Virus record (IMG/VR): IMGVR_UViG_3300042350_002797 | Location: 1-64,000 of that record | DNA length: 64,000 nucleotides | Strand: one strand, 5' to 3' | Shown here: positions 1 through 64,000 of the stretch, piece after piece | Layout of the letters: the number at the start of each line of letters is the position of its first letter | Position numbering within the stretch: position 1 is the first letter of the stretch | Program-made: the position numbers and the translations under genes | The notes under the pieces: generated by a model | The model's database searches: none | Told to the model about the DNA's origin: nothing | What the model saw: the letters and a program-made list of their open reading frames with translations, nothing else

Positions 1-123
1 TACAGAACCCTACCGTTGAAATTGTACGGACCTTCTAGCCCAGGGTGTGGACAATATGCGTGACAACTATGGTCCACGCCCTGGGCTAGAAGGTCCGTAC
101 AATTTCAACGGTAGGGTTCTGTA
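1..123. repeat. 52-bp inverted repeat (1-52 / 72-123, one T:G mismatch, 19-nt loop) at the window edge
   Basis: Reverse complement of 1-52 equals 72-123 except position 46/78. Confidence 0.95.
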
Positions 124-220
124 CTACGATCCAAAGGAAGGCCAGTACTATGACCCACGCACAGACTTCTACGTCAGCCACTCAGAGTACTTCGAGATGG
201 TAGGCTTTATTGTAAAATAA
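56..220 (+). CDS. Small hypothetical phage protein (54 aa, true 5' end possibly lost in the fold-back)
   Basis: Hand translation MRDNYGPRPGLEGPYNFNGRVLYYDPKEGQYYDPRTDFYVSH..., stop TAA 218-220; below ORF-track cutoff. Confidence 0.65.
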   Translation: MRDNYGPRPGLEGPYNFNGRVLYYDPKEGQYYDPRTDFYVSHSEYFEMVGFIVK

Positions 221-229
221 GGAGTAAAT

Positions 230-403
230 ATGAACTACGCACCGCGACCTTACTATCGTGTAAGCATGAACCGCAAGCGTCAGATCATTGATGCCTGCGT
301 GGACGAGTTGCACAATCAGCAACTGGATATGATTGACGCTGCTGTAGAGTACAGTGATATGCGACAAGCTCGCGAAATTATTGATTATATAAGACAACTA
401 TGA
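230..403 (+). CDS. Small hypothetical protein (57 aa)
   Basis: AAGGAG SD at about 219-224, ATG 230, open to TGA 401-403. Confidence 0.7.
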   Translation: MNYAPRPYYRVSMNRKRQIIDACVDELHNQQLDMIDAAVEYSDMRQAREIIDYIRQL

Positions 404-470
404 CACCTAACACACCTAGATTCCCCGGCGACCCAGCAGACTACGACTTGCCTCCACACACGGACTAGTT

Positions 471-578
471 ATGAATATAACAACCACAGATGCCATAGCC
501 CTGGCCCTACTAATTGTTATAGGAATGTTAACTTTAGTCTACTTGGGCTGGCAGATAGCAGCTCTCTTTTTTGGTTGA
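471..578 (+). CDS. Small membrane peptide (35 aa)
   Basis: MNITTTDAIALALLIVIGMLTLVYLGWQIAALFFG: a single hydrophobic helix; no clear SD. Confidence 0.5.
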   Translation: MNITTTDAIALALLIVIGMLTLVYLGWQIAALFFG

Positions 579-603
579 CAAGTCCACGCTCTGGTGCTAT
601 ACT
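575..603 (+). promoter_or_regulatory. sigma70-type early promoter
   Basis: TTGACA (575-580), 17 bp, TATACT (598-603), extended -10 TG. Confidence 0.9.
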
Positions 604-635
604 ATAGACATAGTAAACAGTAAGGAGCGAAACAA

Positions 636-923
636 ATGCAAAAACATACTTGTCCGGAATGTAACGGATCAACACGTAAACCCTATAACCTAGACCCTAG
701 CTGGAAACGGGTCATTGCTGGCTACGATGCTGCAACAGATACACTACCCTGCCATAACTGCGGTTCACAGTATATGTTCGGCCGTGCTACAGGCTTAGTG
801 GGTCTGAACAGACTGGGCGTACCCTGTACACACATCTACAAAGGTCAGAACGCAGGACGCTGCTTGACAGAGTACACCTGCATCCACTGCGATGATAGAT
901 ATCAAATTGATTCTGGGGATTAA
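636..923 (+). CDS. Zn-finger-like hypothetical protein
   Basis: CPEC, CHNC, CIHC pairs; AAGGAGCG RBS upstream. Confidence 0.8.
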   Translation: MQKHTCPECNGSTRKPYNLDPSWKRVIAGYDAATDTLPCHNCGSQYMFGRATGLVGLNRLGVPCTHIYKGQNAGRCLTEYTCIHCDDRYQIDSGD

Positions 924-930
924 AAAGCGG

Positions 931-959
931 TTGACAATTGGATTGTTTGGTGTTATTAT
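931..959 (+). promoter_or_regulatory. sigma70-type early promoter
   Basis: TTGACA (931-936), 17 bp, TATTAT (954-959), extended -10 TG. Confidence 0.9.
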
Positions 960-989
960 ATACACATACTGAAACATAAGGAGCGTGAA

Positions 990-1178
990 ATGACTGATAC
1001 TAAATTCTACAAAATGATGGGCGTACTGCAACTGCTCATCGCTTTTATTAACTTCTACGTGGCCTTCGGGGCATTGAATACCCTGGCTGTGCTGAACATT
1101 GCTGTGGCTGTTATCTGTACTATGGCTGGCGTGTTCTGCACAGTGTTGGCAGCTAAACTTTTTGGAGCACTAGACTAA
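990..1178 (+). CDS. Small two-helix membrane protein
   Basis: 62 aa, two hydrophobic segments; AAGGAGCG RBS. Confidence 0.75.
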   Translation: MTDTKFYKMMGVLQLLIAFINFYVAFGALNTLAVLNIAVAVICTMAGVFCTVLAAKLFGALD

Positions 1179-1303
1179 TGGGCAAGTTCATACTGGGAGT
1201 AGTAGTAACCTTGGCAGTACTGTACCCAGCTGTGACCAAATACTATTTTGGCAATGCTGTGGACACTACTAATGCTGTGGTTAAAGGCGTAATGGAGAAG
1301 TAA
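1178..1303 (+). CDS. Small membrane/secreted peptide (41 aa)
   Basis: TAATG overlap with the previous stop; MGKFILGVVVTLAVLYPAV... hydrophobic N-terminus. Confidence 0.65.
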   Translation: MGKFILGVVVTLAVLYPAVTKYYFGNAVDTTNAVVKGVMEK

Positions 1304-1304
1304 C

Positions 1305-1685
1305 ATGGACAAAGATACTATGAAGGCCCTACGCGAAGTCGATGTCAACGAACTGTTCGAAGAGTTCGACGCTCAGGGCTATGCTATTGACTGTATCAAC
1401 GGCAACCTAATTCTAGATTACCCCTATGGCAATCAGGACTATTGCACTGGGATCCTAGAGGGAGCAGGCTTTTACAATATCTCTAACGATGAACTAGAAG
1501 CCTGTGAAGCGGGTATACGTGCTAGTTTACAAAGTGTTAACTATCAGCTAGAGCGAATGGATCTAGGCCTAGAAGTAGTCCAGTTAGACCTTACAGACAC
1601 TACCAGCTGGATGATCGTACCCGCAGGTGCTAGCCCAAAAAAGATTGTAAAATCAATCATAAAACGGTTGACAGAAACAGCATAA
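1305..1685 (+). CDS. Acidic hypothetical protein
   Basis: 126-aa ORF with GGAG SD. Confidence 0.75.
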   Translation: MDKDTMKALREVDVNELFEEFDAQGYAIDCINGNLILDYPYGNQDYCTGILEGAGFYNISNDELEACEAGIRASLQSVNYQLERMDLGLEVVQLDLTDTTSWMIVPAGASPKKIVKSIIKRLTETA

Positions 1686-1696
1686 GACTGTATTAT
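1668..1696 (+). promoter_or_regulatory. sigma70-type early promoter
   Basis: TTGACA (1668-1673), 17 bp, TATTAT (1691-1696). Confidence 0.9.
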
Positions 1697-1726
1697 ATAC
1701 ACATACTGTTAAACAAAGGAGCGAAG

Positions 1727-1861
1727 ATGTACACTAAATTTATTATCCGTTTGATTGATGCGATCCCAACACCTACTCCTGAGCAGGGTGATCGTTGGGT
1801 CACATACACTTGTATCTTTGGGTTTGGTTTTATTCTTGGTATGTTGGTAACTGGAGGCTAA
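1727..1861 (+). CDS. Small membrane peptide (44 aa)
   Basis: AAGGAGCGAA RBS then ATG 1727; C-terminal hydrophobic helix; stop TAA 1859-1861. Confidence 0.7.
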   Translation: MYTKFIIRLIDAIPTPTPEQGDRWVTYTCIFGFGFILGMLVTGG

Positions 1862-1863
1862 TC

Positions 1864-2058
1864 ATGCGTACATATGAAAATGTTGTTGAAATCGTAGCAA
1901 ACACACTGAGCCGTGCAGCACTAGGCGGCCCATTTGGATTCTATCTGTCAGATGCACAAATTGCCTACATCTACGGCAAGGACCGTGAAGTAGTAGAGAT
2001 GGACATTCAAATGGCCAAAGATATTGCTAATAAGAGATTGACAGACAGCTTTATCTAA
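1864..2058 (+). CDS. Hypothetical protein (64 aa; start re-called from 1795 to ATG 1864)
   Basis: GGAGG SD before ATG 1864; the longer call overlaps the 1727 ORF. Confidence 0.7.
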   Translation: MRTYENVVEIVANTLSRAALGGPFGFYLSDAQIAYIYGKDREVVEMDIQMAKDIANKRLTDSFI

Positions 2059-2066
2059 GTTATAAT
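2038..2066 (+). promoter_or_regulatory. sigma70-type early promoter (perfect consensus)
   Basis: TTGACA (2038-2043), 17 bp, TATAAT (2061-2066). Confidence 0.92.
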
Positions 2067-2071
2067 ATACA

Positions 2072-2095
2072 CTACACACTAGCAATAGTGTGTAG
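2072..2095 (+). promoter_or_regulatory. 5' leader hairpin, 10-bp stem with GCAA (GNRA) tetraloop
   Basis: CTACACACTA-GCAA-TAGTGTGTAG. Confidence 0.75.
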
Positions 2096-2130
2096 CAATA
2101 TTACACACTTATCAACAGAGCGGAGCTGAA

Positions 2131-2961
2131 ATGAAACATACAATGAACTTTGAAATCCCTAAGCTGAACAAGTCTGTACAAGAAACAGACGAGCAGATCA
2201 AAGAGCGACTGCGTGAGCGTTTTGAGATACTGAACGACATGACCCGTGCTGTAAAGAAGGGTGATGTACGTGCTATGATTGTAACGGGTCCGCCAGGCGT
2301 GGGCAAGAGCTTTGGTGTAGAAGAAGTACTAAGCAAACACGACCTAATGGCCACAGTGGCTAACAACAGCAAGCTTAAGAAGTATGAAGTAGTCAAAGGC
2401 GCTATGAGTGCGCTGGGTCTGTACTCAAAGTTATACGAGTACAAGGACGCTAAGAGTATCCTAGTGTTTGATGACTGCGATAGTGTATTGCAAGATGAAC
2501 TAAGCCTTAACATTCTAAAGGCTGCACTAGACAGTTCTAAGAAGCGTACCATACACTGGAACACTGACAGCAGACTGTTACGTGACCAGGGCGCACCTAA
2601 TAGCTTTGAGTTCAAGGGCGGTGCTATCTTTATCACTAACATTAAGTTTGAGAATGTACGTAGTAAGAAGCTACAGGATCACCTAGCAGCATTAGAGTCA
2701 CGCTGCCACTACTTGGATCTGACTATTGATACAGAGCGCGAGAAGATGCTGCGTATTGAACAGATCATAGAAGACGGCATGCTGTTAGAGTATGAGTTTA
2801 GTCAAGAAGAACAAGCTGAGCTAATCAGCTTTATAGACAACAACAAGAAGAAACTACGCGAACTGTCACTGCGTACAGTACTTAAGATAGCGGACTTGCG
2901 TAAGAGCTTTCCCTATAAGTGGCAAAGTGTAGCAGAGGTTACTTGTATGCGTCGCGGTTGA
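2131..2961 (+). CDS. AAA+/P-loop ATPase
   Basis: Walker A GPPGVGKS, Walker B LVFDD, ALESR arginine-finger-like motif. Confidence 0.85.
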   Translation: MKHTMNFEIPKLNKSVQETDEQIKERLRERFEILNDMTRAVKKGDVRAMIVTGPPGVGKSFGVEEVLSKHDLMATVANNSKLKKYEVVKGAMSALGLYSKLYEYKDAKSILVFDDCDSVLQDELSLNILKAALDSSKKRTIHWNTDSRLLRDQGAPNSFEFKGGAIFITNIKFENVRSKKLQDHLAALESRCHYLDLTIDTEREKMLRIEQIIEDGMLLEYEFSQEEQAELISFIDNNKKKLRELSLRTVLKIADLRKSFPYKWQSVAEVTCMRRG

Positions 2962-3051
2962 TTCGCTCCCAACCAGCATACTAGGTAAGGGCCAAGGTGG
3001 CCCACTTGATCCCCAGTGTCCGATTCGCTCCCGGCTCTGGGGATTTTTTTT
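2956..3051 (+). ncRNA. Candidate structured 3'-UTR/small RNA with two identical AUUCGCUCC loops
   Basis: GGTTG-ATTCGCTCC-CAACC (2956-2974); GGGCC-AAGGT-GGCCC; CCG-ATTCGCTCC-CGG inside the terminator stem ATCCCCAG/CTGGGGAT. Confidence 0.6.
3009..3051 (+). terminator. Rho-independent terminator closing the early region
   Basis: 8-bp GC-rich stem (3009-3016 / 3037-3044) followed by a T run to 3051. Confidence 0.85.
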
Positions 3052-3168
3052 CATCGAGAGATTGAGAAAAAGATTTCGAAAAGATCGGGGGTCGGGGCTT
3101 TATTATTTTGATTTTTTGTTGTTTTTTTGCAACACGTACCGATGCAAAATCACCACCTTGAAAGGAAA

Positions 3169-3250
3169 TAGTAGCTATTTAAAAATTTTCGCAGCTGCCA
3201 AAAACTAACCCCTAGGTACCCGTTTAGTAGCTGTAAAAAATTTTCGCAGC
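3169..3250. repeat. Direct repeat TAGTAGCT-N3/4-AAAAATTTTCGCAGC, two copies
   Basis: Copies at 3169-3195 and 3225-3250; degenerate third copy AAAAATCTTTTGCGGCTGC at 4417-4435. Confidence 0.8.
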
Positions 3251-3278
3251 ACTATTTTTTTATTGTGCAGATACTCTT

Positions 3279-3926
3279 TTACAAGTATCCTGGTCGAACC
3301 ATTGATCGGAAAAATTCACGTTTATGACTAGATTCTTCGCCCCATTCTTTACTAGTTAAATCCTGTATACTAATCTGATTCTCTATGTCCGGAAAGTAGT
3401 TATAAGGTAAAGGGTCTAACGAAAGAGTTAATGTTATTCTTGGTGTAGGGTTATCTTCTGCAAATTCCACACTATGTATTTCCATTGGCCTAATCAAAGT
3501 AGCATCTGTAATTTCACATCGAGTTTGTTCAACTAAATCGTCACGATTATAAGGGTAATATTTCAAGCCATTAGGCAGCATAATTCCACCTTGGTCAACA
3601 TATTCTGGTTTAGGTTCCCAAAATGTAGTCCATGTATTTGCAGTGTTCAATATAGGTATATTAACTCTTATGGGTATCACTGTGCTATCTTTGTGTGGAC
3701 TACCATGTGTGTTATTTTTCATAAAATAAGCACTGACCATAATCACCTTCATATCTAGATGATCAAATGCAGTCAATATTTCTGGAACTGCATCTGTGAA
3801 TTCTTGCCATTTGAAAATGTGAAATGTACTATTATATCTATCTTTAGTTTTACTTATAAATTCTCTAGTTTTAGTCTGTATAGCTTCTAAGTGTTGTACA
3901 GTAATTTTATGCCAATATTTTTTCAT
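3279..3926 (-). CDS. Putative Fe(II)/2OG oxygenase-like or cupin protein
   Basis: HKD (HxD) motif plus distal His in MEIHSVE; TAAATA late-promoter motif and purine-rich leader upstream. Confidence 0.5.
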   Translation of the reverse strand: MKKYWHKITVQHLEAIQTKTREFISKTKDRYNSTFHIFKWQEFTDAVPEILTAFDHLDMKVIMVSAYFMKNNTHGSPHKDSTVIPIRVNIPILNTANTWTTFWEPKPEYVDQGGIMLPNGLKYYPYNRDDLVEQTRCEITDATLIRPMEIHSVEFAEDNPTPRITLTLSLDPLPYNYFPDIENQISIQDLTSKEWGEESSHKREFFRSMVRPGYL

Positions 3927-3962
3927 ATTTCTACTTCTTTCTTTGATTTAATATACGCATAT

Positions 3963-4163
3963 TTATTCCTTAATTCTACACACTGCTTGTATTTGCAATT
4001 CTCTATGATGTATAATGACCTTACGTACTTCTTCGCAAGCAGCATGAGTAGTATACTCATGTTCCCAAGCACGCCATTCACCATCGGCTATGACCAATAC
4101 CCACAGTATCCATACTGTCATTAGTAGAACTCTGCACCTGGACGATATCCACGCTGCTCCCAT
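3963..4163 (-). CDS. Small hypothetical protein (true start probably downstream of 4163)
   Basis: Short ORF with hydrophobic segment and C...C pair, in the - strand gene run. Confidence 0.4.
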   Translation of the reverse strand: MGAAWISSRCRVLLMTVWILWVLVIADGEWRAWEHEYTTHAACEEVRKVIIHHRELQIQAVCRIKE

Positions 4164-4381
4164 TCGCCCAATTTACGGTCATTCCAATATATAAGAAAAT
4201 CGTCTCTACTTTCAAAATATTTTTGGAATTCTTCTGTGATACTTAGACAACTCCACATGTCTTGTCCGCCCAATTCGCCTTTCATGAATTCAGTATCGCA
4301 GTGCCAATACAGTACTTCCAGTTCTTCTCTAGGCAGTTCAGCAGCGTTCAGTGCCACTGTAAGTATAAGTGTTTTGAGCAT
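4121..4381 (-). CDS. Small putative exported protein
   Basis: AAGGAG SD, signal-peptide-like N-terminus, two Cys; TAAATA motif upstream. Confidence 0.6.
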   Translation of the reverse strand: MLKTLILTVALNAAELPREELEVLYWHCDTEFMKGELGGQDMWSCLSITEEFQKYFESRDDFLIYWNDRKLGEWEQRGYRPGAEFY

Positions 4382-4482
4382 GGTTGTGCTCCTTAAATTG
4401 TTATTTATGGGTTGTTAAAAATCTTTTGCGGCTGCGCTGACGCTTCGCGTTAGAGTATCTAGCGCGGTTGCCCTGCAGGTAT

Positions 4483-5337
4483 TCACGCTGGACTGTCTTG
4501 ATCTTTCTGGTCTAGTTTGCGCTTTAACAATGTGCCTAGACCAGTTTTTTTCTTTGGAGTATCCGCAGGTGGTGCAGGCGGCATCATTTTATTAGTACGT
4601 GGTCCAGATTTAATCTCATCATAATCAGGAATACTAGCACCGCCATCACTAATTGGATCCATCAAGACCAGTTGTGGTCCTACACTACTGCCACGCACAC
4701 GTATATTGTTCACGTGCAGATCCACATTCCAGTCTGGGTTTTCCTGTATAATTTTATCAATCAACAACAGTGCTTCTTTAAGTTGATCATCACGTATGTT
4801 TGTGTAGTTACTGCGTTCTACAGCACGATTAATTTGATTGGATATTTCTCTCCATACTGCATATGATTTGTTAGTAGTTCCTTCTAGATAACGCATATTG
4901 AATTCGTCGTTGAACAAACGTTCGTACATGCCAATAAGTGTTCTAGCTGGAAAGCTATCGCCCTGCTGTAGTTTTTCTATACGATAACGTGGACGTTGAT
5001 TACCCTTAGGATCTTGTGTAATGTCTATGTTATAGACCTGTGGAAAGAATGGATTGTGATAGCCCTGCTGTTTTAAGTCACGTATTTCCATAACGTACTT
5101 ATAGTAAGCATCTTTATCCAGTTTAGCAGTAAGATGTGGTTTCTTAATAAATTCGTGTGGATCGCGGGGATTAGTTTGTCCGCCACTGTACCAGCCTGGT
5201 TGTACGCCTTTGTTAAGTTCGCTGTCATTGTCGCGTTCTTGTTTGTCTTTAAGGGCATCAAAGTCAAAGCTAGGTTTACGATATCTTATCTTTTGATCAG
5301 TAGTATCGTATTCTTGTAGTATTTCTATAATTCGCAT
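4483..5337 (-). CDS. Protein-kinase-like (PKL) fold protein
   Basis: GWYSG glycine-loop-like, FIKK lysine, DLHVNN catalytic loop, LMDP metal-binding motif. Confidence 0.6.
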   Translation of the reverse strand: MRIIEILQEYDTTDQKIRYRKPSFDFDALKDKQERDNDSELNKGVQPGWYSGGQTNPRDPHEFIKKPHLTAKLDKDAYYKYVMEIRDLKQQGYHNPFFPQVYNIDITQDPKGNQRPRYRIEKLQQGDSFPARTLIGMYERLFNDEFNMRYLEGTTNKSYAVWREISNQINRAVERSNYTNIRDDQLKEALLLIDKIIQENPDWNVDLHVNNIRVRGSSVGPQLVLMDPISDGGASIPDYDEIKSGPRTNKMMPPAPPADTPKKKTGLGTLLKRKLDQKDQDSPA

Positions 5338-5437
5338 GTGTATATTTAATCGTGATTACCGTAATCTGTATTTTTTAACATAACGACTATAACTGCTATC
5401 ACTATAAGTAGGAGAAATAAATTTATTAGATCAAACA

Positions 5438-5677
5438 TTATTTTAGTCCTTTTTTTCTGTTAGATTCTGCTATACCTGACTGTATCATTTTTTTAAACAT
5501 TAATACTACACGACTTTTTTCTTTTTCGCTGAGTATTTTTACTAGTGTAAGTTTATCGTCATAGCTTTTGGCATTGTCCAGGAATTCAGCCGGTACTGCC
5601 AATTTAGGCTTTTTCTTAGCCATTTCTTTCTTCATATTAGCTAGGGCCTTGTCAGGGTCGTCGTTATCAGTAGTCAT
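5438..5677 (-). CDS. Hypothetical basic protein
   Basis: 79-aa ORF, AAAGGA SD, TAAATA upstream. Confidence 0.65.
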   Translation of the reverse strand: MTTDNDDPDKALANMKKEMAKKKPKLAVPAEFLDNAKSYDDKLTLVKILSEKEKSRVVLMFKKMIQSGIAESNRKKGLK

Positions 5678-5703
5678 AGTGATCCTTTCTAAGTCTATTT
5701 TAT

Positions 5704-6483
5704 TTACTTAGGTTCGCAGTCCACCCAACGTAAATTATTATAGTGTTCATAGGGCCACGTACCCTTAGGTACTAAACAAGTGCCTAATTCAGGTTGGTGT
5801 TCCATGCGTATTTGTACCACAGCCCATATTAACCAAATAAGATATAATATAGCCACAGTACTGCTAGACCAGCACAGTATTTTATATTGTATGCGTTTTT
5901 TGCGACGTGCCCGAATCTTCTTTTGTTCTGCTGTTCGTCGCATCTCTGCAGCAATGACAATACTTTGTTCTTTGCCCACTTTCTTCATCATCTCTTCGAC
6001 ATCAAGATACAATGGACCTAATTCTGGTGGACTTTGATAGACCATAATTTCACGCAATTCTGCGCTCATGTGTTCTAGTTGTTTTTTAAGTAATACTCGC
6101 ATTAATGCACGTTTACCTAAACTGTCTTCGCCGTGATATACTTCAGTTCTGCTGCGACGTTCTTCTTCTTCAAATACTGCTAGACATTTATAATAGTTGT
6201 CAAAATATGTTCCAAGATGTTGGCCAATTTCTGTATAGATGTTAGTAGTTTCGCCACCCTTTTTGTTCAGTTCTATTATGCGATTTTTTTCTGTGATAAA
6301 CTGATTACGTTCAGCCACAGTAGGTTGACGATCCTTGAATTTATTGGCGAATTGGTCGTCAAGGTCTTTAAGGATATCTTTGACATCCCCAGCAGCACCT
6401 TTAATTTCTTTATATAGTTCGCACCCTTTTTTGACCGCCTGGACTGCTCCGTTGGCCAGGGCAAAAAGGGTTAGCGGATCCAA
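5704..6483 (-). CDS. Coiled-coil protein with C-terminal transmembrane helix (TTG start)
   Basis: 259 aa; basic stretch RARRKKR then hydrophobic helix; GGAG upstream of TTG. Confidence 0.75.
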   Translation of the reverse strand: MDPLTLFALANGAVQAVKKGCELYKEIKGAAGDVKDILKDLDDQFANKFKDRQPTVAERNQFITEKNRIIELNKKGGETTNIYTEIGQHLGTYFDNYYKCLAVFEEEERRSRTEVYHGEDSLGKRALMRVLLKKQLEHMSAELREIMVYQSPPELGPLYLDVEEMMKKVGKEQSIVIAAEMRRTAEQKKIRARRKKRIQYKILCWSSSTVAILYLIWLIWAVVQIRMEHQPELGTCLVPKGTWPYEHYNNLRWVDCEPK

Positions 6484-6531
6484 GATCTAGATCTCCGCAT
6501 GGTTCGCTCCAAATTGTTCGCTCAGTAGTAT

Positions 6532-6975
6532 TTACTTGGAGGAGCTATCTTTAGGGTACCATGGTGTCATTCTAGGACTGTTTTGTACACTGTAATTCAT
6601 GCATTCGGCTAAAAATTCAAAATTACGGCTCAGCGTATTGAATAAATGATAGTTGATCTGTTCTGCGTGGCTATAGCTGGCTTTGCCTATTTGATAAAAG
6701 TAATCTTGATTGATGCCACGTCGTTCTAGCATATTAGGAAACACTGCGGCTGCAAACAGTGCTTGATCTCCTAATACCTTAGCTGCATGAGCTGTTTGAA
6801 TAGATAATAGTGTTTCAGCCCAACTAGGCTGAGGTTGCCAGTCAGGTTTATCAGTATAGTTTGCTAATACCGCACTCATATATTGTTCTATATAAGTAGG
6901 TATAGGCCAACCATGACGATGTTTAGCTTGGTCTATGATATCAAACCAAGCTGAATAGTACTCAGGTTCAATCAT
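6532..6975 (-). CDS. Hypothetical helical protein
   Basis: 147-aa ORF directly after TATAAATA (6983-6990). Confidence 0.75.
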   Translation of the reverse strand: MIEPEYYSAWFDIIDQAKHRHGWPIPTYIEQYMSAVLANYTDKPDWQPQPSWAETLLSIQTAHAAKVLGDQALFAAAVFPNMLERRGINQDYFYQIGKASYSHAEQINYHLFNTLSRNFEFLAECMNYSVQNSPRMTPWYPKDSSSK

Positions 6976-6993
6976 ACACTATTATTTATAGTG

Positions 6994-8409
6994 TCATGGG
7001 TCAGTTGGCAGATTACTCAATAGTTGTCTTAATTTACTGCTTTCGACCTGTACTTTACTAACAGACACACTGATACCTTCAGTAGGATCAGAATTAACTG
7101 TACTATTTCTTTGTAAGTTGTTCAATATTTGACTGCTACGGCTAGTGGTATCTGCCTCTGTTTGCCCTTCTTCACCTGGGTCAGTAATTCTCAATGTATC
7201 AATATCAAAGTCTAAGTCAATTTTCATACCTACACCACTGCTGCTACGAGTTTTCATTAATTGAATTTGATACTTACCGCGTTCACGCATAGCACGACTG
7301 GTAAAGATACCAAACACATTATCCGCTGTCTGGATCTTACTAAGTCCGCCTGAAATATGACTGTGATCGTATTCTACTTCTTCTACTGCACCTCGATTCA
7401 ACTGTGCCGCTGTGACCAGCACACACTGTTTCTCCATAGCCAAGTTACGCAGCTCTTCGCTGACATACTTGTCTTTGACAAATAAGTTTTCTGCTGAAAT
7501 TTTTCTACTTTGAGGCATCAACAAGTCTAGATAATCGACTAGCAGTACATCTACCTTACGTCCTAGTTTGATTTCATATTCTTTAAGATAACTTCTTATA
7601 TCATTGGCTGTTTTGCCGCTGGGCATGTATTTGACTTGATACGTTCCAGATTTTTTTCCAATGACCTTAACTTTCATTTCAACATCATCAATATTTTTAA
7701 AAATATCTCTAGTAGGTATTTCAGTAATCATGCTATCAATACGCATACTGACCAATTCCTCACTAAGTTCTAATGTAAGATATACTACATTCATTCCTTG
7801 TAGTGCCCAGTTAACTCCAAGATTAGCTAAGAATAAACTTTTACCTGCACCTGATCCGCCAGCAAAGATATTCAATTCGCCTCGATTCATACCTCCGAAC
7901 AATCTTTTATCCACAGTTTGCCAACCTGTAGTCATTTGTCCATTTTTATCTTTTATTCGCATTAGTCTACTTCTCGGATCTTCAAAGTAGTCAGTGCCCA
8001 TGTCTTTAGTTAGTCCTACTTGCACTGCCTGCTTGACTAATTCTTCTACTGGGCCATATTCTCCTTTTTCTAACAAGTCAGCACTTTTTAAAATAGCCTG
8101 TTCTAATCCTTTATGTCTAATAAAAGTTTCAAAGTCTTGTAACAGCCAATCGTAGTGTTCTTCTTTCAAATCTCCTGGAGATTTTAAATCAGATTTTGTA
8201 GCCGCATTTACTATTTCATATGTAGGTAGTACGCTATGCTCTGATACATAATCGTTAATAAATTTAGCAGTGTTTTGTAATTTTCTATCAAACAACTCAT
8301 GATGAAAAATGCTTTGGCATCTTACAAAAGTTTCTGCATCATTCAACATCATTTCTAAGTAAAGATGTTGTATATCATATCCGTAGTCTGCGTTTTGTCT
8401 TGTAGTCAT
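6994..8409 (-). CDS. gp41: DnaB-family replicative helicase (T4 gp41-like)
   Basis: Walker A GGSGAGKS, LTLELSEE, LLVDYLDL, TAAQLNR, KTRSSSGVG. Confidence 0.93.
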   Translation of the reverse strand: MTTRQNADYGYDIQHLYLEMMLNDAETFVRCQSIFHHELFDRKLQNTAKFINDYVSEHSVLPTYEIVNAATKSDLKSPGDLKEEHYDWLLQDFETFIRHKGLEQAILKSADLLEKGEYGPVEELVKQAVQVGLTKDMGTDYFEDPRSRLMRIKDKNGQMTTGWQTVDKRLFGGMNRGELNIFAGGSGAGKSLFLANLGVNWALQGMNVVYLTLELSEELVSMRIDSMITEIPTRDIFKNIDDVEMKVKVIGKKSGTYQVKYMPSGKTANDIRSYLKEYEIKLGRKVDVLLVDYLDLLMPQSRKISAENLFVKDKYVSEELRNLAMEKQCVLVTAAQLNRGAVEEVEYDHSHISGGLSKIQTADNVFGIFTSRAMRERGKYQIQLMKTRSSSGVGMKIDLDFDIDTLRITDPGEEGQTEADTTSRSSQILNNLQRNSTVNSDPTEGISVSVSKVQVESSKLRQLLSNLPTDP

Positions 8410-9383
8410 ATTTTATTATATTTTATCTCTATGTGTTTAGTATCTTCGTTTGTTTGATAATTTACATGATTTTTAGTATGTGCCAATACTGCTCCAATTG
8501 CACTACTAGCATCGCCTGGCCAAGGTAAACTCCAAATGCCTCTCCATTGGTGTCTTAGTTGTCGATTAAATTTACTATTGTATGCACAGCCGCCCATATA
8601 AACAAGATTTCTAAAATTAGTTAAATTTCTAGCTTTAACCATTATGTAATCCATTTGTTCTTCAAATACTTTTTGAACTGCGGCGGCGATATCGCATTTA
8701 TCTTGATCAGTTAAGTTATAGTCAAAAGGCCAATTATATACACCTTTATGTAGATTATATTTTAGCACTGCTGGTTTTTTAAAATAGTCTAGCACAGTAT
8801 CATAGTATATAAATGGATTACCCTTATCGCTTAATTTTTGTAAAAAATGTTCTTGTGCAGCGGGTCTAAGTCCAATCAAATCTGTAAAGGCACTATAGAA
8901 TATACCTAAACTATTTGGATAGCTTTCGCTCCACAATTTTTCTAAATTCCTGCCATGCCCACTCCATATGCTTATAGTTTCAAATTCTCCTATAGCATCT
9001 ACAACGACCACGGCTGCTCTATTAAAATTACTAGTATAATACCCTGCGGCAGCATGACTATGATGGTGTGGTGTATAGATTATAGGGCAGTCAATATTAA
9101 ATTTTCTAAGATATACACTAGGTATATTGTCAATACTAAATGCTTCTTTATATTGTCCTGCTGTTAGTTGACGTAGTTTTTTTAAAAATGGACGTTCATA
9201 CCAATATACAGTTTCAGGTTCTCCGTATATTGTTATAGCATGATGTATAATTTCTTGATTTAGATAATGATCTCCTTGTATGTGTGTAAAGTCGCTACTT
9301 CTTCTATGCCATACAGGTTCGTTGTCTCTGAACACACATATGCTAGCATCGTGGTTTAGTGCATTAATACCCCATACAATCAT
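8406..9383 (-). CDS. Carbamoyltransferase (NodU/CmcH family), N-terminal Kae1-like domain only
   Basis: GINALNHDAS, HHHSHAAAGY, VVDAIGE, MGGCAYN, GDASSAIGA; no GPRALGNRS C-domain. Confidence 0.8.
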   Translation of the reverse strand: MIVWGINALNHDASICVFRDNEPVWHRRSSDFTHIQGDHYLNQEIIHHAITIYGEPETVYWYERPFLKKLRQLTAGQYKEAFSIDNIPSVYLRKFNIDCPIIYTPHHHSHAAAGYYTSNFNRAAVVVVDAIGEFETISIWSGHGRNLEKLWSESYPNSLGIFYSAFTDLIGLRPAAQEHFLQKLSDKGNPFIYYDTVLDYFKKPAVLKYNLHKGVYNWPFDYNLTDQDKCDIAAAVQKVFEEQMDYIMVKARNLTNFRNLVYMGGCAYNSKFNRQLRHQWRGIWSLPWPGDASSAIGAVLAHTKNHVNYQTNEDTKHIEIKYNKI

Positions 9384-9390
9384 AATTGGC

Positions 9391-9504
9391 CTACTTATAG
9401 ATAAAAGGATCTCTTGCTTTTAGTTCTTGTAAACGTTTTTTCCATTTACGATGTTCTAAGTATCTATTATACGGATACATTAAGATTTCTAAAATTTTTT
9501 TCAT
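9391..9504 (-). CDS. Small basic protein (37 aa)
   Basis: Hand translation MKKILEILMYPYNRYLEHRKWKKRLQELKARDPFIYK fills the gap between primase and carbamoyltransferase. Confidence 0.6.
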   Translation of the reverse strand: MKKILEILMYPYNRYLEHRKWKKRLQELKARDPFIYK

Positions 9505-9505
9505 A

Positions 9506-10474
9506 TTAAGCCTCAAACCATTTTTTTGATAGCAGTTTTATCTTCAATCCTGAAGTTTCTTTAGATCGAATTATACTGTATAATGTTGCTAGTCTTCCGT
9601 ACTTTAATAATGCTTCGTTAGCATCTTTAATATCCGGATCCCAGTTAGGAAAACTTACACTCCAATTATTTTCTATTGCTTGATCTACTAACTTTTTTCC
9701 AGCTGAATCTCTGTCTGGTAAAATAATTACTTCTCTTTTAAGTTGATTAATTAGAGTTTTTTGTTGATCACTTATTTCACTACCTAGTATTGCTACGCCG
9801 TCGATACTAATTGCATCAAACGGTCCTTCGCACACTATTACATATTTACGATTTTCTTTTTGATTATCAAAATTAAACACATATCCTGGTTGTTGTTCCG
9901 AAATGTATTTAGGTTTACCATCACGCAACAGCCTAGCCGTAAACCCTACTAAATTTTTATTAAAGTAAAAAGGAACAATTAATCTATTAGGATATGCAGG
10001 GCTCCAATACCATTCGTAATCATCGAGATAAAATCCTCGATTAGCAATATATTCTATCGCTAAATTCATATCATCGTGATACTCTGCTTCTCCTATTTTT
10101 ACACTATCAGGAGGTAATATTTTATCAATAAATTTTGGTAGAATGTCGAATTTTGATTTGTAATCCGAATTTTCTTTTAATCTAAGTGCTTCTAAACTGC
10201 ATTTTGAAATTAAATCGTCTGGTACATTTAACCAGCGCATCAATTTTCGAAATTTTGTAGTTACTATTCTTCCAGGTTGCCAACTAGTTTTAAATCCGCA
10301 GTTAAAACAATGATAGCTAACTCCTTCATTAATCATCATACCTCCACGCTGTCTAGTATCAGAGGAAGTACCGTTATGATGACAGCAGACAGCATTAAAA
10401 CTTATCCATCCGCTGGGAGTCTTTTTTCTTCTAGAAGGCAAGTGTAAGCTGATTGTATCTATGACTAGACTCAT
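9506..10474 (-). CDS. gp61: DNA primase (T4 gp61-like)
   Basis: Zn-binding CCHH...CFNC; TOPRIM CEGPFD and PDRD. Confidence 0.92.
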   Translation of the reverse strand: MSLVIDTISLHLPSRRKKTPSGWISFNAVCCHHNGTSSDTRQRGGMMINEGVSYHCFNCGFKTSWQPGRIVTTKFRKLMRWLNVPDDLISKCSLEALRLKENSDYKSKFDILPKFIDKILPPDSVKIGEAEYHDDMNLAIEYIANRGFYLDDYEWYWSPAYPNRLIVPFYFNKNLVGFTARLLRDGKPKYISEQQPGYVFNFDNQKENRKYVIVCEGPFDAISIDGVAILGSEISDQQKTLINQLKREVIILPDRDSAGKKLVDQAIENNWSVSFPNWDPDIKDANEALLKYGRLATLYSIIRSKETSGLKIKLLSKKWFEA

Positions 10475-10483
10475 AGATATATT

Positions 10484-11296
10484 TTACGATATTACTAATA
10501 TTTTGTCAATAGATCCGGTGTTCGCTGTATCCGGAAGATATTTAATTCTTAACCAACTTATATTATTACTGTAATCGGTTATTTCATTATACACTTTACT
10601 AACAACATCAGTAGAATTATTGATATTAAAAGTTTCTAAATCTGACCAATTAGTTGCTGCACTAACTACTGCATCGGTAGTTATTTGTACAGTTACTTCA
10701 GCATCGAAGTTAGTTAATCGAAATTCTAATTTAATTTGATGCGTGTCATTGACATCATTTCTTGGATTAACTTCTACAGACGAACTGTAATAAGTGGTTA
10801 TATCTGGGTTTACTGAATCGTCGATTAGGTATATGAATTTGTCTATAATTTGAGCAGGAACAGATTCTGGTACAACACCATTCAGTAAATCAATTATACC
10901 AGTAGCGCCAAACTGACTATCTCCGTATAGCAGTGTTTTTGTACCGTCATCGTTTAAAATGTAAAGGCTAAATTTTAAGAACTGAGGCTTTATATAATCA
11001 ATTTGTTCTGCATAAATTGTCATAGTAGCTAGTCCTGTAGTGTTAATTACAGGCTCTACGTCGACTGTTAAAACTTCGGTATTGTAATGATCTAAAATAA
11101 CACATTTCAGATTATAATTTGTAATTGATATACGTTTTTGATCAGCATTTCGCACGTCAAATTCCACGACGTTTTTCACGCCTTTGTACAATTTTATTCT
11201 TCGTTGGTACACAGGTCTATACTCCACAGGATATGACGCCAAATCGGCAACTACCGAAATTCTATTTGAATATAAATAACTTGAAATTTTTTGCAT
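10484..11296 (-). CDS. Hypothetical beta-rich protein, probably structural (start re-called to ATG 11296)
   Basis: TAAATA at 11305-11310 lies 8 nt before MQKISS; longer call overlaps the opposite gene. Confidence 0.65.
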   Translation of the reverse strand: MQKISSYLYSNRISVVADLASYPVEYRPVYQRRIKLYKGVKNVVEFDVRNADQKRISITNYNLKCVILDHYNTEVLTVDVEPVINTTGLATMTIYAEQIDYIKPQFLKFSLYILNDDGTKTLLYGDSQFGATGIIDLLNGVVPESVPAQIIDKFIYLIDDSVNPDITTYYSSSVEVNPRNDVNDTHQIKLEFRLTNFDAEVTVQITTDAVVSAATNWSDLETFNINNSTDVVSKVYNEITDYSNNISWLRIKYLPDTANTGSIDKILVIS

Positions 11297-11309
11297 CTTA
11301 ACTGTATTT

Positions 11310-11687
11310 ATGGCGAAATTAAGAGAAAACATACAAGAACAATTACCCTTTATTTCTGTGCTTCATTATGGAGAAAGCGAATACGTTGGGATTATAATAA
11401 ATCAAGATCAATACGTAACTAGTTTTTTTGATTTGAGCATGTTAAAAACTGCTGAAGATAAAGCTGGATTATTAGAGATCGGAGAAATTTGGTGGTGGGA
11501 ATCTAACAGACAGGTTCCTATAAACATATTTCTTAGAAAGGAAATAGAACCTTATCGATACGCTATTAAAACCTTTAATAGCAAAGATGTCAGAATAATG
11601 CTCGGGCCAGTAGTGAATTTATTAAATTTAACTATAAAACGAGTTAAAAGAAAAAGTGTTCAGTTAGTAAGAGCCCCAAAACGTTAA
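11310..11687 (+). CDS. Hypothetical protein
   Basis: 125-aa ORF; TATAAATA at 11271-11278 upstream. Confidence 0.7.
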   Translation: MAKLRENIQEQLPFISVLHYGESEYVGIIINQDQYVTSFFDLSMLKTAEDKAGLLEIGEIWWWESNRQVPINIFLRKEIEPYRYAIKTFNSKDVRIMLGPVVNLLNLTIKRVKRKSVQLVRAPKR

Positions 11688-12262
11688 CTAAATTCATAAC
11701 TTACTTTTTCACATATTAAGTTCATTTGTACTACAATTGCCTGAGCATAAGCTATGGCATGCGCCTTTTTAAAATAATATTCATCATTTTCTGGTTTTTT
11801 CCAAACCTCTTCTAAGATCGTCGACCATGGCTCTCCAACTAGGTATCTCTTCGCTGGTCGTATCACTGCTAATACTGCTGCTAATTGTTCTATCGTTATT
11901 GGTTTCATTTGACGTAATATAGAACCATGCCCGTTTACGTGAAAGAGTAAGTCGATGAACTCGTCTTGTTCTAGAAGATCCCATAATGGTTCCGTCTCCA
12001 TCAATTTTTTTAAATGTTCTTCGTTTTTTACATCTTTGTAAACACTAACATTTAGCAAGTCTATTTTAAAATATCCTCGTTCTTCCGCAGTTTTATAATC
12101 AATGTTTGATAGATTTGTTATAGGATTAGAGGGTATAGGTTGCACATAGATACCGGTATTATGTGGTACTAACAAATCATTTTGTAATCGACTAGCTCTA
12201 ATATGTTTAATATGTTTAAGAGCTAATTCACGATCTGCAAAGTCTATATCGATATCAGGCAT
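11684..12262 (-). CDS. Miniature DNA polymerase III alpha (DnaE/family C)-like catalytic-core protein
   Basis: PDIDIDF, PHNTGIYV, GYFKIDLLNV, YYFKKAHAIAYA correspond to DnaE palm/fingers motifs. Confidence 0.75.
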   Translation of the reverse strand: MPDIDIDFADRELALKHIKHIRASRLQNDLLVPHNTGIYVQPIPSNPITNLSNIDYKTAEERGYFKIDLLNVSVYKDVKNEEHLKKLMETEPLWDLLEQDEFIDLLFHVNGHGSILRQMKPITIEQLAAVLAVIRPAKRYLVGEPWSTILEEVWKKPENDEYYFKKAHAIAYAQAIVVQMNLICEKVSYEFS

Positions 12263-12447
12263 TATTGTATAACTTCAGTTTCAAATAAAAGTAAAGGTAA
12301 ATTTTTTGATAAAAATTCTGCATAGTCAGTTGCCTCGTCTATGTTTTCAAAACCTTCTAATTTCACATAGATTGAATCGTCTTTTTCGTTCACTAAAACT
12401 TGCATGGATAATTCTGTGTTAGTGCTTCCTGAAACAACGTAGGTCAT
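12262..12447 (-). CDS. Small acidic hypothetical protein
   Basis: Overlapping start/stop with both neighbours. Confidence 0.55.
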   Translation of the reverse strand: MTYVVSGSTNTELSMQVLVNEKDDSIYVKLEGFENIDEATDYAEFLSKNLPLLLFETEVIQ

Positions 12448-13136
12448 AGTCCAGCCTCCTTAATCACCTGTTTTACCAGCTCTATATCTTGCTTAGAACT
12501 TTTAAATTTTTTAGACCAAAATATAGGGTCTATAATATTACTTATGGCAGATAGCTGAGTATCGTCTAGCTGATCTAAAAGTTTTTTACCTGAATTTGAA
12601 TTTAAAATTAGCCAAGGACTTACTTTTCCATCTTTAATATCAAACATGGCTCTATTTGTGCTAACATAATTAAAATAATGATTCCACATACTGTTATTCT
12701 TTTCAGCCCATAAGCTCATATGTTTGATTGATCTTTCTAATGCAGTTTCTACAGATTCTGTTTGTATTAGATTTACAATGTATTTTTCATAGAGTTCGTC
12801 TCTGCACCAATGATCGATTTTAACTCCGCTCTTAACTATCCATTCTATAAATTTATTTGGATATAACGGATTTATGTTTGAAACAAAACTGCCAAATTTA
12901 ACAAATGCATTATAATACGGACTTTTTGAGAATTCTGAATAAGTTTTTGATTCTGTAGATTTTTGAGCGATTTCATAGAATTTGTTAAAGGTATAAAATC
13001 CCATAACTACATGTTTTTCATTCTGTGCAAGATGTCTTCTTTTTTGCTCGCACATATGTACTATCAAAGTCTTTTCTTTAGTAAACTTTGTTCGACAATG
13101 TACACAAACAAATTCTTGCAAGATTTCTGCTATCAT
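12444..13136 (-). CDS. Hypothetical protein with N-terminal C2H/C zinc finger
   Basis: CVHC...HMC; ATGA coupling. Confidence 0.75.
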   Translation of the reverse strand: MIAEILQEFVCVHCRTKFTKEKTLIVHMCEQKRRHLAQNEKHVVMGFYTFNKFYEIAQKSTESKTYSEFSKSPYYNAFVKFGSFVSNINPLYPNKFIEWIVKSGVKIDHWCRDELYEKYIVNLIQTESVETALERSIKHMSLWAEKNNSMWNHYFNYVSTNRAMFDIKDGKVSPWLILNSNSGKKLLDQLDDTQLSAISNIIDPIFWSKKFKSSKQDIELVKQVIKEAGL

Positions 13137-13612
13137 TTAAAATAGTCTTTAATTTGTTTATCACTATACCCAAACAATTTTGCTTGTTCTATACATTCTT
13201 TTTCGGTAGTTAGTGTAGCAAGTAATTCTAATTCGTCAATTTTTTTAGTTGGGTGAACATCTAATAAGAATTTATATATTTTACTATTAGAATTTTTCTT
13301 TCGTTTAAATCCTATCCATTCATGATAAAAAATCTTTTTTGATTCATGACTACACATGCATAGTAATTGCCAAAGCAATTTTGGATGCTTTTGCAAAACA
13401 TTCCAATGTTTATTAAAATATTCATTGACAGTTAATAGATAGTGTTCTTGTATATTTCTGTCATTAATTTTAACATTACTGATATATCTGTTTAAGATGA
13501 AAAATTCGCTTTTTAATGCTTTTTTTTGATCGTCATTTATGTCATCCCATAAAGACTTTACATTTAAATCTACTGCTGCCAATTTTTCTTTTAATTCAAT
13601 TTTATCACTCAT
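13133..13612 (-). CDS. Possible clamp-loader small subunit (T4 gp62-like)
   Basis: FILNRYIS...HPKLLWQLL...HEWIGFK pattern and size resemble gp62-like proteins; weak. Confidence 0.45.
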   Translation of the reverse strand: MSDKIELKEKLAAVDLNVKSLWDDINDDQKKALKSEFFILNRYISNVKINDRNIQEHYLLTVNEYFNKHWNVLQKHPKLLWQLLCMCSHESKKIFYHEWIGFKRKKNSNSKIYKFLLDVHPTKKIDELELLATLTTEKECIEQAKLFGYSDKQIKDYFK

Positions 13613-14120
13613 AAATCAGTCCTTGACTTAAACACCAATTATACACATCTTGATAGGATAAGTCATCTTTTTCCTGTTCAAAAACTGTGCTAAAAAGATA
13701 TCTTGGTTTTTCAAAATTAATTACACAATGTCGATGCTGAGTATTAAACAGATAAAAATGGCCTACTTCATAATTCAGTTCTGTTATATTATCATTGAAT
13801 CTATCAACCACATCTCCAAATAAGCAATGGCTATTCGAATGTTCGATAAGCATATTAATGGTTACGCCCCTATAAAAGTCTTTGTGCCAATTGTACGATG
13901 TATTTGGAGCCATACGTATTATCATGCAAGTTTTAATAGGATACGCTTCATTAATAGTTTTTAATAAAGATTCTTTTGACCAAATGCCTTTTCTCATTTC
14001 GAGCATATCAAACCCGTCGATGGTTATCCACTGGTCATACAAGTTTATATGTCGAGAAAACTTAATAATCGTTTTAGATTTTAATATAAACTTTTTAAAT
14101 AAATGATTATTTTGGATCAT
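13605..14120 (-). CDS. Putative Fe(II)/2OG oxygenase-like or cupin protein
   Basis: YNWHKD (HxD), FNTQHRHCVIN, RYLFS. Confidence 0.5.
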   Translation of the reverse strand: MIQNNHLFKKFILKSKTIIKFSRHINLYDQWITIDGFDMLEMRKGIWSKESLLKTINEAYPIKTCMIIRMAPNTSYNWHKDFYRGVTINMLIEHSNSHCLFGDVVDRFNDNITELNYEVGHFYLFNTQHRHCVINFEKPRYLFSTVFEQEKDDLSYQDVYNWCLSQGLIYE

Positions 14121-14328
14121 CGATGCTGAGTCTGTATATCATTTTTACTCGGGAAACAGCTTTTTGTAAAGCAGGATTTGTTTTTGCTGCCAATCTAATT
14201 TCATTCCAAAGAATGTGATCTTGTAAATCTTCTATACCTGAAGATTGAATGATTGTTCTTTTTTCTTTGCCAAACTCTCTTTCGTAAACAGTTTTCCCTT
14301 TATCTGGGCTTTCGTAAATTTTTGTCAT
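14107..14328 (-). CDS. Small hypothetical protein
   Basis: 73-aa ORF overlapping both neighbours in-operon. Confidence 0.65.
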   Translation of the reverse strand: MTKIYESPDKGKTVYEREFGKEKRTIIQSSGIEDLQDHILWNEIRLAAKTNPALQKAVSRVKMIYRLSIDDPK

Positions 14329-14885
14329 TTATATGCTACCACTCTACTACACATTGCAGTTTTAGGATATTTATTTGGTTCAACTACTGTTTTACTAAAT
14401 CCTGTATCCTTCAATAGTTTACTTAAACTATCTGCGCTGTATCCCCATTTATGCAGCATTGCAACGTTTTGATATTTTCCTATATTACCAAATATTCCTG
14501 CAACACCTTGCTTTAATATTTTTTTATTATCACTGTAAATTCTACTAGGATCGGATACTATAAACTTACACATTTTTAATAGATCTGGCCATTCTGTGGC
14601 TACTGATCCTCCTGGTTTTAAAATTCTATACCATTCTTTTAACATGCCAGGAACTTGATTTGGCATGATATGTTCTATCACATGAACACTGAGGATTTCG
14701 TCTACGGTGTCGTTAGGTATAGGATATTGATCTGTTAGATTATGTATAGTTATACCAGATTGCCCTATGCAGTAGTCTCCATCTACATTTATCCATCCTT
14801 CGTAAAGATTCGGTCCGCATCCTAGATGCAATCTTATAGGCAATTGTTTTTGTTGATAATTTATTATTTCTTCAGTTAAAGTCAT
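14325..14885 (-). CDS. Class I SAM-dependent methyltransferase
   Basis: LHLGCG motif I, HVIEHI, RILKPGG. Confidence 0.85.
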   Translation of the reverse strand: MTLTEEIINYQQKQLPIRLHLGCGPNLYEGWINVDGDYCIGQSGITIHNLTDQYPIPNDTVDEILSVHVIEHIMPNQVPGMLKEWYRILKPGGSVATEWPDLLKMCKFIVSDPSRIYSDNKKILKQGVAGIFGNIGKYQNVAMLHKWGYSADSLSKLLKDTGFSKTVVEPNKYPKTAMCSRVVAYK

Positions 14886-15837
14886 GTTTAATACTTTTAA
14901 AAAAATTACACCATTTATCTGTAATTTTTTCTACAGAATAATTTTCAACAACATATTTTTGACCATTTGAAATCATTTCTAGAATATGTTTCCTATTATG
15001 TTTATCTAAAGCCCATGCTATTCCTTTGGCATAGTTTTTTGTCCAAATAAAATCTTTGAATTCATCGTAGCTTTGAAGTCTGCTAGTAATTACAAATTTT
15101 CCACTGATTAAAGAATCTATTAAACGTGTAGAACTTTTAGTTATTGTACGGTAATTTTCCTCTACAGGAATTAATACAATATCAGTATCTTTCAAATAAT
15201 GACCTTGCGTTTCCCAGTTCCATTCTACAAAATTAATTTTATCCATGTTAACAAACTGATGATCAGGGTTTTTTAATCTCTGTCTTGTTTTTTCCTCAAA
15301 TCTTTTAGCCTTTCCTGTTACAATAGATAATTTGTATCGTCCAATATTTCTTTCAAGAAAAGACCAAATTTCCGTCCAGTTAACATACCCTAAACTACTA
15401 TTGCTACCAAACCATAAAATTTTTATTGTTTTTCCTGGTGAAAATTCTGGAGTTAATACAGGGCGTTCTACAGGATCAGGGATAACAGTAGCTATTTTTC
15501 CAGTTCTGTTTAGTATTTCATCAGCCATTGTACGACTGTTACAGGTAATATAATCCGCTTCTATTGCACACGGTAGTAGTGCATCATCTTCGTCAAATTT
15601 GTTATCACATATGTCAAATACAGTAATAGCTTTTTTTCTTTTAGATTCTAATATGTTTTCTAATTGAGAAAATTTAATCCATACTGCGATATCATTTTCT
15701 TTAAGATGTGTTGTATTAGTTCCTATAGTAGAACTAATATTTCTTTTTTTTAATTCTTCAGAAATTAATCTTCCTCGCAGACGATGGCTTGCTCTTCTTT
15801 CTGAAAATTTACTAGTTAAAAAATGTACATTACTCAT
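14872..15837 (-). CDS. Glycosyltransferase (GT-B-like)
   Basis: FDICD, LWFGS, DIVLIP, KSSTRLIDSLISGKFVI pattern. Confidence 0.7.
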   Translation of the reverse strand: MSNVHFLTSKFSERRASHRLRGRLISEELKKRNISSTIGTNTTHLKENDIAVWIKFSQLENILESKRKKAITVFDICDNKFDEDDALLPCAIEADYITCNSRTMADEILNRTGKIATVIPDPVERPVLTPEFSPGKTIKILWFGSNSSLGYVNWTEIWSFLERNIGRYKLSIVTGKAKRFEEKTRQRLKNPDHQFVNMDKINFVEWNWETQGHYLKDTDIVLIPVEENYRTITKSSTRLIDSLISGKFVITSRLQSYDEFKDFIWTKNYAKGIAWALDKHNRKHILEMISNGQKYVVENYSVEKITDKWCNFFKSIKHDFN

Positions 15838-16492
15838 CAGGTTTTATAAAAATGAAATCTGCTTTTCCTACTTTTTGTATGTTCTTATACCCTAACGAAT
15901 TTAAAAGTTTTTCTGGATCAGGCATAGTGCTATTTTGTCGAGTGTGTACTCTTACTTTATTTTCAATTAAAATAACAGGGGAGTTATTTTTAAGAAACTC
16001 TGTGGCTCCATCTAATAAATATCCTTCGTGACTGTCTACATCAATTTTAACAAAATCAATATCTTTAAGATTTAGATCATCTAATTTAATAGTATTCACT
16101 TTTATTGTAATCTGATCTGCTAAATCTTTTTCTTCTAATGTTGATACCCATGCGCTAAAATTGTTATTTACAAAATTTTGAATACCATTTTTATTACTGA
16201 TACCAACATTTTCAATTTTGCAATTTCTGATATTGCGAATTTCTAAATTTTTATTACAACACTCAAACATTTCTTGATTAGCTTCGAAACCTAAAACATT
16301 TTTAAATTTGGTCGACATAGCGATAGTCGAGTCTCCGATCCATGTTCCAATATCAATAGCGTTATCAAATTTTCTTACATATTTAAGAGCTTCTGCAATA
16401 GCATTAACACATGGAAAGTTTTCTTCTTCTACCATTAAAGCAACTCTATCTTTAGTAGAATCTGCGCAATACCAATTACCTATTTTTTTCAT
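15830..16492 (-). CDS. FkbM-family methyltransferase
   Basis: IDIGTWIG, GFEAN, DFVKIDVDSHE. Confidence 0.85.
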   Translation of the reverse strand: MKKIGNWYCADSTKDRVALMVEEENFPCVNAIAEALKYVRKFDNAIDIGTWIGDSTIAMSTKFKNVLGFEANQEMFECCNKNLEIRNIRNCKIENVGISNKNGIQNFVNNNFSAWVSTLEEKDLADQITIKVNTIKLDDLNLKDIDFVKIDVDSHEGYLLDGATEFLKNNSPVILIENKVRVHTRQNSTMPDPEKLLNSLGYKNIQKVGKADFIFIKPDE

Positions 16493-16832
16493 TATGGTAT
16501 CCTACAGTTTCTCTTTCAATGTCTTCGTGATCGAATTCCGCCCAATAAAGTTCGAAAGCTACAGTATCTTCTAGTGCCTCAAACTGATGAAATTCACCGG
16601 GGGCAACTTTAGTATACATACCGTTCATCAAAACAGTTTCGTCAACAAGATCATAATTGTTTTTCCAGACACGTATAATTAACGCACCTTTTTCAACAAA
16701 AAATCCATTCCACTTGAACTTGTGTTTATGTTTAGAACAGACACCGCCTTTCTTAATATCGATCCGATGAAATTCTAAAACACCGTTGGCTTCTAAAAGC
16801 TCTGTTTGCCCCCATACTTTTCCTGCAATCAT
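16476..16832 (-). CDS. Cupin (sugar isomerase-like)
   Basis: KVWG, CSKHKH, PGEFHQFEA. Confidence 0.75.
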   Translation of the reverse strand: MIAGKVWGQTELLEANGVLEFHRIDIKKGGVCSKHKHKFKWNGFFVEKGALIIRVWKNNYDLVDETVLMNGMYTKVAPGEFHQFEALEDTVAFELYWAEFDHEDIERETVGYHNEKNR

Positions 16833-16842
16833 AGTTTCCTCT

Positions 16843-17361
16843 TTACAAAATTTTACTTAAATTTATAAGCTCGCATTGTCTACTAATTTCTTTAACAAAA
16901 TAACAGCAGTTAGGTTTAGATGAATCACTAGTAGGCACACTTAATAATTGTCCGTTCTTCATCTTAGGAAAATACCATTTAACATCATTGTAAAAATTTA
17001 CAATTTCTATTGGTTTAAATTCTATTCTAAAACTACTTAACGGATTAAAACAAAATGCTTCGAACCCTCTATCATTTAAACTAGTTAATGGCAATATTTC
17101 TATATCATTGTTACTACTACTATCTCCTACAGCAATGCTCCAATCAATAGGCATAGAGATTTCATCATTGCCTATTCTTAAAACCATTGCAGGACTGTTA
17201 AAACTTTCTAAAAAAATTAATGGTATAAAATAAAAATCTGGATCTATTGGATTACTATTATCTAATACGCTGAATCTCATATTTTCATCTACATCGTCAG
17301 GCAAATTATTTAAGTCAAATGCGGTGTTATCTAAAGTTAAAATTTTCATTTTTGATTCCAA
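16843..17361 (-). CDS. Hypothetical protein
   Basis: 172-aa ORF overlapping the UvsW stop. Confidence 0.75.
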   Translation of the reverse strand: MESKMKILTLDNTAFDLNNLPDDVDENMRFSVLDNSNPIDPDFYFIPLIFLESFNSPAMVLRIGNDEISMPIDWSIAVGDSSSNNDIEILPLTSLNDRGFEAFCFNPLSSFRIEFKPIEIVNFYNDVKWYFPKMKNGQLLSVPTSDSSKPNCCYFVKEISRQCELINLSKIL

Positions 17362-18818
17362 TCAATTTTGTCGAGGGTGAACGGGTACTTAGCATCTTTA
17401 TAATATCTTTTTCGTTCAGTTAAATGTTTTTTAGCGTATTTGCAATTAGAGGTTATATCCCAGATCTGAACGAAGTCTTTGTCTTCAGCTTTTCTAATAC
17501 CTCGCCCAATGCTCTGTATAACGCGGACAAAGCTTTTTCCGGGTTCCAAAAGAACCAAATTAAAAATCCTAGGAATATTAATACCCACAGCGGCCACACC
17601 GTAAGTCGCCACAATAATCTTATTATCGCTTGTTTTAATTTCATCATATTCTTCTTTTCTGTCGGTAGTTTTTACTTTTCCTGAAACAAATACAGATTCG
17701 GGAATCAATTCTGTTAATAAATTACCAGTGTCTATTCTGTTTACTAAAACCAAGGTGTTTCCTGAGTCTGCAATAGTGTTAATGTAATTGGAAATATATT
17801 TGATTCGATCCTTATTTGTTACCAAATATTTTAATTCATCTGCATAAGACTTAAATTCTAAAAAATCACTTAATTGTAATATGTTAACATGCAGATTGCT
17901 GAGTACACCTAGTTCTTGAAGTTCGTAGGCTTTTATACCGCCAATTACTGGGCCTATGCTAGCAAAAATTATTTCAGATTCGTAATCTTGCTTAGGAATA
18001 GTTCCTGTGAGTCCCCAACGTATAGCAGAATTACAAAAATTTTGAGTCAATAAATTTTTTAACACATCTGCTTTAGCCATATGCACTTCGTCGACTATCA
18101 CACATCTTACACCATCTAAAAATTCAGCTAAAGTTATTATCTCGTGTTCTTGATTTTTACTTTTTTTATCTAAAATGTTGAGACTTTGCCATGTGCATAT
18201 TGTGTGAGTTTTACCTAACTCTTTTCTATCCCCATAATATACTCCAACATCTAATCCGACAAGTCGAAAATCTTCTTCTGTTTGTGTAACTAAATCTTTA
18301 TTGGGAACAATAACCATTGTTCTTCCGTACGGTTCGCATAACTGAGCCAAAGTTGCTGTCATAATAGTTTTACCGGCACCAGTTGCTACTTCCTGTAGAC
18401 TTTGCGGATTTTCGATAAATCTATTAACAACATCTACTTGATCGTCACGTAGCATTATAGGGTCGCCTTCGAATCTATGGCCTGATCCCCATACTTTACC
18501 TTGATCTGCCCAGTATGCGTTTGTTACTTTAGTAAAATTTAATTTTAATGATTGTCTCTTATCCTGTATGTCTTCAACAGTTACATTATTTTCTTCTAAT
18601 ATTTCTAAAATTCTAGGTAGTTGATTTATATAACCATTACCGCCAAGGCCAAACAACGTAACACTACCATCCCATCGACCTAATTTAAATGAAGGCCGAT
18701 ATCTAGCTGTTGGATCAATATATTTGAATTTTTTAGAAAGCTTTCGTCGAATTTCAACAGGCAATCCTTCTAATTTTATATTAACTTCGTCTTGAATAAT
18801 TAATTTACAAAATATCAT
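17346..18818 (-). CDS. uvsW: SF2 DNA helicase (UvsW-like)
   Basis: ATGAGKT, DEVH, GLTGT, AVGINIP, QSIGRGIR. Confidence 0.92.
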   Translation of the reverse strand: MIFCKLIIQDEVNIKLEGLPVEIRRKLSKKFKYIDPTARYRPSFKLGRWDGSVTLFGLGGNGYINQLPRILEILEENNVTVEDIQDKRQSLKLNFTKVTNAYWADQGKVWGSGHRFEGDPIMLRDDQVDVVNRFIENPQSLQEVATGAGKTIMTATLAQLCEPYGRTMVIVPNKDLVTQTEEDFRLVGLDVGVYYGDRKELGKTHTICTWQSLNILDKKSKNQEHEIITLAEFLDGVRCVIVDEVHMAKADVLKNLLTQNFCNSAIRWGLTGTIPKQDYESEIIFASIGPVIGGIKAYELQELGVLSNLHVNILQLSDFLEFKSYADELKYLVTNKDRIKYISNYINTIADSGNTLVLVNRIDTGNLLTELIPESVFVSGKVKTTDRKEEYDEIKTSDNKIIVATYGVAAVGINIPRIFNLVLLEPGKSFVRVIQSIGRGIRKAEDKDFVQIWDITSNCKYAKKHLTERKRYYKDAKYPFTLDKIDWNQK

Positions 18819-19980
18819 AATGTTTCTCTGAAGCAGGCTTGTGTGAGCTATAATGAGTAATTAAATCTACTCTTTGACAAAATGCAGAAGTTTTAGATCC
18901 GTTAAAAGTCGGAGAAAAATTTATCACAGATAATGGGTACCAGTTGGTGTTTAACAAAAATTTAGGCAATAACGCACTAGCTATACCTGCAATTTTTGTT
19001 TCTGAAGTCAATTTTTTGTTTAAATTATTATTTTTTATAAATTCATTAAATTCTTTGTTTACTGGTAATGAGTTGTCTACTCTAAAATAAATTCCTATGC
19101 TATCATTAAACGTTTTCTCTGAATAATTTTTTAGTAAATTTAGTATTCTTAATGAGGATACTACATCGTGTTTATCGAATACGAACAAGCAAGGAAATCT
19201 ATTCAAACTGCTAAAAGATTCTAAAATTTCTTCTAATGTATAATTTGTTTCATCAATCCAAATATTTGTTTTTGATCTATTCGCAATTTTAAATTTGAGA
19301 GAATTTTCTACCTTTTTTGACGAAAAAGAATATTGATACTTAATTCGCCTATCCAATAAAATTAAATCTTTATCAGACTCATTAATAATTTCATCTGTTA
19401 CTTGAGATAAAATTTTATTATTATGTGGATTATGTATGTCTAAATAGTTAGAATTATTTTTTACTAATTCAGTAATTTTTTTATATAAATTTTTAACATC
19501 ATCGCTAACAATAAAATCTTCCTTTGAAAAGAAATCAACAACAGTTATTAGATTAAATTCGTTGCATAAAATTTTATAAAGTGTCGGAGAAATATTGATT
19601 GTGTTTCCTGATACAACTTTTTTTAATTTATTAATTTTATCTTTAAACGACTTATCATGAGTCGATTCTACTATTAAATACTTAAAATCCAAGTCTGAAA
19701 AATATATTCTTTTAGTAGGAATTATCTCTCTAAAATCTTTACTCCACAAAGGATTTTCAATTAATGATACTTCTTCTGCGTTCATAATCTTTAAGTTTTC
19801 TTTGTTTGATGACAATATATTGATTAACAGATTTGCTTGTTTTTTGGTCAAAAATATGTCCCTTTTTAACTGATGTGATAAACTTAATAGAATCTTCTTT
19901 TCTTTTTTTGGGAAAGAGTCGTTGTCTTGAAATGACAATGTTTCGGTAAGAGTAATCAGTAAAGCATCAGTAGTTAACAT
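18805..19980 (-). CDS. Hypothetical protein (start re-called to ATG 19980)
   Basis: Long ORF; longer call runs into the promoter -10 box. Confidence 0.7.
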   Translation of the reverse strand: MLTTDALLITLTETLSFQDNDSFPKKEKKILLSLSHQLKRDIFLTKKQANLLINILSSNKENLKIMNAEEVSLIENPLWSKDFREIIPTKRIYFSDLDFKYLIVESTHDKSFKDKINKLKKVVSGNTINISPTLYKILCNEFNLITVVDFFSKEDFIVSDDVKNLYKKITELVKNNSNYLDIHNPHNNKILSQVTDEIINESDKDLILLDRRIKYQYSFSSKKVENSLKFKIANRSKTNIWIDETNYTLEEILESFSSLNRFPCLFVFDKHDVVSSLRILNLLKNYSEKTFNDSIGIYFRVDNSLPVNKEFNEFIKNNNLNKKLTSETKIAGIASALLPKFLLNTNWYPLSVINFSPTFNGSKTSAFCQRVDLITHYSSHKPASEKHYDIL

Positions 19981-19987
19981 TTTATAA

Positions 19988-20016
19988 ATTATAAACAAAT
20001 TTTACACGAATGTCAA
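19988..20016 (-). promoter_or_regulatory. sigma70-type promoter
   Basis: TTGACA (20016-20011), 17 bp, TATAAT (19993-19988). Confidence 0.8.
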
Positions 20017-20870
20017 ATATTAGACAAGAAAATTCTCTTTAATGGTATTCCCTGAGCAATTTCATCGAGAGTCCATTCGGTATGACAAAACTTTTCAAAC
20101 CACAACTCTCTCTTAGGTCTGATTGGACTATCTATTGTTGAAAAATCTGTGTTACCTACAGGTGCTGCTAAACTTTCATTACCTACAAATGCTGGGACAC
20201 CATTAATTATACTTAAAATTCCGGTATTTGAGCTAGGATTTACTACGGCCCAAGCATTTTTTAAATCTTCATCGAAGTCGAAATCATCATAAGTATTCGA
20301 TATATGTTTTGGTATTCTAATTTTTACATCTTTGTATTTAAAATTTGCTGCCCAGGACCAATCGCGAGGGTGGGGCCTGAATACGATAGGTTTATCAGAG
20401 TAAGATTTTATGGAATCTATAGTTGATTTTAACCAGAGGACAGGGTCGGCTCGATGTACCCATTGTTCGCTTTTAGTATGCTGTCCACATATCAAAATAT
20501 TATAGCCACTATACTGCCAAGGCTTTAATTCAATACCTAATGCTTTTGATCTTTCTGGTATAAGATTAGTTTCGTTAGCAAAAAAACCTAAATTATTAAC
20601 ATGATTAAGGCCTACTCTCCATGTTTCTCCTCTCTTAATACATCCTATCTCTAACACCAATAGTTTTTTTCTCTGCTGATGAGCATGTTCCCATATGGGT
20701 CTATTTTGTAACATTCTTCCATGCCATAAGACTGACCATATTACTAGTATATCGGCTGACATATCGTGTTCTACTAAGTCGAACCCTAAATTTTTTGCAC
20801 CTTTTTCGAGAGCAGCAAATACAGGTCGAGAGTTTTGAGCACCAAATCGAGGAAAAATTGACAGTTTCAT
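20013..20870 (-). CDS. KpsS/KpsC-like polysaccharide biosynthesis protein
   Basis: FRPHP, AWAVVNPSSNTGILSIINGVP motifs. Confidence 0.55.
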   Translation of the reverse strand: MKLSIFPRFGAQNSRPVFAALEKGAKNLGFDLVEHDMSADILVIWSVLWHGRMLQNRPIWEHAHQQRKKLLVLEIGCIKRGETWRVGLNHVNNLGFFANETNLIPERSKALGIELKPWQYSGYNILICGQHTKSEQWVHRADPVLWLKSTIDSIKSYSDKPIVFRPHPRDWSWAANFKYKDVKIRIPKHISNTYDDFDFDEDLKNAWAVVNPSSNTGILSIINGVPAFVGNESLAAPVGNTDFSTIDSPIRPKRELWFEKFCHTEWTLDEIAQGIPLKRIFLSNI

Positions 20871-20908
20871 ATAGTTGATAAGTAATGTATGTATTTAACG
20901 GAGTAACA

Positions 20909-21718
20909 ATGCCAAAGTATGCAGTCGTAACAACTTTTCATGCCAAAGGTTATGAGCAATATGCTCAAAAGTTCATAAAAACTTTCTTAAAAACATGGCC
21001 TCAGTCGGTTGTTTTATATGTGTACACCGAAGATTGCGAGATTGCCGAGACCGGTGTTAACTTAATTGTAAGAGATTTACATTCAGCTAGTCAACCTTTA
21101 GTGGATTTTAAAAATAAGTGGAAAAATGTCCCTAAAGCCAATGGTGATGTTAGTCAAGACCCAGTTAGAAGCAAAAGAAGAGATGCCGGAAAAGGTTTCA
21201 AATGGGATGCGGTAAGATTTAGTCACAAAGTTTACAGTATTTTTCATTGTGCAGCTAATTGCGATGCAGATATTTTAATTTGGATGGATGCAGACATGAT
21301 TTGTCATAGTCCCGTTGACGAAAATGTGTTAAATTCTCTAATTCCTGAAGAAAACGATCTTTGCTTTTTAGGAAGGGAAGGAAAATTTAGTGAATGTGGT
21401 TTGTATTCGTTAAATCTTCATAAGAAACAGACAAAAAGATTTTTAAAAAGGTTTCAAGAGTATTATGATAAAGCCGAAAACGGTATTTTTACCTTAGACG
21501 AGTGGCACGACAGTTTTGTGTTCGACGCTGTAAGGAAAGATGTTCCTTTAAACTCGTTAGATTGGTCAAAAAATCTTATTAAAGGAGAAGGTCACCCTTT
21601 AATCAATAGTGCTTGGGGTGCATACCTCGATCATCTTAAAGGAGCACGTAAAAAAACCGGTAAAAGTATGCCTACGGACCTTGTAGTTAAAAGAAACGAA
21701 AAATATTGGACAAATTAA
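20909..21718 (+). CDS. Putative glycosyltransferase (GT-A-like; start re-called to ATG 20909)
   Basis: WMDAD DxD motif, RFSHKV, WHDSFVFD; GGAG SD before MPKYAVV. Confidence 0.6.
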   Translation: MPKYAVVTTFHAKGYEQYAQKFIKTFLKTWPQSVVLYVYTEDCEIAETGVNLIVRDLHSASQPLVDFKNKWKNVPKANGDVSQDPVRSKRRDAGKGFKWDAVRFSHKVYSIFHCAANCDADILIWMDADMICHSPVDENVLNSLIPEENDLCFLGREGKFSECGLYSLNLHKKQTKRFLKRFQEYYDKAENGIFTLDEWHDSFVFDAVRKDVPLNSLDWSKNLIKGEGHPLINSAWGAYLDHLKGARKKTGKSMPTDLVVKRNEKYWTN

Positions 21719-22378
21719 ATGGGATTAAAAGAATATCACGGGTTTTATTTTCCGGCTTACGACGATCATTTTCCAAAGATGCTGGATAAAAGCTTAAAGA
21801 AAGATAATGTGTTACGATATCAGTGGCGAGCTAGAGATGCTGCTGTAAAAATTTGTGAAAAAAGAAGATATTGTATAGATATTGGTGCGAACGTAGGATT
21901 GTGGGCTTGCGATTTAGTAAAAGAATTTAATCATGTCATTGCGTTTGAACCAGTGCGTGATTTTAGAAAATGTTTTGTGAAAAATGTTAAATTAAAAAAT
22001 TATACGCTATATGATAACGCATTAGGCAAAGAAGAAACATTAATTAACATGAATATTGTTGCAGGTAATACAGGACACAGTCATGTTGATCTAACTTCTT
22101 ATGGAAAAGGTGAAATATCTATGAAAACTTTAGACAGTTTTAATTTCAAAGATATAGATATGATTAAGATTGACGTCGAAGGATTTGAAGAACAAATATT
22201 ACTGGGTGCGCAACAAACAATAGAAAATAATCTTCCAATCCTTGTTATTGAACAACAAAAACACGAGTATCAAGACGACATGAAAGATTTAACTAGTATT
22301 AAACTTTTAAATAAATGGGGATATGAGGTTATAGAACAATATAATAAAGATTGGATTCTTAAATCAAAAAAGGCCTAA
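21719..22378 (+). CDS. FkbM-family methyltransferase
   Basis: IDIGANVG, AFEP, MIKIDVEGFE. Confidence 0.9.
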   Translation: MGLKEYHGFYFPAYDDHFPKMLDKSLKKDNVLRYQWRARDAAVKICEKRRYCIDIGANVGLWACDLVKEFNHVIAFEPVRDFRKCFVKNVKLKNYTLYDNALGKEETLINMNIVAGNTGHSHVDLTSYGKGEISMKTLDSFNFKDIDMIKIDVEGFEEQILLGAQQTIENNLPILVIEQQKHEYQDDMKDLTSIKLLNKWGYEVIEQYNKDWILKSKKA

Positions 22379-23264
22379 ATTTTTGGTAAATTCTACCAGT
22401 TTTTCCATCGTCGTCGTTCCAGTGCGCTGCGGCTAAGTCAAATAACCATTGATCTCTTTCAAACATTTCAGGATTTTCGATATTTTTTATAGACATATTA
22501 GCAACTGCTTTTGCTACACAACTTGAATCATCGATAAAAATAGGAATACCTTCGCATATAGCTGCTACTGCACTAGAACTATTAAAAAATACTGCGGCCC
22601 ATGCCTTATGCATACTATGAGTTAACGGAACTGATTTACTATCCATAACTGTAATATTACTTTGTACAAATTTTGAAAAATCTTGAGGTTTTCCTGGATG
22701 AGGTCTAATTATTATAGGTCTGTCTGTATATTGACGTATTTCTTTTATTTTTTGATCTAACCATACCACGGGATCTAGATTTTTCATACTAAATCCTCCG
22801 TCTCTTTGCATACAAATTAAAATATGTCTACCTTTTGTCCTCCAAGGTTTGATATCTATTTGCAATGATTTACTAATTTTTTTCCATGGTTTAGAATCGC
22901 TGTGTTTATTAGCATATTCCGCTTGATCATAAAATGGTCCGTCTAAACTATATCTTAAAAACCTATTTTCTAGATCTGCATATTTCCAACAACCTGCATC
23001 AATACACATAGTTCGACCGCCTATCTTTTTTTGTTCTTCTACAATCTGTTGTCGTAAAAGAACATTAGGAGTAGTTTTGTCTTGTGTGACCCATCCAAGA
23101 ATAACTGCTAACTTACTAGGAGTATACTTATAAGAATTTTCAACATGAACATTAGCTCCTAATAATTTTGCACCATCTGCAAAACTTTGTAAACAACTTT
23201 CTTTTCTTGGGTGCTTGTTTAAATTTAACACACTACTTTTATAAACTATGACATCATGTTTCAC
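22359..23264 (-). CDS. KpsS/KpsC-like polysaccharide biosynthesis protein
   Basis: IRPHP, AWAAVFFNSSSAVAAICEGIP. Confidence 0.55.
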   Translation of the reverse strand: MKHDVIVYKSSVLNLNKHPRKESCLQSFADGAKLLGANVHVENSYKYTPSKLAVILGWVTQDKTTPNVLLRQQIVEEQKKIGGRTMCIDAGCWKYADLENRFLRYSLDGPFYDQAEYANKHSDSKPWKKISKSLQIDIKPWRTKGRHILICMQRDGGFSMKNLDPVVWLDQKIKEIRQYTDRPIIIRPHPGKPQDFSKFVQSNITVMDSKSVPLTHSMHKAWAAVFFNSSSAVAAICEGIPIFIDDSSCVAKAVANMSIKNIENPEMFERDQWLFDLAAAHWNDDDGKTGRIYQKFRPFLI

Positions 23265-24921
23265 TTACAATTCTCCAAGCTAATCCTGATCGCATTTCGT
23301 CTACGGTAAATTGTGCGTATGCTAAATGACATGCCCAGTGATGCACTTCATCGAGTGTTGGTATGTAAGGTGTTTCAATTTTTGACAAATCTGACAGGCA
23401 AAGGCTTTGTGCAGCATTTGGTCCTAAAGTAAATGCAGGTTTTCCTAACAATAATGCTTCTGTAGCAGCTATACTGTTAAAAGTCACTAAACAATGCACA
23501 TCACGAGATAACGCCATTTCCATTGTGTCAGTAGTTACTCTTTCTGCACGACCTTTTTTAATTCTTGTTATTATCGGCCTATCAGTATACTGTTTTATAG
23601 TGTTAATAGTAGTAGTCAACCATTCGTCTAAATCTAATTCATAAAATGCCATCGCCTTAGCACTAGGCGGACAAAGAAGAATACTAGATCCTCTTCTAAA
23701 CTTTGTTAAGCTCATTCCGGTGGCTTCGAATCTGTCTGCTGGTCTATCTAACACAGGTCCTATATTTTGCATGGAGTTTTTTGTAACCCTATGATATAAT
23801 TTTTTACGACCGTTTCCAAAATATCCTGTATCTATATAATAGAAATCTCTTCCAATTTCTTGACAGCTTTTCATTTGTTTACGTTTAGTAATTCCTCTTA
23901 AAAGTACAGGTTGAGATTTAGGCTCGGCGATGTCCCAAGTACTAATTTGACCTCCAGCTCCTAATACAAAATTTTGTAAAATAGGGTCGTACATATGTCC
24001 TTTCTCCAAATATTTTACTTCGTTACTATCTGAATTAACAGAAATTATAGAATCTACTGTTAAATTTTTAATTTGTTCTACTATGCTTTTTGTAGTAATA
24101 TTATAATAACTTCCGGATGGGTCCACCCTATATTTCAATATACTGTCAAAAATATTTTTAATTTCATCTGGAACAGATTCGTACGGGCTTAGTAGAGGAG
24201 CTGGTGCAGTATGTTTTAAATATTCATATTTTTCTTGAAGCCATGTAGCACCGTATTCGCAATTAAGATAATTAGGAAACCAAGGACCGCCTTCAGTATA
24301 ATGAATAGCTTTAGGCGAACCGTCTTTAGGTTCGTGGTACCAATTTACTAACCAGTTCCATTCATGGTTGATTGTACCTATCTCTTCATCTTTAAGCCAT
24401 TGAAATCTATGTAAGAATGCTCCAGTTTGACTGTTAACTAGTTCTGGAGTTAGTAGTTGATTCGAAGGATGTTGACAGTTAAACAAAATCAACGAGCTCC
24501 AATTTTTTCTAGGATATAAATGTTGTGTTTGATTATCCATCTTGGTAGAATTTGTTGGATTATATTCGTGATGAACACACATTACAGCATATTGCTGATT
24601 TTCCTTTCTCCAAGCAACTTCAAATAATTTAGTTATATCTTCTAAAAACAAAAAATCACAATCACAAAATATGGCCCATCCTTTATATTCGGAAAGATAA
24701 GGAACTAAAAATCTTGTAAAAGTAAATTCCGTTGAACTTAATGGATCTACTTCCCTTGTATAGATTTTTTGTTCTCTAAGTTCTTGCTGATCTAAAGGTT
24801 CGACTTGTACACCCGAACTTCTTCTATGAATAGAATATTTACAAATTTCATAGGCAATATCTTCTCTAGAATCGTACCCAACATATACTTTCATTTTCTT
24901 TCTATGTCCTCTTCTACACAA
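23254..24921 (-). CDS. GT8-like glycosyltransferase fused to a KpsS-like domain
   Basis: VYVGYDSRE, STEFTFTRF, FCDCD, PRKNWSS, IHYTEGGPW; C-terminal LVTFNSIAATEALLLGKP. Confidence 0.7.
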   Translation of the reverse strand: MCRRGHRKKMKVYVGYDSREDIAYEICKYSIHRRSSGVQVEPLDQQELREQKIYTREVDPLSSTEFTFTRFLVPYLSEYKGWAIFCDCDFLFLEDITKLFEVAWRKENQQYAVMCVHHEYNPTNSTKMDNQTQHLYPRKNWSSLILFNCQHPSNQLLTPELVNSQTGAFLHRFQWLKDEEIGTINHEWNWLVNWYHEPKDGSPKAIHYTEGGPWFPNYLNCEYGATWLQEKYEYLKHTAPAPLLSPYESVPDEIKNIFDSILKYRVDPSGSYYNITTKSIVEQIKNLTVDSIISVNSDSNEVKYLEKGHMYDPILQNFVLGAGGQISTWDIAEPKSQPVLLRGITKRKQMKSCQEIGRDFYYIDTGYFGNGRKKLYHRVTKNSMQNIGPVLDRPADRFEATGMSLTKFRRGSSILLCPPSAKAMAFYELDLDEWLTTTINTIKQYTDRPIITRIKKGRAERVTTDTMEMALSRDVHCLVTFNSIAATEALLLGKPAFTLGPNAAQSLCLSDLSKIETPYIPTLDEVHHWACHLAYAQFTVDEMRSGLAWRIVSET

Positions 24922-25655
24922 TTAGTTCCATACTGTATTTCTACTATTTTTAAAGGAGTAGACGACGGATTACATAATTGGTGCCATTCTTCTTTTTTAA
25001 TATGTAATGATTGATGTTTATGAAAGGTTCCTACAAATTCGTGATCGCTTTTGCGATTTATAGTATATACTTCCGCTGTACCTTCGACAATAAACCAATG
25101 TTCTGATCTATCTTGATGCTTTTGCATAGACAACGATTGTCCGGGATTTACAGTAAGTTCTTTTACTTTAACTTCTGTATTGTTTTCATGCAATATTCGA
25201 TAATATCCCCAAGGCCTCTGTGTTGTAGGATATTTCCATTCTTCTAATATCCATGAACTAGAATTTTTCTTATCAGATCCGCCGACACCAAAGGCAAACT
25301 CTAGGTGATTGTCTGTGATATCCATTTCTGGAATATTTAATGCTGTGCGATCGCCACCGTTAGCAAAAATAATATGATCTTGAGGATAACTTTGTCTGAC
25401 CATCCATATAGCATGGTTAGCTGTATTGTCGTTATCATCAAAATCGATGACAAAATCGACCCCTTTAATATTACGCAAAATATTAGCACGTTCCATTAAA
25501 GGCATAAAACATTTACCTTTTTTACGAGCTAACCATTGATCGGAATTTACACCAATAACTAGTAAATCTCCTAGTTTACTGGCTTCTTGAATGTAAGATA
25601 TATGTCCAGAATGGATCGGATCAAATCCACCTGTTATCAACACGATTTTTTTCAT
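24891..25655 (-). CDS. Cytidylyltransferase-family domain fused to a mannose-6-phosphate-isomerase-type cupin
   Basis: TGGFDPIHSGH (HIGH-like), NGGDR; QRPWGYY, SMQKHQDRSEHW, EIQYG. Confidence 0.85.
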   Translation of the reverse strand: MKKIVLITGGFDPIHSGHISYIQEASKLGDLLVIGVNSDQWLARKKGKCFMPLMERANILRNIKGVDFVIDFDDNDNTANHAIWMVRQSYPQDHIIFANGGDRTALNIPEMDITDNHLEFAFGVGGSDKKNSSSWILEEWKYPTTQRPWGYYRILHENNTEVKVKELTVNPGQSLSMQKHQDRSEHWFIVEGTAEVYTINRKSDHEFVGTFHKHQSLHIKKEEWHQLCNPSSTPLKIVEIQYGTNCVEEDIERK

Positions 25656-25673
25656 GCTGATATTTATATTGGG

Positions 25674-26129
25674 TCAAAGACTAGCGTCTTCCATTCCGGC
25701 TACTCGAAGTTTGATTATGTTAGATAACTGCCATTGTTTAATGTCTAAAGCTTTAGTGATTCCTAACCATTTATTTCTAAGTAAGGCAAACTCATTGATT
25801 ATCTTTTCAAAATCAACCACATCTGACTCACCTTCGACATATTTTTCGCAATCTCGAGAGCTTAATGCTCGTTGATAGTTTTCTAAATATTTGCGAAAAT
25901 GTTGACTTTTTAGTCTTCGAAGTTCAATATTAAGATATTCTAATACTGCTTCAATTTCTTGTAGTTGACTATATCTTAATTCCACGATGCCTGGCATATT
26001 AGCAGCTGCCTTTTCAATATTACCCGCGATACGGCTATCATTCCTTGCTGCCTCCAATTCGGCTTCATAATACACTACGGCATCTGGAATATAAGATATA
26101 TCTTTACTTATTTTTGAATACCAGGACAT
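25674..26129 (-). CDS. uvsY: Recombination mediator UvsY-like
   Basis: Helical 151-aa protein, YVEGE..., KALDIKQWQLSNIIKLRVAGMED C-terminus; near uvsX. Confidence 0.75.
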   Translation of the reverse strand: MSWYSKISKDISYIPDAVVYYEAELEAARNDSRIAGNIEKAAANMPGIVELRYSQLQEIEAVLEYLNIELRRLKSQHFRKYLENYQRALSSRDCEKYVEGESDVVDFEKIINEFALLRNKWLGITKALDIKQWQLSNIIKLRVAGMEDASL

Positions 26130-26131
26130 AA

Positions 26132-26386
26132 TTAATTTTCGTAATCGTCCCAGTCGTCTTCTGAATCTTCATCGTCGTGGTCTTCTGAATCTTCATCTAA
26201 GTAATACTCAATAGCTTCGTCTAATGCTTCATCGAAACCAATAGCTGAGTGAAGTACTTTATCACTAATACCGTTATCTGCTAACAAATCCACATATCGT
26301 TCGGCTGCTAATTCTATTGTTTTTTTATCTAAATATTCTTTAAACAGCATCCAAATATCTGCAATCTGATTTTCATTCATGTTCAA
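26132..26386 (-). CDS. Small acidic hypothetical protein
   Basis: 84-aa ORF with D/E-rich tail. Confidence 0.7.
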   Translation of the reverse strand: MNMNENQIADIWMLFKEYLDKKTIELAAERYVDLLADNGISDKVLHSAIGFDEALDEAIEYYLDEDSEDHDDEDSEDDWDDYEN

Positions 26387-27422
26387 CTAACTCCTCTGAT
26401 ATAGTTACTTTTATTTTATCAAAATCTACCATTAATTTATCTAAGCAGTTTTCTTCGTTACGTTCCCATTCTTTTCGATAATATTTAAGTATTTCTCCAT
26501 CGTTTGTTGTAAATGAAAGTCGGTTACCATCTTTTTTAAGATACCCTTTGGCTTCAGATAGATCTACTAATCCGCTGTAAGGATTCATACCTGTTTCATA
26601 AGGAATTTTTACTTGTACACTTTCAAAAGGTTTTGCGTATCGTGTTTTCATTACTTTACAAGCTGCACGAATTCCTCGTACTTCACTGATTTTATTGCCA
26701 TCTTCGTCCTCTTTTAGTTTCAACTTTTTCATGGCAACCACAATAGAACTTGCGTAAATGAATCCTTGTCCTCCTGAAATCTTGTCGTCAGGATCGAACA
26801 TATCTTGACTAGCATATGTGTGATTTGTAGCGATAAGACCAACATTAGCACTACCAAACATATTAACACAATTACGAACCAGCGCCGTGAGCGCCTTAGG
26901 TTTTCTGCCCATATCACCTTTTAAATCTCCTGCTTCAAATTGATTAACATCTGTAGGTGTTAACAACATTCCAAGACTGTCAATTACAAACAAGACTTTT
27001 GGACGATCCTCCATTGTTCTATATTCCTTCATAAACTCATTTATAGTTTTTGCTACATCGTCAATCATAGCCATATTAAGTTTAAGAAGTTTTTCTTCGC
27101 TAGTATCTACGCCAAGTGCCTTCAACCAATCTTCATCAAGTGCATTTTCACTATCAATTAAAATTACATATATGCCTTGTTCTTGTGCATGTCTGACTAA
27201 ATTACCCGAACAAATGTAACTTTTGCCAGCGCCACTTTCTCCTGCAAATACAGTAACTTTGCCCAGCGGAACGCCTTTGTTAAAGTCTCCGCTAATAAGA
27301 TAGTTCAATGCATAATTTCCTGTTGAAACCCAATCTGTAGGATCGTTGAATCCTACACCCAACCCGTCAATACTTTTAGTTAATGTCTTACGAAATTTTG
27401 TTAAATCAAATGCTTTTGCCAT
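26373..27422 (-). CDS. uvsX: RecA-like recombinase UvsX
   Basis: GESGAGKS, IDSENA, VIDSLG, TNHTY, GGQG. Confidence 0.93.
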   Translation of the reverse strand: MAKAFDLTKFRKTLTKSIDGLGVGFNDPTDWVSTGNYALNYLISGDFNKGVPLGKVTVFAGESGAGKSYICSGNLVRHAQEQGIYVILIDSENALDEDWLKALGVDTSEEKLLKLNMAMIDDVAKTINEFMKEYRTMEDRPKVLFVIDSLGMLLTPTDVNQFEAGDLKGDMGRKPKALTALVRNCVNMFGSANVGLIATNHTYASQDMFDPDDKISGGQGFIYASSIVVAMKKLKLKEDEDGNKISEVRGIRAACKVMKTRYAKPFESVQVKIPYETGMNPYSGLVDLSEAKGYLKKDGNRLSFTTNDGEILKYYRKEWERNEENCLDKLMVDFDKIKVTISEELVEHE

Positions 27423-27440
27423 ATTAGTTCTCCCTATGTA

Positions 27441-27469
27441 ATAATAAAATAATAATTAATGCCTGTCAA
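27441..27469 (-). promoter_or_regulatory. sigma70-type promoter for uvsX
   Basis: TTGACA (27469-27464), 17 bp, TATTAT (27446-27441), GGGAG SD. Confidence 0.85.
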
Positions 27470-27478
27470 AGTTTTTGA

Positions 27479-28906
27479 TTATCTGCCGGCCTTAGTTTCT
27501 AATATTGTTTTGTACTGTTTGAACAATCGTTGTTCGTGATCGTACACATCTCCAAAATTGTTATAAACATACGAAATATCTTTATTGATACAATCCGTCA
27601 TGTTTATTCCGATAGTTTTAAAACTTCCTAAATTCCACATTGAAAATTTAGAATGTGCATCTACTACTCTGTTTAACAGTGCAGCAGTATTATATGCTTT
27701 AGTATAATTCCATTCGTTCCACTCCCAATTAAAAGGATTTTTTGGATCTTTCCATGTTATTTCGAATTGTTCTGAATTTTTTTCCCATAATCCTTGTTTT
27801 TGATCCTGCATCATGATCAAGGGTATAAACCAGTAAAATCCTAATTTTGTATTCTTTAACCAGTTAGCTGTTTCTAAAAGATGTTCAATATTTTCTCCTG
27901 GAAGACCAGCTATAAAATGACAATCTATGTGTGTATTTTTCCACTTATCTTGAATTTCTAATAAAAAGTCTTTACCGCGACGAGCACTCCAAGGTTTAGA
28001 TATTTTTTTAGCTGCATCTGGGTGAAATGTTTCTATACCGAATAATGCGCCTCTTTGTCCGCAATGATATAAAATATCTTGAGTATGAGAGTGCTTATCT
28101 AATAAATCTGCCCTATTATATGCTAAAAATTCTAATTTAAAAGGTAACTTATTATAAACTTTTTCTAAAGATTCTAACCTGTCCAAACTTGCGTTAAATG
28201 TATCATCTAAAAAATAATAACTAGTAGTTCCGAATCTTTCATACATTTCCACAAATTCGTCCACCATTAAGTTAATATCTTTTTCATCTGTTCCTGGTCT
28301 TTTTCCTAATCCAGGGTCTCTGCAGAATGTACATTGAAAGATACACCCTCGACCCCATTCAATAGGTAAACATTCACCAGGTAAAATACAATCATGATCT
28401 TTGTAAACGAATCTGTGATTACTTATATTAAAACTTTTTCGTTTAATCTTAGTTGCAAGACTTTGATTGCTTAATTCATCTAATAATTTTAGTAAGCTAT
28501 TTTCTGCATAAGGATCAAAATTTCTAAAATCAAAAATTTCAATATTTTGTGTTCGATAGCTTACCGGCCCACCTGCAATAGTTTTAATTTTAGGAAATTC
28601 TTTTTTTATTTCTCTAATAGCATATTCTATATTTTCAGGAACTGTAGGAATTCTAGCATTGTTCATTTTTAATTGCGAGTCCCAAGTAGTCCACATTGTA
28701 GTACTTGCGCCTATTAATAAAGTACCATCATCTATGAACATTTTAGTATATTCTAATAATTCTTGTGGGCTAAACAGATGTGTAAATTCTATTACCTGAC
28801 AAGTATAACCGTGTTCTTCTAACCATCTAGCTAAAGTATAACAAGCAATTGGTCTCCAAATAAAAGGTCTATACCCAATCTGACTGTAAAAAATTACATT
28901 TGCCAT
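27479..28906 (-). CDS. Cobalamin-binding-domain radical SAM enzyme
   Basis: GRGCIFQCTFC (CxxxCxxC), N-terminal B12-binding-like domain (IGASTT, AGGP), FLDDTF, FGIET, FIAGLPGE. Confidence 0.85.
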   Translation of the reverse strand: MANVIFYSQIGYRPFIWRPIACYTLARWLEEHGYTCQVIEFTHLFSPQELLEYTKMFIDDGTLLIGASTTMWTTWDSQLKMNNARIPTVPENIEYAIREIKKEFPKIKTIAGGPVSYRTQNIEIFDFRNFDPYAENSLLKLLDELSNQSLATKIKRKSFNISNHRFVYKDHDCILPGECLPIEWGRGCIFQCTFCRDPGLGKRPGTDEKDINLMVDEFVEMYERFGTTSYYFLDDTFNASLDRLESLEKVYNKLPFKLEFLAYNRADLLDKHSHTQDILYHCGQRGALFGIETFHPDAAKKISKPWSARRGKDFLLEIQDKWKNTHIDCHFIAGLPGENIEHLLETANWLKNTKLGFYWFIPLIMMQDQKQGLWEKNSEQFEITWKDPKNPFNWEWNEWNYTKAYNTAALLNRVVDAHSKFSMWNLGSFKTIGINMTDCINKDISYVYNNFGDVYDHEQRLFKQYKTILETKAGR

Positions 28907-29664
28907 TAAAAAGAATAATTCATTTGAATAATAAGATCCCAGTACTTTTCTCTAGCTTTAATTGCCTGTAATGCTGCTTCGGTAGCTTCAGTTTGACGTT
29001 CTGTGTTATTATCACACAATTCTTCTAACAGCTTTCTTGCAGCTGGTCCATGTTCGTTACCATCTATTTCTACATGTCTTTTTAGATACCATTTAAATGT
29101 GTGGCTAGGTAAATCTGCATTTTCCAACTGATTTAATACTGATTGGAACTGTTCTGGCAATAAATCCTCACGTCCTAGTGCCAGAGCTGCACATATTATC
29201 CACGGTTTATCACTATCGACAAATTGTTTAGTCTGAGTCATGAAGTATTTTGCTGGATTAGGTACACGAGGGTGCTGAATAGCATTACTCCATCCTATAT
29301 TTTTAACTAAATTAGGCCATTGTTCTATCCATTCAGTATCAATGCCTATTTCCTTCATGGCAACAACATAACTTTCAAAATGACTTAGATGGCCAGTACC
29401 GTCTATTGTAATATCGCTCTCTTCTCCTAGAACGATTTCATTGATCCACCGTCTTGCACTAGCAGAATATTTTGGAGTCCAAGGACTTCCGCTAGGGGCT
29501 AAGTGTTGTTGTAATTGTTTAGTGAGACACATGAAATCCCAGACTGCATATACATGATTTTCCATAAAGATTTTAAGATCTTCAATACAACCAATGCTTT
29601 GTCTTGAGGTCAAGGGATGCTGTCGTAACTTCCACTGAGCAGATTCGATTAATTTCCAGTCCAT
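28906..29664 (-). CDS. DUF3050 / heme-oxygenase-like diiron protein (start re-called to ATG 29664)
   Basis: FMENHVYAVWDFM, INEIVLGEESD, SHFESY, GREDL, RHVEIDGNEHGP; longer call overlaps a terminator. Confidence 0.75.
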   Translation of the reverse strand: MDWKLIESAQWKLRQHPLTSRQSIGCIEDLKIFMENHVYAVWDFMCLTKQLQQHLAPSGSPWTPKYSASARRWINEIVLGEESDITIDGTGHLSHFESYVVAMKEIGIDTEWIEQWPNLVKNIGWSNAIQHPRVPNPAKYFMTQTKQFVDSDKPWIICAALALGREDLLPEQFQSVLNQLENADLPSHTFKWYLKRHVEIDGNEHGPAARKLLEELCDNNTERQTEATEAALQAIKAREKYWDLIIQMNYSF

Positions 29665-29669
29665 GATAT

Positions 29670-29698
29670 AAAAAAGGGTGCGGGAAAGCCGCACCCTT
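29670..29698 (-). terminator. Rho-independent terminator after gp32
   Basis: 10-bp stem AAGGGTGCGG/CCGCACCCTT, U tract on - strand. Confidence 0.85.
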
Positions 29699-29704
29699 CT
29701 AGTA

Positions 29705-30679
29705 TTACTTATTACGATTGCGAATCATTGCAAGAATATCTTCTGCCTTGCTAGATCCTCCACTGGTAGGAGGAGTCGCATCTTTTTTAGGTGACGATGT
29801 CGTAGTTGGTTCTTCAAAATCGTCTTCTAAGTCTGGACTAGTTTGTGGGTTAGCAGGCGCTGATATTTTAGCAACAGGGTCTCCTGTTGATTGACTCATT
29901 CCTGCTGGTTTGAAATATTGACCCCAGCGTTCCATATCAAACGGTTCGCCATCGACACTGGCCTCAAACATTTCTTTGATTACTTTAAGTTCTACTTCTG
30001 TAGGCTTCTTTGGCAAGTAATCTTTAAGTGCAAACAAGCCGTGTGTTTCTAAAGCTGAGACTTCTTTGTCATCAAGTGGACGACTACGACGACTCCACTT
30101 ACTGGTGCTATAATCTGCATAACCTCCTTTACTAGTCTTGATTAATTTAAAATCAACACCATTAATAGGATCAGTTGGTAGATCATCCATTTCTGGATCC
30201 AGCAATGCACCGCGAATAAGTTGGAATATCTGAGGTCCAATAATAAATCTACGAATTGGATTCTCTGGATGTTCAGTTTCCTTTAAACCATCTTCAACAA
30301 CAAAGCCTTGGAAAATATAACTGCGTTTTTTCCAGTATTTACGACCTTGATCTTCGAGACTTGGATCTTTAAACCACCCACGTACTTCATTAAGTATCGG
30401 ACAAGCTTCACCGTACATTTCCATACATGGAACATTTACTGTGACCTGTTTGCTTTCTGTTTGACCTTTAATTCCTGCGAAAGGAAGTTTGATCATTGCA
30501 CGTTCTACCCAGAAGAATGTGTTGTCTGAATTGCCATCTGGAAGGAAACGTACTGTGGATTCGGAACCTTCTTTTAAGTTCCAGAACGGATAAATTGAAT
30601 TATCTCCGCCTTTTGATTCGCCGCTGCTGCGGGTTTCTTGTTCTTTTAATTTCGCTCTGATTTCAGCTAAAGTTGCCAT
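29705..30679 (-). CDS. gp32: Single-stranded DNA-binding protein (T4 gp32-like)
   Basis: VRFLP, CPIL, YWKKRSY, DFKLIKTSKGGYADYSTSKW, acidic tail. Confidence 0.88.
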   Translation of the reverse strand: MATLAEIRAKLKEQETRSSGESKGGDNSIYPFWNLKEGSESTVRFLPDGNSDNTFFWVERAMIKLPFAGIKGQTESKQVTVNVPCMEMYGEACPILNEVRGWFKDPSLEDQGRKYWKKRSYIFQGFVVEDGLKETEHPENPIRRFIIGPQIFQLIRGALLDPEMDDLPTDPINGVDFKLIKTSKGGYADYSTSKWSRRSRPLDDKEVSALETHGLFALKDYLPKKPTEVELKVIKEMFEASVDGEPFDMERWGQYFKPAGMSQSTGDPVAKISAPANPQTSPDLEDDFEEPTTTSSPKKDATPPTSGGSSKAEDILAMIRNRNK

Positions 30680-30739
30680 GATTATCTCCTATTGTTAGCC
30701 TATATTTGCCTTTAGTTTGCTTTAGTACCCACTAAAACA

Positions 30740-30785
30740 AAAAACGCATACGGTGTATTGTATGCGTTTTTATTTAGTCTTGCAA
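30740..30785 (-). promoter_or_regulatory. Overlapping sigma70 promoter, late TAAATA motif and hairpin upstream of gp32
   Basis: TTGCAA (30785-30780), 17 bp, TACAAT (30762-30757); TAAATA in the spacer; 12-bp stem AAAAACGCATAC/GTATGCGTTTTT. Confidence 0.65.
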
Positions 30786-30821
30786 GAGATTTAACACTCT
30801 TTTTTTGATTTATTTTACCAA

Positions 30822-33278
30822 TTATTTAAGCCCTGCAATTCTAAGCATAGCTGCTAATTCGGAACTCTCTAATGAACGTAGGTTTCTATCTTGTTTTGTA
30901 ATACCTGGTCCCATTTTAGGCTGAGCCATTTGTCCACTTTGTGGTTTAGGTTGGGGTTGACCACCTTGTCCCATTTTTGGCGGTGGCTGAATTTTTTTAG
31001 GAGCCTGGTATCCTTTGCCAAAGGCACCACGATCGATTGGAAATTTTTGACTGGATTCTGGATCAACTTCGTCAGGTGTCTGAAATGACCCTGGTCCAGG
31101 TCCAGGATCTCTGAGAGTACCTTGCTGACCTGCTTGCTGACCTGCTTGGAAATTAGTTGCTAAATCTGATACACCTTGACGAATATTGCCAACTGTATCT
31201 CTTACACCTTTTTGTACTTTTCCAACTGCACTACCTGCCTTGTAGGCCAGATCGTCACCGAAGCCTTCTTCAAAATCATCTTTGGTGTTTACTGCTTTTG
31301 ACCCTTTATCTAATGCTTTGGTATCTTTGTCATGTGGATTTACATATGTTGATTTGGGATCAAATTGGGTTGCTATCTCTTTTCTGTTAGCCTTGTCAAC
31401 ATCGTACATACTAGGTGATGTTTTAGTTTGTGTTGTTTTTGACGCAGAAGAATTTCCTACTTCACCTAAACCAGATAATTCTTGAATTCGACGCATTTCT
31501 GCTTGTGTCATTAATTCATTCATAATGTGCTTGGCTTTACCTAAAGCTTCTTCACCAAATTTTTTCTCTACTGAAATTAATACGCCAGTTGGTCCTTTTG
31601 GTGTGTTGCCGTTTTCGTCAAACATACTTTTAACAAATTCTACTACTTCGTCGCCACTATCTGCATATCCTTGATCGAAAAATTCATTTACATTTAATCC
31701 AGCTCGTTGTATAGCATCTGCTAACGATACTTCTTCTCCAAATAATGTAAATGTATCTTCTGCTGTCATACCTGCTCTTTTTGCACGTTCTACTACTCGT
31801 TTAATATTTTCAGCCATGGCTACTCCTGGTGTTGTTGGCATACTAGGTGGTACAGCAGGAGCTGCTGCTTCTGGCGGAGGTGCGGCAGGTGCTGGCTCTG
31901 CTGTTGGTTCAGGTGCTGGTTCTGCTGAAAAATTAAGTTTACTTAAAACATCCGTTCCGTTTTCTTGATCTTTAATAGTAACATAATCTTTGATAATATT
32001 TCTTACATCCGAATCAGGGTTAATATCAGCTAATTCTTTAAACACATCGACAAGCTCTTTATCATCTATAATTTCTGACAAACTTTCAATGGCATTTGTG
32101 CCATCTGTTCCTACTGGAAATTCTTGAGCTAGCAAACTGTTTAATTTTTCAATAGCCACCGATTGTTCTTCTTGATTATTACTAAAAATATCGGGACCTT
32201 CACCTAAAATTTTGTTAAGATAATTTTCAAATTGTTGTTCTACATCTAAAGAATGTTTTTCAATAGATACTGGTGCGGAAGATAAATTGCCAGTTTCTTC
32301 TACTGAAACAAATTCGTCAAAATTCATTTCTTTTATTGGATCAATATCTTGGCCGACTATTTTATAAATGTAAGGAAATACACCTTTTAATTCTTCATTA
32401 AATGTCTTAATTGTTAACCTGTCTACCCAATCGTTAATAATGTCTTCTGGAATTTCTTGTACTTCTGATTTAGTAAACGATTCACTAAAACTCTGATAAT
32501 AAGAGTGTTTTTGTAACTGATTTATTTCTTTTTTAACTTCTTCTATTCTTTCAATTACTCTTACAGTAATGTCACTCATTGCTTCTGACACAACCGGAGT
32601 TCTTCCTACATAACCCTTAAATTTTCTAAGATTAGACAATTCTTCGCTGAGACTAACAATATATTGACCGATATCGTCGTAAGGAATGCCGCCGTTTCTA
32701 ATATGTTCGGCCATAGCCCTTGCACCGTTAATATGGCGCATTGGGTATTTAAATCTTTCCCCTTGAGCATTTTCAATATAAATGCTTTCGATGTGCATGG
32801 TTCTACCAGCTGGGATGTTTGGATTAATTGGCTGAGTATGTCTAATAATTAACTTAGTCTCTCCTAAGTCCTGATAACTGGTTTTTAAACTACCCTGCAA
32901 CTTACTTTCAGTCATTTGTGAATCTCCACGTTTTTGAATATTTGTTAGGTTCAAATCTCTCACTTCAAAATTAAGAATCTTTTGTTTAGCAAATTTTCGT
33001 AATTCTTCTATAAAATTAAACCATATAGTTTTTATTCTGCTGGATTGATCTTTAATTACATCATTGCTAAACATTACTGTAAGACCGTCTTCTTCGGTAA
33101 GATCAATTCTAATACTGCCCAACGATATATTATTCTTTTTGAATTCAAAATCGAACTGACGAGCTAATTTTTCTTCGTCAGTAGGGTTTCCTTCTGCATC
33201 TTTTAAGCTGACCTTAGGAAAGGTGGATCTTAATTTTGCAAACAGTTCTTGAGCAGCTAAATCTAAGTTTTTTTCCAT
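30822..33278 (-). CDS. Large acidic hypothetical protein, probably virion/head-associated
   Basis: 818 aa, Pro/Ala linker, Q/P/G-rich tail, late promoter, next to terminase. Confidence 0.7.
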   Translation of the reverse strand: MEKNLDLAAQELFAKLRSTFPKVSLKDAEGNPTDEEKLARQFDFEFKKNNISLGSIRIDLTEEDGLTVMFSNDVIKDQSSRIKTIWFNFIEELRKFAKQKILNFEVRDLNLTNIQKRGDSQMTESKLQGSLKTSYQDLGETKLIIRHTQPINPNIPAGRTMHIESIYIENAQGERFKYPMRHINGARAMAEHIRNGGIPYDDIGQYIVSLSEELSNLRKFKGYVGRTPVVSEAMSDITVRVIERIEEVKKEINQLQKHSYYQSFSESFTKSEVQEIPEDIINDWVDRLTIKTFNEELKGVFPYIYKIVGQDIDPIKEMNFDEFVSVEETGNLSSAPVSIEKHSLDVEQQFENYLNKILGEGPDIFSNNQEEQSVAIEKLNSLLAQEFPVGTDGTNAIESLSEIIDDKELVDVFKELADINPDSDVRNIIKDYVTIKDQENGTDVLSKLNFSAEPAPEPTAEPAPAAPPPEAAAPAVPPSMPTTPGVAMAENIKRVVERAKRAGMTAEDTFTLFGEEVSLADAIQRAGLNVNEFFDQGYADSGDEVVEFVKSMFDENGNTPKGPTGVLISVEKKFGEEALGKAKHIMNELMTQAEMRRIQELSGLGEVGNSSASKTTQTKTSPSMYDVDKANRKEIATQFDPKSTYVNPHDKDTKALDKGSKAVNTKDDFEEGFGDDLAYKAGSAVGKVQKGVRDTVGNIRQGVSDLATNFQAGQQAGQQGTLRDPGPGPGSFQTPDEVDPESSQKFPIDRGAFGKGYQAPKKIQPPPKMGQGGQPQPKPQSGQMAQPKMGPGITKQDRNLRSLESSELAAMLRIAGLK

Positions 33279-33286
33279 ACTGATAT

Positions 33287-34885
33287 TTATCCAAGCATAC
33301 TTGAAACAAAAATGGGCATAGGAAGCTCGTAATCCTCATCCTCTAAGCCCTCATTAGAACTGAAAGTATCAAAGACTCTGCTATCCCAATCTGCTAAAAC
33401 TTGGCTCATACGTACAATAAGCAGTAATGCACTTACTAAATCGTCTTGTTCTCCAGCTTTAGCTTTAAATGTAATACCGGCGGCTACAAATGCTTTAAGC
33501 TCCGATATAAGAGGTTTAGAGTGAATCTTCATTTTACCTGATTCTACAAGGTATTTTAATCTTGCTGCCGCAGAAATTTTAGTTTTATGTGTAGTATTGA
33601 ACCCTTTTCTAAATTTTCTCACATGCCCTTTTCTTATAGGTTCGCTGACAAAAAGACCTGGAAAATGTTCTTCTCCTATGTCTCTAATACAGATTAGTCC
33701 AGCTTCTCCAATATTGTTATTTTCTAAGCTCCAATATATATTTCGACTATTATCATCGCCTACACAATCTTGTAAGTATTTTAATATTTCTTTTAAAATT
33801 TTTATTTGTCCTTGAATAGGAGTCAAATTATGCTGCCATTCGGCAACCTGAATGAAACTAGGTAGTTCGAACACTTGAATGCCTGCACTATTGCCACCAG
33901 TGCCTAAACTTGGATCTAACGCAATTGCATAAATGTGATCTTTGCTAGGAGTCTTGTACCAGCGTGTTTGCCCCATGTTCATTATAGGTTGCTTGCCGTC
34001 TAATCCGGCAAGACAAATACTGCTAATTAGAGTTTCGTCATAAATTAAGAATTCGCAATTATATTCTCTACGAAATCGTTCTTCACCAATGCGTCCACGT
34101 TCTTGTGAAGCCCATGCATCGTCACGATCTGGATGTTCATCCCAAGTACATGTAAAAGGAAAAAAGCCGTTAACTCCTACATCTTGTTCATTGCCAAATT
34201 CGTCAAATTTTTTGTTAGCTTCTTTCCAAATTGTAGCAAAGGTATCTTCGTCACTGTTAGGGGTACTAGTGATAATAGCTTTACCACCAGTAGCCAATGT
34301 CGGAGAAATTGATGTCCAAAATTCGTCAGCAATATTAGGTGGTACAAAAGCAAACTCATCACAGTATAGTAATGAAATACTCATACCACGACCTGTATTA
34401 CCTGTAGTAGTAGTTGATATAATACGACTACCATTATCAAACTCAATACTGCCTTTGTTATAGTTAATTACACCGCAGCGTATATGGTCTGGACAAAGCT
34501 CGTAGGCATAACGAACACGTTGCATGATTTCCTGCGAACCTGTATATTTGTGTGCAGAGATTAATATAGTCTGGTCCGGGTGAAACATAGCATACCACAA
34601 TAAGTATCCGGCGGCACAGGTAGTTTTACCCATTTGCCTAGGTAACATATTAATATTAAATCTATGCCCGTGATATGCATCTAATAATCTTGACTGATAG
34701 TCATACGGCTCGAACAGCATTTTTCCTTTTACAGGGTGCTGTATGTAAAAAAAGTTGTCGCAAAAATAATGATACCCGTTGTCAGTATCTGCACATTTTA
34801 ACAGATCCTCTATTTGAAGTTCTGTAAAGGTTTCTTTTGTGTGTGCCTTTTTAGTTAGGACACCATCCAAACTTTTGCTTGCCAT
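33287..34885 (-). CDS. gp17: Terminase large subunit (T4 gp17-like)
   Basis: PRQMGKTT Walker A, LYCDEFAF Walker B, ITSTPN, ALDPSLG nuclease, QDDLVSA. Confidence 0.95.
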   Translation of the reverse strand: MASKSLDGVLTKKAHTKETFTELQIEDLLKCADTDNGYHYFCDNFFYIQHPVKGKMLFEPYDYQSRLLDAYHGHRFNINMLPRQMGKTTCAAGYLLWYAMFHPDQTILISAHKYTGSQEIMQRVRYAYELCPDHIRCGVINYNKGSIEFDNGSRIISTTTTGNTGRGMSISLLYCDEFAFVPPNIADEFWTSISPTLATGGKAIITSTPNSDEDTFATIWKEANKKFDEFGNEQDVGVNGFFPFTCTWDEHPDRDDAWASQERGRIGEERFRREYNCEFLIYDETLISSICLAGLDGKQPIMNMGQTRWYKTPSKDHIYAIALDPSLGTGGNSAGIQVFELPSFIQVAEWQHNLTPIQGQIKILKEILKYLQDCVGDDNSRNIYWSLENNNIGEAGLICIRDIGEEHFPGLFVSEPIRKGHVRKFRKGFNTTHKTKISAAARLKYLVESGKMKIHSKPLISELKAFVAAGITFKAKAGEQDDLVSALLLIVRMSQVLADWDSRVFDTFSSNEGLEDEDYELPMPIFVSSMLG

Positions 34886-34897
34886 AGTTTTATTTAC

Positions 34898-34926
34898 AAA
34901 AAAATAGCCCCTTAATGGGGCTATTT
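34898..34926 (-). terminator. Rho-independent terminator
   Basis: AAATAGCCCC-TTAAT-GGGGCTATTT with adjacent A run (U tract on -). Confidence 0.8.
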
Positions 34927-34944
34927 GGTTAGTAGCGTATGTTT

Positions 34945-35583
34945 TTAACTGCGATTTTTTATGTCTTCATACATTGCATGAAGTTTTGTTTTGTAGCTTT
35001 CTAAAGCCATAGGATTATCACCTCTATATGGTTTATCGCTGTAGCTGTCTTTTGATTTGTGAAGATCGTCACCGTGATCTATAGGAAAATTATCTTGTCC
35101 TAGTTGAACGTCTGGACTATTAGCATATTCATCACCTAGTACCGGTTCTTTCTTCATTACCATCATACCTGGCATGTCAATGCCAGGAGAATCCATGTCA
35201 TGGTCTCCATGATCGTGATCTATAGAATCGTCGCCCTTTTCTAAGTTTCTAAGAATATTCATTAGGTCCCTAATTCCGCCGCTGCCTGATCCGTTCATAC
35301 TAACATTCATGCTAACATTATCTTGTTGCTTGTTCATGCTAGGCATACTCATTGGTCCCATGCCACATTCGTCCATATCTTGTTCTAATTGATCTGCTAA
35401 AACATCAAGACTCTCGTCTTTTTTACCCATTGCCTGTTTGATAGCTTTGTCTTTAGATCCCATGTACTCGTCTTTGCCTGATTCAATTTCGCCGTCACCG
35501 TCGTAATCTTTATCTGCTTTATCTGATTCTTGCACTGGCTGGTCTAATTCAGCCATGCGAGCCATTAATTCTTGAAAATTCAT
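34945..35583 (-). CDS. Acidic low-complexity protein, probably prohead core/internal
   Basis: D/E/M/G-rich, DKDYDGDGEIES motif, located in the packaging block. Confidence 0.6.
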   Translation of the reverse strand: MNFQELMARMAELDQPVQESDKADKDYDGDGEIESGKDEYMGSKDKAIKQAMGKKDESLDVLADQLEQDMDECGMGPMSMPSMNKQQDNVSMNVSMNGSGSGGIRDLMNILRNLEKGDDSIDHDHGDHDMDSPGIDMPGMMVMKKEPVLGDEYANSPDVQLGQDNFPIDHGDDLHKSKDSYSDKPYRGDNPMALESYKTKLHAMYEDIKNRS

Positions 35584-36185
35584 TTTGTTTTTCCTTTTAA
35601 CACACTTTGCGAAGCAGAAACTTTTTCTGTCGATGATGCTTTTTCTTTTGGTGAAGATTTAGCAAGTATTTTATCATTTACACCCTTGTATTGTGTTGGC
35701 TGAGTTTCTTTACTAATCTTAGCTAATTCTTTGAGCAGACTGCTGATCTTTTTCTCTCCTACTAACTCTTGATTATTTTCTTTTTGATAATCTTGACTTA
35801 GTAATGCAGATTTTTTACTGTCGTCAGACATATGTTCATTGTTTAATTCAACTTCATCTTCTTCTTTTAAACTACGCACACGTAAGCAGCAGGGATCTAT
35901 ACCTGTTTGTTCTGACATGTAAGCAGTTAGCACTTGACTAGTTGTAGGATAATCTAATTCTACATCAAAAATGGTCATGTGGGTGTTTTCTAGTGTAGGA
36001 AAATCTGACAATTTTGCCTGTATTGGTGTAGTTTTTCCTTTGCTAAAACTAGACACTTTATACTTGTCCAAAGCAGCCTTCATAGTATCTTCTATATGCT
36101 CGGGTAATTCCCCAGCAATTTTAATTTTAAAAGAGTACTTTTTTTCTTCTACACTTTCAGTAAGATATTCTTTAAACGATTTCAT
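35580..36185 (-). CDS. Hypothetical late protein
   Basis: MKSFKEYLTE N-terminus; TAAATA plus AGGA leader. Confidence 0.7.
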   Translation of the reverse strand: MKSFKEYLTESVEEKKYSFKIKIAGELPEHIEDTMKAALDKYKVSSFSKGKTTPIQAKLSDFPTLENTHMTIFDVELDYPTTSQVLTAYMSEQTGIDPCCLRVRSLKEEDEVELNNEHMSDDSKKSALLSQDYQKENNQELVGEKKISSLLKELAKISKETQPTQYKGVNDKILAKSSPKEKASSTEKVSASQSVLKGKTK

Positions 36186-36206
36186 ATAGCAGTCCTAATA
36201 GTGTAT

Positions 36207-36677
36207 TTATTTCATATTCTTCAGTTTTTCCAACAAGCTATTTCTATCTGAGATAATAACGCTGGAATTTGTAATATCTTGGCTTTCATCGCCTTTATCA
36301 TTGTCTAGCTTTTGTTTCTTTAATTGTAATTCTACCATTTTGAGCTTTTTGTCTATTTTTGCTGCTTTAGCATCAATGGCATTCTTTAACATAGTGCTTG
36401 CAACTTCGAATACTCGCCCACTATATCTAGCTTCTACATTCATGCCTAAATCCATTAAGTCATCAAATGCATCTGTAGCTCGTTGAGCAAGCTCGTCAAA
36501 TTCTTTATCGCTGATGTCGCCTAATCCTTTAACTTGCGGCAAAGCCGCTGCAATCTTATCAAACTCGCTGATATCTCTTAACAAAGGTTGTGTGGCTTCT
36601 ACAGCTTTACTCTTTTCTTCTTTTTTAATTAGCTTTTTGCTTTCTGGTAAATTTAAGACTTCTTCTAGCTTTTTCAT
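36207..36677 (-). CDS. gp16: Terminase small subunit (T4 gp16-like)
   Basis: Helical, RVFEVASTMLK motif and coiled coil typical of gp16-like TerS; near TerL. Confidence 0.6.
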   Translation of the reverse strand: MKKLEEVLNLPESKKLIKKEEKSKAVEATQPLLRDISEFDKIAAALPQVKGLGDISDKEFDELAQRATDAFDDLMDLGMNVEARYSGRVFEVASTMLKNAIDAKAAKIDKKLKMVELQLKKQKLDNDKGDESQDITNSSVIISDRNSLLEKLKNMK

Positions 36678-36685
36678 ATAATTAC

Positions 36686-37123
36686 TTATCTTAAACGACC
36701 GTTATAAAATAAATCTTGTTCATTTAAAACTCTAAATTTTATGCCTTGCTTTGAGCACCACGATTGAGCTGCTCTCCATTTAACTTGATTCTTAGCCCAT
36801 TGTAATTGATTATTACGATTTTTGCCGGCTTTTTCGAGCAAGGTTTGACTTTGAGGTTTAATTTCTATTAGCTCGACTTGCATTATACCTTTTTTATCTG
36901 CATATTGTATAAAGAAGTCTGGAACATATACAGTTTGGCGACCAGTAAACGGATCTTTGTAAGGAATTTTTACTGCTTCGCTAGCCCATTTTAATATTCT
37001 AGGATCTTTATCACAAAAATTCATAAAGTTCCATTCCCAACTACTTCTATATGTAGGAGAACTATTACCTACATACTTTTCTACGTTAGTGACTGTAAAC
37101 TTTCCTCTTGCAAATTTGGACAT
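36686..37123 (-). CDS. gp4: Head completion nuclease (T4 gp4 / TnsA-like)
   Basis: YRSSWE, WASE, YVPDF, IEIKP, AKNQVKWRAA. Confidence 0.85.
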   Translation of the reverse strand: MSKFARGKFTVTNVEKYVGNSSPTYRSSWEWNFMNFCDKDPRILKWASEAVKIPYKDPFTGRQTVYVPDFFIQYADKKGIMQVELIEIKPQSQTLLEKAGKNRNNQLQWAKNQVKWRAAQSWCSKQGIKFRVLNEQDLFYNGRLR

Positions 37124-37497
37124 TATTGTGCAATATTTCTGCTTTCATATGTAACTTCAGAAGTCAATGTCTTATAACCTAGAAAGCTTGTTTTTTCTCT
37201 ATATAAATTTATAATCTCAGTGACTACTTGACTAAGCTGAGCACCATTTAATCCTTTCAAGGTATCTATAAGTTGCATAGGATTAACGTTGTCGATTCTA
37301 GCTTGATTTAATAAAACTATAGCAGTGCTTTTTGCGGCTTGCTCATCAAACCCATTCTTTAAGAAAAACCCTAACACTGCATCTATTTGATTGCTAGGAA
37401 AGCTTACTTGATGAGTAAAATATTTGTTAAAAAATGTTTTTACTTCGTCTGCACTATCTGTAGGAGACTGCGGTGGTAGATTCGTTCTAGTGTTCAT
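37123..37497 (-). CDS. Hypothetical protein
   Basis: 124-aa ORF coupled to gp4. Confidence 0.7.
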   Translation of the reverse strand: MNTRTNLPPQSPTDSADEVKTFFNKYFTHQVSFPSNQIDAVLGFFLKNGFDEQAAKSTAIVLLNQARIDNVNPMQLIDTLKGLNGAQLSQVVTEIINLYREKTSFLGYKTLTSEVTYESRNIAQ

Positions 37498-37498
37498 A

Positions 37499-38557
37499 TT
37501 ATGGATTTAAATTTCTAGGCTGAGCAACTGTAGGAACTGATGAATCACTTACTGGAAATGTTGTATTTCTTACAGCGCCGGCACTATTTCCAGTTACTGT
37601 GGATAAACTTCGATTGGTCACGTTAGTTAATTCTTCTGTTATACCAGTTCTACTTAATTGTTGTGAATTATTATAAGTGTTTACCGCAGTTATTGCAGTA
37701 GCTACAAAATTTGCAGGACTAGAAAATGCCTGACCGGATGCTACAGATCCAAACACAGAACTTGCTCCTGCTAGTACTCCGCCTGCGCCAAATAAAGATC
37801 TGGTGCCGCCACCAGCTAACGATATAGGACTCGGCACTGTATCATAATGATCGACTCCGAATCCTAACGGATTTCCTTGAGACACTAAACCATTTTCGTA
37901 GTATACTGACTCATAAGCTAATGTCATTGATTGCTCACCTGTGTTATTACTGGTATAATCTAATGAATCGTGATTCCAGGAAGTAATTAATGGATTTACT
38001 AAAGTATAACTGTTCCAATACTTTCTGGCCATTTGGTATATAACCACACTGTCAAAAAAAGGTATAGAACTGTTATTATCTAGTCCAAATGGAGATTTAA
38101 TGTAATTCTTTCCTAGAGTGGCTGTTCTAAAATAATTACCTTGAATTTTTGATGCTATTGGATCGGCATAATAATAACTAAAATAGTTTTCCCATAATTG
38201 TCGTGTAACGCCTAGGTTGTCATCGTGAAATTTAATACTAACTGGTTGATAATCAATTTTTGTTTGAACAACTTTTTTTCTATTGTATTGATTAGCAGTT
38301 TCGGAACTTATTGTAAATTTTGGTAAGTCAGCTGATTTTACTAGGATACCTATTTCATTTTGATGTTGGAATTTAAAGTTTAAACTTTTAAGAGCGTTAG
38401 TGTTTATTTTAAAAAACACATGAAATAAAAATTTAGATTTAGGTGCTAATCTAAAATTATCATCGACAAAGGTTCTAGCAGCGTGTCTAAAATCTCCAAG
38501 GTTTCCCTTAGGATTGAAGAATCCACTAACAAACTGACGTAAGGCTTTATTAGACAT
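37499..38557 (-). CDS. Tail tube-like / baseplate-tube initiator protein
   Basis: VKSADLPKF, NQYNRK, PVSIKFHDD, LTLAYE-like pattern of the gp19/gp54 fold; next to tube gene. Confidence 0.5.
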   Translation of the reverse strand: MSNKALRQFVSGFFNPKGNLGDFRHAARTFVDDNFRLAPKSKFLFHVFFKINTNALKSLNFKFQHQNEIGILVKSADLPKFTISSETANQYNRKKVVQTKIDYQPVSIKFHDDNLGVTRQLWENYFSYYYADPIASKIQGNYFRTATLGKNYIKSPFGLDNNSSIPFFDSVVIYQMARKYWNSYTLVNPLITSWNHDSLDYTSNNTGEQSMTLAYESVYYENGLVSQGNPLGFGVDHYDTVPSPISLAGGGTRSLFGAGGVLAGASSVFGSVASGQAFSSPANFVATAITAVNTYNNSQQLSRTGITEELTNVTNRSLSTVTGNSAGAVRNTTFPVSDSSVPTVAQPRNLNP

Positions 38558-38576
38558 ACAATTATTTATCGAACAA

Positions 38577-38596
38577 TATTAACTACGTAGTTAATA
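38577..38596. repeat. Perfect 20-bp palindrome
   Basis: TATTAACTAC-GTAGTTAATA. Confidence 0.9.
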
Positions 38597-38605
38597 CAAA
38601 GTCAT

Positions 38606-38633
38606 AAAAAAGCAGCTTTTCAGCTGCTTTTTT
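38606..38633 (-). terminator. Rho-independent (possibly bidirectional) terminator after tail tube
   Basis: AAAAAAGCAGCT-TTTC-AGCTGCTTTTTT. Confidence 0.85.
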
Positions 38634-38634
38634 A

Positions 38635-39264
38635 TTAACGTCTTCCGCTGCCTGTAGCTAATACACCTAGTGCTCTTGCTACATTAGTGCCTACTCCAGT
38701 GCCTTGTGGTGTTTGTACACAGTTGTCTGGTTGAATTGTTAAATCGATCATAGCAGGTCCTTGTTCACCGTAGCCTAAACTTTGATAGTTTACAGTTGTT
38801 AGGTAACAACCATAACATTCCCAAGTTTCTAGAACAGTAACGGTGTCGGCGCCGTTACCACCGTCTAACATTTCAAGACGCAGATTAAACTTATAATCAA
38901 TAGCACTTGCTGCACTACTCTGCTCAAGAAAGTCAAATTGTTTCTGTAATTGTTCACCAACAAGTTTTTGCACATTATTACTAACATCATCACGTAATGT
39001 AATTGCAATAGGTTGCCATGTGTGCTTGCCTGCATAATTGATTTTACTGTTGTAAATTTCAATTACTTGGTTTGCAAACTGTACTTGTGGTCGAGCCGCA
39101 GTTTGTACTTGTTTAGTTAGTTCAGTAGTAGGAGTAGAAACACCAAAATTTTCAAACATCACTCTAAAGCGATATTTTAGTTTTGGCATCAACATCCCTT
39201 GCGATGATGCAGACGCATCGCTTGCTAGAGGAACTGTAAATTTTGATAATGATGAAATTGCCAT
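38635..39264 (-). CDS. gp19: Tail tube protein (T4 gp19-like)
   Basis: PKLKYRFRV, YAGKHTWQPIAITLRDD, WECYGC; directly downstream of sheath. Confidence 0.85.
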   Translation of the reverse strand: MAISSLSKFTVPLASDASASSQGMLMPKLKYRFRVMFENFGVSTPTTELTKQVQTAARPQVQFANQVIEIYNSKINYAGKHTWQPIAITLRDDVSNNVQKLVGEQLQKQFDFLEQSSAASAIDYKFNLRLEMLDGGNGADTVTVLETWECYGCYLTTVNYQSLGYGEQGPAMIDLTIQPDNCVQTPQGTGVGTNVARALGVLATGSGRR

Positions 39265-39281
39265 ATTTTAATCCTTTTATT

Positions 39282-42200
39282 TTAACCTAACGATGCGATT
39301 TCGCCAGTATTCTTTAAACGCAATGGAATATAAATGAATTCAATCGCCTTAACCGGTTCAATAGCAATATCGATATACAGCTCGTTACGATCAATTCTGC
39401 TTGGAGTATTATTGCTTTCATCGCAAACAACAATGTAATCATAAATTGCTCTTTGTCCTACTAATTCTAACATCAAGCTTTCAACTGCTGCCTTAATTTC
39501 ATCTCTGGTAATCTTATCATTTGGTTCAAAGATGTAAGGTTTGGCTAACGCATTTAACTGTCTACGTAGATAAACTACTAATCGAGCTACATTAATTCTG
39601 TCTAATGCACTAGTGCTTCTTGATCTAGTTTTTTGACCATAGTTAACTAATCCTGTACCTGTTAAGAAAGTTAAAGGATTAATCTTTTGTGAATACAATG
39701 TGTCACGTTGTCCGGTGTTAAGCGAAACTGAAGTGAATTCCCCTTCGCTAGTTACATAACCAACTGATGTCGCATTAGTAATGCCACCTCTACGTACACC
39801 TGCTGGTGCGAACCAAGGATAAGCCACTTGATCATTTAAAGCAATAGTTCTTAGCATCATGTGACTTGGTGGAACAACAACATTGTTTCCAAAGTTATCG
39901 CTGGTAAAGCCCCATGGGTAAAACATAGCCATATATTCGTCAAAGCTAACTGCTCCGACGTCATTATCTTCAGTTGCACCATTTTCATTGCTTGCCCAAC
40001 TTAGTAGACTCGTAGCATCTGAAGTCAATCTAGGAGGTGTGTCGCCTACTACAAATGCTGTAAGTCCTCTATCATAATTTAGAGTAATTAATTCACCGAT
40101 TAGTTCAGGATATCCTGGACAAGCGATTAAGTTAAACACCCTGCTTTCTTCGTCTCTAATTTGTTGATTACTGTTTACTAGAGCTTGAAGTGCTCTGACA
40201 ACCACTGCACGTTGGGATTTACGTCCTAAACTGGCAGTACCGTCCGCTTGATTTGGACTTTCAGTTACCCATCTGTGCGGATAGTAACTAGTCATTGCTT
40301 CATCACCGAATCTTCCATTAGTATCGGTAGTGTCAATATAGTTACGTACAAATCTCTTTACATTGAATCCGCTTCTACGTGTATTCCATAGCAGCATACC
40401 TCTTGGATACAGTGCAGGATCAGGAGCATCTGGATCTATGTATTCGCTGCCTAATAGATCCGAAATAGTTGATGCAGTGTCACTATCCTCTCCTGTTACA
40501 CTCCATCGAGCATCTGCAAATAAAATACCATCTTCACTGGTTTGATCGCTAGTATCCACTAGTACCCATTTGTTTCCTGAAGGAATAGAAGCATTGTACT
40601 TGTAGATAGTTGGGAAATTTTCTAAATCGCTAGTATCGATCCAAAGATCTCCTGTTACTAAAGCACTGGTCCCATCGCTTTGTGTTTCTGGTTTAGTAGC
40701 ACTGACAATTGGACCAGCTGCATCTGTGCCTGTATAAGGATTTCCGCCGGATCCAAATTTATATCCAACCCAGCTGGTACCATCATGAATTAAAATATCG
40801 ACTTCGTCAATTACAGAATTATACCATAGAGTTCCGTCTTCTGTTAAACTTCCTGGTGCATCTACGTTTGCAACATAAACTAGCGGATGCCATAACGTTG
40901 CAATAAAACCACCAATGTGAACACTATCGCCTGCTGGTACACTTTGTAGATTAGCAGTACCAGTACCAAAACTAGGACTACTTGGCTCGTAAACATAGGC
41001 AACAAATCCAGCTTGTGTTAGTGTACTATCAGTAACATCAACTAATCTAAAATCGCCGCCCTGTGCGTGACTGATTACAACTTTGTTCAACACATCGACT
41101 TCTGCTTCGATGTTAGCGAACCCTGCTGCGTTAATTGCTGCTGCAAGTGTTGCAGCATCTGCACTTGTACCGGCAGCAGTCCATGTTACACTAATTGATG
41201 ATAGTATATCGGATCCTGCATCAGATTCTGAAATTGTAAAAGTTTTAGAACCAGAAGTAAAAGTTCCTGTTTCAACACTTGAAGTTTTAATACTAGTAGA
41301 ACCTGTAGCTGATCTACGGAATAGTTTAAAGTTTGCTTTAGTTGGAGTAGCATCTGCTCCTAAATCTTCTGTATAGTTAGTTTGTACGTAGCAAGTTCCT
41401 GCGGCTAAATTTGCGCCGCCGCCTGCACTATCTAAACCATACAATGCTGAATGTCCGTTGGCATATAACGCTGCTGATACAATTTCCCATAAACTTGTTG
41501 CCGAATTATAACGTTTTAATTTTAAATCTGCTCCCAAATTTGGTGTTGTTGTCTTAATCCACACACTTCCGGTTGGGCGTACAGATTGACCAGCTGCTGG
41601 AGATAATTTCCAAACAGGAACTTGAGTATGTTTACTGATCTGTAGTTCAGGAGCATAGTAAGTTCCAGCAGTAATACCAATATCTGTTAAAATAGTTCCT
41701 GAAATTGATTGAATATTAATTGCATTACTTTGACTGCTGTCTTCGGGATTTAAACCTATCTCAGCATTACTTGTAATTTCTACTTTTCCGTTAGTAATTA
41801 GTGCTTTGACACCGTCCACATTAGCAGCATTAATTGCTGTTGCTAGTTGAGATACAGTAGTTCCGCTAAAAACAATATTAACTCCATTAATTCTAATCGT
41901 TCCGCTAGATAACGTAGGATTAGATTCTGTTCCTGTTAATACTGGCCAAGAAGCTGCCCAATCACCTGATCCTACTTCTACCCAAGTACCTGCACTAATA
42001 CCGTATTCTGAATTTCCTCTGCTCTTATACCATACAGTCATCGGATGAGTAGTTGCTAGAGCAGGTGTATCCGCAGTACCGTCTGCTGCTACAATAGCGT
42101 AATCGCCAATTGATCCAATACTAGCTACAGGACCACCGGTGCCTAAGTCGACTTGACTAAGTGCATTAATAATTCTTGGAACTTTATTTGTAAATTTTTG

Positions 42201-42677
42201 TCCACCGGTTACAGAAGCTGCTGCACCATTCCATTCAAAAATACCAAATTTACTTGCGGCTAAATCTAACCAATGTGTTCCATTTGCAGCATCGGCAGTT
42301 GGTTCGTCTGCTGATGCAGTTAGTGCGTCTAGATCTACATCAGCACGTACAACATATGCACGATTGCTAACGCCTAATAAGCTATAGGCCGCTTGTAAAC
42401 CATATTCATTTTGTTCTCCTGCATGTACAGGATTATTATTTGCATCGGTCTTGAATACCGGATCACCAAATGTATCCACTAAGTCTTTTTGACTTGTCAT
42501 TAGATAGACTGTGCCAGCATTTGCTTTTAAGGTTCCTGGTGCAGTTCCGGTGCCTGCGCCATTTAATTTATTCTGAGCAGAAGCCACAACAATTAAAGGA
42601 ACGGTTCCTGGTTCTGCTGGTGTGTAAAACGATTCGTCAATAACGCTGACTTCTACGCCTGGTGATGTTAATGCCAT
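39282..42677 (-). CDS. gp18: Contractile tail sheath protein (T4 gp18-like; start re-called to MALTSPGV)
   Basis: SPGVEVSVIDES N-terminus, PWFAPAGVRRG, INPLT, DRINVARL, FEPND, EFIYIP; AAGGAG SD before ATG 42677. Confidence 0.93.
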   Translation of the reverse strand: MALTSPGVEVSVIDESFYTPAEPGTVPLIVVASAQNKLNGAGTGTAPGTLKANAGTVYLMTSQKDLVDTFGDPVFKTDANNNPVHAGEQNEYGLQAAYSLLGVSNRAYVVRADVDLDALTASADEPTADAANGTHWLDLAASKFGIFEWNGAAASVTGGQKFTNKVPRIINALSQVDLGTGGPVASIGSIGDYAIVAADGTADTPALATTHPMTVWYKSRGNSEYGISAGTWVEVGSGDWAASWPVLTGTESNPTLSSGTIRINGVNIVFSGTTVSQLATAINAANVDGVKALITNGKVEITSNAEIGLNPEDSSQSNAINIQSISGTILTDIGITAGTYYAPELQISKHTQVPVWKLSPAAGQSVRPTGSVWIKTTTPNLGADLKLKRYNSATSLWEIVSAALYANGHSALYGLDSAGGGANLAAGTCYVQTNYTEDLGADATPTKANFKLFRRSATGSTSIKTSSVETGTFTSGSKTFTISESDAGSDILSSISVTWTAAGTSADAATLAAAINAAGFANIEAEVDVLNKVVISHAQGGDFRLVDVTDSTLTQAGFVAYVYEPSSPSFGTGTANLQSVPAGDSVHIGGFIATLWHPLVYVANVDAPGSLTEDGTLWYNSVIDEVDILIHDGTSWVGYKFGSGGNPYTGTDAAGPIVSATKPETQSDGTSALVTGDLWIDTSDLENFPTIYKYNASIPSGNKWVLVDTSDQTSEDGILFADARWSVTGEDSDTASTISDLLGSEYIDPDAPDPALYPRGMLLWNTRRSGFNVKRFVRNYIDTTDTNGRFGDEAMTSYYPHRWVTESPNQADGTASLGRKSQRAVVVRALQALVNSNQQIRDEESRVFNLIACPGYPELIGELITLNYDRGLTAFVVGDTPPRLTSDATSLLSWASNENGATEDNDVGAVSFDEYMAMFYPWGFTSDNFGNNVVVPPSHMMLRTIALNDQVAYPWFAPAGVRRGGITNATSVGYVTSEGEFTSVSLNTGQRDTLYSQKINPLTFLTGTGLVNYGQKTRSRSTSALDRINVARLVVYLRRQLNALAKPYIFEPNDKITRDEIKAAVESLMLELVGQRAIYDYIVVCDESNNTPSRIDRNELYIDIAIEPVKAIEFIYIPLRLKNTGEIASLG

Positions 42678-42784
42678 CTGAATCTCCTTGGAGTTTTGTT
42701 CAGTAGTATTTATTGTCAAAACCAAAAATTAACTGGTTATAAGTAGTAGAAAAGGGATAAAAAAGGTGTGGTATAAATAAAATT

Positions 42785-43126
42785 ATGACCAGACCATTGT
42801 GTTTATGTGGATTCCGACCAGCAGCAATTAACTATATTAAGAATAATAAAACTTATTATAGAAAAAAATGTGAGGCATGTTTAAAGGCCGGAGGAATCGC
42901 TGCTGGAGTACCAAAATGGTACCTAAGTGGTTATAGAAAAAAACTAGTCTGTGACAAGTGTAATTTCAAAGGTAGACATTTAGAACAATTTAATGTGTTT
43001 TATATTGATGGAAATCTAAACAATGTTAAGCACACAAATTTAAAAACAGTATGTGCTAATTGTCAAAGAGTGCTACACAAAGAAGGAATCATTTGGAAAC
43101 AAGGTGATCTTCGACCTGATTTTTAA
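42785..43126 (+). CDS. Zn-binding HNH-like protein
   Basis: CLC, CEAC, CDKC, YIDGNLNN, CANC; TATAAATA 5 nt before ATG. Confidence 0.65.
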   Translation: MTRPLCLCGFRPAAINYIKNNKTYYRKKCEACLKAGGIAAGVPKWYLSGYRKKLVCDKCNFKGRHLEQFNVFYIDGNLNNVKHTNLKTVCANCQRVLHKEGIIWKQGDLRPDF

Positions 43127-43736
43127 GTTGTAAAAACAACTCATCTATAGTCCCGTTATTATCTATATCGCCATCGATGTCTTTATGTCCTACCCAACTA
43201 TATTCACTAGCATGAATTTGCGCTTGATTAAGATGCATTTTACTTAACGCCCATTTCATATTAGTCGGGCCTTGATTGTGTGAAAGTGCATATTCATACC
43301 AATCAGGATCTAATCCTCGTTTTATTCTGAATACTTTGCCTCCTGCATTTTTAATCGCAGAAATTTCGTTGGGGAAACGAACATCAGTAATTACTACATT
43401 GTCGTTGGTTTTTCTTATTTTATTTTCTAAACTAGCGATCCAGATGTCGTTATGAAATCCATTGCGGCAAACTTCAGTTCCCCAAAATTGAAGTATATAT
43501 CGAGGAGTAATTGATTTTCCTAATCGTTCGCTCCACCATATATCGGGTTGTTCTCTCCATTCTCTGCTTTCTTTAGTACGACCTTCTAGTAATGTTCTGT
43601 CCCACCCAAATACACAAGCCACAGCATCTTTTAATGTAGAAGCAAATGAGTCTCTTCTAAAACCGTGAAAATTTACAAGATAGTCTGCGGCAGTGTCTTT
43701 ACCTGAACCAATGAATCCTAAAAACCCAATAATCAT
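43089..43736 (-). CDS. Deoxynucleoside monophosphate kinase (T4 gp1-like; likely start MIIGFLG)
   Basis: GFIGSGKDT, LQFWGTEVCR, ITDVRFPNE, HASE; AGGAG SD before the second Met. Confidence 0.88.
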   Translation of the reverse strand: MIIGFLGFIGSGKDTAADYLVNFHGFRRDSFASTLKDAVACVFGWDRTLLEGRTKESREWREQPDIWWSERLGKSITPRYILQFWGTEVCRNGFHNDIWIASLENKIRKTNDNVVITDVRFPNEISAIKNAGGKVFRIKRGLDPDWYEYALSHNQGPTNMKWALSKMHLNQAQIHASEYSWVGHKDIDGDIDNNGTIDELFLQLKNQVEDHLVSK

Positions 43737-43787
43737 AGTGTCTCCTAACACTATAATTTATTATATTTTTGTTACAATGTCAATAGA

Positions 43788-44144
43788 TTAGACGCCGTAT
43801 TTGTTTCGTTTAGGCTGAGCTACCGGACTTACAGTATTGATAGACTTTAATTCGGAACTAGGACCTTTTGCTACCAGTGTCTTTCCTGTTATTCCTTGAT
43901 TTTTGGCTGCTCTATTAACAATTTCTTCGTCAGCATCGGTGTACATCCAAACTGCTGGAACGTCTTTTGCTGGTCCTTCCTTGGGTGCAGATTTCTCAGG
44001 TTCACCGGCCATGGCAATACCCAGTCTGTACATTTGATAATACTGATCTATGCCTGTAAATTGTTTGGCATGAGGAGCTGCTTCTCTTGAGCTTTTACTT
44101 AATTTCTTTTCAGCAGCTTCGTTAATTACTTCTAATATCTTCAT
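43788..44144 (-). CDS. Small late protein, possibly capsid-internal
   Basis: MKILEVINE N-terminus; coupled to gp13. Confidence 0.6.
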   Translation of the reverse strand: MKILEVINEAAEKKLSKSSREAAPHAKQFTGIDQYYQMYRLGIAMAGEPEKSAPKEGPAKDVPAVWMYTDADEEIVNRAAKNQGITGKTLVAKGPSSELKSINTVSPVAQPKRNKYGV

Positions 44145-44145
44145 G

Positions 44146-44907
44146 TTAACCTATGACAAATGTATAACCTGTACCACCAGCAACTAATAATTCTAATTCT
44201 TTTTCTAATTTTTCTATTTCTTCTTTGCCTGCTGCTTTTAAATCGCCACCGTTTAGTTGTCCTGATCCGCCTGGACCAGCAATAGCGCCAAATTTGCTAC
44301 GTGCTTCACCTAACATCATTTTACAGTTTGCTAGAGTATAATCTCTAATCCATTGTTTGGCTAGGTAATCCTCCATAATTACGTAGTCAGGTCTATAATT
44401 CTGACATCTTAACATAATCACTTCGCCTTCTGTAAAGGGACGTTGTAGAATTCTTAAAGTATGAGTGGTTGGAATCCATTGAAACTCAATATAGCTACCA
44501 AAAATTCTTCCTACCATTTCTTGATAGCTGGCAAACATATAATAAGTGGCTATACCTCCTAACATGGTGCTGTTTAAAAGATAAGTGTTAGTATATGCTA
44601 AATTAAAAGGCTCAAAATTTGTGCCTGTGCCACCGCCAGTTCTAGACCCTAATGTGCGTCTAAACACACTTTGAACATTTACGATTTCCTCAGGAAGTTT
44701 ATAATCATTTTTATCTTTTTCTAAGGTCAAGAACATATAGCTTTCTTCAACACTGTTAGGGCTTCTTTGCCTAAATTTGCTCATTGTTCTTTCTAGTGCA
44801 GTTTGATAATGTATAGGATCTAATTCTACATCGACCATACCGTCGCCCAGCATGGTACGACAAAAATCATATATATTTTGCTTGATTTCTTCAGGATTAT
44901 TTGCCAT
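44146..44907 (-). CDS. gp13: Neck protein (T4 gp13-like)
   Basis: VDVELDPIHY, WIRDYTLA, KMMLGEARSKF, GPGG..LNG, FVIG C-terminus. Confidence 0.85.
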   Translation of the reverse strand: MANNPEEIKQNIYDFCRTMLGDGMVDVELDPIHYQTALERTMSKFRQRSPNSVEESYMFLTLEKDKNDYKLPEEIVNVQSVFRRTLGSRTGGGTGTNFEPFNLAYTNTYLLNSTMLGGIATYYMFASYQEMVGRIFGSYIEFQWIPTTHTLRILQRPFTEGEVIMLRCQNYRPDYVIMEDYLAKQWIRDYTLANCKMMLGEARSKFGAIAGPGGSGQLNGGDLKAAGKEEIEKLEKELELLVAGGTGYTFVIG

Positions 44908-44946
44908 ACGAATCTCCAGTAGTATTTATTCGCTAAATATTATACT

Positions 44947-46254
44947 ATGCCGCGTTTATCATTATTTCGTCCTGAAAAGGGCAATGACTACAAATTTATA
45001 GATCGTCAGATTTCTGAAATGTTTCAAGTTGGTGGAACTGATGTTTATCTACACAAATATTTAGGTCCGAAGAATACCAGCGAAGCTGAAGCTACAGCAG
45101 ACCAACCTCATTATGACGTAGTGAAAGAAACAAATATTCAGGATCTGTTGTTTTTAGAAAATCGCGATAGAAAATACAGCGAAGATATCTATAGAATTAG
45201 AGGGCACTATCAAGTTCAGGACATTGACTTTAATTTAAGTCAGTTTGGGTTATTCTTAGATAATGATATGGTTTACATGACTGTGCATATTAACAATTTT
45301 GTAAGCACTGTCGGACGTAAGCCGTTAGCAGGTGATGTTTTTGAATTTTTACACTTAAAAGATGAATATGCATTAAACGAATTTGATACTGCTATGCCAA
45401 GATATTTTGTTATTGAAGATGTTGGTAGGGCAGCAGAAGGATTTAGTGCTACGTGGTGGCCGCACCTATATAGATTAAAATTAAAGAAAATATCCGACAG
45501 TCAACAGTATGCAGATATTTTAAACAAACCGGCTAATCAAGATGCTAATTTTGTAGGCGATTATGATAGTTCTACTACCTACCAAGTAGGTCAGATTGTA
45601 AGATACGAAGGAACACTGTACACGGTTACAGCAGAAACTACAGGTAACGTTCCTCCTAACGCTAGCTATTTTTCAGTGTACAGTGGAAATACTATCGAAA
45701 ATATTGTTAGTAATAGAGTAAAAAATTTAGAAATCAATGATGCAATTTTATCACAAGCGGAGGCAAATACTCCAAAAAGTGGTTACGAAACACAACAATT
45801 TTATACTCTAGCAATAGACACTAACACTGGACTACCTTTATTACGCACTGCTGACGAAACAGATATCGATGTTAGTCAAGAAACTAGTCATAGTCCAGAT
45901 GCTAGTGCTATTCATGCTAGACCACAAAGATCTGGTTATACTGGTTATCTATTAGGAGACGGTGTTCCTAGTAACGGCGCAGATTTTGGCCATGGTATAG
46001 CTTTTCCTACTACTGCAAGAGATGGGGACTTTTTCTTGAGAACAGATTTTTTTCCTAATAGACTGTTTAGATTCAATGGAAGCAGTTGGGTTAAAAAAGA
46101 AGATGCTGTGCGACATACATTAACTAACACTGATACTCGTTCGACACATAGGACCAGTTTTATTAATAATACTAATACTGCTGTAATAAATGACGAAGTT
46201 GTCGAAGAGCGTCAAAGTTTAAGTAAAGCATTAAAACCTAAGGCGGATTTTTAA
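44947..46254 (+). CDS. gp14: Neck protein (T4 gp14-like) with internal extension
   Basis: GGTDVYLHKY, LFLENRDRKY, LSQFGLF, WWPHLY; divergent from gp13. Confidence 0.75.
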   Translation: MPRLSLFRPEKGNDYKFIDRQISEMFQVGGTDVYLHKYLGPKNTSEAEATADQPHYDVVKETNIQDLLFLENRDRKYSEDIYRIRGHYQVQDIDFNLSQFGLFLDNDMVYMTVHINNFVSTVGRKPLAGDVFEFLHLKDEYALNEFDTAMPRYFVIEDVGRAAEGFSATWWPHLYRLKLKKISDSQQYADILNKPANQDANFVGDYDSSTTYQVGQIVRYEGTLYTVTAETTGNVPPNASYFSVYSGNTIENIVSNRVKNLEINDAILSQAEANTPKSGYETQQFYTLAIDTNTGLPLLRTADETDIDVSQETSHSPDASAIHARPQRSGYTGYLLGDGVPSNGADFGHGIAFPTTARDGDFFLRTDFFPNRLFRFNGSSWVKKEDAVRHTLTNTDTRSTHRTSFINNTNTAVINDEVVEERQSLSKALKPKADF

Positions 46255-47655
46255 ATGCAGTTTTTCTACGATGGTCAGATAAGACGTTACTTATTACAAA
46301 TAATAAGATTATTCAGTAATTTCACAGTCAAATACAGTGACGGAACTTTAAGAAGAGTTCCAGTTTCTTATGGAGATGCTGATAGACAAGCAGCATCCGT
46401 GATTAATCAAAATAGTGAAAACACTCTGGCTAGTGCTCCTAAAATTGCTGTTTATATTACTGACTTAGATTTAGACAGAACACGTTTGGGTGATCATAGT
46501 TTTGTTAGCAAAGTACACATTAGAGAACGAGATGTCGAAAACGGAAATTATACTGGAACACAAGGAGCCAATTATACTATAGAAAGATTAATGCCTACTC
46601 CGTTCATAATGACTGTAAAAGTAGACATATGGTCTACTAGCACCGAACAAAAACTGCAACTATTAGAACAAATTTTAACTTTTTTTAATCCTAGTCTTGA
46701 GATACAAAGCACTGATAATTATTTAGATTGGACTAGTTTAACTGTAGTAGAATTAGAAGATGTGGCATTTACCAGTAGAACTGTTCCTCAAGGTACAAGT
46801 ATATCTATTGACATTGCTACTATAACTTTAAAAACTCCAATCTACTTAACACCACCAGCTAAAGTTAAAAAGTTAGGAATTGTAACAAATATTATTGCCA
46901 ACGTTTTTAATTCAGGACAAGATTTAGAACCAGGATACATAGAAGGGTTAGGCATTGATACTAATGTAGGACAACAGAGTTTAACAGGATTTTTAGGATC
47001 TGAAAAAGTTAATGCAGGCAATTTATCAGTAGTAGTTTCTGGTAATGATATAAGACTCACTAATCCTACTGCAAGCTCTGGATACATAAGTTGGACTGTT
47101 TTGTTAGACATGCATCCTGGAAAATATCAAGCAGGATTAAGTAAAGTATTTTTATATCAAGAAGACGGAACCGAAGTAGTTGGCTATATTACCATAAATC
47201 CTATAACAGGAGACGAAACGGTAATGACCGCTAACTGGGATGTAGATACTTATCCAACCAATGATGCTATACCTGGGCCTTCAAGAGCATCGGCTAGTTG
47301 GGGAACGTTTGATGCCGTAGTAGATCCGCTAAATGCTGGGCCAAATGGTTCAGGACTTTCGCCTGTCGCAGGTACTAGATATCTAATAATTGACGATATT
47401 GGGCACGTTAATAATAGCGATGGAGCAGATGCATGGAAAAATTCTGACAATTCTGATTTCGTTGCCCTGGCTAACGACATAATTGAATGGGACGGCAGCG
47501 AGTGGCACATCGTATTTTCTGCTCAAGATAATTCAGATAACTTGATTTATCAAACTAATATCTATACACTAGTACAATATAAGTGGAATGGTATTAGTTG
47601 GGTAAAGAGTTTCGAAGGCGAATACCCAAGAGGCGAATGGAGACTAGAACTATAA
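46255..47655 (+). CDS. gp15: Tail terminator / sheath stabiliser (T4 gp15-like)
   Basis: FFYDGQIRRY, VPVSYGD, MPTPF, QILEQIL-type LLEQILTFFNP. Confidence 0.8.
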   Translation: MQFFYDGQIRRYLLQIIRLFSNFTVKYSDGTLRRVPVSYGDADRQAASVINQNSENTLASAPKIAVYITDLDLDRTRLGDHSFVSKVHIRERDVENGNYTGTQGANYTIERLMPTPFIMTVKVDIWSTSTEQKLQLLEQILTFFNPSLEIQSTDNYLDWTSLTVVELEDVAFTSRTVPQGTSISIDIATITLKTPIYLTPPAKVKKLGIVTNIIANVFNSGQDLEPGYIEGLGIDTNVGQQSLTGFLGSEKVNAGNLSVVVSGNDIRLTNPTASSGYISWTVLLDMHPGKYQAGLSKVFLYQEDGTEVVGYITINPITGDETVMTANWDVDTYPTNDAIPGPSRASASWGTFDAVVDPLNAGPNGSGLSPVAGTRYLIIDDIGHVNNSDGADAWKNSDNSDFVALANDIIEWDGSEWHIVFSAQDNSDNLIYQTNIYTLVQYKWNGISWVKSFEGEYPRGEWRLEL

Positions 47656-48086
47656 AAGATTCGATTGAATGCTCGGGTGCATTTATTTTTGCAAGATCGA
47701 CTCGCAGATTTTTGTTTCTACAAAAGCGTCACGGAAAGCACAGTGATAACTGGGTGCTAGTCGGAGGCACTAACAATCAGGGAGAGACTATTTTTCAAGG
47801 TTTACAAAGAGAAATAGAAGAAGAATTAGGACATGTTCCTGATATTTTAAAAACAATACCTTTAGAAAAATTCGTAAGTAATGATAGCCTTTTCAATTTT
47901 CATACATTTTTTTGTCTAGTAGAAAATGAATTTATTCCTATTTTAAGTGACGAACATCAAGCATGGGGATGGTTTCAATTAGATTCGCCTCCTAAACCTT
48001 TACATAAGGCATTGGATCTTAGTCTTCGCAATAAAATAATTCAGACTAAGATCCAATCAATCATAGATATTTCTGACAGTCTTTAA
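47637..48086 (+). CDS. Nudix hydrolase (start re-called to ATG 47637)
   Basis: Nudix box GGTNNQGETIFQGLQREIEEELG. Confidence 0.88.
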   Translation: METRTIKDSIECSGAFIFARSTRRFLFLQKRHGKHSDNWVLVGGTNNQGETIFQGLQREIEEELGHVPDILKTIPLEKFVSNDSLFNFHTFFCLVENEFIPILSDEHQAWGWFQLDSPPKPLHKALDLSLRNKIIQTKIQSIIDISDSL

Positions 48087-51000
48087 GCTTGCGCCTCACC
48101 CCAACGTAAAATAATATTAGAATTAACAGTTGTACCAGACGCTTTATAAACGTTAATTGCTAACACATCAGGCCCATTTGGATAAGTTCCTCTGCCACCC
48201 AATGTAGTATTAGTAAGTTCTTTTAATTCTGCTAGATCCAGTTCGCCGCTTTCTCCAGGTTGTGAAATAAATGAAAATACTGTTTCTCCTGGTAGTGCAT
48301 ATGGTGGTTGACCAAATCTGAAGGTAATTACTTCTGCTGGAGATTGAGCAGAAATACTAGTTTGATTAAATTGAACCCTATAGTAAGTTGTTCCATTAAA
48401 TGTTTGTTCTGTGCTTACATTACTAATTCTAGTACCTGCTGGAAAATCACTTAATAATGTAGTTGTTCCTAAAGTTGTTGTTAATGTTCCGGCTACAACT
48501 GATGTCGAAACAACAAAAGTAAATGTAGTTGCACCCACAGTTGCTACAGTCCAAGTTCCATTAAGTTTAGTCTGTTCTGTTCCTGTAGCACCTGATATAG
48601 TAATTCTATTACCTACTCCGATTACGTTAGCAGTAGCGGCTATAGTACCAGTTACAGTTGTTGTTCCGTTGCCAATAAAATTAGTTATTGTTAAACTACT
48701 ATCTATAGAAACTTCTGTACCTACTCCTGCACCATTAGTATTCACTAAATTAGTCCAGCTTGCACTAGTAAAAAAAACAAAGTTTGTGTTACCTGTACTT
48801 TGTCTTACACTTAGCTGCACGTTAGCAGCAGCATTTACTGAGCTAGTACTGTTTAAACTTGTATTGACTTGATAGTAAGGAGTGTGGCTAAAAGTTATTG
48901 TTCTACTGCCTGAAATACTAGCCGCTACTCCACTAAAGACAACTCTTGTATAAGTTATTCCTGCAAATGATCTTCCAGTGTTAATTGTATTGATCGTTCT
49001 AGGTGTAGGAAAGGTAGTTGCATCATTAGTAGTTGCTCCTACTATACTACAATCTAAAGGCAAATTATTCCAACTTGAAGAAGTAAAATATAAATTGTCT
49101 AAATTATTTGAATAAGTTCCGCCTAGACTAAAAGTAGCATTGCTATCTCTACTTGCTCCAAAAGTACTTGCACTCATTGTCAAAGTATAATATGTTCTGC
49201 CACTGGCTGAACTTGGTCCTGATACATTGGTCACATATGTTCCGCTTGGGAAGCCACCGCCGTTGATGGTCATTCCAACTGTGGAGACAGGATTTACATT
49301 GTTGGACCATTCAAAGGCTCTAGCATAATAAAGATTAGTGCCAAAGGATATATCAAATTCTAACCTCACATTACCAGTAGTAAGTTGGTCAATAGTTGTG
49401 GCTGTAGGACTGCTGCTAGCAGAAATAGTAGTAATAGTTGTTCCAGAAGGATACTTACCGTCGTTTATGGTTGATCCGGTGGTAGCACCAATACTAGTCC
49501 AACTAGCCTGCGTCGCGTAAAAGAAACTAGACCCTGATGATCTGTTAAATACCGAATTGTTGGGTACAGTTAAATTACCGTTGATATCTGTTTGTAATGT
49601 TGCTCCTGCTGTTGTTTGCGATCCACTGTTCCATGTTACTGATCCGCCGGGTGCTATTTGTGCAAAGCTAGGCTGGCCACCAGCTGCTAGACTGCTTAGT
49701 CCGCCCCACGAAATTTGGCTAGGATCAGTAGGATAGTTGCTAGGATTTAATACACCCTCAACAACTATACCACCAGACCCTGTATCAGATGTAATCGCTA
49801 TACCTTTTAACAATAGTTGCGCACGGTTTAATAATTCTCGTTCTCCTAAATCTCCAACAATAGCATTACTAATACTTGGTGCAAGTCTAATCAGAAACGC
49901 TGTCTGTTTAGTAGTACTGACTGATACACCAGTACTTGCATAACTGAAAATATATCCTCGATCTTCATCAAATAATCCGTCCATTAGGAATGCACTACCC
50001 CAATGACTAATAATTGGGCTAGTTGTACAGCTGACTAAGATTACTCCTGTATTAAATTCGTGTGTGCTTGCTGGTCCCGCAGTAAATGTTCGTAATGACC
50101 CTGCTATAAAACTAGTCAGTGATGCAGCTCTTGTACAATTTAGCAAAGTATTTCCAGATTTTCCGTTATATGAAATGAGTTCATTGTCTATATACACAAT
50201 CGCTGTCTCATTAGGAAAATCCCTAGCATCTACTAACGGTATACTAGTAGCTAGAGCACTTATAGAACTGGCTAATTTATCTCTTGCTGACTCATTATGT
50301 ACTTCGTAGCGAACAGGTTGGTTACCTGTTCTCATATAGGCTTCTGTGTTAACGTTACTATTTCTCATTCTATGAAAGAAAATAAAATTGCCGTCACTGC
50401 CTCGTAACATAAAATCAATAAAACCTACAGCATACCAAGACCATTGCATACCAATCATCTGCATTTTAGTAATATCAATGTTAAATCCGCTAGGGCCTGT
50501 TCCATCTAATCTATCAATATTAAAATCCTGTTGTTTAACTACATAATCTGATACTAGACAAATTTTAGAAGCCACAGCATCTACTGCTCCTCTATAATCT
50601 GGAGCAACAGTCATTGATGTTTGACTGGTAATACGTGTAACTACATGTGTCATTCCTTTAATAACAATTCTATCTCCTGCCTTAATCTGATCTCTAAATC
50701 TAGTATTAACTCCTGTCATTAAATTAGTATCTTTGGTAATATTGACTACACCGGCTAATTGTTGAGTAGAACTACGTCTAACCACAGCAAAATCGTTACC
50801 ATCATATTGGAAAAACAATCCATTTTGATCGTCATGTGTGCCTGCTCGGACAGTGGCGCCGTGCCATTGATACGTAGACATTAATGCATTTGGACCTAAT
50901 ACAGCAGTTGTATTCGCTAGGACTGTTTGTGCTAAGACCTTGAACTGACGTTCATTAATTATTTCAGTAACTGTATAAGTTCCGTTGTAACCAAAAGTTT

Positions 51001-54000
51001 CAATTCCTATAATTTTTATTCTACTACCAATTTGTAATCCATGATCAACATCATCCATTACAAAAGTAATATCCGATCCTATAGTTACATCTTCTGCTGT
51101 AGCACTTTGAATGTTTACACTAGGTGCAAACAAAGCGCCTGTACAGTAATTTACACCTTTACCTGATTGATAACGAATATATTTTTTACTCATACGAATC
51201 GCTTGCGAACCGTGCTGTGGACCGCCTGTGCCTAACTGTACACCACCATCATATGGTCGATGTACAAAGTATGCATCAGATCGTGTATAAATTGTTCCGG
51301 TAAGAGCAACTGCTGTATCAACAGTTCCAGCAGTTCTTGCTGTATACCTTAAACTTGTTACAGAAGGAACTTGCTCTACAAAAAATGGCCCTGCTGCTAA
51401 TGAATGATTAGATCCGGCGCTGGTTATCCGTGTTGTTATACTTGCTCCTGGAAGTAATCCATGAGCTGTAGAAAAACTAACCTCTATTAACGCTATTCCA
51501 CTATAATTTAAAGTTGTACTTGTTGGAATAGTTGCTGTTGTTACACTGCTTAATAAAAGAACAGAATAAAATGATATGCTACTACCTAATGTAGCTGTTC
51601 CAGTTACTACGGCTGCTGAACTCACTCCAGACCCACTTATTCCTGATACCGAGATAATTAAGTCGTTAGTCGGACTGGTGCCTCCTAAACTTGTTCCTAG
51701 AATTAGTATTCTATTTCCTACTCTATAATTTGTTCCAGCCGCAGAGACTGCACTAACTGTATAAGATCCCGCAGATTTACTAATAGTAAATTGTGCTCCT
51801 GATCCATTATTAGCTACGTTATTTGCGGTTAAAGATGTAAATGTAGCATCAGTGCCTACAGCGTTACCGTCATAGCTAAATGACACAATCGATCCGCTTA
51901 CACCTAAAGTTATCACAGTAATTTCTAAATCATTAGCAGGACTAGCGCCACCTAAGTTTGTACCTAAAATTGTAATTACATCACCAATATTATAATCAAT
52001 ACCAGAATTATTCAAAGAAACGGCATAAGTACCTGCTGAAGAATCGCCTAAATCACTGCGTAGAATATTCCAAGTAGCACCTGTTCCTGTTGCTGTTGAA
52101 TCTATAGCTGTAACAAAATCTTGAGATACATTGCTATAAGTAAATGTTTTTACTACTGAAGTTCCAGTAAAAGTTATGGCAGTAATTTCACCTGCTCCTC
52201 CTATACTAGAGACTGTAACTGTTATATCATTAGTTGGACTTGTACCTTCTAAGAATGTACCTTCTATCGTAAGTTGGTCACCAATATTATAACCTGTTCC
52301 TGCATTGTTTATGACCACTGTATCATAAACGTTGTTAGTTCGTGTAACATTAAAGGTAGCACTAGTTCCTGAAGCTGCTACAGTAGTACCTGATACAGAC
52401 AAATAGCTAGCAGTGCCTCCGGTAAACCCTGTTGTTGTTGGTCCTGATAACGATACTGTTGATCCTACTATCTGAGTAACAAATATAGAAGTGCCTGAAC
52501 CATTATCAATAGCAGATCCTTCTACTATTCCAGAAACTGAATCAAATATAATACTAGTAGCACCTGAACTAACAGTTGTATTCACAGTCTGAGTTGCAAC
52601 TACACCACCAGATCCTATCACTCCTGATACTTGTGTACCAGTATCTATACCTGTTCCGGTTATTGGAGATCCAGTTGAAGGAGCGGTGCCAGTAAAGGCT
52701 AATCTATTAGAAGATATTGTTGTAGAAAAAACTGTATTAATTGTGCCAGTAGTACCATTAGAAAACACGCTGAATACTGGATTACCAACAGGTGCTCCTG
52801 TATAAAATTCTGCTTTTCTTAACTGTGTATATGTAGTTGCTAGCACTTGACCATTGCTACTTCCTACTTTAGCTGTGGCATAATAAGTAAATGTTGTTGC
52901 GCTAGGAACAGAATTCACTAAAAAAGTGCCTTCGGCTCTACTAAATCCTGTAATAGTATTTGCTAATGCTTTAATTGTAAAAGGCATACCTACTGTAAAT
53001 CCATGTGCTCCAGCAGTAGTCACTGTAATCAGACTAGAACCTACACCAGTAATTGCATTACCAGTACTAGCATCAGTAGTAACATTTAGTACAGAAGTAT
53101 CTGATCCTGGTACTTCATATGAACTAGGATATCCTCGTAAAAGACCAATGGCTTGCCATTTAGTAGGCTGTAGTCCATATTCAAAGTCAGCATCAAGCAT
53201 ACTCTGAGATGCAGCAACTCGCATACGTTCGATTGCATCTGTTCCGTAATCGTATGGCCGTACTCTAGTTTCCTTTTCTTCTACAAAAATTTGTATGTCA
53301 TCAAACGCTGTCGCAGTAGACGTATCTGCTTCTAAATAAATTGTAGTTACGTAATCTGCACGATCTCTAAATGCTCCAAAATTATCATCTTTATAGAAAA
53401 AATTACTAACATAACCTGTGTCTACTATAACCGATGCCCCTAAACTTGGTGCAGCAAAATTAAAAAGAACTGTATTGCTGGTCGAGTTAGTAATTAAAAG
53501 TAAGTCATTTATATCAAATTTGCCTAAAAGTCTAATTGTAGAAACTCCATTAGACAATACAGGTAAACTGCTTAATCCGTTTTGTAAAACTGCTATAAAA
53601 CTGTTAGATAATGATGTGATTCTTGATGCTGCGCCAGCTTCGCCAGCTGTTCCAGTAGTGACTTGAGCTTCCGTCACAGGACTTTGTTCTGAAGTATAAA
53701 CTGATTTAGTAATTACGTAGTTATTAATTAAATTACGTACAAATGTTTGTGCAGTAATTTCAGGTAACCGATCTCCGCTTAGTTGTGAAACACTGCCATT
53801 CCAGAATCTTGATGAAATGTAGTAAGTCTTAGCATTACCTCCATATCTTAAATCATGCAAGTAAGCATCTATAACTAATCCTATGTCTCGATCACATTTA
53901 GAGTCATCATACACATACCCAGCGTAATTGTAAACTGATGAAACAACAGCAGGTAGTGTAGACAAGCCGCCATCTATAACATCTATAATAATAGGTTTTA

Positions 54001-54583
54001 AATTGTTAGTGATAGAAGTAGCAACACCTGCTTCAGCATTTGCACCTGTTAAATTTTGAGTGCTTGTTACAGGACTTTGATCACTAGAGTAAGCTACACC
54101 TGGTAAGATATAATCTGTGATGATTGTAAATATTTGTTCAAATCCTAAAATTTCCTGGGTAGGACTTATGAGTTGTGCTACACCACCTTGCCAAAAATTT
54201 CTAGCAATGTCAATAGTTTTTTCGTTACCACCATATCTGACATCATATGTAATTGCATCGAGTAGCAATCCTGTGTCTCTTCTACACGAAGCTTCACTGT
54301 AAGTGTATCCGGACCAAATAGGGCCGCCGCCTGCTACTTGTGCTGCTACCCAAGCAATAATTTCATCTATTATGAATTGTTTATTATTAGTTAATCTTAG
54401 TACTGCGTTAGGATAAAGATTTTCAGCATTATCTTCTGTTATTCTAGCATTAATGTACGCAACTGCTTCTGCTTTAATAAATTCTTTATTTGATTGAATC
54501 AAAGCATATGCATTAGGATAGGCGTTAGAGGAGTATGATACCCCTGGTGAAAATACATAGTCGTCTATCTTTCTTTTTCCCAT
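48083..54583 (-). CDS. Very large virion structural / tail-fibre protein (2166 aa)
   Basis: Two helical repeats C.RD.GL..DA...D.RYGGN.KT, DADFEYGLQPTKW domain, long S/T/G-rich beta repeats. Confidence 0.75.
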   Translation of the reverse strand: MGKRKIDDYVFSPGVSYSSNAYPNAYALIQSNKEFIKAEAVAYINARITEDNAENLYPNAVLRLTNNKQFIIDEIIAWVAAQVAGGGPIWSGYTYSEASCRRDTGLLLDAITYDVRYGGNEKTIDIARNFWQGGVAQLISPTQEILGFEQIFTIITDYILPGVAYSSDQSPVTSTQNLTGANAEAGVATSITNNLKPIIIDVIDGGLSTLPAVVSSVYNYAGYVYDDSKCDRDIGLVIDAYLHDLRYGGNAKTYYISSRFWNGSVSQLSGDRLPEITAQTFVRNLINNYVITKSVYTSEQSPVTEAQVTTGTAGEAGAASRITSLSNSFIAVLQNGLSSLPVLSNGVSTIRLLGKFDINDLLLITNSTSNTVLFNFAAPSLGASVIVDTGYVSNFFYKDDNFGAFRDRADYVTTIYLEADTSTATAFDDIQIFVEEKETRVRPYDYGTDAIERMRVAASQSMLDADFEYGLQPTKWQAIGLLRGYPSSYEVPGSDTSVLNVTTDASTGNAITGVGSSLITVTTAGAHGFTVGMPFTIKALANTITGFSRAEGTFLVNSVPSATTFTYYATAKVGSSNGQVLATTYTQLRKAEFYTGAPVGNPVFSVFSNGTTGTINTVFSTTISSNRLAFTGTAPSTGSPITGTGIDTGTQVSGVIGSGGVVATQTVNTTVSSGATSIIFDSVSGIVEGSAIDNGSGTSIFVTQIVGSTVSLSGPTTTGFTGGTASYLSVSGTTVAASGTSATFNVTRTNNVYDTVVINNAGTGYNIGDQLTIEGTFLEGTSPTNDITVTVSSIGGAGEITAITFTGTSVVKTFTYSNVSQDFVTAIDSTATGTGATWNILRSDLGDSSAGTYAVSLNNSGIDYNIGDVITILGTNLGGASPANDLEITVITLGVSGSIVSFSYDGNAVGTDATFTSLTANNVANNGSGAQFTISKSAGSYTVSAVSAAGTNYRVGNRILILGTSLGGTSPTNDLIISVSGISGSGVSSAAVVTGTATLGSSISFYSVLLLSSVTTATIPTSTTLNYSGIALIEVSFSTAHGLLPGASITTRITSAGSNHSLAAGPFFVEQVPSVTSLRYTARTAGTVDTAVALTGTIYTRSDAYFVHRPYDGGVQLGTGGPQHGSQAIRMSKKYIRYQSGKGVNYCTGALFAPSVNIQSATAEDVTIGSDITFVMDDVDHGLQIGSRIKIIGIETFGYNGTYTVTEIINERQFKVLAQTVLANTTAVLGPNALMSTYQWHGATVRAGTHDDQNGLFFQYDGNDFAVVRRSSTQQLAGVVNITKDTNLMTGVNTRFRDQIKAGDRIVIKGMTHVVTRITSQTSMTVAPDYRGAVDAVASKICLVSDYVVKQQDFNIDRLDGTGPSGFNIDITKMQMIGMQWSWYAVGFIDFMLRGSDGNFIFFHRMRNSNVNTEAYMRTGNQPVRYEVHNESARDKLASSISALATSIPLVDARDFPNETAIVYIDNELISYNGKSGNTLLNCTRAASLTSFIAGSLRTFTAGPASTHEFNTGVILVSCTTSPIISHWGSAFLMDGLFDEDRGYIFSYASTGVSVSTTKQTAFLIRLAPSISNAIVGDLGERELLNRAQLLLKGIAITSDTGSGGIVVEGVLNPSNYPTDPSQISWGGLSSLAAGGQPSFAQIAPGGSVTWNSGSQTTAGATLQTDINGNLTVPNNSVFNRSSGSSFFYATQASWTSIGATTGSTINDGKYPSGTTITTISASSSPTATTIDQLTTGNVRLEFDISFGTNLYYARAFEWSNNVNPVSTVGMTINGGGFPSGTYVTNVSGPSSASGRTYYTLTMSASTFGASRDSNATFSLGGTYSNNLDNLYFTSSSWNNLPLDCSIVGATTNDATTFPTPRTINTINTGRSFAGITYTRVVFSGVAASISGSRTITFSHTPYYQVNTSLNSTSSVNAAANVQLSVRQSTGNTNFVFFTSASWTNLVNTNGAGVGTEVSIDSSLTITNFIGNGTTTVTGTIAATANVIGVGNRITISGATGTEQTKLNGTWTVATVGATTFTFVVSTSVVAGTLTTTLGTTTLLSDFPAGTRISNVSTEQTFNGTTYYRVQFNQTSISAQSPAEVITFRFGQPPYALPGETVFSFISQPGESGELDLAELKELTNTTLGGRGTYPNGPDVLAINVYKASGTTVNSNIILRWGEAQA

Positions 54584-54594
54584 TTATTTCTCCG

Positions 54595-55578
54595 TTATCC
54601 GCCTAATGCTATTGCTAAGGCGGCAGCTATATTGTCGACGTAATCTTTACGTGTTGCTTTAGATGCATCCGACGGTGCATCGTTGATTGTAACTTCGTCT
54701 ACTGTTATGTTTGTTGTAGATATGCTAGTTGCCGTTAAAGTTGTTATTGTACTAGTCGAAGCTGTTAGATCTGTGAATATAGCTTCGCCGGCTACTGTTT
54801 GACCAATATTAACATTATCAATAGTTCCTACGCTAGATGGATTTATAGTAATCGAGCCTGATACACCTGTAGGTGAAATATTGATAGTTGCATTATTACC
54901 AGAAAATGTTACATTATCGGCTACTTGTAAACTATTTAGATTGGCTAATCCGGTGGTAGCTACTGTAGTAAATGAGCCACTACTAGGAACTGTTGTTCCG
55001 ATGCTCATATTGTTAATTTCGCCTGGACTTCCTGTTTTATTAGTTATTGATATAACACCATCTAGAACAGTTAAATTATTTTGTCCAACTAATAAGTTAG
55101 TAGCAGTTAACGTGTCTGATACTTCAAATCCATATTCAGATTTTAGCGGACTTTGTATAATAGTAGTCGGTCCAGAATAAGGAGATAGTTCTCCTATAGT
55201 TTCTGTATAATTAGCTCTGAATATTAATTTTGCGCCTTGGAATTCTGTAGCTGCTGTAGCCAGTAAAGTTACATAACTGTTATTGACAGCTACAGAGAAT
55301 GTAGCAACATTAGTTGCTGTACCTACTCTTCCATAGTTTAAAATATTAACAGTATTAGGACTAGCTGTTAATAATATTTTTAAAGTTTCTTTTACATTGC
55401 TGCTATACTCTATAGTAATAGTATAGTCTGCACTAGAAAAATCGCCAACAAACCACCTATCTATTTCTGTATTGTTGAATACCTGAATCCACTTGCCTTT
55501 ATGAGACCAAGCAGTTCCAGACTTTATTCTTAAAGTTGAATTAGGGCCTTGACTAAAATAGTCCGAAAATGTTAACAT
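54595..55578 (-). CDS. Tail-fibre-associated structural protein
   Basis: S/T-rich, INNMSIG / IDNVNIG repeats, ATRKDYVD motif. Confidence 0.6.
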   Translation of the reverse strand: MLTFSDYFSQGPNSTLRIKSGTAWSHKGKWIQVFNNTEIDRWFVGDFSSADYTITIEYSSNVKETLKILLTASPNTVNILNYGRVGTATNVATFSVAVNNSYVTLLATAATEFQGAKLIFRANYTETIGELSPYSGPTTIIQSPLKSEYGFEVSDTLTATNLLVGQNNLTVLDGVISITNKTGSPGEINNMSIGTTVPSSGSFTTVATTGLANLNSLQVADNVTFSGNNATINISPTGVSGSITINPSSVGTIDNVNIGQTVAGEAIFTDLTASTSTITTLTATSISTTNITVDEVTINDAPSDASKATRKDYVDNIAAALAIALGG

Positions 55579-55632
55579 TTAAATCTACCAATATAACAGT
55601 ATTTATCACAAAATATATCGGCAAACCAATGC

Positions 55633-57447
55633 TTAAACATTAGCTATTTTAATTAATTTTCCGTGTTCAGGCAAATACAAGTATTCTATATCACTACGTA
55701 CTAGCGTATCAATAGCATCATCCAGTGTTTCGACTAACGGATCTCCACCTAGATTAAAGCTAGTGTTAAACAAAATAGGAATATTTGTTTTTTTGTAGAA
55801 TGCCGTAATTAGATTGTAAAAGTGATAGTTTTGATCTTCTGTTACTGTTTGAATTCGACAGGTACCGTCTACATGAATAATACTTGGTATTTTTTCATCT
55901 TTGCCAGGTTGACAATTTACAGCATACATCATATGAGGACTTTCATCTTTACCTCGTAGATCAAACCACTCGTGTACATGTTCTTTTAAAATAGTTCCTG
56001 CAAATGGTCTAAAATATTCTCTACGTTTTACTGCATTAACAAAATCTTTACCATCGGCATAAGTTGGGTCAAATAAAATACTACGATTTCCTAATGCTCT
56101 AGGACCGTTTTCACTACGTCCTTGGAATATAGTAACAATATTTTTACTAGTCAATAAATCAACTACATCTTCATAGGTAGCGTCTACTACTTCCCCGTCA
56201 AGAGGTTTAATTTTTTCAATTATTTCTTGTTCAGTATATGAATACACAGGTCCTAAGTATAGACTATTATCCTTTTGTTTTGTACTACTTTGCGACAATT
56301 GATGATAAAACATTAATGCAGCACCGATAGCAGTTCCTGCATCATTGCTGATTGGCTCTACATATAATTCGATGCCATCTTTACGTAATTGTTCCAAATA
56401 ATAATAATTTGCCACACAATTAAGACCGTAGCCTCCACTTAATACAACTTGTTTTTTTCCGGTAAGTTCTACAGCTTTATAAATTAATTTTAGTACTTGT
56501 TCTTGGCTTTGAGTTTGAACTGCGTATGCTAGATCTCTACGACTTTGTAAATGTGTAACATCTGTCTTCTCATCTAGAACTTGTTCATCTAAAAAATTAT
56601 ATAACTCTGAATTTACCTTAGCGCCATTGGGGTAATTAGGAACAATTAAATTTCTATTACTTAGAGAAAATTTACCTGAATCGTCAAACAATTTTGGAAA
56701 ACTATTATTTTCTTTTCCGTATGGAAACAACCCCATAGTTTTTCCTGCTTCTATACTAGAGAAACCACAAAACTCTGTTACAGCTTCATATACTTTTACT
56801 ATGCCTGCTCTATCTGAAAGTAAAGCTTCGTGTACTGAGTCTTTCTCTCCAAAAATTCCTGAATCTAAATTTAGATAATGAGCACCTAGCACAGTTTCGC
56901 TTGTACCATAATTTTTATAACGTGTTTTGAATGTAGAAGGATATTCACAATCAATAATACTTTCTACTTCCCAAACTGTCATTGGTTGATCGTTATAAGA
57001 AATATTGATAAAAGTGCCTGCACCGTCCACAATAAGACTAACAGCACTATCAAATCCTGATCTATAGAATGCACATGCACTGTGCAGCTTATGATGAATA
57101 AAACTTAAATCAATAACCTGAGGGTGTGCATATATGTTTTCTTTTCTACTAATTAATCCTAATTTTCTAGCCAAGCCAGTATAAACATCGTCGCCAGTGT
57201 AGTCTACTCTGCCTGCGGTTTCATTTAGTTTTTGAGTATGGGCAATTACAAGATAGTCGATCTTATCTGTGTATTCTAAAATTTTCATCATAGATGCATA
57301 AGGACCGCCGTCGTATTTGTGACGACTTAATCTTTCTTCTTCTATGCTAAAAACAATTTCGCCATCTTTTAACAAACAGACTCCTGAATTATGTCCTCTG
57401 GCGATAGCTGCTATATATCCGGTTTTCAATTGTGGCGTATTATTCAT
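55633..57447 (-). CDS. Full-length carbamoyltransferase (NodU/CmcH/TobZ family)
   Basis: EEERLSRHK, HHKLHSACAF, VDGAG, EAGKTMGL, SGGYGLNC, NDAGTAIGA, GPRALGNRS, RREYFRPFA, NTSFN. Confidence 0.92.
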   Translation of the reverse strand: MNNTPQLKTGYIAAIARGHNSGVCLLKDGEIVFSIEEERLSRHKYDGGPYASMMKILEYTDKIDYLVIAHTQKLNETAGRVDYTGDDVYTGLARKLGLISRKENIYAHPQVIDLSFIHHKLHSACAFYRSGFDSAVSLIVDGAGTFINISYNDQPMTVWEVESIIDCEYPSTFKTRYKNYGTSETVLGAHYLNLDSGIFGEKDSVHEALLSDRAGIVKVYEAVTEFCGFSSIEAGKTMGLFPYGKENNSFPKLFDDSGKFSLSNRNLIVPNYPNGAKVNSELYNFLDEQVLDEKTDVTHLQSRRDLAYAVQTQSQEQVLKLIYKAVELTGKKQVVLSGGYGLNCVANYYYLEQLRKDGIELYVEPISNDAGTAIGAALMFYHQLSQSSTKQKDNSLYLGPVYSYTEQEIIEKIKPLDGEVVDATYEDVVDLLTSKNIVTIFQGRSENGPRALGNRSILFDPTYADGKDFVNAVKRREYFRPFAGTILKEHVHEWFDLRGKDESPHMMYAVNCQPGKDEKIPSIIHVDGTCRIQTVTEDQNYHFYNLITAFYKKTNIPILFNTSFNLGGDPLVETLDDAIDTLVRSDIEYLYLPEHGKLIKIANV

Positions 57448-58385
57448 TATTTTTTCTTTTTATCTAAAATTGTATTAATAACGTAATCTTGAATTTCTGC
57501 GGTCATGGTCATAATATTTTCATGCTTTCGATCAATTCTTTCATCTACAGTTATTCTTATAGGACTATATTCTCTAGTGTCCTCACCCATGTCTAATATA
57601 TTAAAAAACGAGCAATTTGGGTAGCTGACATTAATAGGAAAAGTCGATCCCATTACTACAGTAGATTGCTTTCCTACGGCATACGCTAAATGTTGACCTA
57701 CACTGTCGCAGCCAAAAAAATGATTTGCATATTTGATTACTGCTGCCCACTGTCTTAAATTTAGATTTTCAGGCGCAGCAACATCATCTTTATATTTTTC
57801 TTCTCTTAGATCCAATTTAATTTCGCTCATCATAATCACAGCGTAATTATTTTCTTGTAGTTTTTTAATTAAAGCTTTGACATCTTTATATTCTATACTA
57901 CGGCTTGTAGTATCAACAAAGCTTTCGTCTATATATTGTATGCCTCTTCCAAAAGGCTGAAACACTATTACTTTTTCTTTTTTTAAAGTTTTTTTGACTT
58001 CTGATACTAGTTGTCTGCCTGTAACTAGTTCTTCTTTAGATAATAAAAGAGTAGGTTTTGGTAATTCTCTAATACCTTTTTTATTAATTTCTATATCAAA
58101 TGCTTGTGCCAAACTGCATTGCTGATTGTAGTATTCCCAAACTCTGTAAGGTTCAAGACTAATGATATCTTTATCTTTGAGCTTTTCTGCGAACAGATTT
58201 TTGTGCCATACATCATAAGTTCTTTTATCTAAAGTCGGGTGACCTTTATAAAATTCAGTGCCGCCTTCGCAAACTATAATAAAATCTGTATCCCCGGATT
58301 CTTGCTCGTATTTTTCAAAAGCAGGAATTGAACAAATAACACGACCGGCGCCGCCATTAATAAAAAATGCTTTAGATCTACTCAT
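57447..58385 (-). CDS. GT9 (heptosyltransferase)-like glycosyltransferase
   Basis: INGGAGRV N-terminus, FQPFG, FFGCDSVGQHLAYAVGK motif. Confidence 0.65.
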   Translation of the reverse strand: MSRSKAFFINGGAGRVICSIPAFEKYEQESGDTDFIIVCEGGTEFYKGHPTLDKRTYDVWHKNLFAEKLKDKDIISLEPYRVWEYYNQQCSLAQAFDIEINKKGIRELPKPTLLLSKEELVTGRQLVSEVKKTLKKEKVIVFQPFGRGIQYIDESFVDTTSRSIEYKDVKALIKKLQENNYAVIMMSEIKLDLREEKYKDDVAAPENLNLRQWAAVIKYANHFFGCDSVGQHLAYAVGKQSTVVMGSTFPINVSYPNCSFFNILDMGEDTREYSPIRITVDERIDRKHENIMTMTAEIQDYVINTILDKKKK

Positions 58386-58401
58386 TGAAACTCCAAAAAA
58401 A

Positions 58402-58444
58402 AGTCTAACGTTACTATATATCTGTTGCTAAGTAACGTTAGACT
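58402..58444. repeat. 14-bp perfect inverted repeat with 15-nt loop, followed on - by a U run and SD
   Basis: AGTCTAACGTTACT (58402-58415) / AGTAACGTTAGACT (58431-58444). Confidence 0.85.
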
Positions 58445-58457
58445 AGTTTAGAATTTA

Positions 58458-59090
58458 TCAGTAGTATTTTGGAGGATTTGCTGGAAATGGAATTTTCCAA
58501 TGATCTATTCCGTCGTACGTAGTTTCTAGATTTCGTAACCAATCAATATAATCAGTCAACGCTTGACGTTCTTCGTCGGTATAATCATTGTTAGCTAGTG
58601 ATTGTTCCATAGCTCCAATCAACAATGTTGAACCTTGAATTACACTTTCTCTAGTAAGATTATGTGTTCTAAAACTTGGTCGAGTAAATTGACCGTTGAT
58701 ATATTTTATATCAAATGATTGATAATTTTGATCTATCGCGCCGCCAGAATAAGTATAGGTGTACGTACCTTTGTTGTCAGGTAGTGTCTCTTCATAGTCG
58801 GGTACGTCATCATTTTCATATTGATGTGTAATATAAGCAGCTTCAAATGTATGTTCGCTAGCATCAATAACTACAAAATCTGTTTCTGGATCATTGTCCA
58901 CTAACAGTTCGGTACGTAAGTCAGCTTGTGATTCGGCTGATGCAGCTACATATCTAATTTCTCCAGTGGGTGTATGTACACACAAAGCTAAAAATCTTGG
59001 TCCGAAGTATGTGGCTTGCACTGTTTTATTTAAATTTGTTGTTGTCTTATATGGCTCATCTGATAAAGCTATCGTAAAAAACTTACGCAT
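58458..59090 (-). CDS. Possible tail-fibre assembly chaperone-like protein
   Basis: C-terminal ALTDYIDWLRNL...WKIPFPANP resembles the Y..LRD.P..WP.P chaperone motif; follows the fibre genes. Confidence 0.5.
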   Translation of the reverse strand: MRKFFTIALSDEPYKTTTNLNKTVQATYFGPRFLALCVHTPTGEIRYVAASAESQADLRTELLVDNDPETDFVVIDASEHTFEAAYITHQYENDDVPDYEETLPDNKGTYTYTYSGGAIDQNYQSFDIKYINGQFTRPSFRTHNLTRESVIQGSTLLIGAMEQSLANNDYTDEERQALTDYIDWLRNLETTYDGIDHWKIPFPANPPKYY

Positions 59091-59112
59091 TTTTAAACTC
59101 CTATTTTTTTAA

Positions 59113-60093
59113 TTAACTAATAAATCTTATTCTAACTGCGCCCATACCGCCACGATAACCATTGTCTCTAACGCTGTCGCAAACACCAATCCCTGGAGCT
59201 CCCCACCCGTAAGGCATAAAAGATACACATCCAGTGGCTTCATAGCAGCCGCATGGTCTGTTACTAACCCAACAATAATTAGCCATACCAGCTGCGCCGG
59301 ATTGTGAATTAACACCTAATCCCATTTGTGCTCCGGTAAGTCCTTGGCCAGGAATTGGAGCTTCTGGAGCATCATCTCCGAATACATGATTAATCATAGG
59401 AGGACTAACACAACTCCATACACCACCAGGTCCTGGAATATGCATAAGGGTACAGCATCTTGATACAGCCATACCTGCACAACAATAAAAAGTAGCACAA
59501 CTTAATGCACCATTTACATTTACATCTCCACCAACAGCTGATGCCACAAATGTTTGGCTAGATCCTATATTACATATAGTGCCGCAAAAGCCGCTTAATC
59601 CATTGTTAGTGCCGCAATAGCCTGCTGCAATGAAACAACAGTATCCTCCATTGCTAGTAGAGCATATACTACAGCCGCCGCGGCCACCTTGGGCACAAAT
59701 ACAACCGTTAGTGCCGTTACCAAACCAGCATATACAAGTAGGTTCAGAACATCCTCTAAAATTTATAGTACTAGCATCACCGCAGGCAAATCCTATTGTT
59801 CCAGTAACATAGCAACCCGATGTAACACTGATACATTTCTTAGAATAAGCTGCTGCATTACCTGGTAAACCAAATCCGCAACAACACATACGAGCACTGC
59901 TGCCTCCTGCGCCCCATACTTCTATAATAGCAGTACCTGTTCCAGGAGCTCGCCAGCAAAATCCGCCGCAAAAATTAGTTCTTATATTACCAGGCGTAAA
60001 GGTATAAATCTCACCTTGATCTAAGTTTTCCTCTGTAAATGTTCCAGTTTGGTATAATCTTTGAGCTAACAGTGTTTTCAATTGTGTTGGCAT
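59113..60093 (-). CDS. Cys/Gly-rich tail-fibre-like protein, paralogue 3
   Basis: EVWGAGG, CCCG, CAQGGRGG, GGDVN, GGMGAVRIRFIS; about 30 Cys by my count. Confidence 0.7.
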   Translation of the reverse strand: MPTQLKTLLAQRLYQTGTFTEENLDQGEIYTFTPGNIRTNFCGGFCWRAPGTGTAIIEVWGAGGSSARMCCCGFGLPGNAAAYSKKCISVTSGCYVTGTIGFACGDASTINFRGCSEPTCICWFGNGTNGCICAQGGRGGCSICSTSNGGYCCFIAAGYCGTNNGLSGFCGTICNIGSSQTFVASAVGGDVNVNGALSCATFYCCAGMAVSRCCTLMHIPGPGGVWSCVSPPMINHVFGDDAPEAPIPGQGLTGAQMGLGVNSQSGAAGMANYCWVSNRPCGCYEATGCVSFMPYGWGAPGIGVCDSVRDNGYRGGMGAVRIRFIS

Positions 60094-60095
60094 TC

Positions 60096-61076
60096 TTAAC
60101 TCGCAATAAATTTTATTCTAATTGCTCCTGAGCCGCCTCTAGTAGCAAAATCGCATACGCTGGCACAAGGACTCGGAGCCATTCCTGGAAATCCTGGTGG
60201 AAAATGAGAGACACAGCCGTGTGCTTGATAGCAACCACACCCATATGCACTTGCATAACAGTTTGATTCGTGCGGTAAACCGTTATGAGGATGTCTGCTA
60301 GCAGCATTTAGTGCATTAAGATATTGATGGATGCCTTGACCTGAAGTATTAGCGAATTCATTGGTGTTTTCTGTGGCAAAAACTAACACTCCGCCATTTT
60401 TAGAAAAATATCCTGCAGGTGTTCTGACAAAATATGTTGTGCTACAAGTACAGTTTGGTACACAACCAAAAAATCCTGCACAACTGAACCCTCCTCGACA
60501 ATTTACATCGCCGCCGAATGCTTCTGCACAACAACTAGCTATAGAAGCACCTGCGCCAAAATTACAAATCACTCCGCAATTGGTATTAACTACTGTTCCG
60601 CAAAATCCTGCATTTAAAAAACAGCAGAACAAACTAGTTCCTGAAGAACAAAAACTAACGCCGCCGCGGCCTCCTTGGGCACAAATACAAGAATTGCCTG
60701 CTGTGCTTTGATAACAAACTCCTGTGGGCTCTGAACATCCTCTAAAACAGGCAGTTGATGGATTTCCGCAAGCAAGTCCAATACAGCCAAGAACTGTACA
60801 TCCTGTAACTACATTAAAAGTTTTTTTACTATACGCACCTGGATTTCCTGGGATTCCGCCGCCGCAGCAGGCTATCATTCCTCCGCTGCCGCCAGCACCC
60901 CATACTTCTAAAACTACTTGTCCTGCTGACGGTGCTGTCCAGCATACACATGCAAATTGCTTAGTTCGAACATTTGGTTCTGCAAACATCCAAATTTGTC
61001 CTTTTTCAAGGTTTATCTCAGTGTCTGCAATACTGCTTAATTTATTAGTTACTAAATTTCTAAATGATGTTGGCAT
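60096..61076 (-). CDS. Cys/Gly-rich tail-fibre-like protein, paralogue 2
   Basis: Same motifs and length (326 aa) as neighbours. Confidence 0.7.
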   Translation of the reverse strand: MPTSFRNLVTNKLSSIADTEINLEKGQIWMFAEPNVRTKQFACVCWTAPSAGQVVLEVWGAGGSGGMIACCGGGIPGNPGAYSKKTFNVVTGCTVLGCIGLACGNPSTACFRGCSEPTGVCYQSTAGNSCICAQGGRGGVSFCSSGTSLFCCFLNAGFCGTVVNTNCGVICNFGAGASIASCCAEAFGGDVNCRGGFSCAGFFGCVPNCTCSTTYFVRTPAGYFSKNGGVLVFATENTNEFANTSGQGIHQYLNALNAASRHPHNGLPHESNCYASAYGCGCYQAHGCVSHFPPGFPGMAPSPCASVCDFATRGGSGAIRIKFIAS

Positions 61077-61078
61077 TA

Positions 61079-62077
61079 TTAACTCGCAATAAACTTAATT
61101 TTCACAGCGGCGTTGCCTCCTTGCATGCCATTATCTCTTACACCGGCTTCAAATACTGCGTTATGTCCACCAAATCCTGGCGGACTCATAGATGTGCATC
61201 CCCACTGCTCATAACAGCCGCAGCCTCTGTTACTGTTCCAACAACTAACAAATGGAATGCCTCCGGCTGGTTTTCTGCTCACTGCATTCTGCATGTACAT
61301 TTGCTGATGACGTCCTGTGCCTGAGTAGTCACTGAATTCATTAGTATATTCGTGAAATACTTCTAATACAACACCCTTTTCTGAAATAATTCCTGACGGT
61401 CCTGGAATATAAGCTGTTGTGCAACAAGCAGCATTTGCATTGCATCCAAACCATCTTATACAACTGAAGTGTCCGCAACAATTTACGTCTCCGCCGTAGC
61501 CGCAGGCAATTTGTAAAGTTGATGTTATGTTGCAGATTAATCCGCAGTTAGCATTTACTGGTCCTGTGCCACAGTATCCTGCTGCGAGATAACAGCACCA
61601 AGCACTGCTACCAGTAGAACAAAAACTTATGCCGCTACGACCGCCTTGAGCACATAAACAACCGTTATTGCCTGTAGTTGATGATCTAAACCAACATCCA
61701 AATGCCCTAGGGCCGCAGCCACTATCACACAGGGCTGCAGGATTTCTTGTAGCACTGTGTGCTTCTATACAACCACAAACAAATGCAGAACAAGACTCAG
61801 CAGCAGTGATTGTAAAAGATTTTTTAACATATGCGCCTGCATTTCCTGGCATACCAAATCCGCAACAACACATACGAGAACCGCCGCCGCCGCCGCCCCA
61901 CATTTCAATAACTACTGTACCAGCTTGTCCTCCTGGTGGGCACCATCTAAAAATATTAGGAGTAACTGATGTTGCTGGTGTATACACCCATATTTTTCCC
62001 TGTTCTAAATCATTTTCTGACGGCCCGACTATGGTGTCGTTTTTCGTACTAACTAACGTTCTTAATGATGTAGGCAT
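61079..62077 (-). CDS. Cys/Gly-rich tail-fibre-like protein, paralogue 1
   Basis: Same motifs, 332 aa. Confidence 0.7.
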   Translation of the reverse strand: MPTSLRTLVSTKNDTIVGPSENDLEQGKIWVYTPATSVTPNIFRWCPPGGQAGTVVIEMWGGGGGGSRMCCCGFGMPGNAGAYVKKSFTITAAESCSAFVCGCIEAHSATRNPAALCDSGCGPRAFGCWFRSSTTGNNGCLCAQGGRSGISFCSTGSSAWCCYLAAGYCGTGPVNANCGLICNITSTLQIACGYGGDVNCCGHFSCIRWFGCNANAACCTTAYIPGPSGIISEKGVVLEVFHEYTNEFSDYSGTGRHQQMYMQNAVSRKPAGGIPFVSCWNSNRGCGCYEQWGCTSMSPPGFGGHNAVFEAGVRDNGMQGGNAAVKIKFIAS

Positions 62078-62089
62078 TTCTTTTTCCGA

Positions 62090-62422
62090 TTAAGCAGATG
62101 CCACTATCCAACCATATGTTGCACCACTATAGATAAGTGTAACAATAGCGCCATTAGTATCAATAGTTAAGTCATCCGATACGTTTTGAATTTTAGCACC
62201 ATTTCGCCCTACTGTAATATTGTTTGTGCCTGCTGTTGCGGACACATCTATAATTTGTATAGTGTCGTTGACTAGTACACCACCTACTGCTGGCAATGTT
62301 ATGGTAATTGCACCAGATGTTGTATTGCATAATACTCTATCATTAACTACTGCACTATAATTCGTAGATGTTTCACGAAAGGTTGCCGATGCTGTTCCAG
62401 TAGTTGTAATATATCTTCCCAT
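62090..62422 (-). CDS. Small tail-associated structural protein
   Basis: ITITLP, IQIID, NNITVGRNG, LIYSGATYGW beta module seen in phage fibre genes. Confidence 0.6.
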   Translation of the reverse strand: MGRYITTTGTASATFRETSTNYSAVVNDRVLCNTTSGAITITLPAVGGVLVNDTIQIIDVSATAGTNNITVGRNGAKIQNVSDDLTIDTNGAIVTLIYSGATYGWIVASA

Positions 62423-62442
62423 TTATTTCCCCTGACTGATTA

Positions 62443-62763
62443 TCATGTTGTTAAAGTTTCTATGCCGTATGCCATTGCACTTACGTTTGCAACAGATGAT
62501 CTGACAACGACTAATTTGTTAGCATCTATAACTATTCCTGAACGTTCTAGAACTCCTTTTGCACCAACTTCTGTATCATATTCGATATATTCTGCATCTG
62601 TTGGCGTAGAAGATGATGCTACTGCTAATCTTATTAGCGCAGGAACGTTACCTCTATTACAAACCGATACTGTAACAACCGAAAATGTGCTAGCCGGAAC
62701 AGTGTATAAAGTTGCATCTGTAGCTGCTGTTAAATTTGCTGTTCCTAATCTTCCTGTAGCCAT
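62443..62763 (-). CDS. Small tail-associated structural protein
   Basis: LYTVPA...VSVCNR beta-sandwich pattern; GGAG SD. Confidence 0.6.
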   Translation of the reverse strand: MATGRLGTANLTAATDATLYTVPASTFSVVTVSVCNRGNVPALIRLAVASSSTPTDAEYIEYDTEVGAKGVLERSGIVIDANKLVVVRSSVANVSAMAYGIETLTT

Positions 62764-62774
62764 TTAAATCTCCG

Positions 62775-64000
62775 TTAATTAAATAAGGTGTGTGCAAGAA
62801 TATATCCGTCAACGCCGCTTTTAAAATTCATCTTAGTATTTATATTTATTTGGGCACCGGTGGTTGTTGTGATAGTATCACCAGAAATAAACACAATTCC
62901 TGCTGTTACACTATTTACGTTCAACGAACTAGCTCCGCTACCAATTTGAGCACTAATATAAGCTTTAATTGCTCTTTGAGTTGGTACAATAGCATCACTA
63001 TCTGCTGTAAAGAATGGATCTGTGCTAAATTCGCTGATAGCTGCGCCGCCTCCACCTAGAGCTACTGATCCTAACTGTAATTCTTGCAAGCCTGCTATAC
63101 TAAATGCATCAGCATTTAATGTAGCTATACCTGTGCTTTGTTCTACGCTAAAAATGTCGCCGACTCTAAAATTACCATCTTGATCGGTACTAGTATAAAA
63201 TACTCTACCGCCACCAAATTCATTAATTTCTTTAGTAGGGTCAGGATCAATTAATGGAGTATCAGGATAATTGGTGTTGGCAAAGTTACCTGTTCCAATA
63301 TCTAAGAAGTCGTGTCCTGTTAATCGAACCTGACTATAACGAATTCTAATTTCGGTAGTTTCTTCGTGTTCAGGCGATTCTGCTACACCTAATCCTGGGC
63401 TTAATTGCAAGACCGCAGAATAATAATCTCCTTGTTGAGTGAGTTGTGATACACTGACTAGCTTGTATACTACGTCATTGATGCCAGTGATTCTAACATT
63501 AGATCCTGCTTTTGGAATTCCTGTTAATCGTTTGAAAGCTATGTATGTACCTGTCTGATATAAGTCTGCATATCCGTTACCAGTCACTGTTGCCGAAGCA
63601 GTTACATAATTTGTTCCTCTATTAGTAAATGTTGGATTGGCTAACACTCCTTTGCCTTTTCTAACTTGTGTGCTCGCTTCGCTGATATTATTAGGATCAA
63701 CAATAGTCATAGTAGGGGCACTTGCATATCCTGAGCCTGGTTCAATTATTCTAATAGATGTAATTTTTTCATCATTTACAACTGCTCTAGCCTTAGTAGT
63801 AGATCCAGTTAATACACTCGATGCTACTGTACCTGCTGCGCCAGCTTGAACTGCGGCCCAGACGCCAGTTTCATTTGAATTTCCAAAAGTAATTGCACTA
63901 TATCCGTTAGCACTGGTACTCATTGTGCGTGTAGTCCAGTTAATACCATCTTCTGATGTTGCTGCGGCAGTTGTACTACTCACAGCAAAGAACACACCTT
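62775..64000 (-). CDS. Large tail/baseplate structural protein, 5' part outside window
   Basis: GSGYASAP repeats, SQVRLTGHDFLDIGTG, STDQDGNFRVG; frame open to window end. Confidence 0.7.
   Translation of the reverse strand, partial: GVFFAVSSTTAAATSEDGINWTTRTMSTSANGYSAITFGNSNETGVWAAVQAGAAGTVASSVLTGSTTKARAVVNDEKITSIRIIEPGSGYASAPTMTIVDPNNISEASTQVRKGKGVLANPTFTNRGTNYVTASATVTGNGYADLYQTGTYIAFKRLTGIPKAGSNVRITGINDVVYKLVSVSQLTQQGDYYSAVLQLSPGLGVAESPEHEETTEIRIRYSQVRLTGHDFLDIGTGNFANTNYPDTPLIDPDPTKEINEFGGGRVFYTSTDQDGNFRVGDIFSVEQSTGIATLNADAFSIAGLQELQLGSVALGGGGAAISEFSTDPFFTADSDAIVPTQRAIKAYISAQIGSGASSLNVNSVTAGIVFISGDTITTTTGAQININTKMNFKSGVDGYILAHTLFN

What the first reader, a model, noticed from the sequence alone, without database searches (positions are those of the whole stretch)
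59113..62077. Three tandem ~330-aa paralogues with about 10% cysteine
All begin MPT, share E.NL(D/E).G.I(W/Y), E(V/M)WG.GG, CCCG, CAQGGR.G, CC..AG(Y/F)CG, GGDVN, GCGCY-like and end I(R/K)FI(A)S, separated by only 2 bp; the middle regions diverge strongly. About 30 Cys per chain, with CC and CCC clusters, is extreme for proteins folded in a reducing cytoplasm. Options: a heterotrimeric fibre tip held by many metal ions or disulfides, or a scaffold for Cys-directed modification by the adjacent enzymes. A chaperone-like gene follows immediately.
Basis: partly seen in the sequence, partly recalled or inferred. Interest (0 to 1): 0.6.

Follow-up and report, generated by a model that had tools for sequence, protein, structure and literature searches.

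The report
Cysteine-rich triplet of phage fibre-tip proteins
Three neighbouring genes of a 364-kb lake-water phage encode cysteine- and glycine-rich versions of a known tail-fibre tip fold, probably forming one three-part receptor-binding tip; the same module sits unannotated in marine cyanophages such as P-SSM2.

Summary
Three minus-strand genes (61079-62077, 60096-61076, 59113-60093) lie 2 bp apart and encode 332/326/326-aa paralogues with 29/31/31 Cys. The genome mean is 1.2% Cys.

The Cys are not noise: 24 Cys columns are at least 79% conserved over 199 homologues.

An AlphaFold2 model (pLDDT 90) matches the TNF-like plus glycine-rich domain of the cyanophage Pam3 tail fibre gp24 (Z 14.8). 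It also matches a Bxb1 tail-tip protein (Z 12.1) and ALK/LTK (Z 8-10). Syntenic cyanophage homologues reach Pfam PF21722 Gly_rich_2; the window proteins do not.

The triplet is conserved: 70 of 81 related loci have exactly three copies, and the copies form clades by position. The surrounding module is fixed: fibre, two small proteins, the triplet, a 210-aa protein, a GT9-like enzyme, a carbamoyltransferase.

A three-chain prediction gives a cyclic heterotrimer (0.82 against 0.02 for controls). Cys lie almost wholly outside that interface.

My best reading is a pseudo-threefold fibre tip. The role of the cysteines (disulfides, metal or modification) could not be decided without coordinates.

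Verdict: a new variant of a known kind.

The parts
62775..64000 (-). C-terminal part of a 1975-aa tail-fibre gene. It runs on to genome position 68702, beyond the window.
   Evidence: phrog_9851 tail fibre E 6e-53. Full ORF 62775-68702 in the genome. Present upstream of the triplet in 71 of 81 loci.
62443..62763 (-). Small conserved protein s106 (106 aa), resembling a segment of tail-fibre proteins.
   Evidence: phrog_11338 tail fibre E 5e-11. Found in 75 of 81 loci at the same position. One DNA contig and one RNA contig skip about 307-318 nt here.
62090..62422 (-). Small conserved protein s110 (110 aa), resembling a domain found inside long tail-fibre and tail-spike proteins.
   Evidence: phrog_4302, phrog_9648 and others, E down to 4e-18. 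Found in 75 of 81 loci, ending 13-48 nt before the first paralogue.
61079..62077 (-). Paralogue 1 (P0004, 332 aa, 29 Cys): Cys/Gly-rich TNF-like plus glycine-rich fibre-tip subunit.
   Evidence: Falls in the position-1 clade. Chain 1 of the predicted trimer.
60096..61076 (-). Paralogue 2 (P0005, 326 aa, 31 Cys): the subunit that was modelled.
   Evidence: AF2 pLDDT 90.3. 7ypx_A Z 14.8, 9d93_Qb Z 12.1, ALK/LTK Z 8-10. Falls in the position-2 clade.
59113..60093 (-). Paralogue 3 (P0006, 326 aa, 31 Cys).
   Evidence: Falls in the position-3 clade. It was the scored partner in the predicted trimer.
58458..59090 (-). Conserved acidic 210-aa protein: an N-terminal beta domain plus two long C-terminal helices. 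Candidate fibre-assembly chaperone.
   Evidence: Found in 72 of 81 loci, 2-26 nt after the triplet. AF2 pLDDT 96.9. No PDB fold match. Nearest named Atlas clusters by features are Phage_tail_APC and Caudo_TAP at 0.89-0.91.
57447..58385 (-). GT9-like (heptosyltransferase-like) glycosyltransferase.
   Evidence: PF01075 E 2.4e-4, below the cut-off. TIGR02201 E 1e-5, below the cut-off. Atlas clusters are named ADP-heptose:LPS heptosyltransferase. Found in 72 of 81 loci.
55633..57447 (-). TobZ/GdmN/NodU-type O-carbamoyltransferase.
   Evidence: PF16861 E 3e-57 and PF02543 E 5e-28. PDB 7xb6 E 9e-61, also GdmN and TobZ. Found in 70 of 81 loci.
54595..55578 (-). Conserved 327-aa protein of unknown function that ends the module.
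   Evidence: No Pfam, PHROG or NCBIfam match. Found in 63 of 81 loci at the same distance.

Best explanation
The three genes encode subunits of a tail-fibre tip, that is, a receptor-binding protein. They are of the Pam3 gp24 type: a short N-terminal helix, a TNF-like beta-sandwich and a glycine-rich lattice domain.

The genes are translationally coupled (stop, 2 nt, start), so the three products are made in about equal amounts. They most likely assemble head to tail into one pseudo-threefold heterotrimer. In that trimer the N-terminal strand (about residues 21-43) of each chain packs on the Cys-poor middle region (about residues 224-271) of the next.

The roughly 24 conserved cysteines lie inside each subunit, in the glycine-rich part. 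I infer that they brace that part, most probably as intrachain disulfides formed once the particle is in oxic lake water.

The 210-aa protein downstream probably helps folding and assembly, as gp25 does for gp24 in Pam3. The conserved GT9-like enzyme and carbamoyltransferase probably act on the same structure or on its receptor.

Shown here: the paralogy, the Cys conservation, the fold match, the conserved triplet and the conserved module.
Inferred: virion location, heterotrimer, disulfides, chaperone role and enzyme targets.
For: Fold:
- AF2 pLDDT 90.3, pTM 0.86.
- Foldseek top hits are the Pam3 fibre, the Bxb1 tail tip and ALK/LTK.
- VIA-align gives 7ypx_A Z 14.8 (192 aa, rmsd 3.2), 9d93_Qb Z 12.1 and ALK/LTK Z 8-10. 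The next unrelated hit is Z 4.4.
- BFVD and Atlas neighbours are viral glycine-rich-domain proteins, PF21722 and PF12810.

Sequence bridge:
- The family HMM hits the three syntenic S-CAM1 copies at 29-78 bits.
- S-CAM1 copy 3 and S-SSM7 copies 1 and 3 pass the Pfam PF21722 cut-off over positions 7-225 of 226.

Context:
- The triplet lies directly after a 1975-aa fibre gene.
- Gene order is fixed in about 70 of 81 loci.

Triplet:
- 70 of 81 loci have exactly three copies.
- The position labels need 3-4 changes on the tree, against about 44 when shuffled.
- The S-SSM7 triplet clusters by genome, so three copies were reached more than once, or are kept alike by gene conversion.

Trimer: ipSAE 0.82, best control 0.02, at least 67% of contacts shared between runs, partner pLDDT at least 76.

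Cys:
- 24 columns are at least 79% conserved.
- Only 1-3 Cys per chain lie in the predicted interface.

Precedents: in Pam3, disulfides tie fibres to the baseplate, and gp25, encoded next to gp24, chaperones it (PMC9942802, PMC9608196).

Expression: short contigs from three RNA libraries lie on all three genes.
Against: - There are no virion proteomics for any member. I found nothing in the papers searched.
- The window proteins fail Pfam PF21722 and have no sequence match in the PDB.
- The complex predictor also scores close cousins of a true partner highly, so homotrimers would probably pass too. They were not tested.
- Loci with one or two copies exist, so a heterotrimer is not required by the fold.
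- Cys counts are as often odd as even (111 against 88), so not every Cys can be in an intrachain pair.
- The genome has no Erv, DsbA or thioredoxin gene. It has only one distant glutaredoxin.
- The RNA libraries may carry DNA.
Confidence: 0.6

Rival explanations
1. The fold and virion role are the same, but each paralogue forms its own homotrimer. The phage then carries three kinds of fibre tip with different receptor specificities, widening or hedging its host range.
For: - Pam3 gp24 is a homotrimer (PMC9608196).
- Related loci with one or two copies exist.
- The paralogues differ most in loop regions and in the 225-270 region.
- The predictor cannot tell cousins from true partners.
Against: - The count of three is strikingly constant (70 of 81 loci).
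- Positions are orthologous.
- Spacing is 2 bp, with nearly identical junctions.
- Three copies were reached separately in S-SSM7.
- The most divergent region is the predicted subunit interface rather than a free tip.
Confidence: 0.3
2. The conserved cysteines bind metal ions (Zn, Fe or Cu), or form clusters, that hold the glycine-rich lattice. In this reading they are not disulfide-bonded.
For: - The proteins are made in a reducing cytoplasm, and the genome has no thiol oxidase.
- There are CC, CxC and CxxxC spacings.
- Cys counts are often odd.
- From my own knowledge: the T4 fibres gp12 and gp37 hold metal ions, though through His.
Against: - His is rare (1.9%) and is depleted among the residues that replace Cys (0.3-fold).
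- Replacements are mostly Arg, Thr, Ser, Ala and Asn, not typical metal ligands.
- There is no match to any metal-binding family.
- The particle lives in oxic lake water.
Confidence: 0.2
3. The triplet is above all a substrate. The neighbouring GT9-like transferase and O-carbamoyltransferase would decorate its Ser, Thr or Cys residues with (carbamoylated) sugar, giving a glycosylated adhesin. This could hold together with the best explanation.
For: - The two enzymes follow the triplet in about 70 of 81 loci.
- Among cultured phages, the GT9-like gene and the Cys-rich proteins occur in the same cyanophages: S-CAM1, S-CAM3, S-SSM7, S-SSM6a, Sf-FS3, P-SSM2, P-SSM5.
- In those phages ADP-heptose pathway genes follow.
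- From my own knowledge: GT9-related heptosyltransferases such as TibC and Aah glycosylate adhesins, and some mycobacteriophages glycosylate virion proteins.
Against: - The GT9 match is below the curated cut-offs and there is no PDB sequence match.
- This genome has no SIS/GmhA gene.
- The enzymes could instead alter host envelope sugars.
- No direct evidence of modification exists.
Confidence: 0.2
4. The proteins are not virion parts. They would be Cys-rich intracellular or secreted proteins, for example metal-sequestering or host-acting.
For: The Cys content alone recalls metal-binding proteins. No proteomic proof of virion location exists.
Against: - The fold matches solved fibre and tail-tip proteins, well above the next hits.
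- The genes sit inside a fibre module.
- There is no metallothionein-like composition: the proteins are 326-332 aa, rich in beta strand, and contain aromatic residues.
Confidence: 0.04

Closest known systems
Cyanophage Pam3 tail fibre gp24 with its chaperone gp25 (PDB 7ypx, 7yfw; PMC9608196, PMC9942802)
   Same: - TNF-like sandwich plus glycine-rich lattice: Z 14.8 over 192 residues.
- A short N-terminal helix.
- A predicted trimer.
- A separate gene immediately downstream with a beta domain plus C-terminal helices.
- A phage in which cysteines matter for fibre attachment.
   Different: - No detectable sequence similarity.
- Three diverged paralogues instead of one gene.
- About 30 Cys per chain inside the domain. 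In the Pam3 papers the only fibre Cys discussed is Cys28 in the helix.
- The N-terminal helix is far shorter.
- The downstream protein has no fold match to gp25.
- The host phage is a 364-kb jumbo phage with long fibres, not a minimal myophage.
Pfam PF21722 Gly_rich_2 and the many viral 'glycine-rich domain-containing proteins'
   Same: - The same fold class.
- The shared motif pattern 'W..P.G....E.WG.GG.G ... G.PG..G.Y ... G.V.I'.
- The syntenic cyanophage homologues pass the model.
   Different: - The window proteins do not reach E <= 1 against Pfam.
- Cysteine richness and the fixed triplet are not features of the Pfam family as described.
Mycobacteriophage Bxb1 tail-tip protein (PDB 9d93, chains Qa and Qb)
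   Same: The fold: Z 12.1 over 190 residues, 20% identity in the structural alignment. It is part of a tail tip.
   Different: It comes from a siphophage of a Gram-positive-type host. There is no sequence-level match. I did not read the paper on that structure, so its stoichiometry is not compared.
T-even type gp38 adhesin (Salmonella phage S16, PDB 6F45), as described in PMC9608196
   Same: A small protein encoded right after the distal long-fibre gene. Its glycine-rich motifs form a polyglycine-II lattice that carries the receptor-binding loops.
   Different: - gp38 is a monomer capping the gp37 trimer, with a beta-helix middle domain.
- It did not appear among the fold matches here.
- It has no Cys richness.
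ALK/LTK extracellular TNF-like plus glycine-rich domain (PF12810)
   Same: The overall two-part fold: Z 8-10 over about 150 residues.
   Different: It is an animal receptor kinase ectodomain that binds a cytokine. The match is partial only, and there is no Pfam hit.

Membership tests
Pfam PF21722 Gly_rich_2 | Score at or above the Pfam gathering cut-off (24.3 bits) | tested here: not met
   There are no Pfam families at E <= 1 for P0004-P0006. The cut-off is met by the syntenic homologues S-SSM7 copy 1 (24.9 bits), S-SSM7 copy 3 (26.4 bits) and S-CAM1 copy 3 (40.4 bits).
Pam3 gp24-type fibre (TNF-like plus glycine-rich domain) | TNF-like beta-sandwich joined to a glycine-rich lattice domain | tested here: met
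   The AF2 model has pLDDT 90.3. 7ypx_A gives Z 14.8, rmsd 3.2, 192 aligned residues over model residues 25-326. The next unrelated fold is Z 4.4.
Pam3 gp24-type fibre (TNF-like plus glycine-rich domain) | Trimeric assembly | tested here: inconclusive
   The three-chain prediction scores 0.82 against 0.02 for the best control. This is a prediction only, and homotrimers were not tested.
Pam3 gp24-type fibre (TNF-like plus glycine-rich domain) | Long N-terminal helical bundle that docks the fibre to the baseplate | tested here: inconclusive
   Only one helix is predicted (residues 5-17), with pLDDT 60-70. It is conserved among the paralogues. The docking partner is unknown.
Pam3 gp24-type fibre (TNF-like plus glycine-rich domain) | Present in the virion | not testable with these tools
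   I found no proteomic data for any member.
Tail-fibre assembly chaperones (Tfa, Caudo_TAP PF02413, Phage_tail_APC PF16778, Pam3 gp25) - for the 210-aa neighbour | Profile or fold match to a known fibre chaperone | tested here: inconclusive
   There is no Pfam or NCBIfam hit and no PDB fold match with Z above 7. The only support is a language-model neighbour score of 0.89-0.91, with 164 shared features, below the 170 guide value.
T-even gp38 adhesin | Monomer with a beta-helix middle domain and a three-layer PGII sandwich | tested here: not met
   It is not among the Foldseek or VIA matches. The predicted assembly is a trimer of TNF-like domains.
ALK_LTK_GRD PF12810 | Pfam model match | tested here: not met
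   There is no Pfam hit. Fold similarity is partial only, Z 8-10.
GT9 heptosyltransferases - for the 312-aa neighbour | Score above the curated cut-off of PF01075 or TIGR02201 | tested here: not met
   PF01075 scores 20.9 bits against a cut-off of 22. TIGR02201 scores 24.5 bits against a cut-off of 170. Atlas neighbours carry the name.

The most novel reading that the evidence does not exclude
The triplet is an obligate 1:1:1 heterotrimeric receptor-binding tip. Its cysteine-laced glycine lattice is chemically finished after translation, either by a dense, defined network of about 12 disulfides per chain formed without any phage oxidase, or by sugar and carbamoyl groups added by the two co-inherited enzymes. 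The whole fibre, tip, chaperone and enzyme cassette moves as one unit between freshwater jumbo phages and marine cyanomyoviruses.
Probability: 0.15. Interest if true: 0.75.

Novelty: new variant of a known kind. Interest (0 to 1): 0.55.

Why it matters
Every database searched here names these proteins 'hypothetical'. That includes the model cyanophages P-SSM2, S-SSM7 and S-CAM1, and PHROGs lists the family (phrog_4205) as unknown function.

Placing them in the Pam3 gp24 / Gly_rich_2 fibre-tip class gives a testable candidate for the receptor-binding protein of these phages, and of a recurrent lake-water jumbo phage.

A pseudo-symmetric heterotrimer built from three conserved paralogues would be an unusual way to build a fibre tip. 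The known tips of this fold are homotrimers or monomers.

The cysteine load is the unexplained part: about 24 conserved Cys in a domain otherwise known for glycine, made in a reducing cytoplasm. It gives a concrete case for asking how phage particles acquire disulfides or metals.

The strict linkage to a GT9-like enzyme and a carbamoyltransferase suggests that genes filed as 'auxiliary metabolic' or 'LPS' genes in cyanophages may in fact serve the fibre.

Tried and rejected
- BLAST against the 50,697 phage records with the DNA and with two of the proteins found nothing. This was a false blank: the syntenic S-CAM1 genes are homologous by HMM. Low-complexity filtering is my guess for the cause.
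- A profile search of the PDB by sequence found nothing.
- The idea of a marine cyanophage origin is rejected for this genome:
  - there is no psbA;
  - the terminase is nearest the PA5oct and Atu_ph07 jumbo phages;
  - the runs that hold it are lake water.
- Cys as a mere small-residue stand-in for Gly in the lattice is rejected: Gly is depleted (0.38-fold) among the residues that replace Cys.
- Inferring disulfide pairs from joint gain and loss of Cys columns led nowhere. Correlated sets exist (for example 182/183, 86/88, 185/194), but they follow paralogue and lineage, so no pairing can be read from them.
- Model coordinates are not exposed to scripts, so S-S distances could not be measured.
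- A phage-encoded thiol oxidase was sought and not found. Erv, DsbA and thioredoxin are absent, and one glutaredoxin lies 220 kb away. The Erv search had no positive control.
- Fold search of the 210-aa neighbour gave only generic helical hairpins with Z below 7.
- Promoter and terminator scans were at chance level.
- A slower MAFFT alignment timed out twice. hmmalign was used instead.
Full report
**1. The observation**

The window carries three back-to-back ORFs on the minus strand: 61079-62077 (332 aa, P0004), 60096-61076 (326 aa, P0005) and 59113-60093 (326 aa, P0006). At both junctions the stop codon is followed by two bases and then the ATG, within an almost identical stretch of about 30 nt.

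The proteins align over their full length at 42-48% identity, with 97 invariant columns. The most distant pair still gives a composition-adjusted BLASTP E-value of 4e-65, so this is true paralogy and not shared composition.

The proteins hold 29, 31 and 31 cysteines (8.7-9.5%) and 15-18% glycine. Over the 248 ORFs of at least 150 aa in the genome, mean Cys is 1.2% (sd 1.3%), and these three are the three highest. The local rise in G+C (43.5% against 36%) fits the Gly and Cys codons.

The genome has exactly these three copies.

**2. The cysteines are conserved**

A word-indexed search found 277 relatives, all called hypothetical. An exhaustive profile search over 1.84 billion representatives found only 195, so this is a small, compact family of stand-alone proteins of about 320-340 aa.

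Over 199 full-length homologues, mean Cys is 9.2% (range 5.6-11.7%), and 24 Cys columns are at least 79% conserved.

Where a conserved Cys is lost, it is replaced mainly by Arg, Thr, Ser, Ala or Asn. Gly (0.38-fold) and His (0.30-fold) are depleted among replacements. So the Cys are neither stand-ins for Gly nor interchangeable with the commonest alternative metal ligand.

Cys counts are odd in 111 proteins and even in 88, so not all of them can be in intrachain pairs.

**3. The fold**

Pfam and NCBIfam give nothing for the three proteins. PHROGs gives phrog_4205, function unknown.

With a 113-sequence alignment, AlphaFold2 gives a confident model of P0005 (pLDDT 90.3, pTM 0.86). Its fold matches are:

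| Match | Score |
|---|---|
| Cyanophage Pam3 tail fibre, 7ypx_A | Z 14.8, rmsd 3.2, 192 residues |
| Mycobacteriophage Bxb1 tail-tip protein, 9d93_Qb | Z 12.1 |
| ALK/LTK TNF-like plus glycine-rich ectodomains | Z 8-10 |
| Next unrelated chain | Z 4.4 |

These come from Foldseek and VIA-align 2.

Predicted-structure libraries agree. BFVD lists S-CAM3 and P-SSM2 hypothetical proteins, Syn9 'Gp38' and dozens of 'glycine-rich domain-containing' viral proteins. The ESM Atlas lists viral clusters, one with PF21722 Gly_rich_2, and bacterial PF12810 clusters.

There is also a sequence bridge. The family HMM hits the three syntenic S-CAM1 proteins (29-78 bits). S-CAM1 copy 3 and S-SSM7 copies 1 and 3 pass Pfam's cut-off for PF21722 over almost the whole model.

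According to the Pam3 papers, gp24 is a homotrimeric fibre. [quoted passage not shown] In the virion the fibres are tied to the wedge by disulfides (PMC9942802).

**4. Context and spread**

The window is the first 64 kb of a 364,554-bp IMG/VR virus record, rated complete by CheckV.

It is a T4-related jumbo myophage. It encodes a sheath stabiliser, a 1147-aa sheath, a tube protein, a terminase, UvsX and helicases. Its terminase is closest to the Pseudomonas phage PA5oct group (56%) and to Atu_ph07. It has no psbA. Near-identical DNA recurs in at least 17 lake-water metagenome runs.

Yet the fibre-module genes find their nearest cultured relatives in marine cyanomyoviruses (S-CAM1 55%).

In S-CAM1, S-SSM7 and P-SSM2 the same place in the same gene order holds three, three and two Cys/Gly-rich proteins respectively, with 8-12% Cys.

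Among 81 loci with a family hit (78 of the 80 fetched IMG/VR loci, two further IMG/VR contigs that hold the window's own sequence, and S-CAM1), the order is kept in about 70, all on one strand:
1. fibre
2. s106
3. s110
4. the triplet
5. the 210-aa protein
6. the GT9-like enzyme
7. the carbamoyltransferase
8. the 327-aa protein

Among cultured phages, the GT9-like gene and the Cys-rich proteins occur in the same set of cyanophages.

**5. Three is not an accident**

Exactly three tandem copies are found in 70 of 81 loci. Eight loci have two and three have one, some of these cut by contig ends.

On a tree of 169 copies, the labels 'first', 'second' and 'third' need only 3-4 changes each, against about 44 when shuffled. 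A more careful tree of 81 rows agrees. The triplication is therefore old and its order is kept.

All three copies are under similar constraint, with mean column entropy 1.22-1.36.

The three S-SSM7 copies and the two P-SSM2 copies cluster by genome (99% support). Either multiplication happened again in those lineages, or the copies are homogenised there. These are long branches, so I hold this loosely.

**6. Assembly**

A three-chain prediction with orthologue alignments for each chain gave ipSAE 0.82 in three runs. The best of three controls gave 0.02, the runs shared at least 67% of contacts, and the partner's pLDDT was at least 76. In the tool's calibration this mark was reached by 58 of 80 solved complexes and 2 of 110 mismatched pairs, and those counts hold only roughly here.

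The contacts are cyclic: residues 21-43 of one chain lie on about residues 224-271 of the next. Only 1, 1 and 3 cysteines fall in the interface.

The prediction supports a trimer. It cannot tell a heterotrimer from three homotrimers, because close cousins of a true partner also pass. The case for a heterotrimer rests on the constant count, the kept order and the coupled translation.

**7. The neighbours**

*The 210-aa protein.* It folds with pLDDT 96.9 into a beta domain followed by two long helices. It has no match in the PDB beyond generic helical hairpins. Its nearest named clusters by language-model features are tail assembly chaperone families (0.89-0.91). 'Chaperone-like' is thus a lead backed by position and architecture, and is not a finding.

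*The 312-aa protein.* It is GT9-like, below the curated cut-offs.

*The 604-aa protein.* It is a clear TobZ/GdmN-type O-carbamoyltransferase.

In the cyanophages, ADP-heptose pathway genes follow. This genome has no SIS/GmhA gene.

**8. Cysteine chemistry**

The chemistry of the cysteines could not be settled. Joint gain and loss of Cys columns follows paralogue and lineage, so it says nothing about pairing.

The genome has no Erv, DsbA or thioredoxin gene, only a glutaredoxin 220 kb away. The Erv search had no positive control.

I favour intrachain disulfides formed after release into oxic water. The reasons are that the Cys lie inside the extracellular-facing domain, His is scarce, and Pam3 shows that cyanophage tail proteins do carry disulfides. 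Metal binding and enzymatic modification remain open.

**9. Expression**

Short contigs (150-340 nt, 97-100% identical) from three metatranscriptome libraries lie on all three genes and their neighbours. This is compatible with transcription in lakes. Because such libraries can carry DNA, and contigs show no strand, it is weak evidence.

**10. Verdict**

This is a real, conserved feature. It is a cysteine-rich, triplicated branch of the known TNF-like plus glycine-rich fibre-tip fold, most likely forming a pseudo-threefold receptor-binding tip.

It is a new variant of a known kind. The triplet architecture, the cysteine load and the linkage to two sugar-modifying enzymes are the new and still unexplained parts.

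Noticed in passing
window 1-64000 (whole genome G000, 364,554 bp): The record is a complete-rated jumbo myophage from lake water. Its terminase is nearest the PA5oct, Atu_ph07 and Phosso jumbo phages (56-49% identity). Its fibre module, however, is nearest marine cyanomyoviruses (S-CAM1 55%). This suggests the fibre cassette is exchanged between very different phage lineages. The host is unknown, and there is no psbA.
   Followed up: partly
window 62423-62743: One DNA contig (run X17) and one RNA-library contig (run X18) skip 307-318 nt, covering almost the whole 106-aa gene s106. What lies between the two sides is not known. It may be a variant lacking or replacing this small fibre-like gene.
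   Followed up: no
window 58458-59090: The 210-aa acidic protein after the triplet gives one of the most confident models seen here (pLDDT 96.9). Even so, it has no fold match in the PDB above generic helical hairpins. Its N-terminal beta domain was not searched alone.
   Followed up: partly
L001 13223-13576, L002 13352-13708, L003 18021-18422 (S-CAM1, P-SSM2, S-SSM7): In the cultured cyanophages, the same cluster that holds the Cys-rich proteins also holds a gene annotated 'cysteine dioxygenase', next to ADP-heptose pathway genes and 2OG-Fe(II) oxygenases. Whether that cupin has anything to do with the Cys-rich proteins is untested. I did not search this genome for a homologue.
   Followed up: no
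window 39282-42725 and 48083-54583; genome 62775-79688: Several structural genes are unusually large: a 1147-aa tail sheath, a 2166-aa virion structural protein, and a run of four fibre-sized ORFs of 1975, 1238, 1121 and 1031 aa upstream of the triplet.
   Followed up: no
window 61077: One RNA-library contig carries an extra A in the 2-nt spacer between paralogues 1 and 2 (depth 3.1 of 11). It is a strain variant or an error. It would change the spacing but not either reading frame.
   Followed up: no
window 60361-60711, 60724-61092, 61668-62093 (+ strand): Open frames of 116-141 aa lie antisense to the three genes. They are rich in Pro, Gln and Ala, as expected opposite Gly and Cys codons. 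They have no homologue support and are best read as artefacts.
   Followed up: partly
L050-L053, L059, L061, L070, L073, L076: A sub-lineage of related phages carries only one or two copies of the family in otherwise the same module, and these copies form their own clade. These are natural test cases for whether one paralogue alone can build the tip.
   Followed up: partly
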